From a virus: a stretch of DNA of 64,000 nucleotides. The stretch covers positions 1-64,000 of IMG/VR virus record IMGVR_UViG_3300036939_000039; one strand, given 5' to 3'. Below the pieces are notes generated by a model. It was not told the origin of the DNA, ran no database searches, and was given only the letters and a program-made list of their open reading frames with translations. The position numbers were made by a program, and so were the translations under genes. Of the stretch, positions 1-64,000 are shown in pieces; position 1 is the first letter of the stretch, and the number at the start of each line of letters is the position of its first letter.

Positions 1-299
1 GCTACGATTTTTCAATTAACACACCTGATGTTTTGGCGATTAAATCTGCTGTTGCCGCAATATTGAAGTATCTGCTTTTTTCGGATGGATTGATTAATTC
101 TGTACAAGGCGGTAACACATCGACACCCGATAATCTGTCAGGAGGGTTACCCGTTGAGATTGATGTTGTTGATGACATCAAAGTCAAATATGCAAACGTG
201 ATCGATAGCGCAGCAGGCACTGGATTAATTAATAAAGGATTTGAAAATGCATTGATGTTTCTTTCTTCTTTTAGGAAACGACGGGTTTATGGTCATTAA
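1..299 (+). CDS. 3' end of a gene truncated by the window edge (hypothetical structural protein)
   Basis: Frame +3 is open from nt 3 to the TAA at 297-299 with no upstream stop, so the TTG at 33 in the ORF track is probably not the true start. It overlaps the next ATG (289) by 11 nt. Confidence 0.45.
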   Translation, partial: YDFSINTPDVLAIKSAVAAILKYLLFSDGLINSVQGGNTSTPDNLSGGLPVEIDVVDDIKVKYANVIDSAAGTGLINKGFENALMFLSSFRKRRVYGH

Positions 300-726
300 T
301 TCTATCCCTCGAATTGATACTTACGCTCTTTATTCTCGATTGACTAATGCAAGAGCAACAGGACGTATCAGGCTGATTGAATTTCCTGAAGTTGTCAATA
401 GAAACCCCTATGAAATTCCAATTCCGTCACGGCCTCAAGTAGTAATAGATGCTCCCTGTGCAGCTATTAAGTTATTGGATGCAGGCAAAGGAGGCGATCG
501 CTCTGCATCTGGTTATACAGAGTCCAAGATATATCGATGCATGATTAATCGCCTTCCTAATCCAGATTTACTCCGCATCGGATTGTTTGCTGTTGTCAAC
601 TGGCAAGAATCAATCATTAAGGGAGTATTGGACAGAATTGATCCAAAAGCCGTTAGTGAGCGTTTTCACTTGTTTGTTGATGCAGCGCAAAATGTCCCCT
701 TTGATCCAGTAAATCTAGGCGGGTAG
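289..726 (+). CDS. hypothetical protein, head-tail joining module by position
   Basis: 145-aa ORF overlapping the upstream stop, collinear with the tail genes. No motif recognised. Confidence 0.55.
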   Translation: MVINSIPRIDTYALYSRLTNARATGRIRLIEFPEVVNRNPYEIPIPSRPQVVIDAPCAAIKLLDAGKGGDRSASGYTESKIYRCMINRLPNPDLLRIGLFAVVNWQESIIKGVLDRIDPKAVSERFHLFVDAAQNVPFDPVNLGG

Positions 727-732
727 GCACCA

Positions 733-746
733 GTCTAATATTAGAC
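733..746. repeat. 14-bp palindrome GTCTAATATTAGAC (exact)
   Basis: Lies 7 nt after the stop at 726 and 16 nt upstream of the ATG at 763, with AAGGAG in between. Confidence 0.97.
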
Positions 747-762
747 AAATTAAGGAGTAACA

Positions 763-1119
763 ATGCAATTACCGATCAATATTTCAACCTTGAAGGGCAC
801 GGAAGTAAAGCGTACAACACTTGCGCTAGGAGAGCGATACACATTTGCCAATAGTGCTTCTACAGTGCTTGTGGTTGATCATCTTGATCCAGCTTCACCA
901 GAAGGCAATGCCCATATCAACTTCGTGACGCCCGCAAAAGCTTCTAGCAATTATGAAATAGAAGATCCTGTTGAGGCGATCGCTCCTGGTGAGACTAGGG
1001 TGTTTGGGGCACTTCCTTCTACAACTTTCAGTGGCACTGTTGAATTTACTGCATTGGGGACTGATGTGTCGGCTAATTTGGTGCAGGCTTATGTGTTGGA
1101 GGTAAGAACCTATGGTTAA
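763..1119 (+). CDS. hypothetical structural protein
   Basis: 118-aa ORF with a strong SD (AAGGAG) 8 nt upstream. Overlaps the next gene by 8 nt. Confidence 0.6.
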   Translation: MQLPINISTLKGTEVKRTTLALGERYTFANSASTVLVVDHLDPASPEGNAHINFVTPAKASSNYEIEDPVEAIAPGETRVFGALPSTTFSGTVEFTALGTDVSANLVQAYVLEVRTYG

Positions 1120-1501
1120 ACAGGGAGCACTCATTAATGGGCGATCGCTGAACAAATTCCTTAATTCACTAGCGCAAGATTACCAGAAAGCCTGCGCTAA
1201 GACTGTCCCTTTAATTCAAGAATTGACCCCTGTAGATACTAAGCGCCTATACAATTCAACGAGAGCCGAAACTGTTGTTTCATCAGGCAATATTGTCCAG
1301 TGTAACTTTGTTGCTGGTGGTGTTAGCTTACCGGGTGAATTGAGAGAACAGGGAATTGAGAGAAACGTGAATTATGCATATTGGGTAGAAATCAGGAACC
1401 CATATATTCGCCCAAATTTGCCTTCTATTGGCAGAGAGTTGATTGTTCAGTTGCAGCGCATTAGGGCGGCGCGTAAGGTTGGCAAGCAAGGTAATCTGTG
1501 A
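1112..1501 (+). CDS. HK97 gp10-like head-tail joining / neck protein
   Basis: PVDTKRLYNS resembles the PVDTGxLRxS motif of the HK97 gp10 family. Position upstream of the tail tube gene fits. Confidence 0.5.
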   Translation: MVKQGALINGRSLNKFLNSLAQDYQKACAKTVPLIQELTPVDTKRLYNSTRAETVVSSGNIVQCNFVAGGVSLPGELREQGIERNVNYAYWVEIRNPYIRPNLPSIGRELIVQLQRIRAARKVGKQGNL

Positions 1502-1947
1502 TGATTGGAACGCCTCCATCAACAGTTGAATTAAAACAGGTTTTGTGGTGCTGCCTGCGATCGCATCTTGGAGAGTTCATCGAACTCACAAACACTCATC
1601 CACGAACACTTGATGACATTCTCCTGAAGGGTGGGCGAATCGTTATTACTGAGATTGACAATCGAACAATTCAGCGTCAATTGACAACACAAGTTGCATC
1701 TTCCCCTGCGTTGCAGTTTGCGGCTTATCACCAAAATGAGGCGATCGCGGGTCAGTTAATGGAAGAGGTGGATTCAATTGTTAAGCTGAAATGTTGCTGC
1801 CTGCGGATGAACGGGCAACGGCTTGATCATGTGCAACGTCGGCAATGGATGCCTGTCCGTTTTGTTGATCAAGTAGCCCTTTATGTAAGTGCGTGTGTAT
1901 TTGAGTTTTTCTTACAAGCATGTATTAGCTGTTATCGAGAGGATTAA
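1498..1947 (+). CDS. putative tail completion / terminator protein (position only)
   Basis: 149-aa ORF. The likely start is the ATG at 1501, overlapping the upstream TGA. It lies directly before the putative tail tube gene. Confidence 0.35.
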   Translation: MMIGTPPSTVELKQVLWCCLRSHLGEFIELTNTHPRTLDDILLKGGRIVITEIDNRTIQRQLTTQVASSPALQFAAYHQNEAIAGQLMEEVDSIVKLKCCCLRMNGQRLDHVQRRQWMPVRFVDQVALYVSACVFEFFLQACISCYRED

Positions 1948-1950
1948 AAA

Positions 1951-2526
1951 ATGGCAAGAAATTTATTTACCGGGCCCGCGTATATTTATTTGCATTGGGG
2001 TACAGAACGAGAAATTGTTCTCACTCCGGATGACCAAATGGGCGCGGGAACTATTACGGATACCGAGGAATTTACCGAACAAATGACGCAGGCGTCTACA
2101 GCCCCTGCGGACAAGATTGTCTCTGGGTATCGTTGGCAGTTCTCTTTCAGTCTTGCTCGCGTTTGGGGTGGTGATTCGCTTGATATCATTGATTTGGTCT
2201 ATCATGGCGCACAACTACGGGTTGATCCGGAAGATGAATCCCGCAAGGCGTTGGGGTTCTATGATCGCGCTGGATGTCCAGTCGATAAATTTCCAATCTT
2301 GGTAAAAGCAGCAAGTTGTGATGGCCCGACACGGCATCCTGATTTATGGTGGTATTCTCCGTATGCTGGACTGTCAACTCAGGATGCTACGTTTACCTTT
2401 TCAAACACTGATCAGACGTCAATTGGGATTATGATTGACGCATTCCCACCCCCTCCAGAGTTGTCACTGCCTAAGATAATTAGAGGGGATTACACATTAT
2501 TTGGAGTAGGAGCACGCGATGATTAA
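1951..2526 (+). CDS. putative major tail (tube) protein
   Basis: 191-aa ORF immediately upstream of the two chaperone-position ORFs and the tape measure gene. Called by synteny only. Confidence 0.5.
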   Translation: MARNLFTGPAYIYLHWGTEREIVLTPDDQMGAGTITDTEEFTEQMTQASTAPADKIVSGYRWQFSFSLARVWGGDSLDIIDLVYHGAQLRVDPEDESRKALGFYDRAGCPVDKFPILVKAASCDGPTRHPDLWWYSPYAGLSTQDATFTFSNTDQTSIGIMIDAFPPPPELSLPKIIRGDYTLFGVGARDD

Positions 2527-3154
2527 GAAAGTACTGAATGGTGATGAGCTATTTGAGATTTGCTCTCGATTACAAGACCCGATCGCTGTCATCACAATCG
2601 GCGATCGCTCGTTCGATGTCTATGACACAAGTGTGTTAGGTAGTGCATCTCAAGAATTGCTGGCTAAATCACAGAGTAAACTGCAAGCATTCTTCGAGCC
2701 AATCATCAAGCTCAATCAAAGACAGGATGCAGGGGAGCGGGTAACCGATAAAGATTATGAGCAGAGCGCTTTAACTGTCTTGAAACAAGACAGAGAAATG
2801 CTAGATGCTAACATTGCCTACATTGCCGCACATATTGAGGTTGCCCCTAGTGAACTAGTTGAATTAGTGGAACAAAAGCTTGCTGTGTTTAAAGAACAAG
2901 TCAGTAAGTTGGTGATTGATGAAAGCGAGCAAATCAAGCGCGTGAATCTTCAGCGGATTACTTTTTATGCAAAGCTTTCTCTAATGATTAGGCAAGAAAT
3001 ACAGCGCGCTCAGGATGCAGTCACTACAGCGATCGCATCGTTAGAACCCCAGAAATCTATTGCACTATTGGCATCTAGTAGCGATTCTATTGCTGAGGTA
3101 CATACACTTAATAACGGGTTGCCTAGCAAAAAGAAGGATAAAATTGCTACTTAA
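2519..3154 (+). CDS. tail assembly chaperone-position protein 1
   Basis: Acidic 211-aa ORF between the tube and tape measure genes. Confidence 0.45.
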   Translation: MIKKVLNGDELFEICSRLQDPIAVITIGDRSFDVYDTSVLGSASQELLAKSQSKLQAFFEPIIKLNQRQDAGERVTDKDYEQSALTVLKQDREMLDANIAYIAAHIEVAPSELVELVEQKLAVFKEQVSKLVIDESEQIKRVNLQRITFYAKLSLMIRQEIQRAQDAVTTAIASLEPQKSIALLASSSDSIAEVHTLNNGLPSKKKDKIAT

Positions 3155-3156
3155 TA

Positions 3157-3903
3157 ATGAGGATTAGTGAGGAATTTTTAGAAAAAATAATATTCGATGA
3201 ACTCGAAAGCAGTGCTAGCTTTATATTGGGTTCCCATTGCTTTCAATTGTTTCATCCACTGGCACTCCCAAAACGCCATTATCTTAAGTTTCAGTTAGCG
3301 CAAGCTAAACTTGCCGATAATGGCTTTTCTTATGATACAGCGATCGCTTATATTGCTTCTGCCTGTAAAGAAGACACCTACCTACTAAGAAGCCTGATTG
3401 ACCAAAAACACGGAAATGATCGAGCTAAGCGCATTTGGGCAACTATGGTAACTAACTCGATCCGAGAAGCGATTAGCTCCTTTCCTGCTTTTTACGAACC
3501 TTCCAGCAAACCGGAATCTCAACGGACTTTAAGAAAAGGACAGGCAACGATTGAGGCAATAAAGCACTTCAGGGAGGTACTAGACGAGGCACTGCCTACT
3601 CTACTGAGGATGTATGGACTTTCACGGGCGATTGCTCTTGAGTTACCGTCGTGGGAATTTGATTTGTTAACTGAGCACGCATTGCGAACCCGTGCCAGAA
3701 GTTCATTAGATCACTTTCATATGTCTGCTATGGCATTTGGGGGGAAAGCCGATGACGTCAAACAAACAATCTCTAATTTACAGAAACAGGCTGGCTATAG
3801 TACCGACGATGCACCAAAGCGAGTAAGCCTACCGACCGAGGACGAACTAGCGATCGTTGCTCAAAAAGTACGAATGATGGATAGGCGGGGAATCCATTAC
3901 TAG
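3157..3903 (+). CDS. tail assembly chaperone-position protein 2
   Basis: 248-aa ORF starting 2 nt after the previous stop. It has its own ATG, and no canonical slippery heptamer was found. Confidence 0.4.
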   Translation: MRISEEFLEKIIFDELESSASFILGSHCFQLFHPLALPKRHYLKFQLAQAKLADNGFSYDTAIAYIASACKEDTYLLRSLIDQKHGNDRAKRIWATMVTNSIREAISSFPAFYEPSSKPESQRTLRKGQATIEAIKHFREVLDEALPTLLRMYGLSRAIALELPSWEFDLLTEHALRTRARSSLDHFHMSAMAFGGKADDVKQTISNLQKQAGYSTDDAPKRVSLPTEDELAIVAQKVRMMDRRGIHY

Positions 3904-3913
3904 AATTAGCGCT

Positions 3914-3927
3914 GTCTAATATTAGAC
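3914..3927. repeat. 14-bp palindrome (exact)
   Basis: Lies 10 nt after the stop at 3903 and 40 nt upstream of the tape measure GTG. Confidence 0.97.
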
Positions 3928-3967
3928 AAACAAGTATTATCTGAACGGGTAAATATGGAGTGTTACC

Positions 3968-6900
3968 GTGGATTATATTGCATCCATTGGAATTGGGACG
4001 GGCTTGGATCTTTCTGGGTTTTATGCAGGTTTAGAGCAAATCAAGAGAGTTAAGCTTCCAGTTGTCCATATTGTACCGACCGTCGATCATACAGCCTTAT
4101 ACAAACTCAATGAGCATATTGATGAAAAAATAGCGCATGTTGCACAAGCTAATGCTTACCTTAAAAGAAATCCAATAAAAGTATACGCTAATACTAGTGA
4201 GCTAATTAGATTAAAGGAAACAGTTGTTAGCGTCAATAATTGGATGGTATCTAATCCAATTAAAGTAAAAACCGTTGTACAAAAAATTGATGAAACTGCA
4301 CTACGATCGCAGATTGATGAATTATCTAGCAAACTGGAAGCATCGGTTAAAGTCAAGGCTACCGTAGATAAAACTGAGGCTCAGAAGCTCAACGTAGCTC
4401 TTGAGTCTGGAGTTAAAGAGGCATTCAAGGATTCGGCGGTTGTATTAAAAAATTCAATTGAAAAAGCCAATATTAAATCAACCAGCGATCGCGGGATAGT
4501 GGGTGGCGCAGTTGGTGCAATAACAGCTCCCCTGAAACAAGTTGCTTCCGGTGTTTTCACTTCCATAGGATTTCCGTTAGGGGAAAAAATAGGCATTGGA
4601 ATCACTAAAAATTTAGAGCGAAAACTAAATACTTCGTTCATTAAAGTTGGAGAAAAAATAGAAGATTATTCGTCTAGCAAGGTACAACGAGTTACTCAGG
4701 CAAGCTTAGGAACACTTGGTCTAACAACTGAGCAAATCAAGAATGACGCGATCGCCTTTGCTAAAGCATTTGATAAGGCAACAGATCCAGAGCCAATTGA
4801 AAAAGCCGCCAAAAAAGCAGAGACGTTATTAGTAGAATTACTAGAAAATATTTTTGTCTTTAAAGATGTAGGAAAAGCCAAAGAAGCGGCAAGGCGAGAG
4901 GCTCAGAATGTCGCAAAAGCGGCTAGTGAGTTGGCTCAAAATGAAGCCATTAGACCGTATGTAGGCGCGGGTCTAAAGATTGGGGCATATCCATTTAAGA
5001 TAAGGCGAAGTGTCAAAGCGCAAGATTTAGCGATGCAGGCTGAGAAGCTTGCTCAGAATATTGAAGTTGTGCCAGCGAGTAAAGTAGGGGATGCACCGAC
5101 AATCACGATCGCGATCGCGGGCAAAAATAATGTTCAGGGAGCCGGATCGGCGGTAATTGCCCCTGAATTCCAAGCGTTAATGGGCAAAAAAACGCATGTT
5201 GTGCCCGTCGCCAATCCTTACACAGATTCAGGATTAGCAGGTTTAGACGATTTTTTAGACGAACTCAAGAAAGCCGATAAAGGGTTGATGGGGAACCTCA
5301 ACAAATTCCTCACTAATCGCAATATTGACATCGGGAATTTAAGCAAGCATTTGACCGGGAAAACCACGTTTGCTCAGGCAATTTACGAGAAAGATAAGTC
5401 GGGTTCACTGCTTGGTTTGGAGCAAATGGCATATACAGGTGCTGTCAAGGGTTACAACCCGGATGCTCTGACCGCCGCTGCTTATGCGATCGCTTATCAA
5501 AAAGCATACCCTGGAAAAAAAATCAATGTAGTTGGGCACTCAGCTGGCGGGGAAGTTGCGGCAGGAGTTGCTGAAATTACTGCCAAAGCTGGAGTAACGG
5601 TTAATGCAGTGGGCTTAGGAACGCCCATGACAGGGCTTGTCTATGCTGGCAACGTAGGGAATCAGCAAGCCAATTACACCTCACTCATGGGCAAGAAGGA
5701 TTATGTCTACACCCAGATGTTTGAGGCTAACAAGTTGGATGCTGCTGATATCAAGTTATTGGTAGAAAAAGGGGTTGAGGCAGAGGCGCGTAAGACGTTA
5801 TTACAAGGCATTTTCAATCCTGCGTTAACGCCCATGACGCTTATACCGGGCGCGGGTAAGTCTCATGCATTGCCGATGTATTTGTCTAACCCTAGGATTC
5901 AGAAGGAAATGCAACAGCGTTTAACGGGAGCATTGCCGGATGAAATAGCCAAAGAATTTAAAGACCCCGAAACCTACAAGTTCATTCGCGATCGCGGTCT
6001 AAAAGCAGATATCCCCATTAAAGCAATTCAGTCACTAACTGGGGAAGAAATTAGTACGAGCGACCTCAAGCGAAGTTTACGTGATGTTGAGAAGCTGAGT
6101 GAAGATTTCCGGCAAAATACAGCCGAACTTCGAGGGGTGATGAAAGAAGATTTTGAGAATTATCTTCAGTTTTTGGGTAGTATCGAAGCTGCAATTAAAG
6201 ACACTATTGCCCAGGGTGAAGTATCATCTGAAAAAATTAAGTCTGCATTAGATTTAGGTGCTCAATATTATGAGCCTGTCCAGGCATTGCAACAACAGCT
6301 GACGCCTACCCTCAACGCAAATATAGATCGAGAGCGTGCGGCGAGAGCGCAAAAGCAAGCGCAAGAGGCACGAGCGATCGCTGAAGCCGAGGTACTTAGA
6401 AAGCAAAACACAACCAATTTGTACAGATACCCTGAAGTTCCCAGGGGAGCAATTTCTTTATTGCAAAATCAGTCAGCATCGACTCGTGAATTAATAGATT
6501 CCCGTAGAGATATCGACGAGTTAATCAAGCAAATTAAAGCAGACACTACACAATTAACTAATGTTACACAACAAGATATCGATAATTATTTAGATTATTT
6601 GGAAACGCTCAAGCAATCCATTAACTCGTTTATCAATGGAGAGCCATTAGGGCAGTTAGATAAGCTCATTAAGACAACTGACAAAACTTTCGCTCCTGTC
6701 AATTTACCTGTTAATATTCAGTCTTCGCAACCCGAATTAACAGCCATTTCACCCGTTAATCAAACTTCCTTGAAATCAACAGCCCAAAAGGCAACAGATG
6801 AAGCTTTACAGCGCAACGTTAAAGAAGTAATTAAGAAATCAGATATATTAATCAATCAAGTTGTTGGGGCAATTGGTCAACCGTTAATACAGGAAATATC

Positions 6901-9900
6901 GCGCCCTGATGCATCCTTGATTGACCAAATAAAGCAACGGACTGAGGCGTTAGCACAAAGCTCTTTAACGGCTAGTGATTTATCTAAGGGAGTACCTAAC
7001 ATCTCAGCTGCTTATGCTGATGTAGTCAAAGACTTACTACCTGGATTATCTCAAGAAATAGAACAAGCGATCGCCTCTCTTCCAGTCAATGAGCGTCTCA
7101 GTTCTGAGTTAGGTAATCAATTAGCTAATTTAAAATCACAAGTAATTAAGATTCAAAAACGTACAGAAGACTCCATCAAGCAAATTAATAAACCGCTAAC
7201 TCAGGCAATAGATGCTGGTGCTAGCGTCAAGAACCTGGGATTACAATTTAGCGAAAAAATTAAGTCAGCTAGAAAACTTTCAACACTTGATCCAATTGAG
7301 TCTCAAAAATTAGCCAATGAGGTTTTGACAGGCGCTAAGGAAGCAAGAAAGGCAATCGATGACTTGATGAAATCACTAGGTAGCAATGCTTCGCAGGAGC
7401 TAAAAGCGATCGCTAAGTCAGCTAGAACTAGAATTACGGTTGCTTCATCCTCTGCTGAATCTCTCGTTCAATCTCAGGAAGTTGGGTCTAATATTGGACA
7501 AGGCTTGAGTGAGGGAATGAGTCAATCAATTAACCAAGTCAAAGTTGCTGCTGAAGAATTGGCTAAATCTGCAATCGAGCAAGCAAAAGACACGCTAGAT
7601 ATACAAAGTCCGTCAAGGGTATTCCAGCGTATTGGTGAGTTTGTTGTAGAAGGATTTAGCCAAGGCATTCAGAAGGGACAGCAGGGGCTTGACTGGGCAA
7701 GAGAATTGATTACTAAGCCTAGCCAAGGGGCAATTGATAAGGTAATGCAAGTTAGAGAAGCGATCAATGAATTGATAAAAGCTAATCCCTTGCTGCGATC
7801 GCTGTCCAGTGGAATACGAGGAGTAGGCGTTGCATTACTTACATTGCAACTCATTCCAGTTTTAGGCAATATTGCAAATCAAGCTTACCAAACAGCAAAA
7901 GCTTTTGATAGTTTAGAGCGCTCAATTAGGTATAGTGCCGGATCTGAAAGTGAAGGCGCAAAAAACATTGCATACATCAGAAGCGAAGTAGAGCGACTCA
8001 ACGCACCATTGCAAGATGCGACAGAAAGCTTTAATGAGCTAGCTGGGGCATTGCAAGGCACTAAACTTCAGGGTAACACTCGTGAAATCTTCACGGCACT
8101 TAATGAGGCGGCATTAGTCAGGCAGTTGTCACCAGAGAAGCGCCGTCGCTTTGTTTATGGTGTGGCACAGGCAGCTGGCAAGCCTGTTTTGTCAAGCGAA
8201 GAGGTCAACCAGCAAATTGGTGAAGCATTGCCAGGTGCGGCGAATATTTTTGCTAGGGCGTATGGTGAATCACCTGAAACATTTAGGAAAAATCTGGTAA
8301 CGGGTCAATATTCAGGTGCTGAATCTGTTTTGAAATTTGCGCGTCAATTACGCGTTGAATTTGCGTCTGGAGTAGATGAGGCTACCAATTCAACTCAGGC
8401 ACTAGAAAATAGGTTAGGCAATACAAGAATTCAGCTAGAACGGATGCTAGGGAGCGCGGTAATGCCTCTAGTTAATACTGGATTGAAGGGATTAAATATT
8501 GCACTAGAGGCAGTTATTGCCAATGTAGACAAGATTACTTTAATCCTTGGTGCGTTGGCATTACAGCAGCTCCCAGCTGTCCTTGGGTTGATTCTAAAAA
8601 TTGCACAGGTTGCATTGCCTGCGCTTGCTGGTGGGTTTAATGTTGCAGCTGCCGCGATCGCTAAATTCTCTCTACAAACAGCTGCCTTGGCAGTAGCCCT
8701 CAAGGTAGTATCAGATACCTGGCAATCATTTCAAGGTTCTCAAAATCTAGATTCAGCAATTGAGAAAAACATCAAACAATTTAAGCGATTAGAGGATGCG
8801 GCTAGCGGGGTTGGGAAAGGCATTGTTAAGACGTCTAATGATTTAGATAAATTCCTCAATCGTAATATCCAACAAAAAGCACTTGATACATTCAATCCGA
8901 TCGCGTCAATTTTGGGTAATTACAATAAGTTGCAATCGATAATTCGATCACGCTCTAACTTAAAAGATATTCAAGAATTCAATAATCGAGTTAATGTTAC
9001 CCTTGGCAATTCTCAAGTTAAGCCTGATGATGCAGCGCGATCGCGACAGCTTAGTGCGTTAACCGCTGATCCGTTTTTGCCAAGCTATCAACGAGACATT
9101 TACAGCAAAGAAAAAGAGCAAATTGACACCAGAGTCCGCAATCAAAAGGAACTGGTGGATTCTTTGCTAGAAGCCGCCAATGCAGAGATTGAATCAATAG
9201 ATGAATTATGGGCAAAAAATCAGATTTCTCGGAAACAGGCAGATGTTTTAAAGTCTAATATTAGACAATCAATTCCTGCGCTGGAAGCTGCACAAAAAGA
9301 ACTCGAAAATTTTACTTCGGGACAAATCAGCTTAGTTAAGCTAATTCGTGACCAATTAACAAAAACTGCAACGGCTTATGCTGATGCTAATGCAGCGATC
9401 GCGAACAATACAGCGCGTTATCAAGTCGGTTTATCAACAGCCCAGCGCAATGGATTGACACCCGGTCAAGCACAGTATGGTCAGCAATTATTGCAACAGC
9501 GATCGCTAGAAGCACAAATCAATAATGCAAATACTGCGCTTAGTAAACTAAATAAGTATGTTGAAACGCCTGACAACGTACAGCTATTGTTTGAAAAAGG
9601 GATTAATCCTAGAACAGTAGGGGCTGAAGAACTCAATAGGCTTTCGGGTTTAGCTACGGGAGCTGAAGAGAAGTTGCTGTATGAGCGATTGACCAAGATG
9701 AGGGAAATAGAAGGGCAGCTGGGTCAGTTAGAGGTGCAGTTGAGTCAATCGCAAGCAGATGCTGCACAACAGCTTTATGAATTAGGTAAGTCCGTAGATG
9801 AGTATCTCAGGGGGATTACCAGGCAGACCCAGGAACTTCAGCTAACGATTGAGGCGAGTGAATCACAACTGGCGATCGCTGCTGAAAAGAATCGCTTGAT

Positions 9901-12900
9901 ATCTAAGTTGCAAGGATTTCAGTCTAATTTCTTCTCAGGATTTGTTGATTCGCTCATATCAGGACTGGACAGCATCCAGTCGGCACAACAGGCAGAGATA
10001 CAAAAGCGACAACAACTCTATCAAAACCAAATTCAAGCATCTGATTTGTTGCGTCAAGGGTCTGAGCTAACCCGTCAATTGCCAGATGGATTGCCTAGCA
10101 ATTTAGTCCCTAATTCAATATCTACAACGCCTATCCCAAGAATTCCTATCAGGCTTGACATTGACGCCGTAAATGCTGATGCAACGGTCAAGCAACTCAA
10201 GGCAGGATTGGAAAGCGCAGGAGTGACAACCAAAAATCTTAACGGCGCGATCGCTGATGTCAATACATCTTTGCAGCAGACACAGCTGCCTCCGCCCAAT
10301 CCCACGCCGTGGAATCAAGCGATTGACTTCCTAAAAGCAAAATGGAATGAGTTTGTAGAGTTCGTTAGGCAGCGGTTCCCTGACTTGTCTGCGGCTATTT
10401 CCAAGCCTTTTGCGGATGGTCAATTAAGTTTTGGCGCATTTAGTGCATCAATTGCTGGTGGTATTCCCGGTCTAATTGCGTTGTTTGCCGGATTAATTGG
10501 CACAAGTAAGCAATTCGAGGATGCATTAAAGAGCGGTTGGCAAGCATTCTTGAATGTTGTTGAACAAAGCAAAAATTTCCTGCTTAATATTTTCACTAAT
10601 CCTCGCGCTGCGTGGAATGACGCGATCGCTTCTCTTCAATCTAGCTGGAAATCTTTTGTAGCCTATGTTGACCAATCAGTTCCAGCTATTAGAAATATAA
10701 ATACTGAATTTAAGCGTATCAACGAAGTACTAAGAGAAAACATTGCCGCACAGATTGAAATAATAAAAAAGCAGCTTGAATCTATCCCTGGGATTCAATC
10801 TATTCGTGCAGAGTTATCACGAATGAATCAGGATTTAGGTCAAACAATTGCGTCATACTTGCAAATCATTGAAAAGCAACTTCAATCAATACCGGGCATA
10901 CAATCAATTCGCGCAGAATTAGCCCGGATGAATGAAGCCCTTAATCAGGCGATCGCGGCACACATTCAAATCATTGAAAAACAATTTGGCATCAATGATT
11001 TAACTGGGAAAATTAAAGCTAGTACTAAAGAGTTTGCAGCCATTGTAGGAGTTAACTTGCTCAAGGCATTTAATCCTGTCCTTGGGATTGTGACCGAAAT
11101 TGGCTTAAAGCTATCCAAGTATCCCAACTTAGTAGATGCAGCCAAAAAGCAAGTAACTAGCTTAGGAAATGAATTTAACAAGCTTGGCAATTCAGTTACA
11201 AGTCTAGGTGAAACACTAGTGGGTTCATTTGGTAAATCGATTGACACGATTAAGCAAAAAAGTAAGGAAGCGATCGCGTCAATCAAGGGTGACTCTGCTA
11301 ACTTTGAGCAATATGTACAAGAAGGGTTACTGAGTGCTGGTCAGGGGAGTGCAGCAACGCCACAAAAGCCAAAACAAAGATCAGCAACAAGTAGTACCAG
11401 TCTAATATTAGACTCAGGCGATGGAGGTAGCAGTGGCGGCGTTGTCAAAGGTAATGGACGAGTTACGATTGAATATCGAACGGGTTTAATCCCAGGACAA
11501 AACTATGGCGCACCTCGCCGGGGCGGGCGTCGCCACGCTGGACAAGATTTTGATATTAGTGGTAACCAAGAAGCTCAAAGTTTCTTGGGCGGTGTTGTCA
11601 CAAGGGTAGGTTTTGATCCAAGCTACAAGGGTTATGGGCACTACGTTGATATTTACAACAAAGCCTTAAATGTTGTTGAACGGATAGCCGAAGCGTCAAA
11701 GCTATTAGTTAAGCGGGGCGATACTGTTCAACCTGGTCAAGCGGTTGGCAAGGGTGAAACAAATACGGGTGTTATTCATTATGAAATCCATACTGATCAC
11801 CGTCGCGGTGTGGCGGATTTTGGGTTTCCTGGCACAACGAACCCAGTTAAATATCTTGAAAAATTAGGTTTAGTTCGACAGGTAGGAAATCGATTAAAAG
11901 TTACTGGTGGGTTAGCTCCATACGAGCAGCAGCTTAAAGGACAGATGCGACCCTCGGTATCTTCTACTGCTAATAGAAAAACGGAAGATCAAGGGATTAT
12001 CAGTGGAGGTGCTAATGCAATTGGGGCAGCGATCGCAAACTCACTCAGAAGCAATAGCAACGCGCCCACTAATCGAGCCATTCCAAGAGGGTTAACAGCA
12101 AAAGGGCAACGCTATGCTCAGTTGTTGAATGATCCGGAAATTCGAGCATTACTAGATATGATCGGGAGGGCTGAGGGTGCGGACTATAACTCGCTATATG
12201 GAGGTAGTAAGCTGTCGAGTTTAGCTCAACATCCCAATAGAGTAGTACGAAAACCGGGTTGGATTCCGTCAAGTGCAGCTGGTAAGTACCAATTCATGGA
12301 TTACACTTGGTTTGGACGGAGAAAACGGAGACCGGGCCCCGGAATTAGAGATATCACTGGGGTACCAGATTTTAGCCCTACTAGTCAGGACATTGCAGCG
12401 ATTGCCCTATTGGATGAAATAGGGGTTTTAGAAAAAGCAAAACAGGGAGATCTTCGTAGCATTTGGAAGCGACTTGGCGGAACGTGGGCAAGTCTTGAAG
12501 ATAATCCATATGAGCAGGGAACGCCCCAAGGTTTACGAAGTTCGGCTATCCCGTATTTTCAAAAACGACTTAATTATTATCGCCAACAAGGTAGAGGCTC
12601 TACTCCTGTGCGCCGTAGTGCGGTACTAGGGGTTAGCATGGTAAACCCCGAAGTAGTGGCAGAAGAGGCAGCAAAAGCAAGGCAAGCCGCACAAATTGCC
12701 CAACCTCCTAAAGCGCCCACTCCAAAACCAACTCCAGTCCCAGTATCAGTAGTATCTACCAAGCCAGTACCTGTTGTTGATACAGGCTTAAAACAGCGTG
12801 TTGTCAGTGGTCAAAGTCAAGTTATTCGTAACCGTGAAAGCCAAGATCAACTTGCCATCCAGCAAGAGCAACAAGCGCTTCAAGATTTGCAAACAAGGGG

Positions 12901-15193
12901 GGCGCAGGAGCAACGAAATCGAACAGAACAAACGCGCCAATCTCTCAATCAGCTTGTAGAGCAGTCCCTGGGTATTCAGCGAGAATTTAGAAATTTAGGG
13001 AGTGTAATTGGCGACCCTACCCCCTTGCGGGAATTTCAGCAGAATCTGACAGCAACTAGTGATACTTATTCAGACTTAAGACGGCGCTTGTTAGAGTTTC
13101 AGCGTCAGACTACAGCAGGGGTAGAACAGGCGCGCGCTACTGAAAAGGAGCTAACATCCCCCACCTATCAAGCACAGCCCGGTCAAGACGTCGCCAAAGA
13201 TATTGAAACAACCCGTAGAGCGATCGCGGTCGGTTCCAGAACACTTAAAGAAGCGGATACTATCATTGGTCAGATTGATGACCAAGAAAAGCGCCGTCAA
13301 GCATTTGAGAAAGAGCGGTTTGCAAGAGAGGAAAAGCTACGACGGTTGGCGGCTCGTGACATGATTACCCAAGAGGCGATCGCTCTCAAGCAAGAGCAAT
13401 TGAGGCGTGCCCAGCTTGCGCAACAGCGCAACCCCCGCGACTTCTCTCAAGGCGACCCGATCGCGTTACAGGCAGAAATTGAGTTAATGCAGCGCCTACT
13501 CCCTCTTGATCAAAAGCGTCGGCAATTACAAGAGGAATTAAGGTTAGAACGGATTAAGCCTCAAGAGTACAATGACGCGATCGCCCTCCTTAACCAGCAA
13601 GAGAAAGCCTTAACCGCAAACACAGAAGCCGCGCAAGCATTCGGTCGAGAGGAACGACAACTTCAGTTTAGAGAAGCTGATTTTGCATTTCTGCAACGTC
13701 GCAATCAAGCATCAGGACAGCTAACTCAGGCACAACAGCAGGCGGCTGAATTATTCCAGCAGTTCCGCCCATTTGATTTAAGCCAAGGTGACCCTGCGCT
13801 GTTGCGTTACCAGCAAACAGTGTTACAAGTCGAGCAGGAGCGTCAACAGGCAATATTAGAGCAGCAGCGCTTTCAGTTGACGAATCAAAACCGCTCTCAA
13901 GAAGACTTGAACGCAATCCTTGCAACTATCAATCAAGCGGCGGATCAACGATTAGAGAATGCCAGAGTTGAATTACAGCAAACACAGACCCGGTTTACTC
14001 AAGATAAACTTGACTTTGAATTACGACGCAAGCAACAGAATCAGCAAGCTGACCTGGCAACCCTACAGGCTAGGACAGGGTTGTTAAGTTCGGTCGGCAT
14101 TGAAGTTGATTCTCTATCCCGTCAAGCGCAAGAATTCAATGCAAGTATGCAATTCGATTCAGCGATCAGGGAGCTTGAGAAAGCGCGTGCATTGACGAAT
14201 CTTTCAGCTGAGGACTATGAACGGCAACGTCAAAGTCTAGAGCAAATACTATCTTTGCAACGACAACAAGCCGCGATCGCATCCCAGCAAGCACGCTTCA
14301 ACCGCAATGCAGAGATGCTCAATCTCAGAGCAGACGTACTGGCAGGGAATGGCGCGGATTTCTCAGCTACATTCATTAAACGCAATGTGGCGATCGCTCA
14401 GCAAAACATGACGTTCAAAACTCAGATGGAACAATTGAACCAATTGAGGGGGCAAATTCCAAATGATGAATTTGAGCGGATGCGTGATTACTTGATCCAG
14501 ATCAATCAACTCAAACTGGATCAAATTCGCCAACAGTTTGCTGACTTATCCCGCGAAGTAGAGCTGGCTGGCAGAGACGCAACAAAGAACTTCTTTAAGG
14601 GTTTTCTGATTGAAGGTAAAGGTGTTTTTGAATCCCTTAAGGACGCATTCAATCAGATGAAAGACCAGATTATTGGTCGATTGATTGACATTGGAGTTGA
14701 AAGCATATTCAAGGGTAAAAATACGGGTCAAGACACTGGTGGAGGATTACTAGGCAGTATTGTAGGCTCTGTCATTGGCGGTGGCAGCAATCCATTAGGA
14801 TTACTGACAGGTATCCTTGGTTTCTCTGAGGGTGGCGTTGTTCCTGGAACTGATAAAGGTAAAGATAGTGTCCCTGCGATGCTACGCCCCGGAGAGTTCG
14901 TTGTATCTCGCGACGGTGTAACAAACATGGGGACGGCATTCCTTGATTCTTTGAACTCAGGGGGAGCTATGCCGTCTTACCAGCAGCGTGAATACTCTAG
15001 TGGGGAACCCGTAGAAAGTAGTCGCAGTATCAGTATCCAGTATGAAAAGATAGGCGATCGCGAGTACATCACCCGTGAGCAGTTTGAGCAGGGCATTCAA
15101 TACGCCGCGCAAGAAGGGGCGCGAGGTGGTGCCAAAATAACCTCAAACTGGATGAGGAATTCGCCCAACGAAAGAAGGCGACATGGGCTGTAG
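3968..15193 (+). CDS. tail tape measure protein, 3741 aa, with embedded enzymatic domains
   Basis: - Giant ORF after the chaperone-position genes, with a GTG start and GGAG 8 nt upstream.
- Long coiled-coil and Q-rich stretches.
- C-terminal GGVVPGTDKGKDSVPAMLRPGEFVVSRDGV block, typical of tape measure proteins.
- Carries hydrolase-like, M23 and lambda-R-like domains. Confidence 0.9.
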   Translation: MDYIASIGIGTGLDLSGFYAGLEQIKRVKLPVVHIVPTVDHTALYKLNEHIDEKIAHVAQANAYLKRNPIKVYANTSELIRLKETVVSVNNWMVSNPIKVKTVVQKIDETALRSQIDELSSKLEASVKVKATVDKTEAQKLNVALESGVKEAFKDSAVVLKNSIEKANIKSTSDRGIVGGAVGAITAPLKQVASGVFTSIGFPLGEKIGIGITKNLERKLNTSFIKVGEKIEDYSSSKVQRVTQASLGTLGLTTEQIKNDAIAFAKAFDKATDPEPIEKAAKKAETLLVELLENIFVFKDVGKAKEAARREAQNVAKAASELAQNEAIRPYVGAGLKIGAYPFKIRRSVKAQDLAMQAEKLAQNIEVVPASKVGDAPTITIAIAGKNNVQGAGSAVIAPEFQALMGKKTHVVPVANPYTDSGLAGLDDFLDELKKADKGLMGNLNKFLTNRNIDIGNLSKHLTGKTTFAQAIYEKDKSGSLLGLEQMAYTGAVKGYNPDALTAAAYAIAYQKAYPGKKINVVGHSAGGEVAAGVAEITAKAGVTVNAVGLGTPMTGLVYAGNVGNQQANYTSLMGKKDYVYTQMFEANKLDAADIKLLVEKGVEAEARKTLLQGIFNPALTPMTLIPGAGKSHALPMYLSNPRIQKEMQQRLTGALPDEIAKEFKDPETYKFIRDRGLKADIPIKAIQSLTGEEISTSDLKRSLRDVEKLSEDFRQNTAELRGVMKEDFENYLQFLGSIEAAIKDTIAQGEVSSEKIKSALDLGAQYYEPVQALQQQLTPTLNANIDRERAARAQKQAQEARAIAEAEVLRKQNTTNLYRYPEVPRGAISLLQNQSASTRELIDSRRDIDELIKQIKADTTQLTNVTQQDIDNYLDYLETLKQSINSFINGEPLGQLDKLIKTTDKTFAPVNLPVNIQSSQPELTAISPVNQTSLKSTAQKATDEALQRNVKEVIKKSDILINQVVGAIGQPLIQEISRPDASLIDQIKQRTEALAQSSLTASDLSKGVPNISAAYADVVKDLLPGLSQEIEQAIASLPVNERLSSELGNQLANLKSQVIKIQKRTEDSIKQINKPLTQAIDAGASVKNLGLQFSEKIKSARKLSTLDPIESQKLANEVLTGAKEARKAIDDLMKSLGSNASQELKAIAKSARTRITVASSSAESLVQSQEVGSNIGQGLSEGMSQSINQVKVAAEELAKSAIEQAKDTLDIQSPSRVFQRIGEFVVEGFSQGIQKGQQGLDWARELITKPSQGAIDKVMQVREAINELIKANPLLRSLSSGIRGVGVALLTLQLIPVLGNIANQAYQTAKAFDSLERSIRYSAGSESEGAKNIAYIRSEVERLNAPLQDATESFNELAGALQGTKLQGNTREIFTALNEAALVRQLSPEKRRRFVYGVAQAAGKPVLSSEEVNQQIGEALPGAANIFARAYGESPETFRKNLVTGQYSGAESVLKFARQLRVEFASGVDEATNSTQALENRLGNTRIQLERMLGSAVMPLVNTGLKGLNIALEAVIANVDKITLILGALALQQLPAVLGLILKIAQVALPALAGGFNVAAAAIAKFSLQTAALAVALKVVSDTWQSFQGSQNLDSAIEKNIKQFKRLEDAASGVGKGIVKTSNDLDKFLNRNIQQKALDTFNPIASILGNYNKLQSIIRSRSNLKDIQEFNNRVNVTLGNSQVKPDDAARSRQLSALTADPFLPSYQRDIYSKEKEQIDTRVRNQKELVDSLLEAANAEIESIDELWAKNQISRKQADVLKSNIRQSIPALEAAQKELENFTSGQISLVKLIRDQLTKTATAYADANAAIANNTARYQVGLSTAQRNGLTPGQAQYGQQLLQQRSLEAQINNANTALSKLNKYVETPDNVQLLFEKGINPRTVGAEELNRLSGLATGAEEKLLYERLTKMREIEGQLGQLEVQLSQSQADAAQQLYELGKSVDEYLRGITRQTQELQLTIEASESQLAIAAEKNRLISKLQGFQSNFFSGFVDSLISGLDSIQSAQQAEIQKRQQLYQNQIQASDLLRQGSELTRQLPDGLPSNLVPNSISTTPIPRIPIRLDIDAVNADATVKQLKAGLESAGVTTKNLNGAIADVNTSLQQTQLPPPNPTPWNQAIDFLKAKWNEFVEFVRQRFPDLSAAISKPFADGQLSFGAFSASIAGGIPGLIALFAGLIGTSKQFEDALKSGWQAFLNVVEQSKNFLLNIFTNPRAAWNDAIASLQSSWKSFVAYVDQSVPAIRNINTEFKRINEVLRENIAAQIEIIKKQLESIPGIQSIRAELSRMNQDLGQTIASYLQIIEKQLQSIPGIQSIRAELARMNEALNQAIAAHIQIIEKQFGINDLTGKIKASTKEFAAIVGVNLLKAFNPVLGIVTEIGLKLSKYPNLVDAAKKQVTSLGNEFNKLGNSVTSLGETLVGSFGKSIDTIKQKSKEAIASIKGDSANFEQYVQEGLLSAGQGSAATPQKPKQRSATSSTSLILDSGDGGSSGGVVKGNGRVTIEYRTGLIPGQNYGAPRRGGRRHAGQDFDISGNQEAQSFLGGVVTRVGFDPSYKGYGHYVDIYNKALNVVERIAEASKLLVKRGDTVQPGQAVGKGETNTGVIHYEIHTDHRRGVADFGFPGTTNPVKYLEKLGLVRQVGNRLKVTGGLAPYEQQLKGQMRPSVSSTANRKTEDQGIISGGANAIGAAIANSLRSNSNAPTNRAIPRGLTAKGQRYAQLLNDPEIRALLDMIGRAEGADYNSLYGGSKLSSLAQHPNRVVRKPGWIPSSAAGKYQFMDYTWFGRRKRRPGPGIRDITGVPDFSPTSQDIAAIALLDEIGVLEKAKQGDLRSIWKRLGGTWASLEDNPYEQGTPQGLRSSAIPYFQKRLNYYRQQGRGSTPVRRSAVLGVSMVNPEVVAEEAAKARQAAQIAQPPKAPTPKPTPVPVSVVSTKPVPVVDTGLKQRVVSGQSQVIRNRESQDQLAIQQEQQALQDLQTRGAQEQRNRTEQTRQSLNQLVEQSLGIQREFRNLGSVIGDPTPLREFQQNLTATSDTYSDLRRRLLEFQRQTTAGVEQARATEKELTSPTYQAQPGQDVAKDIETTRRAIAVGSRTLKEADTIIGQIDDQEKRRQAFEKERFAREEKLRRLAARDMITQEAIALKQEQLRRAQLAQQRNPRDFSQGDPIALQAEIELMQRLLPLDQKRRQLQEELRLERIKPQEYNDAIALLNQQEKALTANTEAAQAFGREERQLQFREADFAFLQRRNQASGQLTQAQQQAAELFQQFRPFDLSQGDPALLRYQQTVLQVEQERQQAILEQQRFQLTNQNRSQEDLNAILATINQAADQRLENARVELQQTQTRFTQDKLDFELRRKQQNQQADLATLQARTGLLSSVGIEVDSLSRQAQEFNASMQFDSAIRELEKARALTNLSAEDYERQRQSLEQILSLQRQQAAIASQQARFNRNAEMLNLRADVLAGNGADFSATFIKRNVAIAQQNMTFKTQMEQLNQLRGQIPNDEFERMRDYLIQINQLKLDQIRQQFADLSREVELAGRDATKNFFKGFLIEGKGVFESLKDAFNQMKDQIIGRLIDIGVESIFKGKNTGQDTGGGLLGSIVGSVIGGGSNPLGLLTGILGFSEGGVVPGTDKGKDSVPAMLRPGEFVVSRDGVTNMGTAFLDSLNSGGAMPSYQQREYSSGEPVESSRSISIQYEKIGDREYITREQFEQGIQYAAQEGARGGAKITSNWMRNSPNERRRHGL
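5100..5900 (+). other. alpha/beta serine-hydrolase-like region inside the tape measure protein
   Basis: GHSAGG nucleophile-elbow motif (GxSxG) with the Ser codon at 5540-5542 (aa 525). Flanked by VVPVANPYTDSG and GAGKSHALP blocks. Motif-level evidence only. Confidence 0.4.
7486..7499. repeat. palindrome variant GTCTAATATTGGAC (1 mismatch)
   Basis: Inside the tape measure CDS, translated S-N-I-G. Confidence 0.9.
9253..9266. repeat. 14-bp palindrome (exact), intragenic
   Basis: Inside the tape measure CDS, translated S-N-I-R. Confidence 0.97.
10742..10990 (+). repeat. 105-nt (35-aa) tandem repeat, about 2.4 copies, inside the tape measure gene
   Basis: IAAQIEIIKKQLESIPGIQSIRAELSRMNQDLGQT, then IASYLQIIEKQLQSIPGIQSIRAELARMNEALNQA, then IAAHIQIIEKQFG. 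Units start at 10742, 10847 and 10952. Confidence 0.9.
11400..11413. repeat. 14-bp palindrome (exact), intragenic
   Basis: Inside the tape measure CDS, translated L-I-L-D. Lies immediately upstream of a Gly/Ser linker and the M23 domain. Confidence 0.97.
11470..11830 (+). other. peptidase M23 (LytM-type) domain of the tape measure protein
   Basis: HAGQDFD (HxxxD) and HYEIH (HxH) zinc-ligand motifs at the expected spacing. Confidence 0.8.
12100..12590 (+). other. lambda R-like lytic transglycosylase (GH104-type) domain of the tape measure protein
   Basis: Four blocks match lambda R as recalled:
- LLDMIGRAEG vs FLDMLAWSEG
- SSAAGKYQF vs STGAGRYQL
- DFSPTSQDIAAIALL vs DFSPKSQDAVALQQI
- TWASL vs IWASL. 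Confidence 0.8.
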
Positions 15194-15472
15194 TCAGTGT
15201 CTAATATTAGACTTCCGGCTAAACCGCATCCACCATAGCCAATACCTTAGTTTACGGATTGGATTACGGGCGATCGCGGCAATTTCACTATTGATAGAAT
15301 AAATGCCGTAAATTAGCTTCCCTATTGGGCTACACCAAAACTCCTTGATGTCTCGGCAATTCGTATACAACAGCTTGCTTCCATCCGGATGACTTTGTTT
15401 CCATGCTAAATAGGCGTCTTTCTCCGATAGTTGCAAGCTCCACGTAAAAGCGTCTAGATGTCTCCACCGCAT
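15194..15472 (-). CDS. hypothetical protein
   Basis: 92-aa ORF convergent with the tape measure gene, with abutting stops. The C-terminal SNIRH is encoded by the palindrome. Confidence 0.4.
   Translation of the reverse strand: MRWRHLDAFTWSLQLSEKDAYLAWKQSHPDGSKLLYTNCRDIKEFWCSPIGKLIYGIYSINSEIAAIARNPIRKLRYWLWWMRFSRKSNIRH
15199..15212. repeat. 14-bp palindrome (exact)
   Basis: Lies 5 nt after the tape measure stop, at a convergent junction. Confidence 0.97.
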
Positions 15473-15580
15473 AACATAAATAGTGCTGTTTCTATGAAAT
15501 TATATAGCTTTTTGAATACAATTCTTGCTGATAATTAGCGATAAAATTAAAAAGATTACCCTAGTCAATGAGAGCTAAAT

Positions 15581-15781
15581 ATGCCGATCGCTAAATCAGT
15601 GGGATTGCCCGAAGCTATCCCTTCCACGCCCCCCAACAATGCTTATGTATTGAGGGTTCAATATGAACTCAGTGTTGCCAATAGGACATCTACATACACC
15701 CCTGATAATCTAAAGTCGCCTCATGATCAGGCGCTTCTCGCAGGTCATAAGGCAGCATTACAGGCTTTGTTGCCAGCATAG
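15581..15781 (+). CDS. hypothetical small protein
   Basis: 66-aa ORF followed by a clear intrinsic terminator. Confidence 0.4.
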   Translation: MPIAKSVGLPEAIPSTPPNNAYVLRVQYELSVANRTSTYTPDNLKSPHDQALLAGHKAALQALLPA

Positions 15782-15804
15782 TTTGGATATCACTTACCTG
15801 GGTG

Positions 15805-15837
15805 AACGATGCAGAATTTTATTGCATCGTTTTTTTA
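15805..15837 (+). terminator. Rho-independent terminator
   Basis: 9-bp stem aacgatgca/tgcatcgtt followed by a T-run. Confidence 0.7.
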
Positions 15838-15941
15838 ATGAGCGATCGCCCCCCCCAAAAAAACTTTTAGTTTAATTTATGAATCTTCCGGATCTGAGCT
15901 AACACCCTCGTATAACTAATTGTACAGGTGGAGATTGATTT

Positions 15942-16274
15942 ATGCTTTCTTATTTTGTCTTTAGTTACGGAATAGGCGCGATCGCAACTTACTATTTGAT
16001 GCGTCAAGAGGCGATCAGGAGAAACCCAGCGCTTCTAGAAGCCGCATTCCCTGTTACAACTTCCCTGTGGGAAACAAGCCGGGTTGTTGGTCGCAAAGCA
16101 ATGATCGTAAAAATACAAGAGGCACTTAAAGACGCTGACGTCGAGGCTAGTCAAGAGGCTATTGAGCGAAAGCTTTTCCCCTACTTCGTGATCCTTATTG
16201 AGTTCTGCATCCCTATCTTTGCTTGGTGGTTTCTTCTAGGATTCACTCTTTTTAACTTTTTTAAGGTTAAATAA
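15942..16274 (+). CDS. putative membrane protein
   Basis: 110-aa ORF with GGAG upstream. Hydrophobic N- and C-terminal segments. Confidence 0.5.
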   Translation: MLSYFVFSYGIGAIATYYLMRQEAIRRNPALLEAAFPVTTSLWETSRVVGRKAMIVKIQEALKDADVEASQEAIERKLFPYFVILIEFCIPIFAWWFLLGFTLFNFFKVK

Positions 16275-16310
16275 GCCTTAAGGATTTTTTTTGAACTTTT
16301 CTGCATAATC

Positions 16311-16341
16311 AAGCGATGCAACATCATGTTGCATCGCTTTT
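16311..16341 (+). terminator. Rho-independent terminator
   Basis: 12-bp stem aagcgatgcaac/gttgcatcgctt, 5-nt loop and a TTTT run. Confidence 0.75.
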
Positions 16342-16346
16342 GTAGG

Positions 16347-16736
16347 TTAGTCTAATATTAGATTTCTCAGCATGAATAGATGATCGATCGCCCTTCGTAT
16401 CTCTTTGATCCGATAAGGTTTTGTGATAAAATAGTCCGCACCTAATTGCATCGCTAGCTGTTGGTTGACCATTCCTGCTTGCGCCGTTACATAAGCGAAA
16501 GGAAGATAAGCCTTTCGCGATCGCCTCAGTGTACGAACATGCGCTAGTATTTCCCACCCAGATACTTCATAAAGAACGACATCGCAAAGGATCAGATCAA
16601 AATGCTGATTACTGAGGACAGCGATCGCCTCATTTCCGTTACTCACTCCTAATGCGCTGTATCCTTCTAGCTCCAAGATTTCAATTAAGTTTTCTCTGCA
16701 TTCTTGCTGATCTTCAATGACTAGAATTTGTACCAT
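16347..16736 (-). CDS. single-domain response regulator (CheY-like receiver)
   Basis: Acidic pocket VIEDQ, phospho-acceptor context LILCDVVL, and conserved Lys in FITKP. 129 aa with no output domain. Confidence 0.85.
   Translation of the reverse strand: MVQILVIEDQQECRENLIEILELEGYSALGVSNGNEAIAVLSNQHFDLILCDVVLYEVSGWEILAHVRTLRRSRKAYLPFAYVTAQAGMVNQQLAMQLGADYFITKPYRIKEIRRAIDHLFMLRNLILD
16350..16363. repeat. palindrome variant GTCTAATATTAGAT (1 mismatch)
   Basis: Encodes the receiver C-terminus N-L-I-L-D, and the stop codon abuts it. Convergent junction. Confidence 0.9.
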
Positions 16737-16754
16737 TGGTACTGATTACTAACA

Positions 16755-16997
16755 TCAACTACGACGAAACATTAGTATGTTTCCCTGCTCGACATTTTCA
16801 TTTCTCTCTTCAACCAATGATAACAATCTAACTAAAGATTGCTCAATTCTTATTAGATGCTTGTCTTTTTGTTCTGGTGTCATGCGATCGCCATACTGCC
16901 TCAGTAATTCCACCGAGGATAGTGCAGGCGTAAGAGCATTGCGATAGTAATGGTTGTTTTGCTCAATTGCTGTTGACGGTTCGATTTGACGCAGCAT
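16755..16997 (-). CDS. free-standing DHp/HisKA-like protein (80 aa)
   Basis: NNHYYRNALTPALSSVELL matches the H-box (HELRTPLTSI..ELL). A second helix, KHLIRIEQSLVRLLSLVEE, follows. No ATPase domain. Lies 18 nt upstream of the receiver gene. Confidence 0.6.
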   Translation of the reverse strand: MLRQIEPSTAIEQNNHYYRNALTPALSSVELLRQYGDRMTPEQKDKHLIRIEQSLVRLLSLVEERNENVEQGNILMFRRS

Positions 16998-17052
16998 AGT
17001 CTTATTGCCCCTAGTCTATAATTAATATTAATCAATCGTAACTAAACGTACA

Positions 17053-18423
17053 GTGAAAACTCTCCGTCTAAGGGGCTACTTGAAAGAAAAACTATTGATG
17101 GGAGCGATCGCTTGCGCTGTTGTTGCCGCTGTAGCCAGTCCATTGCTTTTAATTACTCAAGGAAGTATTCACAATACATTGCAAACTATTGAAAAATTGC
17201 ACGTTGACACGATACATCTAGAACGCATTGTCACTGCATTTACTCAGTCGGATATTACCGCTAAAGAATATCTAATTAAAAGCGCACTAGGGAATCTAAG
17301 TGATCGTAGTTACTACATTACCACCTTTAACAAGAACCTGAATAGCGTAGATGTTTATACTAAAGAATTAATTAACAATCGCTACGTTAACAGGTTGGAT
17401 GTTTATGAATTGCAACAAATCAAACAAGAAAAAATTAAGGTATTTCAGGCTACTCTGCAAATTAGATTTTTGACTCAAACCAAAAACATTGCTTTACTCC
17501 TATCACGGGACAGGCAGTTAATTGCCAAGGTGGAACAGGAGGCGAACCAAATTCGTGCCTTAATTCGTCAAAAACAATACAGATCTATTCATTATTTAAA
17601 CTCGCTCTTGGCAAGGCGTCTAGCACTATCAGCCACGTTATCTGGCGCGATCGCCTCCACAGTCCTATTGATCGCATGGAGGAATAAGCAGTTACTCATC
17701 AAGCATCATGCGGATGCTTGCGAGATCAAGGTAATGCAAAATGCAAGAGCGGAACGAGCACGAGTAATAGGTGCGATCGCCCACGATTTACGCCTATGCC
17801 TTCAGCCTATATTAACAGCATCAGAGTTAATCCAACACTATGGTAATACTAGACCTGATCGACTAAAAACATGGGTTGCACAAATCCCAAAAGGCACTAA
17901 CAGGATTAAAGATTTAGCTAATGACTTAGTCCTAGTTTGTCAATCAGAAACCAATCAGATCCATCTAGACATCCAAGAAGTGGACTTACCTGAACTAATC
18001 AACACTATCGCATCTGAGTATAGCCAGTCTACCGAAATACATGAACTGATTGTTAGGGCTTTGGGAGAACAACAGATTATTAGAATTGATCCTGATTTTT
18101 GCGATCGCGCTATTCGCAACTTAATTAGTAATGCGATTAAATATTCCCCAAAGGGAGGAATGATTTATATTTTAGTTGATCTTCAAGCCTGGTCTGTTTC
18201 GGTAGGTGACAAAGGTATAGGAATTCCCGAAAATATAGGCAATACTGTTTTTGAAGCGTTTCAACGTGCTGACAATGTTGGAGCGGTTGAGGGAGTTGGA
18301 CTGGGTTTATCGGTTGTCAAGGCTTGCGCGATCGCTCATGGCGGTAGTGTTTCTGTAGCTAGCCCTGGTTCTATACAACAGATGCAATTCAATACAGTTT
18401 TTACTTTAAAGCTAAAACCCTAA
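17053..18423 (+). CDS. membrane sensor histidine kinase
   Basis: - Two predicted TM segments flanking a loop of about 170 aa.
- H-box AIAHDLRLCLQP, with the His codon at 17782-17784.
- N-box NLISNAIKYSP, G1 DKGIGIP and G2 GVGLGLS.
- An ATG at 17098 is an alternative start. Confidence 0.85.
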   Translation: MKTLRLRGYLKEKLLMGAIACAVVAAVASPLLLITQGSIHNTLQTIEKLHVDTIHLERIVTAFTQSDITAKEYLIKSALGNLSDRSYYITTFNKNLNSVDVYTKELINNRYVNRLDVYELQQIKQEKIKVFQATLQIRFLTQTKNIALLLSRDRQLIAKVEQEANQIRALIRQKQYRSIHYLNSLLARRLALSATLSGAIASTVLLIAWRNKQLLIKHHADACEIKVMQNARAERARVIGAIAHDLRLCLQPILTASELIQHYGNTRPDRLKTWVAQIPKGTNRIKDLANDLVLVCQSETNQIHLDIQEVDLPELINTIASEYSQSTEIHELIVRALGEQQIIRIDPDFCDRAIRNLISNAIKYSPKGGMIYILVDLQAWSVSVGDKGIGIPENIGNTVFEAFQRADNVGAVEGVGLGLSVVKACAIAHGGSVSVASPGSIQQMQFNTVFTLKLKP

Positions 18424-18430
18424 TAAACGA

Positions 18431-18444
18431 GTCTAATATTAGAC
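18431..18444. repeat. 14-bp palindrome (exact)
   Basis: Lies 7 nt after the kinase stop. Contains the GTC TAA that ends the convergent gene 18439..18945. Confidence 0.97.
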
Positions 18445-18945
18445 TTGGGCTTTATCTTCGAGCTTTACAAGGCGCTCCACCAACTGAAGGACTAGACTGG
18501 ACTCCGCTCTTAATGCAATTTCCCTCGCAGCTTGGGCGTCATTTCGTGCGGCTTGGGCGTCCGAGGTAGCGTTATAGGTCACCCCTCTGAGCGTCTCTAC
18601 TTCCAGCGCGATCACCTTCCTCAATGCCTCGACACGCTCACGCTCCTCCTCTAATTGTCGTATAGCATCAGCAACCATCTGCTTAAGGGCTTCTGTCTCT
18701 TCTAGGCGTAGCAATTGCTGATCAAAGCGCTCTAAATTTTTAACAACGCGATCGCCTATTTGAAATAGTGCAGGTACACCCCCGATCGCACCCAACACCA
18801 CCAAAATTAAACTCTGACTGTCTGCCGTTATTGGGGCTAACCCTAAAGCAACGGCAATGACAGCAACAATAATTAGCAAGATTAATGCTTTATTGCCTTT
18901 ACCCCTAAAAGAGAGTTTCATTTTCCGAAATTTGGGTTTTATCAT
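18439..18945 (-). CDS. membrane-anchored coiled-coil protein
   Basis: Two hydrophobic helices followed by a heptad-like acidic/Ala-rich region. Overlaps the FHA gene end. Confidence 0.5.
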   Translation of the reverse strand: MIKPKFRKMKLSFRGKGNKALILLIIVAVIAVALGLAPITADSQSLILVVLGAIGGVPALFQIGDRVVKNLERFDQQLLRLEETEALKQMVADAIRQLEEERERVEALRKVIALEVETLRGVTYNATSDAQAARNDAQAAREIALRAESSLVLQLVERLVKLEDKAQV

Positions 18946-19291
18946 TTTCGCAGATCATGTATTGGAACCATACATTACTATTAGATATTAAAAAAATATC
19001 CCCATCATTTAAGACAAAATTATCACCAATTTCTATGTAAGCATCAACCCCGATTTTTTTTCTAAACTTGTTTAGCGCGACAGGCGATCGCGCCATTGAA
19101 TGAATGGGATTGCCGTTGATGATACTGGTTTTAATTGCCCCTAGACGTCTACTGACATTAGGGGATTTAACTGAGATGTCGTTTGCCTCAACTTTCGTTG
19201 ATCGTCCAATCGTTAAAGTTTTAGGAAATTCAGGGAGAATAAATTCCTCCCTGTCAACCCCGTGATAGTTTACGATTAGCTTGTATGGCAC
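18905..19291 (-). CDS. FHA-domain protein
   Basis: TIGRSTKVEANDISVKSPNVSRRLGAIK and LNDGDIFLI fit the FHA pattern (GR..x..DI.l....VSR.Ha.i ... l.dGD.i). GTG start 7 nt from a palindrome copy. Confidence 0.55.
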   Translation of the reverse strand: MPYKLIVNYHGVDREEFILPEFPKTLTIGRSTKVEANDISVKSPNVSRRLGAIKTSIINGNPIHSMARSPVALNKFRKKIGVDAYIEIGDNFVLNDGDIFLISNSNVWFQYMICENDKTQISENETLF

Positions 19292-19298
19292 AATGTCA

Positions 19299-19312
19299 GT
19301 CTAATATTAGAT
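19299..19312. repeat. palindrome variant GTCTAATATTAGAT (1 mismatch)
   Basis: Lies between the stop of 19312..21081 (1-nt overlap) and the FHA gene start. Confidence 0.9.
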
Positions 19313-21081
19313 CAGATCGAAGCAGGTTCTACTAAGACTATATGTCCTTGCAACCTCATTTTCTGAGTAGAGCCGATACCTGATTCAAGATTGAAAACTC
19401 GCCCTGTTGCAGTAGTGTAATTATTCAATAAGGTTTGCCCTGCTTGAAATGTTACGGTAAAAGGGCTTGCAGTGCCAGCGATTGAGGCAATAACCAAGTT
19501 TCTACCTAGGCTATTGGTTGCCCCATCTTGCAGTAGTAAGCGATCGCCTACATTAAGCCCGGTTGTTGCAGTAACTTGAATTGAATTAGCACCAGCTGAG
19601 GCATTAGCAGCTAATGACAGTATGGTGCCCCTTGCTGTCTCGCGAACGCCATTAACTCGCGTAAAGTCAAGTGTAAATGGCGTCGCATCCGTGCGTGTAT
19701 CAACGGCTTTTGCCATATTAACGATCACAGAAGTAGTAAATTCTGGATCGAAGTCACCGTTGCCAATTCCGTGAGTAATCGTTACCTTTGTGGCATTAGC
19801 TAAACTCGCATAATAGCTGAATGGTGCTACCCGATTACCGCTAAACGAATTCAAGAATGCAGCATACTCAGGATAAAAAATTAAATCCCCCCACGCTGTA
19901 ATTAATACATTTTCTAGATTGATACAGCCAGAAAGATTTGGGAATCCCCCGATCGCCTTAAAGTTTGCTTGATAGAGCGATTGTGGATCATCCGCGAATC
20001 CTAGGCGAAGATTGGTTAAGTTTGTTAAGCCCGACAAATTAAAGTCGGCAGGCAACAGGAGGGGTGCCATGTCATATCCTGCGTCACCACCTGCACTTAC
20101 CTCTTCTTGTAATGCCTCAAAGCTGAGGCTTTGAATTGATACAGGTAAACGCAATTGCGATGTCAATAATATCTGGCGGCGTTCATCAATTTGTCCGTTT
20201 CCGTCTCTCGTATAGATTGCCCCTGTAACGAAAGTCAATTCTCTCAAGTTTGTGATTTGAGAGAAATCCGGAGGGGTGTAACGCTGTGGGGTTCGTGTAA
20301 GAATTGGCAAAATTAACTCACGAATTGCCGTTACTCCATCCGGCACTTCTAACCTGATCAGTCGGGTGTAATCTCGTAAATCAAGAGTTTTGCTGGGGTT
20401 GGTATCCTTGGATGTTGTCCCGTCCGGAAAATGCCAAGTAAAATCCTCTCCACCTGCCACGACTACAGCTAGCCTTGGCTGAATATTGCTGAAATTTAGA
20501 TATCCCTGAATAGGAATATAGACATTTTTGGCTAAGTCTAACGCAGGGGGGGCTTGTGTTACACCAGAAATTAACACATTAGTGATTCTTGCACCGTTGC
20601 GACCTGATAGCAAAATGAAATCTGCGACAGTTGGCAGTGGAGTTGCACTGACAGCTGAGTGCCTTAGCGTTGCCGTTGAACCACTAATTGTATAGAAATT
20701 AATGGTGTCTCCTGCACGCTCAATTCGCATTCTGATGCTTGGGGCATAATCAACTGTCGTATCAACAAATGCATTATTTGCAGACAGTTTTACAAAGATG
20801 CGATTAGTGTCCTGATGCGCTCTTACGCAAAATCCATACGCGATTAAATGCAATGCAGACATCGCACTTTTAACGGCATGAGGATAGACGGCATAAGTAA
20901 ACCCAGCCGCTGCACTTAATGCATCTGCTGTGTTTTGATTAAAGCCAAACTCAATATAGCCATTACCGACCAACTGTTGTAAGGTCGAATATCCTCTAGT
21001 GTTTGCAGCAAAACTGGAAGATACATCTTGTAAGAAAATCGTGTTAGCTGGGTTGCCTGTTCTAGTTGCGGTTAAGCTCAT
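19312..21081 (-). CDS. putative tail fibre / receptor-binding protein with lectin-like N-terminus and LRR-like centre
   Basis: 589 aa. The N-terminal 170 aa look like a concanavalin/LamG-type jelly roll. The central LxxLxLxxN-type repeats include ITNLRELTF, LTNLTNLRLG and CINLENVLI. Confidence 0.45.
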   Translation of the reverse strand: MSLTATRTGNPANTIFLQDVSSSFAANTRGYSTLQQLVGNGYIEFGFNQNTADALSAAAGFTYAVYPHAVKSAMSALHLIAYGFCVRAHQDTNRIFVKLSANNAFVDTTVDYAPSIRMRIERAGDTINFYTISGSTATLRHSAVSATPLPTVADFILLSGRNGARITNVLISGVTQAPPALDLAKNVYIPIQGYLNFSNIQPRLAVVVAGGEDFTWHFPDGTTSKDTNPSKTLDLRDYTRLIRLEVPDGVTAIRELILPILTRTPQRYTPPDFSQITNLRELTFVTGAIYTRDGNGQIDERRQILLTSQLRLPVSIQSLSFEALQEEVSAGGDAGYDMAPLLLPADFNLSGLTNLTNLRLGFADDPQSLYQANFKAIGGFPNLSGCINLENVLITAWGDLIFYPEYAAFLNSFSGNRVAPFSYYASLANATKVTITHGIGNGDFDPEFTTSVIVNMAKAVDTRTDATPFTLDFTRVNGVRETARGTILSLAANASAGANSIQVTATTGLNVGDRLLLQDGATNSLGRNLVIASIAGTASPFTVTFQAGQTLLNNYTTATGRVFNLESGIGSTQKMRLQGHIVLVEPASI

Positions 21082-22697
21082 TAGAAATCCTCAAAAAATA
21101 AGCTGACAATTGTATTAATCGTAGGGATAATGACCGGGGGTGCTCCGTTAGCATACTCAATGATCATTTCTTCTACGTTTGTTGCCAAGCCAGCTTGGGT
21201 TGCTGAACTGCTGTAACCAGGAACTAAGGGCTGGCAGACAAGGTATAGGCGTGATTGTGCCAATACTGCTAGAAAATCAGATGACCCTTCAATCTGAAAG
21301 GGGTTGTTAAATTGTGCCCCTAAAAACGATCGCACCCGACTAAATACGCTTCGCAAATCGTAGAGAGCATGACCTACAACGCTAAAACTTCCAATAACAA
21401 CTCCCCCACTAATTTCTGCATTGCAACTATACAAACCCAGGAAATAGTCCGAGTAGTAATTAGAGGTAATTAGCGACTTTTGTTGTGGGTCGGTGTCCGG
21501 ATTAAGAACCAGGGAAAGCTCGACAGGATATTGACTGTAAGCCGATAGTTGAACTGGGCAAATAATAGATGACATTGGACGATCGCCTATCAATGCTTTT
21601 GCTTCAATCAAAGCGATCGCTGTTTTGTCGACATCACGCCGCAACTCCCCCGATATCGAAAAAGACCCGTTAGCGCGAGGGGAATACCCATCCTGGCTAT
21701 CACCACTTAAGGTTACAGATACGCCATATTTGCACAACAATTGGTCAGTGGACGGAGCAACTAGCCCAATATTACTAAATGTAATGGGTAAACCTTCTTC
21801 CATCACAGCGCGCAAAAAGCTGGAGTCAGCCGATCCGATGGTTGCAAACTTAATCCATCGAAAGATACCCATATTAGCGGCATCTTCGCAGTAAACGTAG
21901 AAGTCCGCTATCCCTCCATCACTTGCAGAGATTTGAAAGCCCCACATAGTGACATTTGTTAAGCTGACAAACGCCTTGCTTGCCCCCGTTCCGTCTAGTG
22001 GATCAGCCCATTGCGATCGCGGCAAAACCTGATTCTTGACAACCCCTGCCTCTACGTAACGCCGCACAATCCTAAGCTTATCGCCCTGACCGTCTCCGAT
22101 CGACTCCATATAGTAACCTGTGTTACTACTAAATGCCCCCCACTGCTTGATAAAGCTATCGCCTTGACCAATTGCCTTAACGCCCATCGTGAACATTACA
22201 GGCGATCCAGGTGGCACACGAAAGCGCCTCTTACTAGCCAGAAGTGATTGACGTGTACCGTAAAAATTTGCTGGGTTCGCAGGTAGTAGTAACTCAATCC
22301 CAGATTGAGCAAAGTAAACCGTAGCGATGTCTGGGGTTGTTTCGTAGGAAACAATTAGATTCTCAATGTTTGTTGCGATACCAGGATGTATCGCAGGCAC
22401 CCTTTCAGTTAATGTTCCTGCTAGCGAATTTGAGACATCCCAGTCCTGTAAATCTAACCCATAGCGGTTGACGTCTGCGTAAAGTAGCTTCCGATTTTTG
22501 GTGTTGTTACTACCAAATTGATCAAAAAGAAGATCTTTGTTCTGAACAATTACTTCCTTAGTGGCAACTTTTCCGGAAATGTCTCCGGTTAGCGTAACCG
22601 GGTAACTCTCTTTTAAGGAATGAACACCTCTTTCATCAGGGCGATCGCCCAAGTTGGCAGGAAAATAACCTTTGCGAATTTCTACTATTTCAGTCAT
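21081..22697 (-). CDS. tail-associated structural protein (paralogue A)
   Basis: 538 aa, collinear blocks shared with 22767..24494. Stop and start are coupled (TAATG) with the next gene. Confidence 0.5.
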   Translation of the reverse strand: MTEIVEIRKGYFPANLGDRPDERGVHSLKESYPVTLTGDISGKVATKEVIVQNKDLLFDQFGSNNTKNRKLLYADVNRYGLDLQDWDVSNSLAGTLTERVPAIHPGIATNIENLIVSYETTPDIATVYFAQSGIELLLPANPANFYGTRQSLLASKRRFRVPPGSPVMFTMGVKAIGQGDSFIKQWGAFSSNTGYYMESIGDGQGDKLRIVRRYVEAGVVKNQVLPRSQWADPLDGTGASKAFVSLTNVTMWGFQISASDGGIADFYVYCEDAANMGIFRWIKFATIGSADSSFLRAVMEEGLPITFSNIGLVAPSTDQLLCKYGVSVTLSGDSQDGYSPRANGSFSISGELRRDVDKTAIALIEAKALIGDRPMSSIICPVQLSAYSQYPVELSLVLNPDTDPQQKSLITSNYYSDYFLGLYSCNAEISGGVVIGSFSVVGHALYDLRSVFSRVRSFLGAQFNNPFQIEGSSDFLAVLAQSRLYLVCQPLVPGYSSSATQAGLATNVEEMIIEYANGAPPVIIPTINTIVSLFFEDF

Positions 22698-22705
22698 TCT
22701 TGTTA

Positions 22706-22719
22706 GTCTAATATTAGAC
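22706..22719. repeat. 14-bp palindrome (exact)
   Basis: Lies 8 nt upstream of the ATG at 22697 (minus strand). Confidence 0.97.
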
Positions 22720-22766
22720 CGATACTTTCTGTCCTATGACGTGCACTTCAATGTTTCGTCCGCTAC

Positions 22767-24494
22767 TTACTGTTCACCCCATGTCAATGAGCAAGAAACG
22801 TTAGCAGATCCGGCAACTAATGTACGCGCAATAACTACCAAGACATCACCCGGATCTGTTGGAGCAACTTGTTCGGCACGTCCTAGTTGCTCCCTCTTTG
22901 GGCTAAATAAAGGCTGCAAATCGATAAACGCTGATCCGTTACCTGCACAGTAGTAAGCACCGAATAGTTTCCCAGCATTACTATCAGCAGGTCTCCCCCC
23001 TGCTCCTGCATAAGTCCCTGTAAACGCAGAAGTGGCGGCAACTACTTTTAAGTGTTCAGCATCACCCGTTAATGCGTACCAAGTTGCAACGTTAGGTGAA
23101 CCAGCACCCTGTAAACTTGTTGGGTTTTTCAGTAAGTACACCTCAACCGGAATACCCCCGCTAACCGCAATTGACAAAGACAAGGGGAATACTCGTGACT
23201 TTTGTGGGCGTCGCTGTGTGCTTACTGGAAGGTTGCGATTAAAAACAAATGATTTGACCGCGATCGCCAAAATAGGCTGATAAGCAGCGTTGGCAACGGC
23301 AACAATAGGCGATCCGTAGCTGCCGATGACCATTGGATCAGGATCACCTCCTGGTATCCAGCAGCTGACGCCGTAACGTCGCATGAATGCAGCTGAAGAC
23401 ACTGATTCAGCTAGGCGATCGCGCCGATGGGCTACTTGGAAGGTGATCGGTAGATTGGGCGATTCCATTGTGGGGACAGGCAAAGTATCCCCATGCCGTA
23501 TTTCATGAGCCTGTACCCACCGTGTTGACCCCAGTGATGGAGAGTTTTGATCGGGGCAGTAAACATGCCCGGAACCACCAGACGCACCATACCAGCTAAA
23601 CCGAGTCAGAAACATAATGATGTTGCTGACTTCTGAATTATTCAATCCTGAAACAGGTTGCAGTAAAGACAAGAAACGAGCCGAAGTTGCACGGGTTGAA
23701 ACGCCCGACGGATTGCCGTCATTAACCCGCCCAGTCAGCTTATCTCGATTAAATTGACTGTAATGAATAATTTCTTCAAAAGTGTCAACGTCAATCAACT
23801 TAGTGTCGGCTCCCGTTGCTCCCACTAGATAGGTTGGGCGAAACATTGATGAATCCCCCAGTGCCGCGCCATTCACGTGTTGCCCATCGCTTGGATCGAC
23901 TGAACCAACAACAGTCCCTGTCAACCCCTCCAGTGCCGTCCCTTCAATGGCGCTTGAACGCCTGAACATATAAAGATCAGATTCCCAGTGCCCAAGACCT
24001 GCATTCCAGCGAGTTAATAACCTCCACCCGTATCCATCACGCCGCGTAAAGTTCCCCCATTGGTACATGACAGCACTTGCCGCCGCGCCCTTATTGACTT
24101 GAATTGCATAGGAGGTGTCTATCTCCTTACCTGGCTGATATTGATAAGCGTACTTTGTCTGTTTAACAACAGCACTGTCATTTTGGCTTAACCGAAATTC
24201 CGCTGCTGAAATCTCTGGCACATAAGTTACCGTACCTTTGCCAGTATCGGTATCGATAAACCAAATATTTGGATCAATGCCTGTGCTCAGAACGTTCTGT
24301 AAATAGTAATATGGTTCCTGATTGACACTAAACCCAAACTGATCGGTTTGCAGTTCAGAGATGGGTTTATTGGTATCATAGACCGGGATCTGAGTTTGAT
24401 CGGGGGGCAAAACAACAGGAATACTTTCCTGCGCGATCGCTTGTCCTTTCTTGACAGGCTCGTTATAGGCAATTACAACAACTGGATCAACCAT
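22767..24494 (-). CDS. tail-associated structural protein (paralogue B)
   Basis: 575 aa. Shared blocks with paralogue A are DQFG, YQPGKE/RVPPGS, QWGNF/QWGAF, LPITF and RYGVS/KYGVS. Confidence 0.5.
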   Translation of the reverse strand: MVDPVVVIAYNEPVKKGQAIAQESIPVVLPPDQTQIPVYDTNKPISELQTDQFGFSVNQEPYYYLQNVLSTGIDPNIWFIDTDTGKGTVTYVPEISAAEFRLSQNDSAVVKQTKYAYQYQPGKEIDTSYAIQVNKGAAASAVMYQWGNFTRRDGYGWRLLTRWNAGLGHWESDLYMFRRSSAIEGTALEGLTGTVVGSVDPSDGQHVNGAALGDSSMFRPTYLVGATGADTKLIDVDTFEEIIHYSQFNRDKLTGRVNDGNPSGVSTRATSARFLSLLQPVSGLNNSEVSNIIMFLTRFSWYGASGGSGHVYCPDQNSPSLGSTRWVQAHEIRHGDTLPVPTMESPNLPITFQVAHRRDRLAESVSSAAFMRRYGVSCWIPGGDPDPMVIGSYGSPIVAVANAAYQPILAIAVKSFVFNRNLPVSTQRRPQKSRVFPLSLSIAVSGGIPVEVYLLKNPTSLQGAGSPNVATWYALTGDAEHLKVVAATSAFTGTYAGAGGRPADSNAGKLFGAYYCAGNGSAFIDLQPLFSPKREQLGRAEQVAPTDPGDVLVVIARTLVAGSANVSCSLTWGEQ

Positions 24495-24503
24495 TTTTGA
24501 GAA

Positions 24504-24517
24504 GTCTAATATTAGAC
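24504..24517. repeat. 14-bp palindrome (exact)
   Basis: Lies 9 nt upstream of the ATG at 24494 (minus strand). Confidence 0.97.
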
Positions 24518-24535
24518 TCGGTAAGTTTAAGTAAA

Positions 24536-25648
24536 TTAGATGAAGTCTGAAACATACCCATCAAAGTTAATATTCCCTTTCATGATTGGGATTTTTTCCC
24601 CATCCGCTAAACGGACGATTAGATCATAGGAATATTCCTTGAGATACAAGCCCCTGGTATCGTCAGCTGTAATACCAATCGTTAAGGTATTGAATGCGAC
24701 ACTTCCAAAGAAGGTGATCGCGCCTATTGGCAATTCCTCGATATCTACGGGAGTAACCGAAATCTCAACACTACCCTTGGGAGCTGTATCAGTGACATCA
24801 ACAGCGGTCAGGTATTCCCAGCCTTGATCGGTGCGACGGCTAAAATGTAAAGTTGTGCCTACGGGAATGGCAGCCGGAATAGCAGGTACAACTAGCTGAG
24901 TCATTCCCGCGAGTGAGGCATCAGTCAGGATAACAGGGAACGCATCAATATTAGCAATTGAGTTTGCCGCTATTTCTGCTGCCAGTGGTTGAACGGTAAG
25001 CGATCGCGCTGCCAGGGGCGCATCTTCGCTCAAGACAGCTACTAGTGTGTCGCTAGTTCCATCCGAGAAAACCAAAGTATCTCCCTTCAAGAATTTGCGC
25101 GGCAATGACTGCACTAGTATTGTTTCGGCACCTATTAATGCGGTAGATTCAACGGCAATAAAAGTAGGCGTAAAGCTAGGAAGGACAGTAAAGCTAGCCC
25201 AGCTTTTGTAACGAAAAAACACCCTTCCTTTAGAGACATCTCTGGTAGCCAGCCCTTCAACTAATACTGAAGTCGCTGTTACACTGAGAATCTTGAACAG
25301 ATTAATGCCAGACCCTTCGAGAGAGATGAAATCTCCTTCAGAAATTGGCAATGACGCCAATTTCTTGATGTCTCGATCAGCTTTGCATTCGTTGGAGCAA
25401 TCCAACTTTTCAAATTCAAGCTTGATGATTGAAGTACCAGCAACAGTTGACCCCAGTACATTTGTGATTTGCCGCACGTCTCCATTAGGCGGGCGGACTT
25501 CCATCGCAAAGCTTGCACCTCGAAAGTCGATGGGATAATCTGCGACCAATAAAGAAAAAGTAAAGTCAGCCCCTTTGTAGAAGCATAAATTTTGAACATG
25601 CGGCTTGAAAACAGGCTCAAAACATAAAGGTAATGATCGGGTTGCCAT
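24536..25648 (-). CDS. putative tail / baseplate structural protein
   Basis: 370 aa, beta-rich, in the fibre operon. Start and stop are coupled with the upstream gene. Confidence 0.4.
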   Translation of the reverse strand: MATRSLPLCFEPVFKPHVQNLCFYKGADFTFSLLVADYPIDFRGASFAMEVRPPNGDVRQITNVLGSTVAGTSIIKLEFEKLDCSNECKADRDIKKLASLPISEGDFISLEGSGINLFKILSVTATSVLVEGLATRDVSKGRVFFRYKSWASFTVLPSFTPTFIAVESTALIGAETILVQSLPRKFLKGDTLVFSDGTSDTLVAVLSEDAPLAARSLTVQPLAAEIAANSIANIDAFPVILTDASLAGMTQLVVPAIPAAIPVGTTLHFSRRTDQGWEYLTAVDVTDTAPKGSVEISVTPVDIEELPIGAITFFGSVAFNTLTIGITADDTRGLYLKEYSYDLIVRLADGEKIPIMKGNINFDGYVSDFI

Positions 25649-26208
25649 TATTTACTGATGGGTTTATTGATACGTTTAGCCATTTCTAGCAAGCGCTTTG
25701 TTTTTCGATCTAGTGGTGGACGTTGTTCTGTGACCTCCTCATGTCGCAATAATTCCTGAAACTCATCTTCCTCGATGATTACAAATTCTTCTTTTGCCCA
25801 GTAAGTAGGAAATGGATCTTTAGGGATTGGATCGGGCGGTGGAATTTGCTTTAGTCGTTCAACGTGGTTAGCGTCAAGAGGAAGGTTTTGAGGTGCTACT
25901 TGCGCGATCGCAGGTAATCTCTTAGGTGCTTTTCGCTCAAAAAGTGATCGCCACTCCAGTCTTTCTCCCTGAATCTTGAACTTGAATTCAGGTATTGTTC
26001 CTACCGGGCGATCGCTTAGTAATTGGGCGGTATAAATTCCTGGCTTGATTTCTGTCTCGATAAAATACCCATTAAAGACAGAAATTTCTATGGGTTCTGA
26101 TTGAGCATCATTAGCTATTAGCCGCAACCTTCCGGTTAGTGCGTCGTCATTGCATATTATTTGACCTGTCAGGATTGTCATGTAAAAATTTTCCTGCAAT
26201 AGTTTCAT
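25648..26208 (-). CDS. hypothetical structural protein with prealbumin-like N-terminal region
   Basis: First gene of the minus-strand fibre block. GQIICNDDALTGRL...IKPGIYTAQL resembles carboxypeptidase-regulatory-like folds. An alternative ATG lies at 26181. Confidence 0.4.
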   Translation of the reverse strand: MKLLQENFYMTILTGQIICNDDALTGRLRLIANDAQSEPIEISVFNGYFIETEIKPGIYTAQLLSDRPVGTIPEFKFKIQGERLEWRSLFERKAPKRLPAIAQVAPQNLPLDANHVERLKQIPPPDPIPKDPFPTYWAKEEFVIIEEDEFQELLRHEEVTEQRPPLDRKTKRLLEMAKRINKPISK

Positions 26209-26318
26209 ACTATATACCTTGCGGCTTTAACTGTCTTGAAAAACCTTAGTTAGCTATTTAAAACAATCACAAATCCTGATATCCTGGTTAAAATATCCTT
26301 CTTTAATATCAGTTAATT

Positions 26319-26603
26319 ATGTCAGCCATTATCTCTAAGCGTGAAAAGGAAATTAACGCAGCGATCGCGGCTGAGTTTCGAGTATTAAGAGCACGAAGAG
26401 GTTGGGGCAATAAAGCGATCGCGCAAATCTTTAAAAAACACGGGTTAGAGGTCAATGACTTGCAACGCATTCAAGCACTGGCAACGGGAAAACGGCGCTT
26501 GTATGGAGCAGAATTGATTATTTTATTGGCGTATGGGCTAAATGTTAGTGATATAGTGGCAGACGTCAAGAAAATCAACAGCAAAGATAATCTGCTGATG
26601 TGA
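26319..26603 (+). CDS. XRE/Cro-type helix-turn-helix regulator
   Basis: 94 aa. LRARRGWGNKAIAQIF...IQALATGKRRLYGAELIILLAYGLNVS fits the HTH_XRE layout. Divergent from the fibre operon. Confidence 0.55.
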   Translation: MSAIISKREKEINAAIAAEFRVLRARRGWGNKAIAQIFKKHGLEVNDLQRIQALATGKRRLYGAELIILLAYGLNVSDIVADVKKINSKDNLLM

Positions 26604-26607
26604 TTGA

Positions 26608-26621
26608 GTCTAATATTAGAC
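26608..26621. repeat. 14-bp palindrome (exact)
   Basis: Lies 4 nt after the XRE stop and 17 nt upstream of the J-like ATG, with AGGA in between. Confidence 0.97.
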
Positions 26622-26638
26622 AGCGCTAGGACAAAAAA

Positions 26639-29600
26639 ATGATAGATGAGCGATCGCTTCTTGTGCATTTAAGCGCATATCATGGAATTGAGTTAGAGCC
26701 AGGGGAACTGCGATCGCTGTTAGCCTATATTCAAGAAGTAGCGAAAACGGAACGAGATCATCGGCTAGAGCCAAATGAGGTACAGAATTTACCTGTCGCA
26801 GTCGCGGTTGTTGGAGGGGCGCTAGGCGGTTTTTTTGCCCCTGCACTAGGGGTAAGCACAATCGCTGGTATCCTGATTGGCGCTAGCCTGTTTTCAAAGC
26901 TATTTGATTTATTCAATAGACCAAAGCAGGAAGAGGAGCCTACACGAGCTTACGGATTTGATTCTGTTGTCAATCTAGTGCCACTGTCAGGCGCAATACC
27001 AATGATCTGGTGCAACAGAGAAATCAATCCAAATGGTGGGGTGCGTGCCAGTGGATTTTTAATTCATGCCAGGGTGGAAACGTTCAAGGGTTCGCAACGC
27101 TACTACGGATTACAGGCATTTGGCTATGGAAGAGTCGGAGAAATTGACGAGTCTGAGTTACTAATAGATGATCAACCCCTGGATAATTTCCTTGCTGGCG
27201 ATATTGAGCAATATGTGCGGTTAGGGACAGCAGATCAAACGATAATTAACGAGTTTCCATTTTATTCGCAAGCAATCAGCCCCAATGCAAATACTTCGTT
27301 AGGGGTGGATTTGCGAGGGGAGGCTAAGCGTATCAATTCGATCATCAATAACATTTCGGTCAACGGAAGTGTAACTAACGGGTATCTCGCCTCAGTAAAT
27401 CCTACTCGGTTTGTAAAAAATGCGGGGACGATTGCAACTTTTGTTAGCGAAGAACAGATTGCCCAAGATGACGGATGGGTGCAAGGACAAGTTTTATCAG
27501 GCGATCGCGTTATTCGGCTCGGAATGTCCATTAATAATGCATTCAGGTTTTACTTCCAGACTCTAGAAAATGGACATTATGTAATCATTGAAAATGACGT
27601 TATTGCCTTTACATCGGGCACGCCGCCAACACCTGCAACGTATGTAGTTAATGATGTTTTTCGGGTTGAATATCAATCAGGGACACTACTTTATCGTAAG
27701 AATGGAAATGTTGTTTTTACCTCTACGTTGCTACCTGCTTATCCTGCAAAGTTGCAATGCCAAATTATTGACGGTGCCATTAGTGCGTTTGATGTGCAAG
27801 TCTATGATTTGCGACTAGCTGATGTCACGATTGATGAGTTTGGCAATGTTGAGCCTGTGACGGGTTCAACTACGCTTAGTGTTGATGAGGATGACATAGA
27901 GAAGTTTACGCCAAGCGATCGCTATCGAGTTAACGGCGTAAACTTTTCTATTGTCGATAAGAACGAAAACATATTAACAGTTGATGTACCTATAACTGTT
28001 GGCGGCAACGATGAGATTTACGCTGTGTATACAGCAAAGTTTGAGAATACGCAGAACGTCAGCCAAGTTGATTTTAATTTCATCTTTAGCTTGTGGGGAA
28101 GAGATAAAGACGGAAAATTAAAAAGGCACGCGATCGCTTTTGATATTTATATAAAGCCCACTACTTCCACCGAGTTTATTCGCCTCTACCGAATATTTGT
28201 TGCAAACAAAAATCAAGGAGAAATACGGCGCGGCTTAAAAATCAAAAATTTACCATTCGGAAAATATCAATTTGAGTTTCGCTCACTTGAAAGAGTGTCT
28301 GGTGATTTACCTATTCTCCGGCTAGGCGACGGAGGGGCGCTCACGAGCACGCCGTCAGGCATCACTATTGGAGTCAACTCCATCATCCTTGAGACGGAGT
28401 ATGCAGAACCACCGGATGATGATGACGCCAATGATGATTTAGATTTTGATGACAAAGAGCAAGTTAGTAGCCAAAACGGGGCACCGGGTCGCATTACCTC
28501 TATCAATGAGATTACACTGCCGATTGATTTAGGTCACCCTCAAGTATCGCGCTACCCTAAGCTTTCATTGCTGGGGTTAAAGGCGATCGCCTCAGAGCGC
28601 CTACAGTCAACCCCAACCCCTAGCGCTCTCTTTCGTAAGGGTAGAATAGGATGGGCGTTACTTGCTGCTGGTGAGGCAGCTATCCCCTCCCTAGACAATC
28701 AATTGGTGAGCTTTGCTGAAGATTTTGTTGCTCTAGGAATACAACCGGGAAATAGAATCAGAAACCTTGACAAGAAAACTGATGAGGTGATTGCATCTGT
28801 CACTATGTCTGCATTGAGCACTATTGCAAGTATGCAATGGGAGAAAGGCGATCGCTATCTAATTTATGTGGAGGAATCACTGTGCTACTTTCCGGACGTT
28901 CTAGCGGATGCAGTGCGATCGCCCGATGGGGGATTACATGAACTAGTGGACGCCGATCAAGTAATTGATTATGTAAGCTTCTTAAAATCTAAGCGGTTCT
29001 GCAAAGCCAACAATTTCTACTGGGATGGAACCTTGGCAGAAACATCTAATATTGTTGACTGGGCTGAGAGGGAAGCACCCCTATCTTTATTATTTCCTTC
29101 CATTATTGACGGAAGATTAGCGCTAGTCCCTGAACAGTATGAACCCCCGATCGCAACCTTCAATGATGCTGCAATGGAATCCTATAGTGAAACCTTGCTG
29201 CAACCCAAGGAATACAATCAAGTTAATGTCCGGTACAAAGATGGCAGTGATACACGGTTTAAAGAGAAAACAGTGACCATTGCAACTATCGAAGCATTTA
29301 ACGGATTAGAGCCTATATACGAGGCACCTACAATCGATGCAATTAGCTCAGTTACTAACTTTGCCCAAGCGGAAAGAATAGGGCAGATTTTTTTGCAATC
29401 CTCTAGGTTTCAAGACAGAGGCATCAACTTCTCAACCGGATTGCAAGGCTTAGGTGCTAGACCAGGTAGCCTGATTGTCGCACTCTCTACAATTACTCAG
29501 ATTTATCTTGAAAAGTCTGGGTTTGTTGTTGCAGTACAACTTTATGATTCAGTGACGCGATCGCAAGTTATTAAACTGTCACAGCCAATTGAGATTGGGT

Positions 29601-29905
29601 TTGACAGCAGCTATACAGCTTCCGTTTATCATATTGATGGCACTAACAATCAATCAAATCTTCCAGTTAATACGGTTACAAAAAACGGTGAAGTCTGGCT
29701 GTTAATATCTGAATTGGATGATCCTATAATGCCTAATGGACAAAACAGAACGGGGGACTATATAGTCATCGGCAAAAACTCGCAACTCAGGAGGGTTTTT
29801 AGAATAGCTGGCATTGAGATTCAATCAGAATTTAAATGCTCTGTTGCTGCTACTCGCTGGGATGAGCGGATGCTAGGGAATGAGGGATTAGTGACGATTG
29901 TCTAA
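26639..29905 (+). CDS. lambda gpJ-like tail tip / host specificity protein
   Basis: 1088 aa with collinear blocks resembling lambda J as recalled:
- YPKLSLLGLKAIASERLQS vs YPNTALVGVQVDSEQFGS
- RIGQIFLQSSRFQDRGINFSTGLQGLGARPGSLI vs RAGLWLIKTELLETQTVDFSVGAEGLRHVPGDVI. Confidence 0.75.
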   Translation: MIDERSLLVHLSAYHGIELEPGELRSLLAYIQEVAKTERDHRLEPNEVQNLPVAVAVVGGALGGFFAPALGVSTIAGILIGASLFSKLFDLFNRPKQEEEPTRAYGFDSVVNLVPLSGAIPMIWCNREINPNGGVRASGFLIHARVETFKGSQRYYGLQAFGYGRVGEIDESELLIDDQPLDNFLAGDIEQYVRLGTADQTIINEFPFYSQAISPNANTSLGVDLRGEAKRINSIINNISVNGSVTNGYLASVNPTRFVKNAGTIATFVSEEQIAQDDGWVQGQVLSGDRVIRLGMSINNAFRFYFQTLENGHYVIIENDVIAFTSGTPPTPATYVVNDVFRVEYQSGTLLYRKNGNVVFTSTLLPAYPAKLQCQIIDGAISAFDVQVYDLRLADVTIDEFGNVEPVTGSTTLSVDEDDIEKFTPSDRYRVNGVNFSIVDKNENILTVDVPITVGGNDEIYAVYTAKFENTQNVSQVDFNFIFSLWGRDKDGKLKRHAIAFDIYIKPTTSTEFIRLYRIFVANKNQGEIRRGLKIKNLPFGKYQFEFRSLERVSGDLPILRLGDGGALTSTPSGITIGVNSIILETEYAEPPDDDDANDDLDFDDKEQVSSQNGAPGRITSINEITLPIDLGHPQVSRYPKLSLLGLKAIASERLQSTPTPSALFRKGRIGWALLAAGEAAIPSLDNQLVSFAEDFVALGIQPGNRIRNLDKKTDEVIASVTMSALSTIASMQWEKGDRYLIYVEESLCYFPDVLADAVRSPDGGLHELVDADQVIDYVSFLKSKRFCKANNFYWDGTLAETSNIVDWAEREAPLSLLFPSIIDGRLALVPEQYEPPIATFNDAAMESYSETLLQPKEYNQVNVRYKDGSDTRFKEKTVTIATIEAFNGLEPIYEAPTIDAISSVTNFAQAERIGQIFLQSSRFQDRGINFSTGLQGLGARPGSLIVALSTITQIYLEKSGFVVAVQLYDSVTRSQVIKLSQPIEIGFDSSYTASVYHIDGTNNQSNLPVNTVTKNGEVWLLISELDDPIMPNGQNRTGDYIVIGKNSQLRRVFRIAGIEIQSEFKCSVAATRWDERMLGNEGLVTIV

Positions 29906-29917
29906 TATTAGACAATC
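29896..29917. repeat. 22-bp perfect palindrome GATTGTCTAATATTAGACAATC (14-mer core at 29900-29913)
   Basis: Contains the stop codons of both convergent genes, J-like (+) and K-like (-). Confidence 0.97.
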
Positions 29918-30294
29918 ACCTCCACTGCATGTAGTCGCCAAATCCCGTGAATCTTGCTTTGCAATTGTTCCATAGGTAGCCATTGAGCACCCCTAGAATA
30001 CGACATAAACACAATGCCATTGTCTAGGATAGTGCCCAGCGCGATCGCCTTCCCTAGCCCCAATGCAACCAAATCTCCGTCCTTGGCATTGTTAACTCTG
30101 GCTGCGTAAAACTCTAGCATTTGTATTACAAAATCATCAGGTAATGTCACCTCATCGTACCTTTGATACAACCATCCTAGATTAGGCAATGCAGAAAAAT
30201 TACATTGCTGTCTAACCCAATAAGCTAAGCTGAAACAATCCCAGATTTCCCATTGATAGGGGCTAGCTGGAAGCTGGAAGTTAAGTGTATTCAT
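29908..30294 (-). CDS. NlpC/P60-like tail protein (lambda gpK-like C-terminal half)
   Basis: WDCFSLAYWV (catalytic Cys context) and DGDLVALG. ATGA overlap with the L-like gene. Confidence 0.5.
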   Translation of the reverse strand: MNTLNFQLPASPYQWEIWDCFSLAYWVRQQCNFSALPNLGWLYQRYDEVTLPDDFVIQMLEFYAARVNNAKDGDLVALGLGKAIALGTILDNGIVFMSYSRGAQWLPMEQLQSKIHGIWRLHAVEVIV

Positions 30295-30818
30295 GATAGT
30301 TGCAAAGCCGATGAACTTCTGGGAACTTGCACTAGACCCGGTAAATCAGGGTTGCCGTTACCTGTACCAGTGCGCCAATGTACGGAAGGGATAGAACCCC
30401 TACCCGTAATGCTTAATGGTGACTGCATGTTGATTCTGATCGATGCTCCATCATACTGAATTGGATCGTCAGATAGCTGGAATCGCCAGACTTGAGGGAT
30501 GTCACTAGCCAGGTAAGGCAAATAGACGAGATTGACGTTAAGAAGCGATCGCCTCAGCCCGTCGTTGTCCTCTATGAATTGCCTGTACGTTTTATCATTT
30601 GGTAACTCTAGCGTTGCATTGCTAGAATTCGGCTCTAAACTTCGTGGTGGAGGGGTGAACTCTCCCATGGCAAGGTAATTGTATATCTTGCCGTCCCCGT
30701 CCCATTCAATGGGTTCAACACTAAAGTTTTGATGCAGAAAAATTAGACCATTCTGTAATTGCAATCTTGCTAATAATCCAATCCGAACTGATGCTAAATC
30801 ATAAGATTGAATTGTCAA
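30291..30818 (-). CDS. lambda gpL-like minor tail protein
   Basis: IFLHQNFSVEPIEWDGDGKIYNYLAMGEF...SSNATLELPN parallels the gpL stretch YFFCNEQ..GEPVTWQGRQYQPYPIQGSGFE...TRPTLTVSN. Confidence 0.55.
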   Translation of the reverse strand: MTIQSYDLASVRIGLLARLQLQNGLIFLHQNFSVEPIEWDGDGKIYNYLAMGEFTPPPRSLEPNSSNATLELPNDKTYRQFIEDNDGLRRSLLNVNLVYLPYLASDIPQVWRFQLSDDPIQYDGASIRINMQSPLSITGRGSIPSVHWRTGTGNGNPDLPGLVQVPRSSSALQLS

Positions 30819-31264
30819 GCGATCGCTCCTTTTAACTCAACATTTACATTATAAATACCACACCCTTTCAGCACCATAATTAATTCTCCATCTACAACGA
30901 TCTCCCTGTCTTGTTGACTGACAACTACCTCCATCGATAAAGATTCTTGATTGAATCGCCAGTATGCATTACTGGTATTTGCAATTCTTTTAACTATTTC
31001 ATCGGGATGATAGAAAATGCTATTTGGCAACAGAAAAGCGTCACCATACATGCCCCCTACTAAATCCCAAAAATACCAAATCGCCCTCAAGTTATCGGGT
31101 TGAATTGCCTGGTACTCTAGTGTCATCATTTGCCCTATGGGCAAGAATTGAAACCTTACATTCTGGGTGTTTCCATCTCTAAATTCAGAGCGTGAACCCT
31201 TGTATGATGCTGTCATAATAGGGCTGATTTTATTGGGCTTAGGAGTGGACGGATAGACTAACAT
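30815..31264 (-). CDS. lambda gpM-like minor tail protein
   Basis: SEFRDGNTQ vs gpM RFGDGYSQ, and AIWYFWDLVGGMYGDAFLLP vs LESFLEEHGGWKSFLWTP. First gene of an M-L-K operon. Confidence 0.55.
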   Translation of the reverse strand: MLVYPSTPKPNKISPIMTASYKGSRSEFRDGNTQNVRFQFLPIGQMMTLEYQAIQPDNLRAIWYFWDLVGGMYGDAFLLPNSIFYHPDEIVKRIANTSNAYWRFNQESLSMEVVVSQQDREIVVDGELIMVLKGCGIYNVNVELKGAIA

Positions 31265-31271
31265 TTATAAT

Positions 31272-31285
31272 GTCTAATATTGGAC
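31272..31285. repeat. palindrome variant GTCTAATATTGGAC (1 mismatch)
   Basis: The only notable element in the 36-nt divergent gap. Lies 7 nt from the M-like ATG and 15 nt from the ATG at 31301. Confidence 0.9.
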
Positions 31286-31300
31286 TTTCACGTTAATTCT

Positions 31301-32728
31301 ATGAGATCGCCTATTGCGCCGCAACCCGGTAGACCACGAGTTATTGACCAGCTATGGAAAACACTTAATCAATTTCGTAAATCAATTATCCAAGGATATA
31401 AACGACCGATCGCGCATTTTTATAGCCCAGTGAGCTTAGATAGGGAATTGGACAGCGATCGCAACTATGACCAAGAAATTTATGGTTGGGTCATTCGAGA
31501 TCCGGAGCGCAACATTCCGGTTGTTGAAATGGTAGAGCGATCGCCTGAAGTGAGACTATGCCTAGGTCGCATTCAAGACGCCTTATGGGGTTCTCATGAG
31601 GGAGAAAACGGGTTTACAGTAAGCGATACTTTGGATGACGAGGAGACGCCAATAGATCCAGAAGTCTATGAAATCTTGATGAATGTGCAAGAAGTTTTGG
31701 TGGGGCGATCGCGCCTCAAGCCAGTAACACGCGAAATGATTGCCTATGGTGATTGCTTTATGTCTGTCTCGATCAACCCCAGAACATCGCAGATTGAGGC
31801 AATCACTGAATTACCGACGTTTGAAATGTTCAGAGTTGAAGATAGGCAAGGCAGACTTTTAGGGTTTCAGCAAAGATGGTCAACGAGCGATACTCGGAAC
31901 GCCGTGTCCTTTCATCCGCTTACCTGCATTCATTGGCGCTATGCACGGCAGTGGGGGAATATTTATGGGACGCCAATGTTTAGCGCTGCATTGAACGATT
32001 GGCATCGACTTTGCCAAGCTGATGAGGATTTAGCCAAGGGGGCTAACGCCGTGGGAGTCAACCCCTTGATTCATCAACTGCCAGATGTTTATACCGACGA
32101 AGAGGTGGCAGCCTATAAGCGCGCTATAGAGGAGCAACAGGCTAGGGGTGTGGTCAATGCCTACTACCCCCCTGCGGATGTCATCATCCAACCTGCCTAT
32201 AGTACAACGCCTAACATTGACGGATTAATTCAATATTTCAAGCTAAGGAGCGATCGCATTCTAGATCAGTCTTCCGTCCCTTCCTACCTTTCAGGACGTG
32301 AGATATCGGGCGCTAAGGAGATAGGAGAGCAACCTGCAATGGCTTTTGCACGGCTCATCAATTCAATCCGCAATGACTTTACAGGACTAGGACAACCTGG
32401 TTACGATTCTGGATTACGGCATTTATTCAATCTGGCATTGGCGCTCGCGGATATTCCCAAGGAGAAATGGCTATATAGAATCATTTTTCCCCCTGCCTAT
32501 GTATCTGTATATCAGTCTACTAACGGGTTATCAGTCGAAGCTGACAAAAAAGGAATTGATGATATTTCGGCAATCAATTACAAATCGAATCATCAAGTCA
32601 ATGCTAATCCTAATCACTGGGTTGGCTGTTACCTTCCAGAAAATCTAACTGATCTGGACAGCCCCGATTGGGGTAGCGTTCCAAAGCAGGTTAGAGAAAG
32701 ACTAGTGGAAAGCTTAGCCAAGCCTTGA
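31301..32728 (+). CDS. portal-like protein (tentative)
   Basis: 475 aa. MIAYGDCFMSV and GNIYGTPMFSAALNDW resemble portal-family blocks. The ORF-track TTG at 31280 lies inside the palindrome, so ATG 31301 is preferred. Confidence 0.4.
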   Translation: MRSPIAPQPGRPRVIDQLWKTLNQFRKSIIQGYKRPIAHFYSPVSLDRELDSDRNYDQEIYGWVIRDPERNIPVVEMVERSPEVRLCLGRIQDALWGSHEGENGFTVSDTLDDEETPIDPEVYEILMNVQEVLVGRSRLKPVTREMIAYGDCFMSVSINPRTSQIEAITELPTFEMFRVEDRQGRLLGFQQRWSTSDTRNAVSFHPLTCIHWRYARQWGNIYGTPMFSAALNDWHRLCQADEDLAKGANAVGVNPLIHQLPDVYTDEEVAAYKRAIEEQQARGVVNAYYPPADVIIQPAYSTTPNIDGLIQYFKLRSDRILDQSSVPSYLSGREISGAKEIGEQPAMAFARLINSIRNDFTGLGQPGYDSGLRHLFNLALALADIPKEKWLYRIIFPPAYVSVYQSTNGLSVEADKKGIDDISAINYKSNHQVNANPNHWVGCYLPENLTDLDSPDWGSVPKQVRERLVESLAKP

Positions 32729-32736
32729 CGTCCAGT

Positions 32737-32750
32737 GTCTAATATTAGAC
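32737..32750. repeat. 14-bp palindrome (exact)
   Basis: Lies 8 nt after the stop at 32728 and 8 nt upstream of a TTGACT -35 box. Confidence 0.97.
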
Positions 32751-32758
32751 ATCAAGCC

Positions 32759-32787
32759 TTGACTTATAGGTGTTAGGGGGCTATGGT
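32759..32787 (+). promoter_or_regulatory. sigma70-type promoter
   Basis: TTGACT (32759-32764), 17-nt spacer containing GGTGTTAG, then TATGGT (32782-32787). Confidence 0.5.
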
Positions 32788-32818
32788 AAATACAGTCCTA
32801 AGTAAGTTGTAGGCAAAT

Positions 32819-33157
32819 ATGTCCACGAATTGGATCGACGTAAGCGAACAATTACCATTAAGAGAAAACGAAGTATGCTATCTAGTGGCATACCTTAATC
32901 CTTTTTTTGGAAAGCTTACCCTTGAAATTACACTAGCAAGTTTTGACAGTCCAAATGATTATGAAAATCCTGAAGATGCGGAGGGGTGGAAGGATTGCTG
33001 CACGGGCAAAAAGATACTTGTAACTCATTGGCAGAAATTACCTAATCTGCCTCACAGCGAATTTGACGGAATCGATCAACTAAAGTTTAAAAATCAATTT
33101 GGCACTATTCGCCCAAAACTAGGATGTGTGACCAGGGTTGACACCCCCGCGATTTAA
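32819..33157 (+). CDS. DUF551-like protein
   Basis: WIDVSEQLP ... VTHWQKLPNLP matches the typical DUF551 pattern (WI.v.d.lP ... vthWmplP). Confidence 0.5.
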   Translation: MSTNWIDVSEQLPLRENEVCYLVAYLNPFFGKLTLEITLASFDSPNDYENPEDAEGWKDCCTGKKILVTHWQKLPNLPHSEFDGIDQLKFKNQFGTIRPKLGCVTRVDTPAI

Positions 33158-33180
33158 AATACGCAGGATCTACTTCTATC

Positions 33181-33218
33181 ATTGTAACCCCACATCCTTT
33201 TGGGCGTGGGGTTACAAT
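33181..33218 (+). terminator. 13-bp perfect hairpin, possible terminator
   Basis: attgtaaccccac / gtggggttacaat with a 12-nt loop. Only a weak U-tract. Confidence 0.45.
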
Positions 33219-33235
33219 ATTTCTATAGTAGTCCA

Positions 33236-33249
33236 GTCTAATATTAGAC
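33236..33249. repeat. 14-bp palindrome (exact)
   Basis: Part of a roughly 50-bp unit repeated from 32731 (palindrome plus promoter). Confidence 0.97.
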
Positions 33250-33257
33250 ATCAAGTC

Positions 33258-33287
33258 TTGACTTGTGGGTGTTAGGTAAGCTATGCT
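33258..33287 (+). promoter_or_regulatory. sigma70-type promoter
   Basis: TTGACT, 18-nt spacer containing GGTGTTAG, then TATGCT. Confidence 0.45.
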
Positions 33288-33336
33288 GAATGCAGCCTTA
33301 ATTGAATCATCGTTAATCTTAGGGACGTTCAGAAGC

Positions 33337-34155
33337 ATGAGTAAATTTATTTCTCGAAAAACCCTAGAAATCTCTCACTCTAAAACGTATGAAATGAAAG
33401 AAAGACTCAAGGAATTAGGGTGTGAGTGGGATTCAATTGCAAAAGCATGGATTGCCCCAAGCCTTGAAGTGAAAGAGCTGTGCTATCAATTATTAGAAGA
33501 GGCTGAAGATACCACTATCAAACGACCTTTTTTTGGACAGTGTGGGTGGGATAATGCCCCCACTGATTGGAGTGAAGTAATAGGTGAACCAGCTCCCCCG
33601 CTCAAACAAGAAAAGTCTATTGCCTATAGCCCAGGCTATAGTGATGCACAAAAAATCTGTGGAGAAGAAAACGCTAGGCGCTATTGGCATCCATCAATTC
33701 CAAGTGAAGCCGCTAGTTTATTAGCTAGTGGAGAGAATAAGGAAAATGCAATTTACCAAAGACTAGAGGAAGAAGGCTGGACGTCTCGCCAAATATCTCT
33801 CTTGCTAGACGTTGTTAATCATTTTCGCCAACATCCCCCGATTCCAGCGTTAGATGAAGTAACAGGCAACCCGCCCATCCTAAGTACAACAAGCGTTGAT
33901 CCAATTGAAATGAATGGCTCAATCGGAGTAATTTGTGATGGCAACAAAAGCCCTATTGCTTTTACTGTCACGTTCCCTTACTCCAACCAAATGGTAAATC
34001 GCATTAAATGGCTTCCTGGTCGAAAGTGGAATCCCGCAAGAAAGCGATGGGAAGTTCCAATTGATTCAAAATACGGGCATGAAGATACCTTAGCAATGTT
34101 CCCTCATTTCCAGCGCAGTCCAAAAGCTCAGGAGTTGGAGAAATCAAAACCGTGA
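33337..34155 (+). CDS. hypothetical DNA-associated protein
   Basis: ATG 33337 is preferred because the ORF-track start at 33283 overlaps the -10 box. KERLKELGCEWDSIAKAWIAP and RIKWLPGRKWNPARKRWEVP resemble KxLGxxWDxxxKxW-type motifs. Confidence 0.4.
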   Translation: MSKFISRKTLEISHSKTYEMKERLKELGCEWDSIAKAWIAPSLEVKELCYQLLEEAEDTTIKRPFFGQCGWDNAPTDWSEVIGEPAPPLKQEKSIAYSPGYSDAQKICGEENARRYWHPSIPSEAASLLASGENKENAIYQRLEEEGWTSRQISLLLDVVNHFRQHPPIPALDEVTGNPPILSTTSVDPIEMNGSIGVICDGNKSPIAFTVTFPYSNQMVNRIKWLPGRKWNPARKRWEVPIDSKYGHEDTLAMFPHFQRSPKAQELEKSKP

Positions 34156-34176
34156 ATTAATTGCATTACATAAACG

Positions 34177-34209
34177 AACCCCGACTTATGCGTGTAAGTC
34201 GGGGTTTTT
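34177..34209 (+). terminator. Rho-independent terminator
   Basis: aaccccgactta / taagtcggggtt stem, 6-nt loop, TTTTT. Confidence 0.8.
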
Positions 34210-34243
34210 GTATCTCTCTGTTAACAGGTTGAATTTTTGATGC

Positions 34244-34279
34244 TTCCTGGGAGAAAAAACCCCTGTATTTACCACTATA
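34244..34279 (-). terminator. Rho-independent terminator for the methyltransferase operon
   Basis: cccctgtattta / taaatacagggg stem preceded by an A-run on the plus strand, which reads as a U-tract on the minus strand. Confidence 0.75.
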
Positions 34280-34348
34280 AATACAGGGGCGCATGACGCA
34301 TTGTGTTGGGAAAAATTTTAAATTTATAGGTAGATACTAACCCAATTA

Positions 34349-35323
34349 TTATACACTAACTTTGCTAGAAATAGGTAAAAGCAGTTGTTTCACTAACTTA
34401 GGAGGGACGCAATAACCCAAGCCTTGCCCAACGTGCCGACCCGGTAACTGGTAGCTATCAGGAAACGAGCATAAACGCGCGATCGCTCGGATAGGAAGTG
34501 ACCATATCCCTCTATCGTTAACTACATTTATGATTTCTTTCCTTGCCGCATTCTTCCCATCGGTAAAACTGCTCCGAGTAAGCGTCCAGCATGGCTCATT
34601 GTGTCGTCTTACGCAGGTATTGATTCCAGTACGCTGAATTAGTACACCTTTACTTAAATCGTAGCTAGAATCAAGCGATCGCACTAATGCAGCGCGCTGT
34701 TCTTTGGTTAACGTAGCGGAAGGGATTAACTCAATTCCCGCGATCGCTTCCTTCCACCCCACCTGACGCTTTGCTGGTAGAGGAAATTCCCACTTCCCTT
34801 GCTTTGACGCTAACAGAAATAAGCGCTCTCTATTTTGGGCAATTCCATAGTCAGCAGCGTCAAGAATTGCTGTTGAAATAGTGTAATTGGCTTTGTTAAG
34901 CGCTTTAACTATTATGTCTAGGCTTCTAGTTTGTTGATAGCCAGTCACTTGTTCTAAGAAAAAGTACGGCGCGTTACAACGGGCGATCGCCTTAGCGGTG
35001 TCTGCTGCCATCTGCGTATCGGCTAAAGTCTCTTGAATCACTCCGTTATTGCGAAACGCCGCCAAAGCACTAAAACTTGCACATACGGGCGATGCCTGCA
35101 AAATATCGCAACCTGGCAGCAAGTCTGCAACCTTCCCTACGGAATTCAAATAGAAATCCGCGTCAGGAAAATTTGCATTTGAGACTTCCTGACATGTTTG
35201 CGAATATACTTGATTTTCTATATCAAACTCAACAGAGGCAGCTACTTCTATACCTGCCATTCTCATCCCACATGATACTCCACCGATGCCCGAGAATAAT
35301 GTAATCCCAGTTAGTTGTGCCAT
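34349..35323 (-). CDS. DNA (cytosine-5) methyltransferase
   Basis: Motif I LFSGIGG, Cys motif SPVCASFS, motif VIII QNRERLF, C-terminal GYCVPP. AGGAG SD. Confidence 0.85.
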   Translation of the reverse strand: MAQLTGITLFSGIGGVSCGMRMAGIEVAASVEFDIENQVYSQTCQEVSNANFPDADFYLNSVGKVADLLPGCDILQASPVCASFSALAAFRNNGVIQETLADTQMAADTAKAIARCNAPYFFLEQVTGYQQTRSLDIIVKALNKANYTISTAILDAADYGIAQNRERLFLLASKQGKWEFPLPAKRQVGWKEAIAGIELIPSATLTKEQRAALVRSLDSSYDLSKGVLIQRTGINTCVRRHNEPCWTLTRSSFTDGKNAARKEIINVVNDRGIWSLPIRAIARLCSFPDSYQLPGRHVGQGLGYCVPPKLVKQLLLPISSKVSV

Positions 35324-35339
35324 TTTAACTCCTGCTATT

Positions 35340-35353
35340 GTCTAATATTGGAC
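35340..35353. repeat. palindrome variant GTCTAATATTGGAC (1 mismatch)
   Basis: Lies between the helicase stop (35361) and the methyltransferase ATG, 16 nt away with AGGAG in between. Confidence 0.9.
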
Positions 35354-35360
35354 AAATTAA

Positions 35361-36785
35361 CTAACTAAAAACCCCTGGTAGCGTTAACTGGATATTGCCC
35401 TTAGGCAGTTTTGCTGCAACATGTTTCTTTTTTTCCTTCCACGCGGCATTGACCACACCCGACCTAAGCGCTTCTGGCAATGCTGCGTCTGCGACCCAAT
35501 GATCTGGAGGGTAATAGCTATACTGAGCAAAAAACTCTTCTATGCACCCATCCAAGCCATGTTTAAAATCACGCAGCAACATTGAGTGGAATGCCGCGAT
35601 CGCCCGTGCTTCACTGTCATTGCGGACTAGGCGTTCCAACTCACCAGGGAACTCATATTTAGTCCCTTCAATAGTAAAAGGTTCTTCACAGTTTTTACAG
35701 GTTTTACGACTAAGATGATTTGATGCAAAGCAATACTCACATTCTTTTTCAGGAAAATCACCCTCGCCGTTTGGCTCTACTAAATCGAAGTCTTCTCTAG
35801 TAATTATTGTCTCCTCAAACCTTCCAAACTTTTTGACTACGCCAACACAATCAATTACTTTAAAGTGCGTTTTACCGGGTGCGATTCTTGCGCCGCGTCC
35901 AATCCTCTGCATCACTCCTGACTTGCTCTCACTGCGATTTGCAAGTATCACGCAAGTCGCATCAGGAATGTCGCACCCCTCCGCTAATTTATTGCACGAA
36001 ACTAAAACTCGAATAGTTCCTGACCGAAATTCGTCAAAAATTGAATCAACCGTCTTTGCAGACGTTTTAGAAGTTACACTAGCTGCGGAAATACCTTGAT
36101 CTAAAAAGTAAGCTGCGACAGCATTGCTAGCTGCGATTGATCCTGTGAAGATAAAGGTCTTTTCTCCGGGGCTAATAGTATCCCACTTTTCAAAAATAAA
36201 CTCAGGGGAAGCGTCTAGCTTCCCCTTTCGCTTAGGACGGAAATAGACAGGGGCTGCAAGATAACCGCGCTCAATCAAATCGTTAGATGGTGGCGCAAAT
36301 ACAGGACTGTGAAAAATATCTAAAAGCGATCGCTTTCCTCCTAGCTGCCAGGGAGTCGCAGTGACTCCTATTTTGCGCTTAGCGTGCCTTAGAGGCTCCT
36401 CTAGGCTTTTAGCGAATGCCGTTATGTGGCATTCGTCAACACAGTATAAAGTGACACGATTAACCAGCCAATCAAGCGATCGCGTCTTTGATCCGAGTGA
36501 CTGGTAAGAAACAATCTGAACTTGCGCTGATCTGTTTTCCTGCTCTCCACCTAAAATATACCCACACGTTAATCCCCACTTTTTCAACGTAACTTCTGTC
36601 TGCCTCGCGAGGTTGTCGCGGGGGACGATAAACGCAACATACCCTCCTCTCATCACTTCCCGCCATGACAGTGCAGCTGCCATCATAGTCTTACCGCTTC
36701 CGGTGCCCGAAACAAGACAAGCGCTATCTAATTGATCCAGAATGTTGACACACTCTAGTTGGAAGTCTCTTAAATTAATCATCAT
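35361..36785 (-). CDS. superfamily 2 DEAD/DEAH-box helicase with C-terminal zinc ribbon
   Basis: GTGSGKT (Walker A), DECH, TATP, QRIGRGAR, and CEYC...CKNC. Confidence 0.85.
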   Translation of the reverse strand: MMINLRDFQLECVNILDQLDSACLVSGTGSGKTMMAAALSWREVMRGGYVAFIVPRDNLARQTEVTLKKWGLTCGYILGGEQENRSAQVQIVSYQSLGSKTRSLDWLVNRVTLYCVDECHITAFAKSLEEPLRHAKRKIGVTATPWQLGGKRSLLDIFHSPVFAPPSNDLIERGYLAAPVYFRPKRKGKLDASPEFIFEKWDTISPGEKTFIFTGSIAASNAVAAYFLDQGISAASVTSKTSAKTVDSIFDEFRSGTIRVLVSCNKLAEGCDIPDATCVILANRSESKSGVMQRIGRGARIAPGKTHFKVIDCVGVVKKFGRFEETIITREDFDLVEPNGEGDFPEKECEYCFASNHLSRKTCKNCEEPFTIEGTKYEFPGELERLVRNDSEARAIAAFHSMLLRDFKHGLDGCIEEFFAQYSYYPPDHWVADAALPEALRSGVVNAAWKEKKKHVAAKLPKGNIQLTLPGVFS

Positions 36786-36803
36786 TGTGCTTCTTGAAAT
36801 GAA

Positions 36804-37193
36804 TCAATACCTGATATTCAATGCAGCAGGATTTATCAATGCGATCGCCATAATCTCGGTTAACATTCTGTTAATTGCAACAGATATATTGCTATTAATA
36901 GAATCTGCGAAATTCTCCAAACATTCACAATCTTTTGGGTCAAGATACACTTGCAATTTCTTGACCGATTTAGCAGATGAAAAATCAATTCCATGCTTTT
37001 CAATATGCTCCTTTGCCTGCAAAATTACCTCCGGTTTTTGTTTTTGAATCAAGCGATACTGTGCAATAAGCCTAGCTACTACACTAGATTCACTTCTAGC
37101 ATCCCCTTTCAAGCTCTCTATTAGCTTCGCTGCCTGCGGACGGAGATAAAGGGCATATTTATATTTATTTCCGTCTCTGATTTTAAGACCCAC
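36804..37193 (-). CDS. hypothetical protein with two ribbon-helix-helix-like segments
   Basis: KYALYLRPQAAKLIESL and KLQVYLDPKDCECLENFA each look like a beta-strand plus helix of an RHH fold. GTG start. Confidence 0.35.
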   Translation of the reverse strand: MGLKIRDGNKYKYALYLRPQAAKLIESLKGDARSESSVVARLIAQYRLIQKQKPEVILQAKEHIEKHGIDFSSAKSVKKLQVYLDPKDCECLENFADSINSNISVAINRMLTEIMAIALINPAALNIRY

Positions 37194-37219
37194 GATTAGC
37201 TAGCCTAGCAACTATCTTC

Positions 37220-37732
37220 CTATTCTAGGTGTCTAACACCTCCTGCGTCTACGGGGGAATCAGTCTTATATTGGACTGCTCGGTAACTAATACCAGCTAC
37301 AACAGTACCTACTACTAGGCCTGTTACCAGGCATGAATAAGCGATCGCCCTAACAGGTAATTTGTTTAAAACTGTCCCAGCTGCGTGGCGTTCATAGTGC
37401 CAATTCACGATTGGCATTTCCCAGATCCAAAAATCAAACCACTCCCCATGTCTTCGCCTAGAAACAAATAGTTCATGTAACTCAGCTTCTGTTTTCCTAG
37501 AATCTTTCACCTGAATATAACGAACTCCTATTATCGGACAGGGAGCTTGTTCACTATTTAATTCTTTCAGTCTGCGTTCTGGGTTGTTACTCAACCCAAT
37601 CTTTCTGCGTTTCAAAACGAACGAAAAAATGCCGTGAAAACCTTTCGCCTCAACAAGATAGACAAATTGCCCATCCTTGTCATCGCGACTCATATATTCG
37701 GGTATATGCTCATACTCTGGCGGCGTAGTCAT
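37220..37732 (-). CDS. T5orf172 (GIY-YIG-related) domain protein with C-terminal TM segment
   Basis: VYLVEA...RKIGLSNNPERRLKELNS...AELHELF...HGEWFDF fits the T5orf172 pattern. Confidence 0.55.
   Translation of the reverse strand: MTTPPEYEHIPEYMSRDDKDGQFVYLVEAKGFHGIFSFVLKRRKIGLSNNPERRLKELNSEQAPCPIIGVRYIQVKDSRKTEAELHELFVSRRRHGEWFDFWIWEMPIVNWHYERHAAGTVLNKLPVRAIAYSCLVTGLVVGTVVAGISYRAVQYKTDSPVDAGGVRHLE
37263..37276. repeat. degenerate palindrome GTCTTATATTGGAC (2 mismatches)
   Basis: Lies inside the 3' end of 37220..37732, 22 nt from a GGTGTTAGAC motif (37233-37240, minus sense) that faces gene 36804..37193. Confidence 0.7.
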
Positions 37733-37740
37733 GTTTTTTA

Positions 37741-39435
37741 TTACTCCTCATTATTTTCCAACTCAGTGGATTCGACCTTAAGAATGTCAAGGATTCGCTT
37801 AACGCGCTGCCCAAGGGATTCACACATCAACGAATCGTAAGAGCTAGATGCACGCCCCTCTCGCACACCGTAAACGTGCCAAAGTAACCCCTCTCTGGTA
37901 GTTACATTTGGCTGATCTCCGTCCGTAGCAAGTGCCCTCCAGAAAAAGAACCATTTGCAGGTTACCAGCTCCAATTCGGTTATTTGCTGTGTTCTTGGTT
38001 TTGGTAAAATCGACGGCTTAAATGCCATCATCTCAGCCACTTGCTGTTGATAGTTCAGTTGCTGGGCAACACCTCTTCTGATTTCCGGTTCTATATCCTT
38101 AAATGTTTCGCCGACCCTCATTTGCTCAATTTCAGGTACTTGCTGAGTGTAAAACTGATCCATGCGATGCAAGTCAACATTAGGCGATCGCCCATTAATT
38201 CTTGTATGAACACTTACCATTGTTAGCCGCCATGCCCGTGCATAGCCATTCGGTTCCAGGACAGGTATTTCTTTTAGTCCAAACTTGTCAATCATCCATA
38301 TCAGTAAACCTTTAAGTGCCGATTCGGTTTTCTTGCCGACAACCCACGGCATAAAGTTAAGTACAAATCGCCCATCAGGAAGAATATCAGAGTTGCAGTA
38401 ATCGCAGGGAATTCCCTGCTCTTTTAACCACAGCAGAACCTTATCCGAGCGATCGCCCCACTCCGTGCCGTCTTGTCCAGACAACTTAATATCCCTGCTT
38501 TCTGCTATTTGCTCACGCAGCATTTGAATTGTTGCCTTTAATGCCTCGATCTCTCGAATTTTTTCATCCATCTCTTGGCAGTGAGGCACTAGCCAATTCT
38601 CATAATTTTGTTCAGCCTCCTTTCTTAAGCTTGCTTTTATTTGCTCTAGCTCCACAATTAACTGATCTCTGCTTTCAACAAATTGTGCAGCCAAAGCCTC
38701 CTCTGCCTCTTCTAATTCTTTTGCATCCGCTGCACGCTTAACTTCTCTTTCTTTCTCCCAGGCATCCCGAAGTTTTTTGACTTCGCTCTCGATCTCTTTT
38801 ATTTTGGTCGATCTTATCTCTTCTAACTCCTCTTCTAGAAGGTCTAACTCTTCTTTTAATTCGTCTTTTAGTTGCTCTGATTCAATTGCAATTTGTTGTA
38901 GCTTCAAGGCGCGATCGCCCTCAAGTTGCTCAATCTGCTGGCGCAATACTTCTGATTCTTTGTTTAGCTTAGATACCTCAAGTTCCCGCGTCTGTCTCAA
39001 CTCATCCCTGAATATGTTTTCTTCGCGCTCTAACTCGCGCAGAAACTTATCTTGCTCACGCGCTAATTCTGCCTTTAATTCTTCTCTTGCTAGACTTAAC
39101 TCTCCCTCAATAATTCGTTTTTTTGAAGCAATTTCTGCCTCTGTTGCCGCTAATGAAACTAGACTTGCGTCCAGTTCTTTATATTTTGCCTCTAGTAAAA
39201 TCTCCTTTTGATTCAACTCAGCTTCTCTGTCTAGCTTCCTTAAAGCATCCCTATGCCGCGATTCCTTGATGTCAATCGCCTGTAATGCACAAAGCCCGCT
39301 CCCTGACAATCCTACGATTAACTTAGTTGCATTCGGCAAAGGGCTTAACAATACCCCTATGCCAGCAACAGCGAACACGAGTGCCATTAATCGTTCACGC
39401 TCTTTACCTTTGGTTCTTTCTTCTTTTTTTGTCAT
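37741..39435 (-). CDS. membrane-anchored long coiled-coil protein with conserved C-terminal domain
   Basis: N-terminal TM, about 250 aa of E/K/L-rich heptads. The C-terminal 70 aa are paralogous to the C-terminus of 41555..42409. Confidence 0.5.
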   Translation of the reverse strand: MTKKEERTKGKERERLMALVFAVAGIGVLLSPLPNATKLIVGLSGSGLCALQAIDIKESRHRDALRKLDREAELNQKEILLEAKYKELDASLVSLAATEAEIASKKRIIEGELSLAREELKAELAREQDKFLRELEREENIFRDELRQTRELEVSKLNKESEVLRQQIEQLEGDRALKLQQIAIESEQLKDELKEELDLLEEELEEIRSTKIKEIESEVKKLRDAWEKEREVKRAADAKELEEAEEALAAQFVESRDQLIVELEQIKASLRKEAEQNYENWLVPHCQEMDEKIREIEALKATIQMLREQIAESRDIKLSGQDGTEWGDRSDKVLLWLKEQGIPCDYCNSDILPDGRFVLNFMPWVVGKKTESALKGLLIWMIDKFGLKEIPVLEPNGYARAWRLTMVSVHTRINGRSPNVDLHRMDQFYTQQVPEIEQMRVGETFKDIEPEIRRGVAQQLNYQQQVAEMMAFKPSILPKPRTQQITELELVTCKWFFFWRALATDGDQPNVTTREGLLWHVYGVREGRASSSYDSLMCESLGQRVKRILDILKVESTELENNEE

Positions 39436-39487
39436 TTCCCATCTCTCTTAGTTGTGATGGCTAGGTCGCCAATAACAACCTAGCCTT

Positions 39488-39501
39488 GTCTAATATTAGA
39501 C
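39488..39501. repeat. 14-bp palindrome (exact)
   Basis: Abuts the stop of the small ORF 39502..39660. Confidence 0.97.
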
Positions 39502-39660
39502 TTATAGTTCAACCACCCTGAAGACTAAAGTCACAGCGATCGCGCTTAGAATAACTCCTGCTACCAGGGAAGGCATGACCAGCTGTAGCAATGAATGCAG
39601 GGTCAATGCAATGAGTAGCCCACTAAGTAACAAGAACACTGTGTAGATGTCACACTTCAT
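39502..39660 (-). CDS. small two-TM membrane protein (52 aa, not in the ORF track)
   Basis: Sequence MKCDIYTVFLLLSGLLIALTLHSLLQLVMPSLVAGVILSAIAVTLVFRVVEL. Its ATG overlaps the TGA of 39657..40475 (ATGA). Confidence 0.45.
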   Translation of the reverse strand: MKCDIYTVFLLLSGLLIALTLHSLLQLVMPSLVAGVILSAIAVTLVFRVVEL

Positions 39661-40475
39661 TGATTTCTCTCCTTTGCTTTAACTTTTGCCATTATGCGAT
39701 CGGCTGCCGTCAACTGATTTGCCGTCTTGTATGTTTGCACATCTAAGCGGGATTGCGCACCCTTGCGAATAACAGCACGAATTCTTGCGTCAATGTCATT
39801 GATCTGAGACTTGTGATTGATGCGGTCTGCCTTATCCTCCTGATCTAATCGGTTCCAGTCACTCCGATATCGAATATCCTGAGTACGGGTGATATTAGAC
39901 TGTTGTCGCTTGTCGCCTTGGTAAGCTGCCTCATCACGAGCATCGGCAACTTTCTCGCTCTCTGTTTGTAGCTCAAAAGCGGCTTTTAGCCCAGACAATG
40001 CTGTTAAAGCTTTTTCCTTTTGAACCTGGATACCCTTGCGCTCAACGAGGGTCTTTTCAATTTCGACTCCCATCGCGTTCATCACACGAGATAGCTGATG
40101 CTTGATTGCATCTGCCTCTACTGCATCAAGCGCTCCATACTTAGTCTGCAATTGATCGACGGTTAAATCACCGCTCATCAATCCCATCATTTCCTGTTCG
40201 ACCAACTCAACGCGATCGCTTGTGACCGCCGTGAATTTTGCAACCAAACCGGATGCTTGTTCTAACAACTTAAAGGCATCTTGCTTTTGAGGGTGCTGTT
40301 CATCCATTAACTCGGCAGATATAGGCTGAGCTTGCCGTGGGACAACGCTTAAGCCTCCTGCAACTTCATTAGATACATTCAATGATTGTGCTGCACTTGC
40401 CTCGGTTGTCGGGGCACTGGAATCTGAGGAATCAAGCTTGTGTATTTTTTGAAACGCTGCTTTTGCTCTTGGCAT
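39657..40475 (-). CDS. hypothetical protein
   Basis: 272-aa ORF with no motif recognised. Confidence 0.5.
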   Translation of the reverse strand: MPRAKAAFQKIHKLDSSDSSAPTTEASAAQSLNVSNEVAGGLSVVPRQAQPISAELMDEQHPQKQDAFKLLEQASGLVAKFTAVTSDRVELVEQEMMGLMSGDLTVDQLQTKYGALDAVEADAIKHQLSRVMNAMGVEIEKTLVERKGIQVQKEKALTALSGLKAAFELQTESEKVADARDEAAYQGDKRQQSNITRTQDIRYRSDWNRLDQEDKADRINHKSQINDIDARIRAVIRKGAQSRLDVQTYKTANQLTAADRIMAKVKAKERNQ

Positions 40476-40477
40476 AC

Positions 40478-40514
40478 TGGTATTAGATTGGTATTAGATG
40501 GTGAACTAATACCA
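40478..40514. promoter_or_regulatory. three TCTAATACCA-type half-sites (two direct, one inverted)
   Basis: TGGTATTAGAT at 40478 and 40489, CTAATACCA at 40506. Lies immediately upstream of the ATG at 40475 (minus strand). Confidence 0.5.
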
Positions 40515-40594
40515 TGATAGCCCTCTCAGCACGTTGTATGCACCCCTTTTTCATAAGACTTAGTAATTGATTGGCTGTAACCGGGGCGATCGCG

Positions 40595-40912
40595 CTAATC
40601 AATTAATCGCTGTATTTCCTTGAAATAATCTATTCCGCAGTAAGTCAGTATGCCCGATAAGCGAACATGCACCTGATCCGCATACACGTCTACTTTTTGG
40701 ACTTCAGACGGCTCTACCTTGCGTCCCTCAATAACCGAGAAGACTTTTGCTACTACTACCTTTATACTCGTGACTGTTTTTGAAACAAATCTAGCACCCA
40801 ACCCACGAACAACTACAAGCCAGCAATTCGCCCATTCTTCGGCGCTCTTGATTTGCGCTGGGTTAATTTTCAGATGCTTGGCTAAACGTCTAATTTTTAC
40901 TGAGTAACTCAT
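40595..40912 (-). CDS. hypothetical protein (N-terminus paralogous to 51920..52417)
   Basis: Shared block: EEWANCWLVVVRGLGARFVS vs QRWSNVWFVVIAGKGARFVS. Confidence 0.5.
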   Translation of the reverse strand: MSYSVKIRRLAKHLKINPAQIKSAEEWANCWLVVVRGLGARFVSKTVTSIKVVVAKVFSVIEGRKVEPSEVQKVDVYADQVHVRLSGILTYCGIDYFKEIQRLID

Positions 40913-40942
40913 CTCATTCAGTTGTACGCAACCTCATATACT

Positions 40943-40969
40943 ATATCTAACACCTTAGCTAATTGTCAA
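40943..40969 (-). promoter_or_regulatory. promoter with GGTGTTAGATA motif
   Basis: Minus-strand reading is TTGACA (40969-40964), 14 nt, then TAGATA preceded by TGT (extended -10-like). Confidence 0.45.
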
Positions 40970-40973
40970 GCCT

Positions 40974-40987
40974 GTCTAATATTAGAC
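40974..40987. repeat. 14-bp palindrome (exact)
   Basis: Sits between the terminator 40991-41021 and the -35 box, 4 nt from the latter. Confidence 0.97.
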
Positions 40988-40990
40988 ACC

Positions 40991-41021
40991 AAAAAACAGC
41001 CCCAACTATCTTGAGGGCTGT
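40991..41021 (-). terminator. Rho-independent terminator
   Basis: acagccc/gggctgt stem. The A6 run on the plus strand reads as a U-tract on the minus strand. Confidence 0.65.
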
Positions 41022-41063
41022 CAACACCAGGTAAATGCAGTTTAGCTAAAATTGTTTTTTTGA

Positions 41064-41429
41064 TTAGTCAACGCAAGAAACGTTCAACGAAGCCGCGATC
41101 GCCTGAACTATAGCACCGTTATCACTTCGAGCCGATTTGGTCAACGTTCCTTTGTCTAACATTGACTGGATTCCCTGCCAATCAAGTGAATTTTCCAGGA
41201 TTCTTGCAAGCTTAGCAGCATCGGTTAAACCTTGCGCTACTTCACAGACTAAATAGCCAGTTGGAATATGCGATATGCGCCAATACTCAAAAGTGTCTTT
41301 ATGTCCACATCTATTATTGCCACTAATTAAAAGCGGGGTGCGGTGAATTGCTAAATATCCAGTCCTATAACAGCGCACAATTACCCGCTCATTGTTTGCA
41401 TACCGTAAGCTAATTGTCCCTAGTGCCAT
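41064..41429 (-). CDS. hypothetical protein
   Basis: 121-aa ORF. Confidence 0.5.
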   Translation of the reverse strand: MALGTISLRYANNERVIVRCYRTGYLAIHRTPLLISGNNRCGHKDTFEYWRISHIPTGYLVCEVAQGLTDAAKLARILENSLDWQGIQSMLDKGTLTKSARSDNGAIVQAIAASLNVSCVD

Positions 41430-41502
41430 AAAACAAAAATCTCGCTTTTGTACTCAACTTTCTTAAGTATATCTGACACCCTGATAAGCTGTCAATCCCT
41501 GG

Positions 41503-41516
41503 GTCTAATATTAGAC
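41503..41516. repeat. 14-bp palindrome (exact)
   Basis: In minus sense it is followed by TTGACA (7 nt away) and GGGTGTCAGATA. Confidence 0.97.
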
Positions 41517-41554
41517 AATTGTCCACAAGCGTAGATAGCACCCTAATTATTTTG

Positions 41555-42409
41555 TCAATCTTTTCTCGTAGACTGCGCGATCGCAGAAATTAAACGCTTG
41601 ACTCTTGTCCCCAGGTTTTCCGCGATCGCGGGTCGGTAAACCGACGATGCGCGCCCTTCCTCGACTCCGTATAAATGCCGAAGTAACAATTTCCTCGTTT
41701 TAATATTTGCTTCGCCTGTTGCAGCTTCACGCCAATAATAAAACCATGCACAAGAAAGCAATTCCGGTGGAGTAAGTTGACGAGACTGAGGTATTGGCAA
41801 AGGGACAGGAGGTCTAAAATTCAGCATATCTATCTGTTTAGAAGGAAGCAACTGAGAATCTTCCACAGCAATATTTGATGTAATCCCCGTGGAATACTTG
41901 ATCGCCAAGGAACCAGGATGCCGCTGTAATTGCACGGCTTGTGAATAAATGCTTGCCAGTTGTGCATCTAAATCTGTAGAGCCATCAACGGAATGCTTTA
42001 GCAAGCGCCGCGCAAATAGCCTTAATTCCTCAGACAATTCATGATCGCCAGATTCTTTTCTCATTCTCGATTCTTCACTTAATCGCTCAGCTAGCGATAA
42101 TGTTCGAGCAGAAATGCCTTTAACTTCGTTACCTTGGTTCGTGGCATGAATGTTAACGATGTGTTGACATAACTGAATCATCTCGGCAATTAATTTTCGA
42201 GTTCTCTCTTGCTGTTGAGCTAACTCGTTTTGGTGCAGGCAAATAGCATCTAGGCGCTCAAGGATTACGTCCAGCTTTTGCTCGGAATTCATGATGTTAA
42301 TCGGTGATGGTACTGTGCTGTAACTCATTCTAACACCCATCAACAAAGAGAGAAGAGTAGCACATACTACAAAAGGAAGCAAATAGCAGGCTTCATTCCG
42401 GTCAAACAA
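41555..42409 (-). CDS. hypothetical protein with conserved C-terminal domain (start uncertain)
   Basis: The C-terminal LSCAWFYYWREA...LYGVEEGRASSVY...LGTRVKRL is paralogous to 37741..39435. A GGGTGTTAGAAT motif at 42327-42338 suggests the true start is the ATG at 42292. Confidence 0.5.
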   Translation of the reverse strand: MFDRNEACYLLPFVVCATLLSLLMGVRMSYSTVPSPINIMNSEQKLDVILERLDAICLHQNELAQQQERTRKLIAEMIQLCQHIVNIHATNQGNEVKGISARTLSLAERLSEESRMRKESGDHELSEELRLFARRLLKHSVDGSTDLDAQLASIYSQAVQLQRHPGSLAIKYSTGITSNIAVEDSQLLPSKQIDMLNFRPPVPLPIPQSRQLTPPELLSCAWFYYWREAATGEANIKTRKLLLRHLYGVEEGRASSVYRPAIAENLGTRVKRLISAIAQSTRKD

Positions 42410-42635
42410 ATGACGCCTGAAACCCTTACTGGAAGGGGGAAGTCGAAAGGATTTGAAAACCTTAATTTTGCGTCGGAAGTCCTGAAATCCTCTTCCCGTA
42501 AAGGCTGTAGCAATGGAAAATTACTCAAAATTGTAACAATTCTTTACAAAGCTAACCGATCAAAATCTTCCCTGCCATTAATGCCGCATTTTATGTCTTC
42601 CTGGCGCACTTTACGTGACTTACTCTGACGTGCGT

Positions 42636-42722
42636 GAAACCCGCATGGTTGCAGGATTTCGCATTTTGACGATATCTCATCACAAAACGCTAAAACCCGC
42701 ATGGTTAAAGCATTTCGCTTTT
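42636..42722. repeat. two direct repeats of about 31 bp (AAACCCGCATGGTT..ATTTCGC.TTT)
   Basis: Copies at 42636-42667 and 42692-42722, in a 450-nt stretch without a convincing ORF. Confidence 0.8.
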
Positions 42723-42860
42723 CATGTCGGGTTCATTTCGCGAAATCAGTGACTTGCTCACCACAAGATACACTGATTTATGTCAATAAGATCCTTCCAG
42801 CGATCGCCTAACTTCCGCGATACTTCCTTGAATTCTGTAGTACGGCTTGAAGTATGAGTG

Positions 42861-43328
42861 TTAGTTGCGGCTATGCTCCGGGCAGTCACAACACGGTAAA
42901 TTCGGGTTGACAGCGCACTTTAAATATGCATTGCCCGAAAAAAACCTACAGTCAGTCTTCACATGGCTCCACAATATGCCTTGGCGCGATCGCAATAGCC
43001 CTATAATCTGCACTTCCGTTAATTCTTCACGCCAAAACAAATCAAGTTCCTCACTGGTCAGGTATTGCCTCCACTCAAGACCAAACCGTAGGGCAAGCTC
43101 AGTTGATTGCAGTTGATGCCGCTGTATTGTCTCTAGCCTTTTGCGAATCCTGTACAATTCAATGCAGTTGTCAACCAAATAAGACGTCAATATGCAGCTA
43201 GTAAGAGAAAAGACAAATAATTGCCAGGGTGCTTTTACTTGATCTGTACCAAGAGCAAAACACAACTGGAGTAAAGTGATAGCGATCGCTGTGTACTCTT
43301 CCTTAAATAATCTTGCTACTTTTTTCAT
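42861..43328 (-). CDS. putative membrane protein
   Basis: 155 aa with two hydrophobic helices. GGAG SD. Confidence 0.5.
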   Translation of the reverse strand: MKKVARLFKEEYTAIAITLLQLCFALGTDQVKAPWQLFVFSLTSCILTSYLVDNCIELYRIRKRLETIQRHQLQSTELALRFGLEWRQYLTSEELDLFWREELTEVQIIGLLRSRQGILWSHVKTDCRFFSGNAYLKCAVNPNLPCCDCPEHSRN

Positions 43329-43341
43329 CGTTTGTTCTCCA

Positions 43342-43355
43342 GTCTAATATTAGAC
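43342..43355. repeat. 14-bp palindrome (exact)
   Basis: Lies 5 nt after the stop at 43361 and 13 nt upstream of the ATG at 43328, with GGAG in between. Confidence 0.97.
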
Positions 43356-43360
43356 AATAT

Positions 43361-43906
43361 CTACAACCCACCAAACAGATATTTCGTAGGCATATCATCA
43401 GGCAATGCACAGATCCGTGCAAAGATTATGTCATTGTCTCTGATGTATTTAAGCCATTGATCGGCAACGTGACGTCCATTTTGTTCGCCAATACTTAGAT
43501 AGGCATTGACAAATTCGTCGGCATGAAAATCCAGTAAGCTCTTGATTCTTCTGTATTTTGGGGCATTAAGATCAAAATCTGGACGCAAAACCATAAAGAC
43601 CTTTGCGTTTCGCTTACACAGGTAGAGAGGTATCCCTGTCCTGTAAAGTGCCTCTACCAGGACTTCTGTGCGAATTTCTAAATCGATGTCGTTTTTTGCT
43701 CTAGATATTTCAGAGCGATCGCTGATGAGTTTTTTGACTTTAGCGGCGATCGCGGCAAAGGTTGGGAAAAGCATACTGTCTGACTCCGAATAGCTAGCAA
43801 CAAGTAAAAAGCAAAGGAGATCACGTTCAATTTTGGCGACCTCTTTTACCTCTAATTGCAAGCTAGCCAAACTAGTGGATTTTTTTAGTTTAGCTAGCTG
43901 CGACAA
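43361..43906 (-). CDS. hypothetical protein
   Basis: 181-aa ORF. Confidence 0.5.
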   Translation of the reverse strand: MSQLAKLKKSTSLASLQLEVKEVAKIERDLLCFLLVASYSESDSMLFPTFAAIAAKVKKLISDRSEISRAKNDIDLEIRTEVLVEALYRTGIPLYLCKRNAKVFMVLRPDFDLNAPKYRRIKSLLDFHADEFVNAYLSIGEQNGRHVADQWLKYIRDNDIIFARICALPDDMPTKYLFGGL

Positions 43907-43911
43907 GGGGT

Positions 43912-44679
43912 TTAGCCCTGCTGTTTTTTCTTTGCTGCTAGCCTCTGAAAAGGGTCTAGCGATTCATCCTCGGCGGTATTTTGGTTTAATCGTTGCTCGG
44001 CTTTCTGCTGTTCCTGAATTTCCAGTTGTCCAAGAATAGCATCGATGTCTATCCCCAATGCTTTAGCTAATTCAACTGGATGGTTAGCTGTTGAAGTTCC
44101 TTGTTCAACCAGCAGATCTTCGCGATCGCTTAGTTCTTTTTCCCTTCGCTGAATTTCCTGTAACTCAGCCGCAATTTGCCCTGTCTCGCGTGCAGCAAGC
44201 AATTCTTTCTGTCGCTGCGATCTCTGAAAGCCTTCCAAAAAAGCGATTTGACATTCGCGGTCATGAAGTGCCTGATCAAACTTCTTGATAATACTTTGGC
44301 TGAGTCCAGTTGCAGCCGCAACGTCTTTAATTTCTGTCAACTTCAGCTTCTGGTGAATTTGGATTTCACCGCCACCTAATTGCTCTTTTGGTGCATTGAC
44401 AGACTCTGTTGGACTAGACGCCTCATTCTCTTTCTCTGCCTCTATTTCCTTCCCAGCAGACAAAGCAGGCGTTACGTCAGCTGGATTGCTTCTAGCTTTA
44501 ATAGCCGCCACAGCCAACCGTGCATTTCGGGCGATCGCTTCAGAGACAATAGAGTCCTCCTTTGCGTTTTTAATGCCCATCTTCGATAAAAGAGGGATAA
44601 GGTCATTGATGTCTATCAATAACTCTTCTGCCAATAATTGAGCCGTTAATGTCTCTGTTTTGCCGTTCTTGCTAGTCAT
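43912..44679 (-). CDS. hypothetical protein
   Basis: ATG 44679 is preferred (AAGGA SD, ATGA overlap with the upstream gene). The longer ORF-track start would read through the palindrome. Confidence 0.5.
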   Translation of the reverse strand: MTSKNGKTETLTAQLLAEELLIDINDLIPLLSKMGIKNAKEDSIVSEAIARNARLAVAAIKARSNPADVTPALSAGKEIEAEKENEASSPTESVNAPKEQLGGGEIQIHQKLKLTEIKDVAAATGLSQSIIKKFDQALHDRECQIAFLEGFQRSQRQKELLAARETGQIAAELQEIQRREKELSDREDLLVEQGTSTANHPVELAKALGIDIDAILGQLEIQEQQKAEQRLNQNTAEDESLDPFQRLAAKKKQQG

Positions 44680-44936
44680 GATTTTTTCCTTGGTGATTTT
44701 TTCCGGGTTGTAGACTGTGGTTGATACTTGAGAGTGTCTAATATTAGACTTGGTGCTGTCCATCGCCTATACGCATCGCAGTCAATATTGCTGCATTTAT
44801 AGGCATCTAGGCCAGGGATGGCGATCGCTTTGGTGCATAACCTGCACTTTCCGTAAGGAAAACGTTTTCCCATGTCTTCTTCTTGGTCAATAATTTCTAG
44901 TAGAGTTAACGGTGAATCTCTGGTCATTGACGGCAC
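44676..44936 (-). CDS. small zinc-ribbon protein
   Basis: CRLC...CSNIDC. Reads through the palindrome copy at 44736 as S-L-I-L-D. Confidence 0.4.
   Translation of the reverse strand: MPSMTRDSPLTLLEIIDQEEDMGKRFPYGKCRLCTKAIAIPGLDAYKCSNIDCDAYRRWTAPSLILDTLKYQPQSTTRKKSPRKKS
44736..44749. repeat. 14-bp palindrome (exact)
   Basis: Lies within the 3' part of 44676..44936. Confidence 0.97.
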
Positions 44937-44954
44937 ATCTCACTTTTAGTTGTG

Positions 44955-45320
44955 TTAATTTTCGGAAAAATCAAGAGGGTGGGGATGCTCGACGCGGTAA
45001 CATTCCAAGGCAAAATCGACGTCATTCCAAATGTTGATTAAATCAGAGAACTCTTTGAGTAATTCAATTTGACGCCGCTGAAGAATGCGATTATCGATGC
45101 CGTTCAAGCACGTGATTTGTTGATATTCGTAGCAGTTCTGAAACAACAAATTCCTGTACCGCATTACAGTGCGATCGCTTTTACCCAAAAATCTGCAAAT
45201 CCACTTGATTCTTGCAGTTCGTGGGATGTCAATCGCGTTAGAGCAAGCATCAAAAAAATACTCTTGACGTTCCTTGGCTGATTCAGACGGCGTTAGACGT
45301 CTTACCTGTAGCTGTTGCAT
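44955..45320 (-). CDS. putative HTH DNA-binding protein
   Basis: ATG 45320 is preferred (GAGG SD). GKSDRTVMRYRNLL is HTH-like. The ORF-track extension covers a promoter region. Confidence 0.45.
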   Translation of the reverse strand: MQQLQVRRLTPSESAKERQEYFFDACSNAIDIPRTARIKWICRFLGKSDRTVMRYRNLLFQNCYEYQQITCLNGIDNRILQRRQIELLKEFSDLINIWNDVDFALECYRVEHPHPLDFSEN

Positions 45321-45338
45321 CCTCGACCTCTCTCTTCC

Positions 45339-45474
45339 ATATCTAACACTATAGGGGTGTGTACAACGTGCTGGCAACCCCATAGTGTTAGATATAAACA
45401 AATTAGATTGATTAAGGCAAAATACATAAAACAACCTGTGTACACGTTGCAGGCACCCCCATAAATGATAAAGT
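45339..45474. promoter_or_regulatory. divergent promoter region with back-to-back TAGTGTTAGATAT elements
   Basis: - Inverted copies of ATAGTGTTAGATAT at 45339-45357 and 45377-45395.
- Direct repeat GTGTACA..CCCCATA at 45359 and 45438.
- Second plus-strand promoter: TTGCAG (45447), 16 nt, TAAAGT (45469). Confidence 0.5.
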
Positions 45475-45503
45475 AAAAGCTTCAAGACTAAAAAGGGCTA
45501 AAA

Positions 45504-45797
45504 ATGACAGACAAAAGGCAGACTTACAAAGTGAACCTGTACATTCCGGGCTTTCACTATTTATTAGCAAGAGCGCTTGCCGCAAAAAACCAAGAACCAG
45601 TAGGCGCACTACTCAAGCGCTTAATCCTTCCCCAGATTGAAGAAGCGGCGTCTAGTAGTTTTCGGGCGTCTAACGCACTTTTTAGCGCGATCGCTAAAAA
45701 TGAAATTTCAGAGGATCTCGCAGCTGAATTAATGCTGCATTTACGGGCAAACGGAGAAGTTGTCGAAGAAAGCGACGCACCACGAGAAGAGGTATAA
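45504..45797 (+). CDS. ribbon-helix-helix (Arc/CopG-like) protein
   Basis: N-terminal KRQTYKVNLYIPGFHYLLARALAAKNQEPVGALLKRLI fits the beta-alpha-alpha RHH layout. Confidence 0.5.
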   Translation: MTDKRQTYKVNLYIPGFHYLLARALAAKNQEPVGALLKRLILPQIEEAASSSFRASNALFSAIAKNEISEDLAAELMLHLRANGEVVEESDAPREEV

Positions 45798-45844
45798 TAA
45801 AGGATTGCTGCGCGTACAGGCGTACCAAACGAATCTTACACTAC

Positions 45845-45881
45845 AAAACCGTTTAGCTACCCTAGCGCTAAACGGTTTTTT
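45845..45881. terminator. bidirectional Rho-independent terminator
   Basis: 13-bp stem aaaaccgtttagc / gctaaacggtttt with an A-run upstream and a T-run downstream. Confidence 0.8.
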
Positions 45882-45890
45882 CTTTGACTT

Positions 45891-45904
45891 GTCAAATATT
45901 AGAC
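45891..45904. repeat. palindrome variant GTCAAATATTAGAC (1 mismatch)
   Basis: Lies directly after the terminator, between convergent genes. Confidence 0.9.
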
Positions 45905-45949
45905 AGGCACTACAAACCGTAAGGGATTGATTCTCCTGTGGTTTGTAGA

Positions 45950-46339
45950 TTAATACTCAAGTCCAATTCCGTAGCCTTCGCAATACGGACTATCTTCAGT
46001 GAATTCAGTAATTTTGGGTTGGCGCGTCACCCCATGGCGTAATCCTAAATCAAACTGTGACCTATCTAATTCGTCTGTCCAGTCATTATGCTTATTGCTC
46101 AAAGCCTGTAAAAGTACCTTCCAGCGTCCACTTCCTCGGTTATCCTCATCACCGCCAAAGTCATTACAATTAGTTGCTTCAATTGCCTCAACGCAATCCA
46201 GAGTAGCAGTCCAATGAGCTTTTACTGTCTGCTCGTCTTTTAAGCAATAAAGGCGATCGCGCCCTAGCCCCCGATCTTCAGCAAAAGGGCAATTACTGCA
46301 CACAACGTTAAAGTCAATAAGCTGCGCTTTGGTTGACAT
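45950..46339 (-). CDS. hypothetical Cys-rich protein
   Basis: 129-aa ORF. Confidence 0.5.
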   Translation of the reverse strand: MSTKAQLIDFNVVCSNCPFAEDRGLGRDRLYCLKDEQTVKAHWTATLDCVEAIEATNCNDFGGDEDNRGSGRWKVLLQALSNKHNDWTDELDRSQFDLGLRHGVTRQPKITEFTEDSPYCEGYGIGLEY

Positions 46340-46373
46340 TTGCCTTTAACTCAATTACGAATCTTACCTCTAA

Positions 46374-46403
46374 ATACTAACACCCTTTTTACTGACTTGG
46401 CAA
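46374..46403 (-). promoter_or_regulatory. promoter with GGGTGTTAGTAT motif
   Basis: Minus-strand reading is TTGCCA, 18 nt, TAGTAT preceded by TGT. Confidence 0.45.
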
Positions 46404-46420
46404 TATAGCATAGGCGATTT

Positions 46421-46434
46421 GTCTAATATTGGAC
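46421..46434. repeat. palindrome variant GTCTAATATTGGAC (1 mismatch)
   Basis: Lies 17 nt upstream (minus sense) of the -35 box of the 46339 gene. Confidence 0.9.
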
Positions 46435-46495
46435 AAAAGAAAAACCGTACCAGCAAGGCACGGTTAGCAAGGAGTTAGTTGTTGGGTAAGTAGCG

Positions 46496-47065
46496 CTAAA
46501 ACAAGGATTCTCCAAGGGAGGAAAACCCCTTGCGCTTGATAGATACTCCAGGAGATACAGATCCTGGTAACTGCTTATCCTCGGTTAACGGGTGCTTTAA
46601 CTTTTGGTTGTATGATTTGCATAACCGATAAAAGTCTTTACACTTCCACGTCAAATCATCAGCGCCCAATTCTCCTAATCGGGAAAACCCTCCCAGTTGC
46701 TGCAAAGCATATCGTTGAGAATCCGTCAACATTTGATTAAGTACTGCTGCGCGAAATGCAGTATGATCTTTGTCTTGTGAATTAGAGATCGCGGCTGCCT
46801 CCAGGATTGACTTCCACGCATCCTGAAGCGCGATGTCTTCCAGCGCGACAGGGTCGCCCTTAAGCAATCCCACAAACTCATCAATAGCTGGGACGCGATC
46901 GCGCTGCCTCATGCAAAGTGTGACAGTCTGCAAGAATTCCTCGTCCGTCAAGTTTTGGTTGCACACGGAGAACCACACCGAGATTGCTGTTTCATTAGCA
47001 GGTTTGCCGTAGTATTCCAGTAACTCTTTCAAAACCTTAGTGAATTGCTCAATGTCGCGAATCAT
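46496..47065 (-). CDS. hypothetical protein, possibly SPP1 G39P-like helicase loader
   Basis: LLEYYGKPANETAISVWFSVCNQNLTDEEF...VPAIDEF resembles the G39P-type pattern (Yp....et...W...l.d.....fpP.i.ei). Weak. Confidence 0.3.
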   Translation of the reverse strand: MIRDIEQFTKVLKELLEYYGKPANETAISVWFSVCNQNLTDEEFLQTVTLCMRQRDRVPAIDEFVGLLKGDPVALEDIALQDAWKSILEAAAISNSQDKDHTAFRAAVLNQMLTDSQRYALQQLGGFSRLGELGADDLTWKCKDFYRLCKSYNQKLKHPLTEDKQLPGSVSPGVSIKRKGFSSLGESLF

Positions 47066-47104
47066 GGTACACTCCTTCTACGGTGATGGAATTATTTGAC
47101 ACAA

Positions 47105-47150
47105 AGCGATCGCTTACCTTGAATCAGGAGACTATAAGGGGCGATCGCTT
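47105..47150. repeat. 45-bp intergenic repeat, copy 1
   Basis: AGCGATCGCTTACCTTGAATCAGGAGACTATAAGGGGCGATCGCTT, a hairpin-capable unit bounded by HIP1 sites. Confidence 0.85.
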
Positions 47151-47155
47151 ATTCT

Positions 47156-47491
47156 TTAGCTAGCCCTGGTCTTAGTGCGGTGCTCTCGCTGCTTATTCCG
47201 TAGGTAAGTTTTGCGATCGCCTTTCCCCAATAGCTTGTCTTCATCCCACACCTCATAATGAAGCGCTTCTATGGCTTCCTTGATAGCTTGGGTTGGCTCC
47301 ATACCCTCGTTATCGATCTTAGCCTGTGCTAGTGTCTCTACTACTAGGATGCGGGTTAGATGGGGAGCGCCCCAACATGTGCGCAGTTGTGGATCAGTAG
47401 TGACGTTGAAGCGATCGCGCCAATACTTGACAGGGTGTCCGGTCAATAGGACAGATAGTAAATCGGTACATTGTACATTGTTGATACTCAT
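47156..47491 (-). CDS. hypothetical protein
   Basis: 111-aa ORF with a 4-nt overlap with the upstream gene. Confidence 0.5.
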   Translation of the reverse strand: MSINNVQCTDLLSVLLTGHPVKYWRDRFNVTTDPQLRTCWGAPHLTRILVVETLAQAKIDNEGMEPTQAIKEAIEALHYEVWDEDKLLGKGDRKTYLRNKQREHRTKTRAS

Positions 47492-48303
47492 TTTTTAAAA
47501 CCCAGTGAAGTTTTAATGAATTGAAGGCAAGAAAGAGGGTACCATTCGCCAATAACGGCTTTATTCTTGTTTTGAGCGTGAAAAGATTGTTCTTCCTGCA
47601 ATGTTCCTTTTTTGACTCCAATAAGCTCTAAGCGGCTTGGACTAGCAGATTGAAGGTTAGCTAATCGGCTTTCGGGATTCTGAGAGAAGCCGACTTTAAT
47701 GGCAGATGCTGACTTAATTAAATAGATATACCCAATGTTTTTGTTGCTTTGAGTTTGATTAATTCCAGGGAAGCTATCTACAGAAGTGGGTTTAGCTTGT
47801 ACTTGCTCTAGTCCAAAATATTTACGACCAAAAGCAAGATTCCAACAATAGGTCAGCACACTCCCGCCACAGTTCTCAGGCATGAACCTTTCTATAGCCT
47901 CACAATCAACATCTTCCATTATTCCCATTCGTAAAGCACAAGTTGCCATAGATAACACAGAAGGAGAAGAAAGATTTTCCCATTCGCCATAAATAATTCG
48001 GTCTTCGTCCCCTGGCTCCCATTCGCTAACGCCTTTCAAACAAAGGTCTTCTGGTATTTCAAAAGACCGAACTTGCACAATACCTTGGCGATTAACCTGC
48101 GCGTTACGGCTATCTACATAAAAAGAACTAAAATTAGGGGAAACCAAAGGATTAAGCTGAATTAAGTGAACTGGAGAATCCAGTAAATTTAATTGACCCC
48201 CGATCGCAGGATGATCTTGACCAAAAAAGACAGGCTCTATAAGAAGATTGAAGTTTTGAAATTTAGCCCACCTTAAATCAACTGTTGAATTTTGTGCTTT
48301 CAT
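47488..48303 (-). CDS. protein with C-terminal T5orf172 (GIY-YIG-related) domain
   Basis: GYIYLIKSASAIKVGFSQNPESRLANLQSASP...EEQSFHAQ...IGEWYPL. Confidence 0.5.
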   Translation of the reverse strand: MKAQNSTVDLRWAKFQNFNLLIEPVFFGQDHPAIGGQLNLLDSPVHLIQLNPLVSPNFSSFYVDSRNAQVNRQGIVQVRSFEIPEDLCLKGVSEWEPGDEDRIIYGEWENLSSPSVLSMATCALRMGIMEDVDCEAIERFMPENCGGSVLTYCWNLAFGRKYFGLEQVQAKPTSVDSFPGINQTQSNKNIGYIYLIKSASAIKVGFSQNPESRLANLQSASPSRLELIGVKKGTLQEEQSFHAQNKNKAVIGEWYPLSCLQFIKTSLGFKK

Positions 48304-48412
48304 GGAATTAACCTTCTGTACGGTTTATCAGGTGAGGGCGTCCTAAACTTCCTCACCTGATTTAATTTATCTCGAATAGTGTTGATCGTCAACACTTCAT
48401 TGAAATCTCGTA

Positions 48413-48454
48413 AGCGATCGCTTGCCTTGAATCAGGAGCCTATAAGGAGCGATC
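48413..48454. repeat. 45-bp intergenic repeat, copy 2
   Basis: AGCGATCGCTTGCCTTGAATCAGGAGCCTATAAGGAGCGATC, about 90 percent identical to copy 1. Confidence 0.85.
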
Positions 48455-48486
48455 TAGTTTCATCGATTCTGAGGTTTGTTTGCAGC

Positions 48487-48762
48487 TTATGGTTCGATTG
48501 AGTGAGGAACAAAAAGAGGATATTTGTATTTTTTATACCAATAAATCATCCCATCGCAACTTTTGCCAATTTCTGGTACTGAATCAGATCCAACAAATCC
48601 GAGGCGACAACTCCAAATTCGCCCAGTAGGTTCTCCGCCGTTTAAGGAGTCCTCTGTATATTCTTCTATGTCAACGTGCGTACTTATTGATCTATCGGTG
48701 TAATCTGTCCAGGTATCTAGTAGGACACCCCACACCCAAAACGCTAAATCTTGCTTGCTCAT
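48487..48762 (-). CDS. hypothetical protein
   Basis: 91-aa ORF. Confidence 0.45.
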   Translation of the reverse strand: MSKQDLAFWVWGVLLDTWTDYTDRSISTHVDIEEYTEDSLNGGEPTGRIWSCRLGFVGSDSVPEIGKSCDGMIYWYKKYKYPLFVPHSIEP

Positions 48763-48945
48763 GCCTCTTCCTTTATAGTGATGGAACTAATTTGATACAG
48801 GGTGATCGCTTGGTCTTTGGTAATGGCGAGAGAATGCTCGTCATCCTTCGAGCGATAGCGAAGCAAAAATACAAAGCACAAGTCACCTATAATATCAGTG
48901 GTTAAGCTACCATACAAAGGTTCTCCTTTGACACTCAGAGCAACC

Positions 48946-48987
48946 TACCTCCTGCGGTTCGGAAAGCTATTGCCGCAGGAGGTATTT
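48946..48987 (+). terminator. strong hairpin / orphan terminator
   Basis: 12-bp stem tacctcctgcgg / ccgcaggaggta, 15-nt loop, then TTTC. No upstream CDS on this strand. Confidence 0.5.
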
Positions 48988-49032
48988 CATGTATTATAAG
49001 TAGAATGCCCGATAGGTATAGAGTCTTAGGAC

Positions 49033-49064
49033 GCGGTGAAAGGAGATGCTTCACCGCTCTTTCT
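49033..49064 (+). terminator. hairpin / orphan terminator
   Basis: gcggtgaa / ttcaccgc stem followed by TCTTTCT. Confidence 0.4.
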
Positions 49065-49203
49065 ATCGATACAGCGTATACTGTCTTACCATGCTCCTAA
49101 GCGATCGCCCAGAGTAAAGCGATCGCCTATTTTTTCTGTCTCCCATGGAATTCTAGGTTCTATAGGTAATATACGATTTTTGCTGTTGTGCTAAAATCAG
49201 CGG

Positions 49204-49217
49204 ATCTAATATTAGAC
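49204..49217. repeat. palindrome variant ATCTAATATTAGAC (1 mismatch)
   Basis: Lies 5 nt upstream of the remnant ATG. Same variant and same spacing as at 50437. Confidence 0.9.
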
Positions 49218-49222
49218 AAATC

Positions 49223-49387
49223 ATGGACACGTTGGGCAGTTGTCCTCAACTTAATCGTCTATTGGCAACACTAAGTGGACACATCAGCATCAATGCGATA
49301 GCAAAGCGAGAAGATCGAAGCGCGGATCGCCCACCATCAAAATCTTGTCATGTAGTAGTTTCAGGCTTGACGAGTGCGGTAAAATAG
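49223..49387 (+). pseudogene. truncated duplicate of the endolysin gene 5' end
   Basis: MDTLGSCPQLNRLLATLSGHISINAIA matches MSTLDICPQLNRLLTTLSGHISINAIA of 50456..51256 and then diverges. Upstream DNA 49166-49222 also matches 50398-50455. Confidence 0.7.
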
Positions 49388-49424
49388 GACATCAGGAACA
49401 TGAACATGCACGTAAGAAAGCAAT

Positions 49425-49460
49425 AAAAAAGCGGATCACTGGCAAGGCGATCCGCTTTTT
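49425..49460. terminator. bidirectional Rho-independent terminator
   Basis: gcggatc / gatccgc stem with A6 upstream and T5 downstream. Confidence 0.7.
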
Positions 49461-49475
49461 ACTATTCGTCCATTA

Positions 49476-49489
49476 GTCGAATATCAGAC
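49476..49489. repeat. degenerate palindrome GTCGAATATCAGAC (2 mismatches)
   Basis: Lies between the terminator and the stop of 49505..50248. Confidence 0.6.
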
Positions 49490-49504
49490 TAACTCCGTCA
49501 GGAT

Positions 49505-50248
49505 TCATCTGACGCGAGTTGTGTGCACCTTAACATCCAGAAACTCCTTAATTGCCTCATCTAGTTGTGGGCACTGGAGATACAGATTAATCTCTCGTTG
49601 AGTGCCATTGCAAAGTCGCTTCTCTAGCTTGCGGGTTAAGTCGTACTGCTTAACCCATTTCCCCAGTTGACTACGATGCTTGGTAACCAAACTGACGGGG
49701 TAACCAAGTTGTTCGGCTCTTTCTGCAACGCCTAGCCAAGTCTCAGTAGGAGATAAAGCAGGTTGTCCAAGTCCCAAGATATCGCACACCAAGTCTTGGG
49801 CAGATTGCAAGAAGCGTGGATTCTTGATGTCTATGCCAAAAAACTCCAAAGATTCTTTGAGTTGTACGGCTTTATCAACGCGATCGCAAGAAGTTAATGC
49901 TGGTGTTACCGTAGGCGCTGCATCCTCGACTTTGATTTTATAGCCTGCGATCTGGTAGAGGTAGAGACGGCAACCTGCGTTTAACATCTGTGTTGCCAGC
50001 CCAGGGCTATCTTTCACGATCCACTGAGAGATCAGAGTTTCTGGTATTAATGCAACGGTTCGCAATCCTTGCACTGTCTGGATTTCAGCGTTTTTTATGC
50101 CTTCTTTTGCAACGGTTCCTAAACGACGAGAGATCACTGATTTATCCTTTCCACTCATCCGAGCATAGCCAGAAACGGTTGCAAAAGCTTCGCCCGTTTG
50201 AGTATTGATTGCCAGCTCGATGCCATCTTGCTTGAAAACTGTTAACAT
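49505..50248 (-). CDS. KilA/antirepressor-like DNA-binding protein (tentative)
   Basis: 247 aa. N-terminal FATVSGYARMSGKDKSVISRRL is HTH-like. The C-terminal WLGVAERAEQLGYPVSLVTKHRSQLGKWV resembles KilAC-type regions. Confidence 0.35.
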   Translation of the reverse strand: MLTVFKQDGIELAINTQTGEAFATVSGYARMSGKDKSVISRRLGTVAKEGIKNAEIQTVQGLRTVALIPETLISQWIVKDSPGLATQMLNAGCRLYLYQIAGYKIKVEDAAPTVTPALTSCDRVDKAVQLKESLEFFGIDIKNPRFLQSAQDLVCDILGLGQPALSPTETWLGVAERAEQLGYPVSLVTKHRSQLGKWVKQYDLTRKLEKRLCNGTQREINLYLQCPQLDEAIKEFLDVKVHTTRVR

Positions 50249-50436
50249 GGTGTTACTTGAATTTAATTGAGTAGTAAGCCGCCTTTCCCTAGTAGTTGAG
50301 GCGGCTTTATCTATATTAGCTGGTCTAATACCCGACTTGCAATAGCGATAGGCAGGCGATCGCTTATTCTTTTTTTTGTCTGTTTTAAATCCTGATGGTT
50401 AATATACGATTTTTGTTGTTGTGATAAAATCGACAG

Positions 50437-50450
50437 ATCTAATATTAGAC
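50437..50450. repeat. palindrome variant ATCTAATATTAGAC (1 mismatch)
   Basis: Lies 5 nt upstream of the endolysin ATG. Confidence 0.9.
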
Positions 50451-50455
50451 AAATC

Positions 50456-51256
50456 ATGAGTACATTAGACATTTGCCCTCAGCTTAATCGTTTACTGACA
50501 ACGCTGAGTGGGCATATTAGCATCAATGCGATCGCCCCTGCAACGCTCACAGAAATCCAGCGAATACTGAGCAACGTAAAAACATCTGAGTACCCAAATG
50601 GCTACTATACCGGAGAAATTGACGGGATACCAGGAAGGCAGACCGCGATCGCTTTTGCAAAATTCAAGGAAGATCATTGGTTGCAATACCCAGACATCTT
50701 GGGTCGCTCCACCGTCCTTGCATTGCTGGAGGTGGCGAAAGGGGTGCATCCTGTAACCGAGCAGGTACAGGGTTTAAATCAAACACCTTTGTCTAGCGAA
50801 ATAATTGGAACCCGTACAGGAGCGTCAATGCGGTTACCTGATAATAGGCTCGTGTTTGCCAATGAGCTTATTACCCCTGGTTCTTATCTCACTTGGGGCG
50901 AATTCACTAAAAACTGCACCCGACCCCTAGAGGAAAAGTACCAGATTGCCAACGCGATCGCCTATGCCAAGACATTTGCATGGGTTCGCGACAAATGGGG
51001 TTCTCCTATTGGGATGACGTCTGGATTCAGACCCCCTGCGATTAACCGCGCCGTGGGCGGAGTTAGCGGTTCTCAGCATCCCTATGCCAATGCAGGCGAT
51101 ATCTTCCCTATAGCGAGTAGTATTTATGAGTTGCTAGCAGTTATCAAGGTGTCGCCCTTCACGGCGATCGGGCTAGGTATGTGCAAGGGGTTTATTCATA
51201 CCGATATCAGAAAAGGAAATTCTAACAGCAAAATTGTTTTTTCTTACGGATGCTGA
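50456..51256 (+). CDS. endolysin: PG_binding_1-like domain plus peptidase M15-type domain
   Basis: YYTGEIDGIPGRQTAIAFAKFK (peptidoglycan-binding repeat). SGFRPPAINRAVGGVSGSQHPYANAGD and FIHTD are M15 zinc-ligand motifs. Confidence 0.8.
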   Translation: MSTLDICPQLNRLLTTLSGHISINAIAPATLTEIQRILSNVKTSEYPNGYYTGEIDGIPGRQTAIAFAKFKEDHWLQYPDILGRSTVLALLEVAKGVHPVTEQVQGLNQTPLSSEIIGTRTGASMRLPDNRLVFANELITPGSYLTWGEFTKNCTRPLEEKYQIANAIAYAKTFAWVRDKWGSPIGMTSGFRPPAINRAVGGVSGSQHPYANAGDIFPIASSIYELLAVIKVSPFTAIGLGMCKGFIHTDIRKGNSNSKIVFSYGC

Positions 51257-51295
51257 GTCATAATATAGTTGTCAGGAACATACACAAAGCAACAA

Positions 51296-51318
51296 AGCAG
51301 GTAACAATACCTGCTTTT
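51296..51318 (+). terminator. Rho-independent terminator
   Basis: agcaggta / tacctgct stem, 4-nt loop, TTTT. Confidence 0.75.
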
Positions 51319-51456
51319 ACTATTTGTGATATTGTTGGAATAGATGCACAGGTTGCCGCCACAATGCAAGAAAATCGCTCGGATTGAGGCGGCATTTATG
51401 AAAATCAATTACCACCCTGTTTCGTGCGATCGCTTTATCTGTCAGGCGATCGCATT

Positions 51457-51672
51457 TTATTTTTGATTGCGCTCTTTAATTTTCCGTCGAAGATAAGAAG
51501 CGATTTTTGCATTAGAAGGGATATTTTGACGCTTTCTGGAGTAGACAGAATTTTGACGTTTTACTTCTACCCAATCTAATCCAAGCTGGTGACTAATACA
51601 GCATAAATCCTCAAGAAAAAATTGCTGCCACTTACACCAAGGCATTTGGCTCAATTGCTTCAAATCGTACAT
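51457..51672 (-). CDS. hypothetical small basic protein
   Basis: 71-aa ORF with an AAGGA SD. Confidence 0.45.
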   Translation of the reverse strand: MYDLKQLSQMPWCKWQQFFLEDLCCISHQLGLDWVEVKRQNSVYSRKRQNIPSNAKIASYLRRKIKERNQK

Positions 51673-51705
51673 TTTTGTGAGTCCTTTTTAGGGTTAGCCT
51701 ACTTT

Positions 51706-51719
51706 GTCTAATATTAGAC
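51706..51719. repeat. 14-bp palindrome (exact)
   Basis: Lies 33 nt upstream of the ATG at 51672 (minus strand). Confidence 0.97.
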
Positions 51720-51919
51720 TGATGCGATCGCTTTGTAATTACCGCAGATAACTTGATGCTTTTGCATTTGGTTTAATCGAACACCCCGAAGCATCAGTTC
51801 ATATTCCACTAGCTGGACATTGCCGGAGGCGATCGCTTTTTTTCAATGAGAGCTTTTGCTGTAGGAGAGCATAGAGTATCAAGGATAAACAAGGCGTCCT
51901 ACAGCGAACCGAACCTAGG

Positions 51920-52417
51920 TTAAGACACAATTACATCGCGATTTTTGTTGAGCCATGCAGGAACATCGCCTGACACAGTCACGCCAGATACGGCGATCGC
52001 TGCAACTAAAGTCGCCATTGACGAAGCATCAAAATGTCTTTCAAGAGCGATCGCCATTTCTCCATCAATACGAGCAGTCCGAATAGAATAAGTAATCCCA
52101 TAGGCAATTTCTCTAAATGAATATGGAAAAATTTCTCCTTTGTAACTAGCAAGCCGATAAACTTCCTTAAGCAACCAATTAGCAGTTTGAGTCTTTTTAA
52201 GACGAGATTTTATCTTGAGTGCTTTTTTAATTGCTAGGGCAACTTCTTTTGCGCTAGACGGCTTGATAATTGCGTTTAAGCTAACAAAGCGAGCACCTTT
52301 GCCAGCAATGACAACAAACCAGACATTAGACCAGCGCTGAATCTTCTTAATTGCACCCGTCGAGACTTTAAAAAAAGCAGCAAACTGAGAGGTGAGGGAA
52401 GGAACGAAAGCTGTCAT
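51920..52417 (-). CDS. hypothetical protein (N-terminus paralogous to 40595..40912)
   Basis: 165-aa ORF. See the shared block under 40595..40912. Confidence 0.5.
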   Translation of the reverse strand: MTAFVPSLTSQFAAFFKVSTGAIKKIQRWSNVWFVVIAGKGARFVSLNAIIKPSSAKEVALAIKKALKIKSRLKKTQTANWLLKEVYRLASYKGEIFPYSFREIAYGITYSIRTARIDGEMAIALERHFDASSMATLVAAIAVSGVTVSGDVPAWLNKNRDVIVS

Positions 52418-52447
52418 AAAGCGAAGCGAAGGTTGGTTGATATGTCT

Positions 52448-52476
52448 AATCTAACACCCTCTTACTAAGCTGTCAA
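52448..52476 (-). promoter_or_regulatory. promoter with GGGTGTTAGATTAGAC motif
   Basis: Minus-strand reading is TTGACA (52476-52471), 17 nt, TAGATT. The -10 region runs directly into a palindrome half-site, ATTAGAC. Confidence 0.55.
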
Positions 52477-52508
52477 TATTTGCGATAACAAAACGCAGAT
52501 TACATCCA

Positions 52509-52522
52509 GTCTAATATTGGAC
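52509..52522. repeat. palindrome variant GTCTAATATTGGAC (1 mismatch)
   Basis: Lies 32 nt from the -35 box and 47 nt after the Rep stop. Confidence 0.9.
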
Positions 52523-52569
52523 AGCGATCGCAACATCGATTGACTTTTAGAAAGAAATCCCAGATAATA

Positions 52570-53988
52570 CTAGGCTTCTTTTGTGGCTACCTCTTCAGCC
52601 TTAGATTTAGCACGCTTTAAAATCGCTTGAATCTCTGGCTTAAGTTTTGTGGGGTCTAATGGTTTGCGCTCTATGTTCACTTCTTGGGGGTCAGGTGCAG
52701 CTACAGGAGGTGTTAGGGGGGTTATTGGTATATTTGCTTGTTTGGTGAAATTCGTGAGGCTTACAGGGGTTTTAAACTTAGAGGCGTTTTGTGCAGCTTG
52801 CTGTGCCATGAGCTTGATAGCGATCGCGCTATCCGCACTGGATGCATTCTTGCTAAGTCCCTGACGAATGAAATCAGCCTTAGCTACGTCTTCATTCTTT
52901 AGCCACTCTTCCCACTGCTGGACAGCTATACAAAGCCCCTGCCACTTGGTTGCATCCCTCTCAAAACTCCTGACTGTATTGAATGCAGCGTCTATCTTCC
53001 CTGAGTCCTTCCACTTGGTCAGTGCGTAATGCTTTAAAAACCCTGGGTCAATGTCGTTAGGACTAGAACAGAGGATCAGGCTACTCTTCCGATACTTGGC
53101 GACTATCGAACCCATGACGCGATCGGCTAGCGCCTTGAGTTCATCTTCAGTTGTATATCCCAAACTAGCGCCAGAGTCCAATAAGTCCTCTAGTTCATCT
53201 ATTCGCTTTGCACTTACAAGTAGTTTGACTTTCCCGGTTTTGTTATCACGCGGCGCGGCGCTTGTTGATTCGCTACCAGATTTTGGTTCTTGGGTCGAGT
53301 CTTTTATTTCTTTATCAACGAAGGGATAAACATTATCTACTTCTGCTGGCTGTTCAAAAATTTCTTCAACAAAGACATCCGCTTTTTTGTGTGTGTCGCT
53401 TTCCATACATTGGATTTCCTTAGAAATTGGATTTCCTTCTATATGGATTTCCTTAATATGGGGTAGTGAGTCACTACTACCCTGGTAGTCATTCACTACT
53501 ACCCCTGGTAGTGAGTCACTACTACCCTGGTAGTCATTCACTACTACCCCCCCTGGTAGTCGCTCACTACCACCCCTTTCTTTCTTAGTAAAACGGTTGC
53601 CGTTGAAAGTCCCTTTTTTACGGGATAATTCGGGTTTTGCCGTAGGGGTGGTAAACCAGTCAGAGTAGTCAGTGAGTATATAGAGGTTGCTGCTGGCTGA
53701 GCCGTTATCTCTGTATTGCGGTTGCTTGATGACCATGTTCCAGGCAGTAAGTTCCTTAATTGCCGCGATCGCCTTTTGCCTTAGAGATTCGGTCGAAGAT
53801 TCTGGATAGGAACCCCGAAAACATTGTTCTCCCATTGTTCGGTAAGAAGGAAATGCTGATGCCCCCTTACCTGTCCGTCTAATTAAGTGGCAGTAAACCC
53901 GAAAGGCTTCCAGTGTTAAGGTTAGGTCATCCAGGTGACTATCAAAATACGTTTGACCTCTACGCTGGTCTAGCAATGTGTCTGTCAT
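52570..53988 (-). CDS. replication initiator-like protein (N-terminal winged-HTH, internal iterons)
   Basis: AFRVYCHLIRRTGKG...PSYRTMGEQC...AIKELTAWNMVIK...NLYILTD fits the phage Rep/HTH_36-type pattern. A tandem 14-aa repeat is encoded by DNA iterons. Confidence 0.55.
   Translation of the reverse strand: MTDTLLDQRRGQTYFDSHLDDLTLTLEAFRVYCHLIRRTGKGASAFPSYRTMGEQCFRGSYPESSTESLRQKAIAAIKELTAWNMVIKQPQYRDNGSASSNLYILTDYSDWFTTPTAKPELSRKKGTFNGNRFTKKERGGSERLPGGVVVNDYQGSSDSLPGVVVNDYQGSSDSLPHIKEIHIEGNPISKEIQCMESDTHKKADVFVEEIFEQPAEVDNVYPFVDKEIKDSTQEPKSGSESTSAAPRDNKTGKVKLLVSAKRIDELEDLLDSGASLGYTTEDELKALADRVMGSIVAKYRKSSLILCSSPNDIDPGFLKHYALTKWKDSGKIDAAFNTVRSFERDATKWQGLCIAVQQWEEWLKNEDVAKADFIRQGLSKNASSADSAIAIKLMAQQAAQNASKFKTPVSLTNFTKQANIPITPLTPPVAAPDPQEVNIERKPLDPTKLKPEIQAILKRAKSKAEEVATKEA
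53411..53454. repeat. three direct TGGATTTCCTT repeats (period 16-17 nt)
   Basis: Copies at 53411, 53428 and 53444, inside the Rep-like gene. Confidence 0.9.
53462..53576. repeat. five iterons of 22-26 nt (GGTAGTGAGTCACTACTACCC-type)
   Basis: Units start at 53462, 53484, 53507, 53529 and 53555. Each contains the small inverted repeat GTAGTG..CACTAC. Confidence 0.9.
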
Positions 53989-54033
53989 GGCAGTATGATG
54001 GTAGAGAGTGATTAGTTTGAGCTTTCTTTTTTT

Positions 54034-54073
54034 AAAGCGCCGCCCCCAAGTGACAAGAAGGGCGGCGCTTTTT
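54034..54073 (+). terminator. GC-rich hairpin terminator just outside the Rep start
   Basis: 12-bp stem aaagcgccgccc / gggcggcgcttt plus TTTTT. Confidence 0.65.
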
Positions 54074-54646
54074 CAATGGTACTGTATTTCCCTGAATTCC
54101 TAGGCAACAAACAAATAGATACTTCCCTGGTAAGCATTCGTGTTATACTCCCTTTACTTACTTAACTTTTGTGTGCGGTTTTCCGGTTTTGGGGACTTTG
54201 CATAAGACATAGCCCACTCTATAAGGACAATAGAGGGGCTATTTTGTTGGGTCAATCCCTTGCTGTTACTTAGCTATAGCGATCGCCTTTGATGTGATAG
54301 TATTGAATTGAATCTCATTAGTTGTGTTTGGCGCGTCCTTCGTTGGTTCGAGGCGCGTTTTTTATTGGATAATTTTTGTCTACTATTTTTGAGTAGCTTA
54401 AATTTCTGAGGCGATCGCTTTAAAAAAGACGATTGTCGCCTCAACGGCTTTTACGAAATTTTATCGCATCTAGCCTCTCGCTAGTATTGCCTATCTGATT
54501 AATTGCTCCTAAGATGGCTTCGCCTCCCGTAGGGCTAACGTCTAAGTCCTAGCATCTCGCTAGCATTTTTTTAGGTTATCGTACTTTTTCTTTGTTGTCA
54601 ATATATGGTTGATGGCAAGGAGCGATCGCTTAAATGTCGCGAGGAT

Positions 54647-54660
54647 GTCCAATATTGGAC
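54647..54660. repeat. symmetric double variant GTCCAATATTGGAC
   Basis: Still a perfect palindrome. Lies 8 nt upstream of GGTGTTAGATA (54669-54679). Confidence 0.85.
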
Positions 54661-54750
54661 AAATTCTTGGTGTTAGATATTGACGCTGGACGGTGTATTT
54701 GCCATTATAGTCGTAAAGCAAGCTATTTCCTTCACCGATTGTTTACGATA

Positions 54751-55146
54751 ATGCCTAAGCCCAGTAACCTTAATAACCTTTTGCTCCGACTGCAAGGATC
54801 TCGATTTGGAATAATCTATGACGTGGACGGCGAGCCTTGGATGCGAGCAAACCTAGTTTGCCGTTTCCTGGGCAAAAACAGTTGGCAGTCAGTCATGCAT
54901 TTTTGCAAGCCAAGCCAATATAAATATATTCAGGCTGGCAGAGGTAAGCCAACTCTTTACCTAAATGAATCAGGGTTCTATAGACTTCTTTTAATGTCAA
55001 AGACTCCGGTGGGATTTGAGGTACTGGACTGGGTAACAGAAGAGGTAATCCCAAGAATTAGGACAAAAGGAGTATTCATTGTCCCTGGTACTTCACCTAA
55101 GGCAATTGTCGATGAATGCGAGCACGTAGATTCCTTGGCTCACTAA
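54751..55146 (+). CDS. Bro-N domain protein (antirepressor family)
   Basis: DVDGEPWMRANLVCRFLG...LYLNESGFYRLLLMSKTPVGFEVLDWVTEEVIPRIRTKG fits Bro-N. ATG 54751 is preferred because the ORF-track start overlaps the palindrome and promoter. Confidence 0.7.
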   Translation: MPKPSNLNNLLLRLQGSRFGIIYDVDGEPWMRANLVCRFLGKNSWQSVMHFCKPSQYKYIQAGRGKPTLYLNESGFYRLLLMSKTPVGFEVLDWVTEEVIPRIRTKGVFIVPGTSPKAIVDECEHVDSLAH

Positions 55147-55167
55147 GTATATAGTTGCGCTTAGTTC

Positions 55168-55199
55168 AAACCCCTTGTCTAATATTAGACGAGGGGTTT
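55168..55199. repeat. exact 14-mer (55177-55190) embedded in a 32-nt hairpin
   Basis: AAACCCCTTGTCTAATATTAGACGAGGGGTTT with 15 of 16 arm positions pairing, followed by a T. Could terminate the Bro-N gene. Confidence 0.9.
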
Positions 55200-55334
55200 T
55201 AGGTCGCACTCTTACCTTAACTTAATTCAAAGGCATTAGAACTGCATTTGAGCAAGTGCTAGATACGCTGTAAAAGCTTGTGCATGTGCGGTAGGTATTA
55301 AAAGTCAATAGTTAACCCCTTTTTGGCGCTAGGA

Positions 55335-55571
55335 TTAAGGTTTAGATTGATTATTCTCTAGATTAATCGTTTCAATATTCTCGGACGTTATGTGCTCTGA
55401 TTTGACATAATTTTCCTGTTTAGCAAGTCCTCCACCGATTCCGATCAGCGTCAGACCTATATTGGTTCCCCCTTGGCGATCGCCTATCGCGTTTCCCAGT
55501 AGCCATGCCGTTAACCCCAACACAATAATGACGATTGGAGCAATTAAATTATTACCTTGTTTGGTGTGCAT
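55335..55571 (-). CDS. small two-TM membrane protein
   Basis: 78 aa, with IAPIVIIVLGLTAWLLGNAI and IGLTLIGIGGGLA. Confidence 0.45.
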   Translation of the reverse strand: MHTKQGNNLIAPIVIIVLGLTAWLLGNAIGDRQGGTNIGLTLIGIGGGLAKQENYVKSEHITSENIETINLENNQSKP

Positions 55572-55654
55572 TTTGTTGTATAAGGTGTTAGTTTAGTAAA
55601 GAAGTGAGGCAGGATAGCGCCGCCTCACAGTTTTGCACAATAAGGACTCTTTCA

Positions 55655-56020
55655 ATGCTACACCATGTACTGAGTGAACTACGCAAGGAATCTTTGGAGC
55701 AGATTGATGAGCTAAACGCCCGCATTCAAAGTTTAGATAGTAAACGCCAAGAGATCAGTGAGAATATTGCGATGATTGAGCAGTCTCGCTCCGAATGCCT
55801 TGATCGCCAACTAAAGCTGGAAGCAGCGATCGCTTCTCTGGAAGCAAACATTGACTCACTCGTTGATGTCGTATATGAAATTCAAAAGTTTAAGGGGTTT
55901 TACCTTGAAGCCCCTAACTTTGAAATTCCATTAAAAAAGCTTGTGTATGCCGCGCTTACGTGGGCAGACACAAAAGAAGAGTTTTTCGCAGTGTTGTCAC
56001 CGTGCGATGAGGAGCCATAA
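55655..56020 (+). CDS. coiled-coil protein
   Basis: ATG 55655 has an AAGGA SD. The ORF-track GTG at 55604 lies in a hairpin. The N-terminus is similar to 56141..56938. Confidence 0.5.
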   Translation: MLHHVLSELRKESLEQIDELNARIQSLDSKRQEISENIAMIEQSRSECLDRQLKLEAAIASLEANIDSLVDVVYEIQKFKGFYLEAPNFEIPLKKLVYAALTWADTKEEFFAVLSPCDEEP

Positions 56021-56030
56021 ACGATTGGTA

Positions 56031-56044
56031 GTCTAATATTAGAC
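56031..56044. repeat. 14-bp palindrome (exact)
   Basis: Lies 10 nt after the stop at 56020 and 5 nt upstream of TTGACA. Confidence 0.97.
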
Positions 56045-56049
56045 TTTCA

Positions 56050-56078
56050 TTGACAGAGCCTAGGCAGGGTGTTAGATT
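56050..56078 (+). promoter_or_regulatory. promoter with GGGTGTTAGATT motif
   Basis: TTGACA, 17 nt, TAGATT preceded by TGT. Confidence 0.6.
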
Positions 56079-56140
56079 AAGTAAAGGTAACGGGGGAAGT
56101 AAAGCCCCCGTTACGTACAAACATCGCCGAGGAAATAAAA

Positions 56141-56938
56141 ATGTTAACTCAATATCTTAAGTCGTTGTTAGAGCATGAGCAAAAAGCTGATGAGCGATTA
56201 TCTGCATTGCTAGAACAACGATGTGCGTTAGACGAGGAAATTGGGCTAACGAGAGCAGAGTGTCTTGATGTAAAGTGCAAGATCGAAAAATTCAAGAATG
56301 GCTGTGAGGATTTAGAGAAAGCGATCGCGCTGGCGGCTAAGGGGTTGCAACTCATTAATGAAGCGAATGGCGTTGCGACTCAAGATTTTTCGATAAAAGA
56401 AAGGTTCTGGGATTTAATCAAAGAAGCAATATTCTGTGATCCTCAGCCTGTACCAAATGCTGTTGTACCTGAGGGCGAATTTCCCGCTCCCTTGATTGAC
56501 AATAGTAGCCAGTCTAATATTGGACTGTCTACGGATACTGTCACTCCAGCTACTCCTTCTGATATTGCCGCAGATGAAATAGAAACAAGATTAGCTGAAG
56601 ACATAGTCGTTGTTGATAAAGGCATGGAATTAGCGACACAGGAGAGTGAAGTTAGTGTCCTTGAAAACTGCCCCAGCAAGGTAGAGGACGATCAAGCACA
56701 ATCTCCAGCAGGATCGCAGCCTTTATCACGAAGGGTTAGGACGAGAGCCAGTCATTTGCTAGGGTTTCGCGATCGCGTGCTGAGTAAAGCTGACATCAAG
56801 CGTATGCTTGTCAATTACAATATGGTCTCCTTTATGGAAGCGGTAAATCTAGAGCGATCGGGAGCCGATTTTTATATCGCTCTTGACAAGTGCTTGGACA
56901 AAATAGAGCAAAAACAAAAAGCAGGTAACGTCGTGTAG
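56141..56938 (+). CDS. hypothetical protein with coiled-coil N-terminus
   Basis: 265 aa with a GAGGA SD. Confidence 0.55.
   Translation: MLTQYLKSLLEHEQKADERLSALLEQRCALDEEIGLTRAECLDVKCKIEKFKNGCEDLEKAIALAAKGLQLINEANGVATQDFSIKERFWDLIKEAIFCDPQPVPNAVVPEGEFPAPLIDNSSQSNIGLSTDTVTPATPSDIAADEIETRLAEDIVVVDKGMELATQESEVSVLENCPSKVEDDQAQSPAGSQPLSRRVRTRASHLLGFRDRVLSKADIKRMLVNYNMVSFMEAVNLERSGADFYIALDKCLDKIEQKQKAGNVV
56512..56525. repeat. palindrome variant GTCTAATATTGGAC (1 mismatch), intragenic
   Basis: Read as S-N-I-G inside 56141..56938. Confidence 0.9.
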
Positions 56939-57001
56939 TTTTCTGCTTACTGGTTTGAAGCAGGGTGCTTTTCTTGAGTCACAAAAAATTACGAGGTATT
57001 A

Positions 57002-58012
57002 ATGATGATGCAATTTCCTTCCACTCCAAACCTTACTGCTGCACTGGCGATCGCTAAGTTATCGTTTGAGCCAATTATCGCCGACAGTAGCGCGGACTAC
57101 TCGACCAAGGCTGGTGGTCGGATTCGTTACGATTGGGCTGAATTAGATGACATTATTCCAGCCATTACTCCGGCGTTGTCTAATAATGGACTAACAATGG
57201 TTAGCCAAAATATTTATGTGGGCGACCCTTCCCTAGTTGGTGGCTCAGGTCGATTATATCTAGTCACGCGCTTACTGCATGTGTCAGGTGAAAGTCTCGA
57301 ATCGTACTACCCTTTGCCCCTTCCAGGGGATGATCCGAAATCGTTTGGGATTGCTTCAAAGTACGCACGCAGGTATAACACGCTAGCGCTTCTGGAGTTA
57401 AGCATTCTTGATGATGAAGAGTCAAAAAAGCAGCGTCGGCAAAAAATCGTAGGTGAAATCCAAAAAGATCTAACAGCACGACAATCAGGACGATCTGGCA
57501 GTGTAGGCAAGCAAAAAGTGCAGTCACCTACTTCATCCGAATCACTCTTGCCTGCATTGGCAGGTACATCAAAGAAAACTCAAGAGAAAGCTGTACCAAT
57601 GCCTCACCAGGAAGCCAAGTCAGCGCCTCAGTATTTACATCCTAAGCAAAATGCAGATATCAGGAAGCTGCGCGATCGCCTTGGCATTGATTCAGATTTT
57701 GTTTTAGGTAAAACTAATAATGTGCATCCAGGTAATCTTACTATCGAAGATTATCAAGCACTGGCAAAAGACATCGCTGTACACTGGGCAATCACTTCCA
57801 AGAAATTCGGTGATCGTAATGTTGCCCTAAATGATCTGGATGGGGCGTTACTTACTTTGCATGATTCGCAAAGGATGCCATTTATTGATGCCGTACATGG
57901 CTGGATTGATTCTCTTGAGGATGATTCCCCTGGGACAGCAGAAGATCTGCGCAAGGCTGAAGGGGATCGGTTAGCGCAAGCCATCAAGGATCGAGGTGTT
58001 CCAATAATCTAG
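57002..58012 (+). CDS. ERF-family single-strand annealing protein
   Basis: YDWAELDDIIPAITPALSNNGL ... LLHVSGES ... FGIASKYARRYNTLALL follows the ERF pattern (Y.y..l..v...v.p.L...Gl ... H.SGe ... G...TYarRY). Confidence 0.7.
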   Translation: MMMQFPSTPNLTAALAIAKLSFEPIIADSSADYSTKAGGRIRYDWAELDDIIPAITPALSNNGLTMVSQNIYVGDPSLVGGSGRLYLVTRLLHVSGESLESYYPLPLPGDDPKSFGIASKYARRYNTLALLELSILDDEESKKQRRQKIVGEIQKDLTARQSGRSGSVGKQKVQSPTSSESLLPALAGTSKKTQEKAVPMPHQEAKSAPQYLHPKQNADIRKLRDRLGIDSDFVLGKTNNVHPGNLTIEDYQALAKDIAVHWAITSKKFGDRNVALNDLDGALLTLHDSQRMPFIDAVHGWIDSLEDDSPGTAEDLRKAEGDRLAQAIKDRGVPII

Positions 58013-58050
58013 ATCAGCTTTTCTCAGCCTCAAGATTCCCGCAAATAAAT

Positions 58051-58080
58051 TTGACACCCTCCTAAAAAGGGTGTTAAATT
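58051..58080 (+). promoter_or_regulatory. promoter with GGGTGTTAAATT motif
   Basis: TTGACA, 18 nt, TAAATT. The spacer is itself a 7-bp inverted repeat, ACACCCT..AGGGTGT. Confidence 0.5.
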
Positions 58081-58097
58081 TAAGGAGTGAAGCAAAA

Positions 58098-58111
58098 GTC
58101 TAATATTAGAC
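58098..58111. repeat. 14-bp palindrome (exact)
   Basis: Here it lies downstream of the promoter, in the predicted 5' UTR of 58157..60229. Confidence 0.97.
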
Positions 58112-58156
58112 AAAGCTCATCAGCTAATACCACTAGATAAACCCAGGAATTAAACC

Positions 58157-60229
58157 ATGCCTGCAAAATCCAAGTCAGAACAAGTTAATAGCAAGCCTGC
58201 AAAAGCAAAACAATCCACAAAAGTCAAAGCAACTGACAAAAGCATTGCCTCTAACGAAGAGATGGCAATCCCAGTGGAAGTAATTCAGTCACTGGTGTCT
58301 GAGCAAGAAATGTCTGATTCAGAAATAGCCGCCAACCTTTCTAATGCGCTTGAGGCGTTTGATGTGCTACCAGAGGCAGATCAACAAAAAGAAATAGACA
58401 GAGTAAAGAACGAGAGCAAGTCTGGTAATACGGAAGAAGATCAGATTGTTGAGCTACCAATTGGTGATTACAAGATAATCATTTCAGGGAATTCAACTGA
58501 AGCGATCGCTAAAATCATTCGTGAAGACGATCTGATTTTTGAGGAAACGTATAATGCAGTTGAGTTGCCCCCTGTGGTAGGCAATACTAAGCGACTTACT
58601 GCTTTTGAGGCGGCTCATTTAAATGCGATCGCTGCCTATCACGAGGCAGTTTCAACAGCAGATGGACTTGTCGATATTAATGCGTTAGTTGAGCATCCGT
58701 ATAATTCCCTAATCTATGGTGACAACGAGCCTATCGATGATTTGGTTAACGTTTTACGGGAAGAGGATGGTCAAGTATTTCGTGTTGAAATTAACTCAAA
58801 AGGTCAGTTACTTGCTGGCAACCGTCGTATCAGGGCGGCGCGGTGTGTTAATCAAGAATTGATTGAGCAAGGAAAACTGCCGAAGTTTGAGTTTATTTCG
58901 TCTGAAGTGGTGAATTTTGCTTCGCCTGAAGCTGAATTTAAACACATGATCCTGCATAATAAGGTTCGGACAAAAACCAAAAAGCAGCTAGACGCTGAAA
59001 TAAAAAACCTAATTGCTTTGTCTACATGTCCATCAATCCCAGTTGACGCAAAGCTTACGTCATCGGAGATGATTGATCGCTTGCGTCAGGTGCTGGGACG
59101 TCAAGACGGCAAGATAGTATCTCGCGAAACGGCTTTTAAAGTCAAGCGAGTACATGATGCAACTGATACATATGAAGATGAAACCCTTAAAAGTGAAATT
59201 CGTTCATATGCTAACGAAGTGCCTGCAAAAGCAGCGGAGCTGGTTAAGCTAGAACCTCCAAAAGCAATTGATATTCCCAAGGAAGCCTATCAGGCAAAGG
59301 TGCTTGAACGAGTTCGAGCCAATCCAGCCGAATCTGTTAAACGCGCTTCAGAGGCGATCGCTTCTGAAATCATCAGTGATAAACTAGCTTCTACCACGGT
59401 GTCTGACGGCGATACAGCCACAACGTTGGCGCAGCTAATTCAGGCGGCAAAAGACGCAGGGGATATTCCTGGCGACAACAGAAAAACACCGGAAGAGTAT
59501 GCGGCGTTAGCACTCGATTGCATGGGTGTAATCGATCTGGATTCATTCGCGATGCTTACCGATCCGGGCTACATTCCAGCAAGAAATCGGTATACTATCT
59601 TAGACAATGCTTTTACACAAGAGCACTGTGGGAACGTGTTCGCTAATCCTCCCTACTCTAAATCAAGCGAAGCGATCGCCTTGCTTGATGGACAAATATG
59701 TGCAGGAAATGTTAAGAAGCTGTTTCTAATACTTCCCGTGTCGGTTCAGTCTGGAAAATCCTACCAAAAGCTTTTGAAAGATCACAATCCTGTTATCTTG
59801 AAACCCAATAAAAGGCTGTCATTTGAGCCGGGAGAGCTACTTTTAGCCGAAAATCCTAACGCAAAAGGAGACGGAAACAGAGAGCCATCAGTTATTGTGT
59901 TCTGGAGTGCTAACTCGGATGACTATCAGACCTTCCATGACGCAGCTTATTTGCTAGGTTGGGTAGGACGCGCTTTCTCCCTCTTTAATCCCTTCCAGTT
60001 ACCAGCAGTCCTTAATAAGATTACTTGGCACGAGGGGGATGATCACGGTAAGTTTTCTGCTACTGTTTTTGGGGTTGCAGTTCAAGTACTGGCTGAAGAA
60101 GGCGGAGGATTTAGCATCAAACTGAATAATCATCATGATAAAACCCTGACACTTCCAAACGAACAAGTGGCAAAGCGACTGGCAATTATGGGCGCGATCG
60201 CCTTACTAGATCCCGGCTCTACTTTCTAG
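58157..60229 (+). CDS. ParB-like nuclease domain fused to N6-adenine DNA methyltransferase
   Basis: QLLAGNRRIRAAR (ParB/Srx-type GxRR motif) in the N-terminal half. NVFANPPYS (NPPY motif IV) in the C-terminal half. Confidence 0.7.
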   Translation: MPAKSKSEQVNSKPAKAKQSTKVKATDKSIASNEEMAIPVEVIQSLVSEQEMSDSEIAANLSNALEAFDVLPEADQQKEIDRVKNESKSGNTEEDQIVELPIGDYKIIISGNSTEAIAKIIREDDLIFEETYNAVELPPVVGNTKRLTAFEAAHLNAIAAYHEAVSTADGLVDINALVEHPYNSLIYGDNEPIDDLVNVLREEDGQVFRVEINSKGQLLAGNRRIRAARCVNQELIEQGKLPKFEFISSEVVNFASPEAEFKHMILHNKVRTKTKKQLDAEIKNLIALSTCPSIPVDAKLTSSEMIDRLRQVLGRQDGKIVSRETAFKVKRVHDATDTYEDETLKSEIRSYANEVPAKAAELVKLEPPKAIDIPKEAYQAKVLERVRANPAESVKRASEAIASEIISDKLASTTVSDGDTATTLAQLIQAAKDAGDIPGDNRKTPEEYAALALDCMGVIDLDSFAMLTDPGYIPARNRYTILDNAFTQEHCGNVFANPPYSKSSEAIALLDGQICAGNVKKLFLILPVSVQSGKSYQKLLKDHNPVILKPNKRLSFEPGELLLAENPNAKGDGNREPSVIVFWSANSDDYQTFHDAAYLLGWVGRAFSLFNPFQLPAVLNKITWHEGDDHGKFSATVFGVAVQVLAEEGGGFSIKLNNHHDKTLTLPNEQVAKRLAIMGAIALLDPGSTF

Positions 60230-60250
60230 GCTTTTGCTCTCTTCATGAAT

Positions 60251-60282
60251 AATTAGCCAGTCTAATATTAGACTGGCTAATT
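60251..60282. repeat. 32-bp perfect palindrome around the exact 14-mer (60260-60273)
   Basis: AATTAGCCAGTCTAATATTAGACTGGCTAATT. Confidence 0.97.
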
Positions 60283-60334
60283 TGGTTTTAGGGTGTTACA
60301 CTGATATGTGTACAGATTCAATTTAGCTACAAGC

Positions 60335-61372
60335 ATGGTACGCGACAGCAGTGTTTCACGTGATCGGCGCAATTTCTGGAATTCGATTGGCAAGCCAGTC
60401 GATCCCACCAATCCATTGGCATCAATAGACTTGGACTGGGAGCCACTATCAATCCCTCTTACTTATGAGATTGGCGAAACACGACGAATTAGCCAACAGT
60501 TCCGTATTTTGGTTAATAGCAAAACAGGCAAAGATATTGCTCCTTGTTCTGACAACTGGACGCCATTAGGTAATCGGCAATTCTACGATACTGCGACGCG
60601 ATCGCTTGCCGAGCTTGGATCTAGTGTTTCTAGGGGTGGATATCTTCACGGCTCAAAATCTAGCTTAAGAATGGGCGATCGCTGCGTATTTCTGGTTTCA
60701 GATGAGATTCCTGAACTAGGATTTTCGCTATACAACGATGACGTAGATGAGGCGCATAGCTCAAGAATCGTATTCTATAATCATCATGCGCCAGGTTCGG
60801 GCATGGGGATAAAGATTATAGTTGTGCGAAAAATATGTACGAATGGGCTGGTGCGCACTGGGGTTAAAAATGGGCTGAATCTAGCTCACACTAGTAAGGG
60901 TGTTGAGGCGTATCGTACGGCAGATAAGCAGCTTCAGCAGTACAAGGAAATGATTGCAGCTGAACGGCAAAAGCTAGAGGCATTGGCGCGAGTGAAAGTT
61001 AGCGAAGCGGATGCTTTGTCACATTTTGTTGATTTTGTTGGAGACAAGAAAAAGGCACTGGCTGAGCAACCTGTCTCTGTGCGTACAATGCAATCGATAT
61101 ACAATGGTGAAGCTGCCCATGTAATGGAAGATCTGGGGATTGATTTATCCTTGAACGATTACACTAATGGTACTGCCTATGGGGTTGCGCAGTCGGTAAC
61201 TGCGTACTATAGTCATTTTCGAGGAGGCTACACAAGCGCCGAAAGTGCGATTAAAAGCCGTGTCTTTACAGATGCCGCCTCAGCTGTTGACTCAGCATTA
61301 AATAGCCTTGCTAGGGCATACTTACCTAAGCAGAAACAGAAAGGAGCGGTTATCCAGCCCGTGGGGTTTTAA
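60335..61372 (+). CDS. DUF932-like phage/plasmid protein
   Basis: DLDWEP...RILVNSKTGKDIAPCSDNWTPLGNRQFYD...VVRKICTNGLV resembles the DUF932 (TIGR03299-type) layout. ATG 60335 preferred. Confidence 0.5.
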   Translation: MVRDSSVSRDRRNFWNSIGKPVDPTNPLASIDLDWEPLSIPLTYEIGETRRISQQFRILVNSKTGKDIAPCSDNWTPLGNRQFYDTATRSLAELGSSVSRGGYLHGSKSSLRMGDRCVFLVSDEIPELGFSLYNDDVDEAHSSRIVFYNHHAPGSGMGIKIIVVRKICTNGLVRTGVKNGLNLAHTSKGVEAYRTADKQLQQYKEMIAAERQKLEALARVKVSEADALSHFVDFVGDKKKALAEQPVSVRTMQSIYNGEAAHVMEDLGIDLSLNDYTNGTAYGVAQSVTAYYSHFRGGYTSAESAIKSRVFTDAASAVDSALNSLARAYLPKQKQKGAVIQPVGF

Positions 61373-61385
61373 AATCGTGACTCAA

Positions 61386-61399
61386 GTCTTATATTAGAC
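61386..61399. repeat. palindrome variant GTCTTATATTAGAC (1 mismatch)
   Basis: Lies 13 nt after the stop at 61372. Confidence 0.9.
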
Positions 61400-61478
61400 A
61401 AGGAAAAGGCTGTCACCATTATTCTCCTTTCATCCTCTCGTGATTTATGCTAGACAAAGATGCGAGAGGATTTTTATT

Positions 61479-61991
61479 ATGAAAACTAAAAAATATACAC
61501 AGGATTATGACGCGATCGCGTACCGGGCGATCGCTCTTGGAGGTACAGATAAGGCTGCATGGGAATCACTAGGAGTTATAGAAAAAACATTCTACAACTG
61601 GATGGGCAAGCATACTAGTTTTCGGGTAGCGGTTGAGGCGGCGCGAGAATTTCATCAGGCTTGCGCTCCGGATGCGCTAAGACTAGCTCTGCTGAGTCAT
61701 ATTGTAGAAACACTCAAGAATAAAGGAGAAGTAATTACAACTCAAACCAGAACAGTGCAGCGAACAGTTCAACGGGATGGAAGGAATCAAGTAATATTTG
61801 TTGCTGAGGTCGAGACTTCAACGGAGGTTTCGGAAGTTAGAGGCATTCCTCGATGGATTGCTGACAAGGTAATGGCTAATGCACCAGCATTGGGCGAAGC
61901 GATCGCTAAGGTCATCGGAGCGGGTTATGATGTCGCAGAACCGGGTGATTCTGAGTATTTGCTTCCACCAGTAAATGCCAATAGAAACTGA
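61479..61991 (+). CDS. terS: terminase small subunit (putative)
   Basis: HTH-like GGTDKAAWESLGVIEKTFYNWMGKHTSFRVAVEAA. GAGAGGA SD. The stop overlaps the terL ATG. Confidence 0.55.
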   Translation: MKTKKYTQDYDAIAYRAIALGGTDKAAWESLGVIEKTFYNWMGKHTSFRVAVEAAREFHQACAPDALRLALLSHIVETLKNKGEVITTQTRTVQRTVQRDGRNQVIFVAEVETSTEVSEVRGIPRWIADKVMANAPALGEAIAKVIGAGYDVAEPGDSEYLLPPVNANRN

Positions 61992-63598
61992 TGCAATCAT
62001 TAAATGCACGGCATGCATTGCAGTTCGGAGCTGACATTGTTACCCCTAAGATGCGATCGCGGATCAAGTTCAGGGGCGCAAAGTTTACCGACTACGCCTA
62101 TCGCCCCGTCGAGTTTGCATATGAGGTGCTAGGGATTAAATATTTAACTAACGACGCAAAAAGAATATTGCAAAGTATTTGTGACAATAAGGTTACAAAT
62201 GTTCAGGCATCGCATGGCATCGGCAAATCACATTTAGCGGGAGCAATTTTAATCCCTTATTGGGTGTTCGCGATGCAAGGGCTTTGTATTACTACGGCAC
62301 CAACGGAAAGACAGGTCAAGCAAATTTTATGGTCAGAGGCGCGTAAGTCTTATGGTGCGAACAAAGGTAAATTAGGTGGACGCGCTGGGGAGCTTTTTAT
62401 CAATCTGAGCGAAGAGGCGCGGGCGTTTGGCTTTACAGCACGGTCAACTGATAGCAATGGATTCCAGGGGGTACATGCCGATCGCTTATTATTGATCGAG
62501 GATGAAGCGTGTGGCATCAGCCAAGATATTGATGAGGGTGCTGAATCATGCCTTGTGGGAAGCAACAACCGGATGCTACGCATCGGCAATCCCTTGGCGG
62601 ATGGCACTCCCTTCGCAAAAGCCTGCAAGCGATCGCACATTAAAATTCCAGCATGGCAGCATCCTAATGTTGCTTGGGCTTATAGGATAGAGGCAGATGG
62701 AATTCATCGCATTAAAGAAGAATTGCGCCCCTACTTGTTTGATAAGGACGGGAACATATTAGATAGGGAGCGATGGGGACAACCCGCGATCGCTGCAATG
62801 CAAGCTTACCTTAAAGCTGTTGGGGCAATTGAAATCAAAGGGGCAATTTCTGTTGAGTGGATTGAAGAAAAGCGGGAAAAATATCACGAGAATTCAGCGT
62901 TTTGGGAATCTCGGATAGAGGCGCGGTTCCCTCTGGATGCTGGTCAGTCTATTATCCCGCGTCGCTATTTTTTAATGGCGCGTGTCGCCTTTGATTCTGT
63001 CGATGTCAAGCAGTGGGGTCAAAAATTATCAAATCACCCTCCACGCTATGGACTAGATGTTGGTGACGGAGGCGATCCGCATGCGATCGCTCGTTGGCAA
63101 GGCTCTGTTTTGTGGTCGGTTCGTTCTCAGGCAACTTTAGGGGATGAACTGGATTCAGGACGCGCAGCGGCGCTAGTAACCAGCGAGATTAAGTCGTTTG
63201 GAAATGGCGCGATCGCTGTAGATAATGTAGGCGTAGGTGCTGGTGCGTTAGACAGCCTCAAGCGCCAGCAATTAATAGCTAAGGGCTTTCGCTGGGGAAG
63301 TGCCCCCCATGATGCTGATCGCTTCGCTAATCTCAAGGCAGAGCAGTTTTGGTTATTACGAGAAGCTCTAGAAAAAAGTGAACTCGCGATCGCTCCCCTT
63401 GGGGAATACGAGGATGAATTAATGGAGGATTGGGCAAATACTTATTATGAAGAATTGCCTAATGGGAAAATAAAGATTGAGGATAAACGTATAACACGTA
63501 AACGTTTAGGCAGGAGTCCTAATCTTGGTGATGCCGTTGTCTATGCCTATCATTCCAAGAGTGGTCAACCTCGCGCTCCCATGACGTCCACTTATTAA
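61991..63598 (+). CDS. terL: terminase large subunit
   Basis: Walker A SHGIGKSH and Walker B LLLIEDEA. C-terminal nuclease-like half with DVGDGGD. Confidence 0.85.
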   Translation: MQSLNARHALQFGADIVTPKMRSRIKFRGAKFTDYAYRPVEFAYEVLGIKYLTNDAKRILQSICDNKVTNVQASHGIGKSHLAGAILIPYWVFAMQGLCITTAPTERQVKQILWSEARKSYGANKGKLGGRAGELFINLSEEARAFGFTARSTDSNGFQGVHADRLLLIEDEACGISQDIDEGAESCLVGSNNRMLRIGNPLADGTPFAKACKRSHIKIPAWQHPNVAWAYRIEADGIHRIKEELRPYLFDKDGNILDRERWGQPAIAAMQAYLKAVGAIEIKGAISVEWIEEKREKYHENSAFWESRIEARFPLDAGQSIIPRRYFLMARVAFDSVDVKQWGQKLSNHPPRYGLDVGDGGDPHAIARWQGSVLWSVRSQATLGDELDSGRAAALVTSEIKSFGNGAIAVDNVGVGAGALDSLKRQQLIAKGFRWGSAPHDADRFANLKAEQFWLLREALEKSELAIAPLGEYEDELMEDWANTYYEELPNGKIKIEDKRITRKRLGRSPNLGDAVVYAYHSKSGQPRAPMTSTY

Positions 63599-63603
63599 CA
63601 GCA

Positions 63604-63617
63604 GTCTAATATTAGAC
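63604..63617. repeat. 14-bp palindrome (exact)
   Basis: Lies 5 nt after the terL stop. A left half-site, GTCTAATATTT, follows at 63636. Confidence 0.97.
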
Positions 63618-63771
63618 TTACTCATCATCACCTAAGTCTAATATTTGCAGGAACGGATATATTACTAGTAATACCAGCAGTATTGCTGCAAGAGAAGTAA
63701 TAAGTAACATCATTAACTTAATTGGATTGATATATTACTTTTCATTAAGAAGTTTGTATAACAGGATAAAG

Positions 63772-64000
63772 ATGAAAATAGGTAAATTTGTTAAGTGGGA
63801 TAGCCCAGTAGGGAATGCTTGGGGAAGAATCGAAAGAATTGATTCGGGGGCTGTTAGTGTTCGTGTATGGCGATCGCGTAAAGAGAGCGATGCCATAGTG
63901 TATTTACCGATTGATTATGTAGAGGAAGATGATAGTTATGAGGCAGAAATCGCCTCCCTTTACCCTCGGATGCCATCTGATGAAGAATTTGAATTGATCA
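63772..64000 (+). CDS. 5' part of a gene running off the window (hypothetical)
   Basis: ATG with AGGA 6 nt upstream. Open to the window end (MKIGKFVKWDSPVGNAWGRIERID...). Confidence 0.45.
   Translation, partial: MKIGKFVKWDSPVGNAWGRIERIDSGAVSVRVWRSRKESDAIVYLPIDYVEEDDSYEAEIASLYPRMPSDEEFELI

Follow-up and report, generated by a model that had tools for sequence, protein, structure and literature searches.

A sensor kinase, a receiver and a DHp-only protein conserved in cyanobacterial siphoviruses: a candidate three-protein phospho-signalling module

Introduction

Like the locus described here, the Spo0 phosphorelay (KinA to Spo0F to Spo0B to Spo0A) and the Caulobacter ChpT system combine a sensor kinase and a single-domain receiver with a helical-hairpin histidine protein that stands apart from both. 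Bacillus Spo0B and Caulobacter ChpT are dimeric and have a CA-like C-terminal domain. A second point of reference is Thermotoga HK853-RR468, in which a bifunctional kinase with the canonical H-box H-E-x-x-T-P works with a receiver without an output domain. Work on four HisKA kinases showed that kinase activity alone depends on the acidic His+1 residue, and phosphatase activity alone on Thr/Asn at His+4 (Willett & Kirby 2012, PMC3510030). Cyanobacteria (Geminocystis, Cyanobacterium, Rivularia, Scytonema; P0008-P0025) also encode REC-HisKA-HATPase_c kinases, each a single soluble polypeptide with an N-terminal receiver and a canonical H-box, and without transmembrane segments or a sensor.

Among phages, sensing systems with cytoplasmic receptors include arbitrium AimR and VP882 VqmA. 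The agr3 locus of the Clostridioides difficile phage phiCDHM1 has AgrB and AgrD together with a kinase of the AgrC type and lacks a response regulator; the kinase was proposed to act in signal sensing, the locus is transcribed during infection, and it has close host homologues (AgrC, 61% identity) and deviant G+C (PMC3901668). PIT4 of Pseudomonas phage LSL4 is a small phage protein that interferes with host two-component signalling (PMC10714779). In the literature on phage-encoded two-component systems and on the assembly accessions, we found no description of a membrane sensor kinase accompanied by a receiver of its own and by a DHp-only protein.

Here we describe such a trio in a 64 kb stretch of DNA (the window). 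Its small histidine protein differs from Spo0B and ChpT in having 80 residues and no CA-like domain and in being a true HisKA homologue by sequence, and the module encodes no terminal regulator. The kinase core aligns with HK853 over both DHp and CA domains, but its H-box reads H-D-x-x-L with the proline moved to His+8, and the Asn-bearing DHp is a separate polypeptide. Unlike phiCDHM1 agr3, the cyanophage locus encodes a receiver and a DHp-only protein, lacks genes for signal synthesis, is native in composition and is without a close host homologue. Whereas PIT4 gives no indication of two-component family membership, the cyanophage small protein is a DHp domain with a phospho-accepting histidine.

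Results

The window is part of a ~67.5 kb cyanophage genome and not of a host chromosome, in agreement with the earlier note, which had taken it for phage DNA. It encodes a tape measure, a tail J-like protein, a large terminase, ERF, Bro-N and an M15 peptidase, and its virion proteins are common to Cylindrospermopsis and Synechococcus siphoviruses. Several assemblies yielded permuted contigs of ~67.4-67.6 kb that are broken at different points. The HIP1 motif (GCGATCGC) is present in 151 copies against 0.8 expected, an excess that points to a cyanobacterial host. A prophage within a host chromosome was considered and rejected, since the larger ORFs scanned (at least 165 aa) gave no integrase match and the contigs of equal length are permuted.

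Three intact genes make up the locus, and their features are as follows.

16347..16736, minus strand: single-domain CheY-like receiver, 129 aa; Asp52 codon at 16581-16583
16755..16997, minus strand: DHp-only protein, 80 aa; His16 codon at 16950-16952
16998..17052: divergent intergenic region, 55 bp, between the DHp-only/receiver operon and the kinase
17053..18423, plus strand: membrane sensor histidine kinase, 456 aa, GTG start
17092-17160, plus strand: kinase TM1 by hydropathy, about aa 14-36
17161-17616, plus strand: kinase extracytoplasmic domain, predicted all-helical, without a Pfam match
17617-17679, plus strand: kinase TM2 by hydropathy, about aa 189-209
17758-17952, plus strand: kinase DHp domain; His244 codon at 17782-17784
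17953-18420, plus strand: kinase CA domain

As first described, the DHp-only and receiver genes form a two-gene unit on the minus strand, divergent from the plus-strand kinase; the DHp-only gene comes first and the receiver starts 18 nt downstream. The position that had been assigned to the trio, between the tape measure and the tail-region genes, is also borne out: it follows the 3741-aa tape-measure gene (3968-15193) and precedes a minus-strand virion/tail block (19312-26208). The region that separates the tape measure from the distal tail genes is variable: relatives have TnpB, GIY-YIG, ThyX and DCD there. A search of the rest of the window for further two-component genes, an output domain or a second receiver found none. 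Comparison with PADLOC models gave no link to defence: the kinase and the DHp-only protein have no match, and the receiver has a weak one to PD-T4-6 (1e-4), through its receiver domain.

The catalytic half of the kinase is readily recognized. Pfam reports HATPase_c at E 6e-20 (72 bits against a cut-off of 26.4) and HisKA at E 4.5e-4 (20.6 bits, below the cut-off of 26.9), and in a PDB search residues 225-437, the DHp and CA core, align to HK853 (2e-18), VicK and others. His244-Asp245 aligns to the HK853 H-box and is invariant across the phage kinase family, as are N356/N360, the G1 box D386xG388xG390, the F-box F400/F403 and the G2 box G414xG416xG418. Judged by these domains and motifs, the protein is an intact class-I (HisKA plus HATPase_c) transmembrane histidine kinase with a predicted two-TM topology. 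The earlier call of a classical sensor kinase with two TM segments and intact H, N, G1 and G2 boxes therefore holds, except that hydropathy places the loop at about 150 aa and not 170. None of the named NCBIfam equivalogs (PhoR, PnpS, CreC and others) was reached, the best being PnpS with 108 bits, where the cut-off is 400. The sequence ahead of the GTG start shows no clear ribosome-binding site.

The sensory half has no counterpart in Pfam. Profile searches and structure prediction of the sensor loop, which the earlier note had proposed, gave an incomplete answer: residues 1-230 have no Pfam match even at E <= 10, and an AF2 model of the full kinase, built on a 7-sequence alignment, predicts four helices for the sensor region at low confidence (pLDDT 47). 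The linker that follows TM2 is helical and lacks HAMP.

The receiver is, as proposed, CheY-like and without an output domain. Residues 4-117 of its 129 match Response_reg (Pfam, E 2.8e-21, 76 bits against a cut-off of 30.2), and the catalytic residues are all intact: the whole family keeps E8, D9, D52, T84 and K106, and position 103 is aromatic, Phe here and Tyr in distant relatives. Its nearest solved structures are AdeR-REC and Spo0F (Spo0F, 1.3e-13). Comparison with NCBIfam equivalogs (PhoB, CreB, RpaB, CpdR and others) gave PhoB as the best match at 68 bits against a cut-off of 270, and a word-indexed homologue search returned just 7 candidates and was uninformative.

The assignment of the 80-aa protein as a DHp domain draws on several lines of evidence together. 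Although its Pfam match to HisKA is weak (0.0087), the AF2 model is a helical hairpin (pLDDT 84.8) in which alpha1 spans residues 7-38 and bears His16, and alpha2 spans residues 41-70. A family profile run against 1.84 billion proteins gave 235 matches at E <= 0.001, those outside the family lying at about 1e-7 to 1e-3, and all ten of the matches that were scanned with Pfam have HisKA at the matched position. BLASTP aligns the protein with DHp domains from cyanobacterial kinases at 40-50% identity (E 1e-8 to 1e-9), and its alignment with the phage kinase's own DHp, at E 1e-3, has the H-boxes in register. These observations uphold the initial reading of the protein as DHp-only: it is a predicted helical hairpin homologous to the HisKA DHp, with an invariant histidine. 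Its H-box is N15-H16-x-x-R19-N20-A-L-T-P24, with N15, H16, R19 and N20 invariant in 11/11 family members, and a conserved C-terminal tail reads G72-x-x-L-x-F77-R.

Foldseek of the hairpin places the DHp domains of HK853 and EnvZ among the top matches (HK853, TMq 0.65-0.72); their E-values fall short of significance, which is to be expected of a two-helix query. A PDB sequence search with the DHp-only profile gave nothing beyond chance matches, and NCBIfam equivalogs gave zero matches. The chain stops 10 residues past alpha2 without a CA-like alpha/beta domain, and family members have 80-105 aa. Two other origins for the gene were considered and rejected: a recent duplication of the phage kinase DHp, since the protein is closer to cellular DHp domains, and a decaying kinase fragment, given its dN/dS of 0.03 and 11 same-sized homologues.

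The residues that follow the histidine differ between the two phage DHp domains. All seven phage kinases have HD[LV][RK]L[CY]LQP, with Leu at His+4, Cys or Tyr at His+5 and Pro at His+8, and thus lack the bifunctional kinase/phosphatase motif (Thr/Asn at His+4, Pro at His+5). About 100 cellular homologues whose H-box was picked up by the scan read H[DE]x[RK][TNSA]P, with Thr or Asn at His+4 in almost all; among the aligned homologues, Leu at His+4 is found in the phage kinases alone. The DHp-only family has HxxRN[AV][LI]xP, with Asn at His+4 in 11/11 and no conserved acidic residue at His+1. Both phage DHp helices have Pro at His+8 and none at His+5, a combination seen in no listed cellular homologue. 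This shared proline is in keeping with two DHp modules that have adapted to a common partner. With its acidic His+1 kept and Leu at His+4, the phage kinase appears to be kinase-only; the Leu predicts, without proving, a loss of phosphatase activity.

The trio is conserved well beyond this genome. Its layout (small gene, receiver, divergent kinase) is kept in seven other contigs (L002-L005, L010, L011, L039), in which the trio proteins are 39-51% identical and the flanks are quite different; in L012 the small gene and the receiver gene overlap. Presence was counted in the related contigs recovered whose sequence extends across the locus, and all of them have the trio. Against the sister genome, dN/dS is 0.09 for the kinase, 0.16 for the receiver and 0.03 for the DHp-only gene, values which indicate that all three are under purifying selection. 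Two metagenome scans added no family members, and a second IMG/VR scan added no contigs beyond the same three.

A recent arrival from a host is not what these data suggest. The trio's dS (0.23-0.34) is similar to the values in structural genes nearby (0.28-0.50), its 8 HIP1 copies in about 2.1 kb have the same density as the whole window, and its G+C of 0.41-0.43 falls within the window's range of 0.41-0.49. No full-length relative of the kinase was found in 185,579 species genomes; among 5.8 billion proteins, such relatives came from viral-type contigs only. Against GenBank phages, megablast of the region gave no match, and tblastn of the kinase against phages gave core-only matches, mostly in contaminated or host-containing records. 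The closest cellular matches to all three proteins belong to the cyanobacterial REC-HisKA-HATPase_c family, at 32-37% identity for the kinase core, up to 50% for the DHp-only protein and about 30% for the receiver, and the phage kinase resembles them in its catalytic core alone (134 bits, compared with 320+ within the phage family). The possibility of capture from a host, for which the earlier note had advised a phylogeny against host kinases, thus finds no close cellular relative behind it, and the description of the locus as a typical moron or discrete cassette is not supported, as the trio is in all spanning relatives and has native HIP1 and G+C. The trio looks like an old, vertically kept part of the phage lineage within a variable region.

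Candidate control elements and repeats were located in and around the trio.

16350..16363: copy of a genome-wide palindrome, here GTCTAATATTAGAT, overlapping the receiver's last codons and stop codon
17017-17022: -10-like TATAAT, TAAAAT in distant relatives
17021-17032: 12-bp palindrome ATTAATATTAAT, inside the divergent intergenic region
18431..18444: copy of the genome-wide palindrome GTCTAATATTAGAC, between the kinase stop (18423) and the stop of a convergent ORF

In an alignment with relatives, the intergenic TCTA[T/A]AAT is conserved. A promoter/terminator consensus scan was not enriched over shuffles; the same scan flagged the palindrome at 18431..18444 as a terminator-like hairpin. The ORF convergent with the kinase encodes a 168-aa membrane protein. 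Palindrome copies do lie at 16351-16362 and 18432-18443, where the earlier note, placing them at 16350 and 18431, had seen them bracketing a cassette, but GTCTAATATTAGAC has 27 exact copies across the window where 0.26 would be expected, and most of them fall at ORF boundaries. Since the motif is genome-wide, the bracketing is not specific to the trio.

Discussion

We favour, at a probability of roughly 45%, the reading that the trio is a functional three-protein phospho-signalling module of a cyanobacterial siphovirus lineage, with labour split between kinase and DHp-only protein. Upon infection, the phage kinase would insert in the host membrane, where its novel all-helical domain of ~150 aa would sense an extracytoplasmic cue. 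It would then autophosphorylate on His244 and pass the phosphoryl group to Asp52 of the phage receiver. The 80-aa protein, as a stand-alone subunit of a DHp four-helix bundle, would supply the missing DHp activity in trans on that receiver, stripping its phosphoryl group by Asn20-dependent dephosphorylation and/or by back-transfer to His16, and so would set the lifetime of the phosphorylated receiver. Lacking an output domain, the phosphorylated receiver would act by binding a host or phage protein. The H-box patterns suggest this split design, in which a kinase-only sensor is matched with a co-transcribed DHp module that may dephosphorylate the receiver or relay from it. Conservation of the trio among phages that are only distantly related, together with the lack of a close counterpart in cells, makes it probable that the phage operates an environmental-sensing circuit of its own in its host.

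Some observations pull the other way. Spo0B also has Asn at His+4, which counts against the split-labour reading. An invariant His16 is required for a phosphotransferase and not necessarily for a pure phosphatase, so that a relay is equally compatible with this residue. In addition, the DHp-only protein is closer to cellular DHp domains (1e-8 to 1e-9) than to that of the phage kinase (1e-3), and it might therefore work on host partners.

The first alternative, which we hold to be unlikely, is a four-step phosphorelay of the Spo0 type, from His244 to Asp52, then to His16 of a DHp-only dimer and on to a host response regulator. The dimer would be a minimal analogue of Spo0B or ChpT, and the host acceptor would have DNA-binding or enzymatic output. 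Beyond the invariance of His16, this proposal draws on the combination of a single-domain receiver with a four-helix-bundle histidine protein, which is the Spo0F/Spo0B design, and on Spo0F being among the best solved matches of the receiver. An external acceptor would also explain how the signal leaves a window that holds no output domain or second receiver, and the identity of the DHp-only protein to host-type cyanobacterial DHp domains could give it affinity for host receivers. It is weakened, however, by the missing CA-like C-terminal domain of Spo0B and ChpT and by the tight operon link of the DHp-only gene, which is with the phage receiver only. No candidate host acceptor was identified, and the relay does not require that Thr/Asn be lost from the kinase and retained in the small protein. 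Were it correct, the phage would write sensory input into a host regulon.

Alternatively, the DHp-only protein and/or the receiver may act mainly on host two-component systems, an explanation that we regard as improbable. The small protein might mimic host REC-HisKA-HATPase kinases or form heterodimers with them, draining or blocking their regulators, and the receiver might be a phosphate sink for host kinases, with the phage kinase a separate input or secondary. The nearest cellular relatives of all three proteins do come from that one cyanobacterial family (P0019, for example, shares 31% identity with the receiver and 50% with the small protein), and phage small proteins that target host two-component systems are known (PIT4, PMC10714779). 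Yet the divergent layout and the conserved short intergenic region are fixed in all contexts seen, which argues that the three genes work together, and the Pro at His+8 common to both phage DHp helices suggests co-adaptation within the module.

It is very improbable that the trio has no phage-specific function and is either a passenger moron recently acquired from a host two-component system or an artefact of assembly or of host chromosome: although it lies in a variable region where relatives carry other genes, PHROGs has kinase and receiver families without an assigned function (phrog_857, phrog_731) and many GenBank 'phage' kinase matches are host contamination, the module is kept under constraint (dN/dS 0.03-0.16) in phages just 39-51% identical in these proteins, with the dS, HIP1 density and G+C of the rest of the genome, without a full-length kinase relative in the cellular genomes or non-viral-type contigs searched, and on permuted, identical-length contigs from independent assemblies.

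What appears to be new is a kinase, receiver and DHp-only trio whose substitution pattern points to purifying selection across divergent cyanophages and for which we found no cellular counterpart. It would offer a tractable case of a virus deciding on information from outside the cell in an ecologically important host group. The split-labour module, as read from its residues, looks like a natural experiment on HisKA kinases, in which the acidic His+1 and the Thr/Asn His+4 determinants are apparently divided between two polypeptides, and a free-standing DHp of 80 aa would be a very small tool for two-component engineering. More doubtful is the further idea that a virus-specific receptor kinase in the host membrane reads a cue in the periplasm or outside the cell while the DHp-only protein, as a phosphotransferase, relays from the phage receiver to a host regulator. 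The cue of such a private sensory pathway might be nutrient or light stress, cell density or a phage-derived signal. If this private relay does operate, it would be the first virus-encoded multi-step His-Asp-His phosphorelay, with the smallest known HisKA-type phosphotransfer protein.

The module lies in a cyanophage genome

The window is a cyanophage genome; the earlier note had likewise taken it for phage and not host chromosome. Its products include a tape measure of 3741 aa with an M23 peptidase region, virion structural proteins and a tail J-like protein; a large terminase, ERF, Bro-N, an M15 peptidase, DUF932 and methylases of Dam-like and C5 type are encoded as well. For the best-conserved virion protein, the top GenBank matches are from Cylindrospermopsis phages Cr-LKS4 and RM-2018a (41%) and from Synechococcus phage S-CBS4 (27%). 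HIP1, the cyanobacterial octamer GCGATCGC, is found 151 times in the window against 0.8 expected (one per ~420 bp; 8 copies in the cassette), and all related viral loci carry it at the same density. The exact kinase is also present on a 67,622-bp NCBI contig whose first base is window position 24078, and two other assemblies (contigs of 67,430 and 67,444 bp) and IMG/VR contain versions at 96% identity, with a different breakpoint in each. Such equal-size contigs with differing breakpoints indicate that the genome is complete and either circular or permuted, and is not a prophage within a chromosome; among the larger ORFs scanned (at least 165 aa), none matched an integrase.

The tape-measure-like ORF (3968-15193) is exceptionally long and carries a TMP_3 domain; its M23 match is weak, and a lysozyme-like stretch near the peptidase region was noted by eye. 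The C5-cytosine (34349-35323) and Dam-like (58157-60229) methylases might act on HIP1-related sites.

Anatomy of the kinase and receiver

Genes of the cassette and its neighbors (window coordinates, strand)
15942-16274, +, small membrane protein flanking the cassette, 110 aa; hydrophobic segment C-terminal
16347-16736, -, receiver, 129 aa; 18 nt after the 80-aa gene
16755-16997, -, DHp-only gene, 80 aa; divergent from the kinase, 55 bp apart
17053-18423, +, histidine kinase, 456 aa; one of three ORFs in the interval
18439-18945, -, small membrane protein flanking the cassette, 168 aa; strong TM segment, C-terminal half coiled-coil-like

Kinase and receiver can be assigned from sequence to the HisKA/HATPase_c and receiver superfamilies. 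In the kinase, HATPase_c is matched at 6e-20 and HisKA at a sub-threshold 4.5e-4 (Pfam), and residues 225-437 align with the solved kinases HK853, VicK, WalK and KdpD. Across the family alignment His244 and Asp245 do not vary, and neither do the N, G1, F and G2 boxes. Hydropathy places two TM segments at aa 14-36 and 189-209, as the earlier note described, around a loop of ~150 residues, not ~170. This loop matches no Pfam family even at E<=10, and forms four long helices in a low-confidence AF2 model (pLDDT 47). The second TM segment passes straight into the helical hairpin that bears the phospho-accepting histidine (DHp), and no HAMP domain was detected in the protein.

The receiver matches Response_reg at 2.8e-21 (Pfam). 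There is no variation in its acidic pair or at Asp52, Thr84 and Lys106, and position 103 is aromatic (Phe or Tyr). With catalytic residues invariant in both proteins, the two-component set is real and intact. The receiver indeed has no output domain, and tblastn with the three proteins as queries found no further two-component component in the whole window.

The 80-aa protein as a free-standing DHp domain

The small protein gives a weak Pfam match to HisKA (0.0087), and a PDB sequence search was empty. AF2 models it confidently (pLDDT 84.8) as a hairpin of two helices (7-38 and 41-70), for which Foldseek lists the HK853 and EnvZ DHp domains among the best matches (TMq 0.65-0.72), a comparison in which two helices cannot reach significance. 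An exhaustive search of 1.84 billion representatives with a profile built from nine family members yielded five small relatives and then ~230 proteins at E 1e-7 to 1e-3. The stretch matched in the latter lies ~220 residues from the C-terminus and is a HisKA domain by Pfam in all ten checked. By BLASTP, the small protein shares 40-50% identity over 46-50 residues (E 1e-8 to 1e-9) with cellular kinases that a search with the phage kinase had retrieved, and alignment with the phage kinase itself puts His16 in register with His244. Modeled hairpin, profile matches, BLASTP identity and histidine register together identify the protein as a free-standing DHp domain. Four residues (N15, H16, R19 and N20) are invariant in 11 family members, which are 38-55% identical to the window protein; A21, T23, P24 and G72 hardly vary.

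Conservation of the module and its flanks

Among 5.8 billion protein clusters, full-length kinase relatives comprise one cluster at 96% and six at 38-40% identity; below these the score drops from >280 to 134 bits and the catalytic core alone matches. A pattern scan of 185,579 species genomes for the kinase returned generic cores only, mostly at 23-29% identity. In every readable contig with a 38-40% relative (L002-L005, L010, L011 and L039), the three genes recur in an unchanged divergent arrangement, adjoining homologs of the virion block of the window (589/538/575/370/186 aa). Compared with L011, the window has cassette proteins at 39-51% and virion proteins at 40-78% identity. Against the sister genome, dN/dS is 0.09 for the kinase, 0.16 for the receiver and 0.03 for the small protein, and cassette dS (0.23-0.34) is comparable to that of adjacent structural genes (0.28-0.50). 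A layout kept in divergent relatives, low dN/dS and a dS like that of structural genes argue that the module is old, vertically maintained and under selection in this lineage, though in a variable region.

The immediate flanks vary in those relatives (GIY-YIG, TnpB, ThyX, dCTP deaminase, glycosyltransferases). Several contigs carry TnpB/IS605-family genes (OrfB_IS605 and Cas12f1-like_TNB domains) within a few kb of the cassette (L002 3510-5123, L004 2939-4147, L039 3906-5513), and in these the next genes after the kinase encode ThyX and dCTP deaminase. The small-gene stretch between tape measure and cassette differs even between 94%-identical sisters (window 15194-16330, L007 8287-9255), with a 110-aa membrane ORF in the window and an 87-aa ORF in L007; it is a local gene-exchange hot spot beside the conserved cassette. 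Neither the 110-aa nor the 168-aa flanking protein matches PHROG, Pfam or PADLOC.

The earlier note took the cassette to be a moron bounded by palindromes. Copies do flank it, yet the motif TCTAATATTAGA (14-bp consensus GTCTAATATTAGAC) occurs in 27 exact copies window-wide, or 35 allowing one mismatch, against 0.26 expected (for example at 734, 3915, 15200, 16351, 18432, 19300, 22707, 24505, 26609, 29901, 50438, 60261 and 63605). Most copies lie at ORF boundaries, often supplying stop codons on either strand, so the two flanking copies are unremarkable. What stands of that reading is a phage with a functional-looking two-component set; the palindrome-bounded moron does not, given the layout shared by all readable 38-40% relatives and dN/dS of 0.03-0.16.

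The motif recurs in sister genomes at 96% identity (7-8 copies in 17-21 kb), is absent in ~40%-identical relatives, and could be an operator, terminator or processing signal. Some copies precede a start codon by a few nt (50438, ATG at 50456), and those at 55178 and 60261 are inside longer hairpins. Within the cassette's putative divergent promoter region (55 bp) lies a perfect palindrome, ATTAATATTAAT (17021-17032), which has the TAATATTA core of the genome-wide motif and overlaps with a TATAAT box. As a possible operator, it might tie the cassette to whatever binds that motif.

An apparent division of H-box determinants and a working model

H-boxes were listed for the 120 best kinase homologs. 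In the ~100 cellular homologs with an H-box detected by the scan, the motif is the canonical H-[DE]-x-[RK]-[TNSA]-P, with Thr or Asn almost always at His+4. All seven phage kinases instead have H-D-[LV]-[RK]-L-[CY]-L-Q-P (Leu at His+4, no Pro at His+5, Pro at His+8), and thus miss the bifunctional motif. The DHp-only family has H-x-x-R-N-[AV]-[LI]-x-P, with His+1 variable, Asn invariant at His+4 and Pro at His+8. In CrdS, two paralogs and HK853, kinase activity alone depends on an acidic residue at His+1, and phosphatase activity alone on Thr/Asn at His+4 (Willett & Kirby, PMC3510030). Read through that work, the phage kinase would have kept the kinase determinant and lost the phosphatase determinant, and the DHp protein, which has no catalytic (CA) part, would have done the reverse. 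Two things make the system of interest: a sensory module specific to these viruses and conserved in their lineage, which includes a DHp protein standing alone, and this apparent split of kinase and phosphatase determinants between two phage proteins. The Pro at His+8, common to the DHp modules of both phage proteins and absent in cellular relatives, suggests adaptation to a common partner. The receiver is the obvious candidate, given its co-transcription with the small gene (4-nt gap in relatives, 16-nt overlap in the related contig L012).

From the observed anatomy, conservation and residue patterns we infer that the trio works like a two-component system or short phosphorelay. In our best-supported but still tentative model (probability about 0.45), the membrane kinase would sense an extracytoplasmic cue and phosphorylate the phage receiver; the DHp-only dimer would set the lifetime of receiver~P, either by serving as the phosphatase that the kinase lacks or by taking the phosphoryl group back onto His16; and receiver~P would signal through protein-protein contact. 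The main rival, a Spo0-like relay in which His16~P hands its phosphoryl group to a host regulator, accounts for the invariant histidine and the missing output, but is without any identified acceptor, and we regard it as rather unlikely. The small protein itself, having no CA-like domain, falls outside the Spo0B/ChpT family. Its closer likeness to host-type DHp domains would fit a decoy acting on host kinases or regulators, a still more doubtful reading. A passenger moron or artefact is very improbable, contradicted by phage gene content, permuted contigs, conserved layout, dN/dS and the non-specific palindromes.

None of the three proteins reached an NCBIfam equivalog cut-off. Literature searches returned only the phiCDHM1 agr cassette (PMC3901668) and phage proteins interfering with two-component systems of the host (PMC10714779). 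The module resembles neither, and the phiCDHM1 kinase, unlike the cyanophage one, comes without a regulator and has close host homologs. PHROGs holds kinase and receiver families annotated as function unknown, so such domains have database precedent in phage-derived sequence. Three metagenomic proteins of 80-90 aa from the 1.84-billion-protein library (P0152, P0171 and P0205) consist of a canonical HisKA domain alone (SH[DE]xR[TN]PL ... ELLxxYG; Pfam 5e-7 to 4e-13); they may be gene fragments, or free-standing DHp proteins may be more widespread than the phage family.
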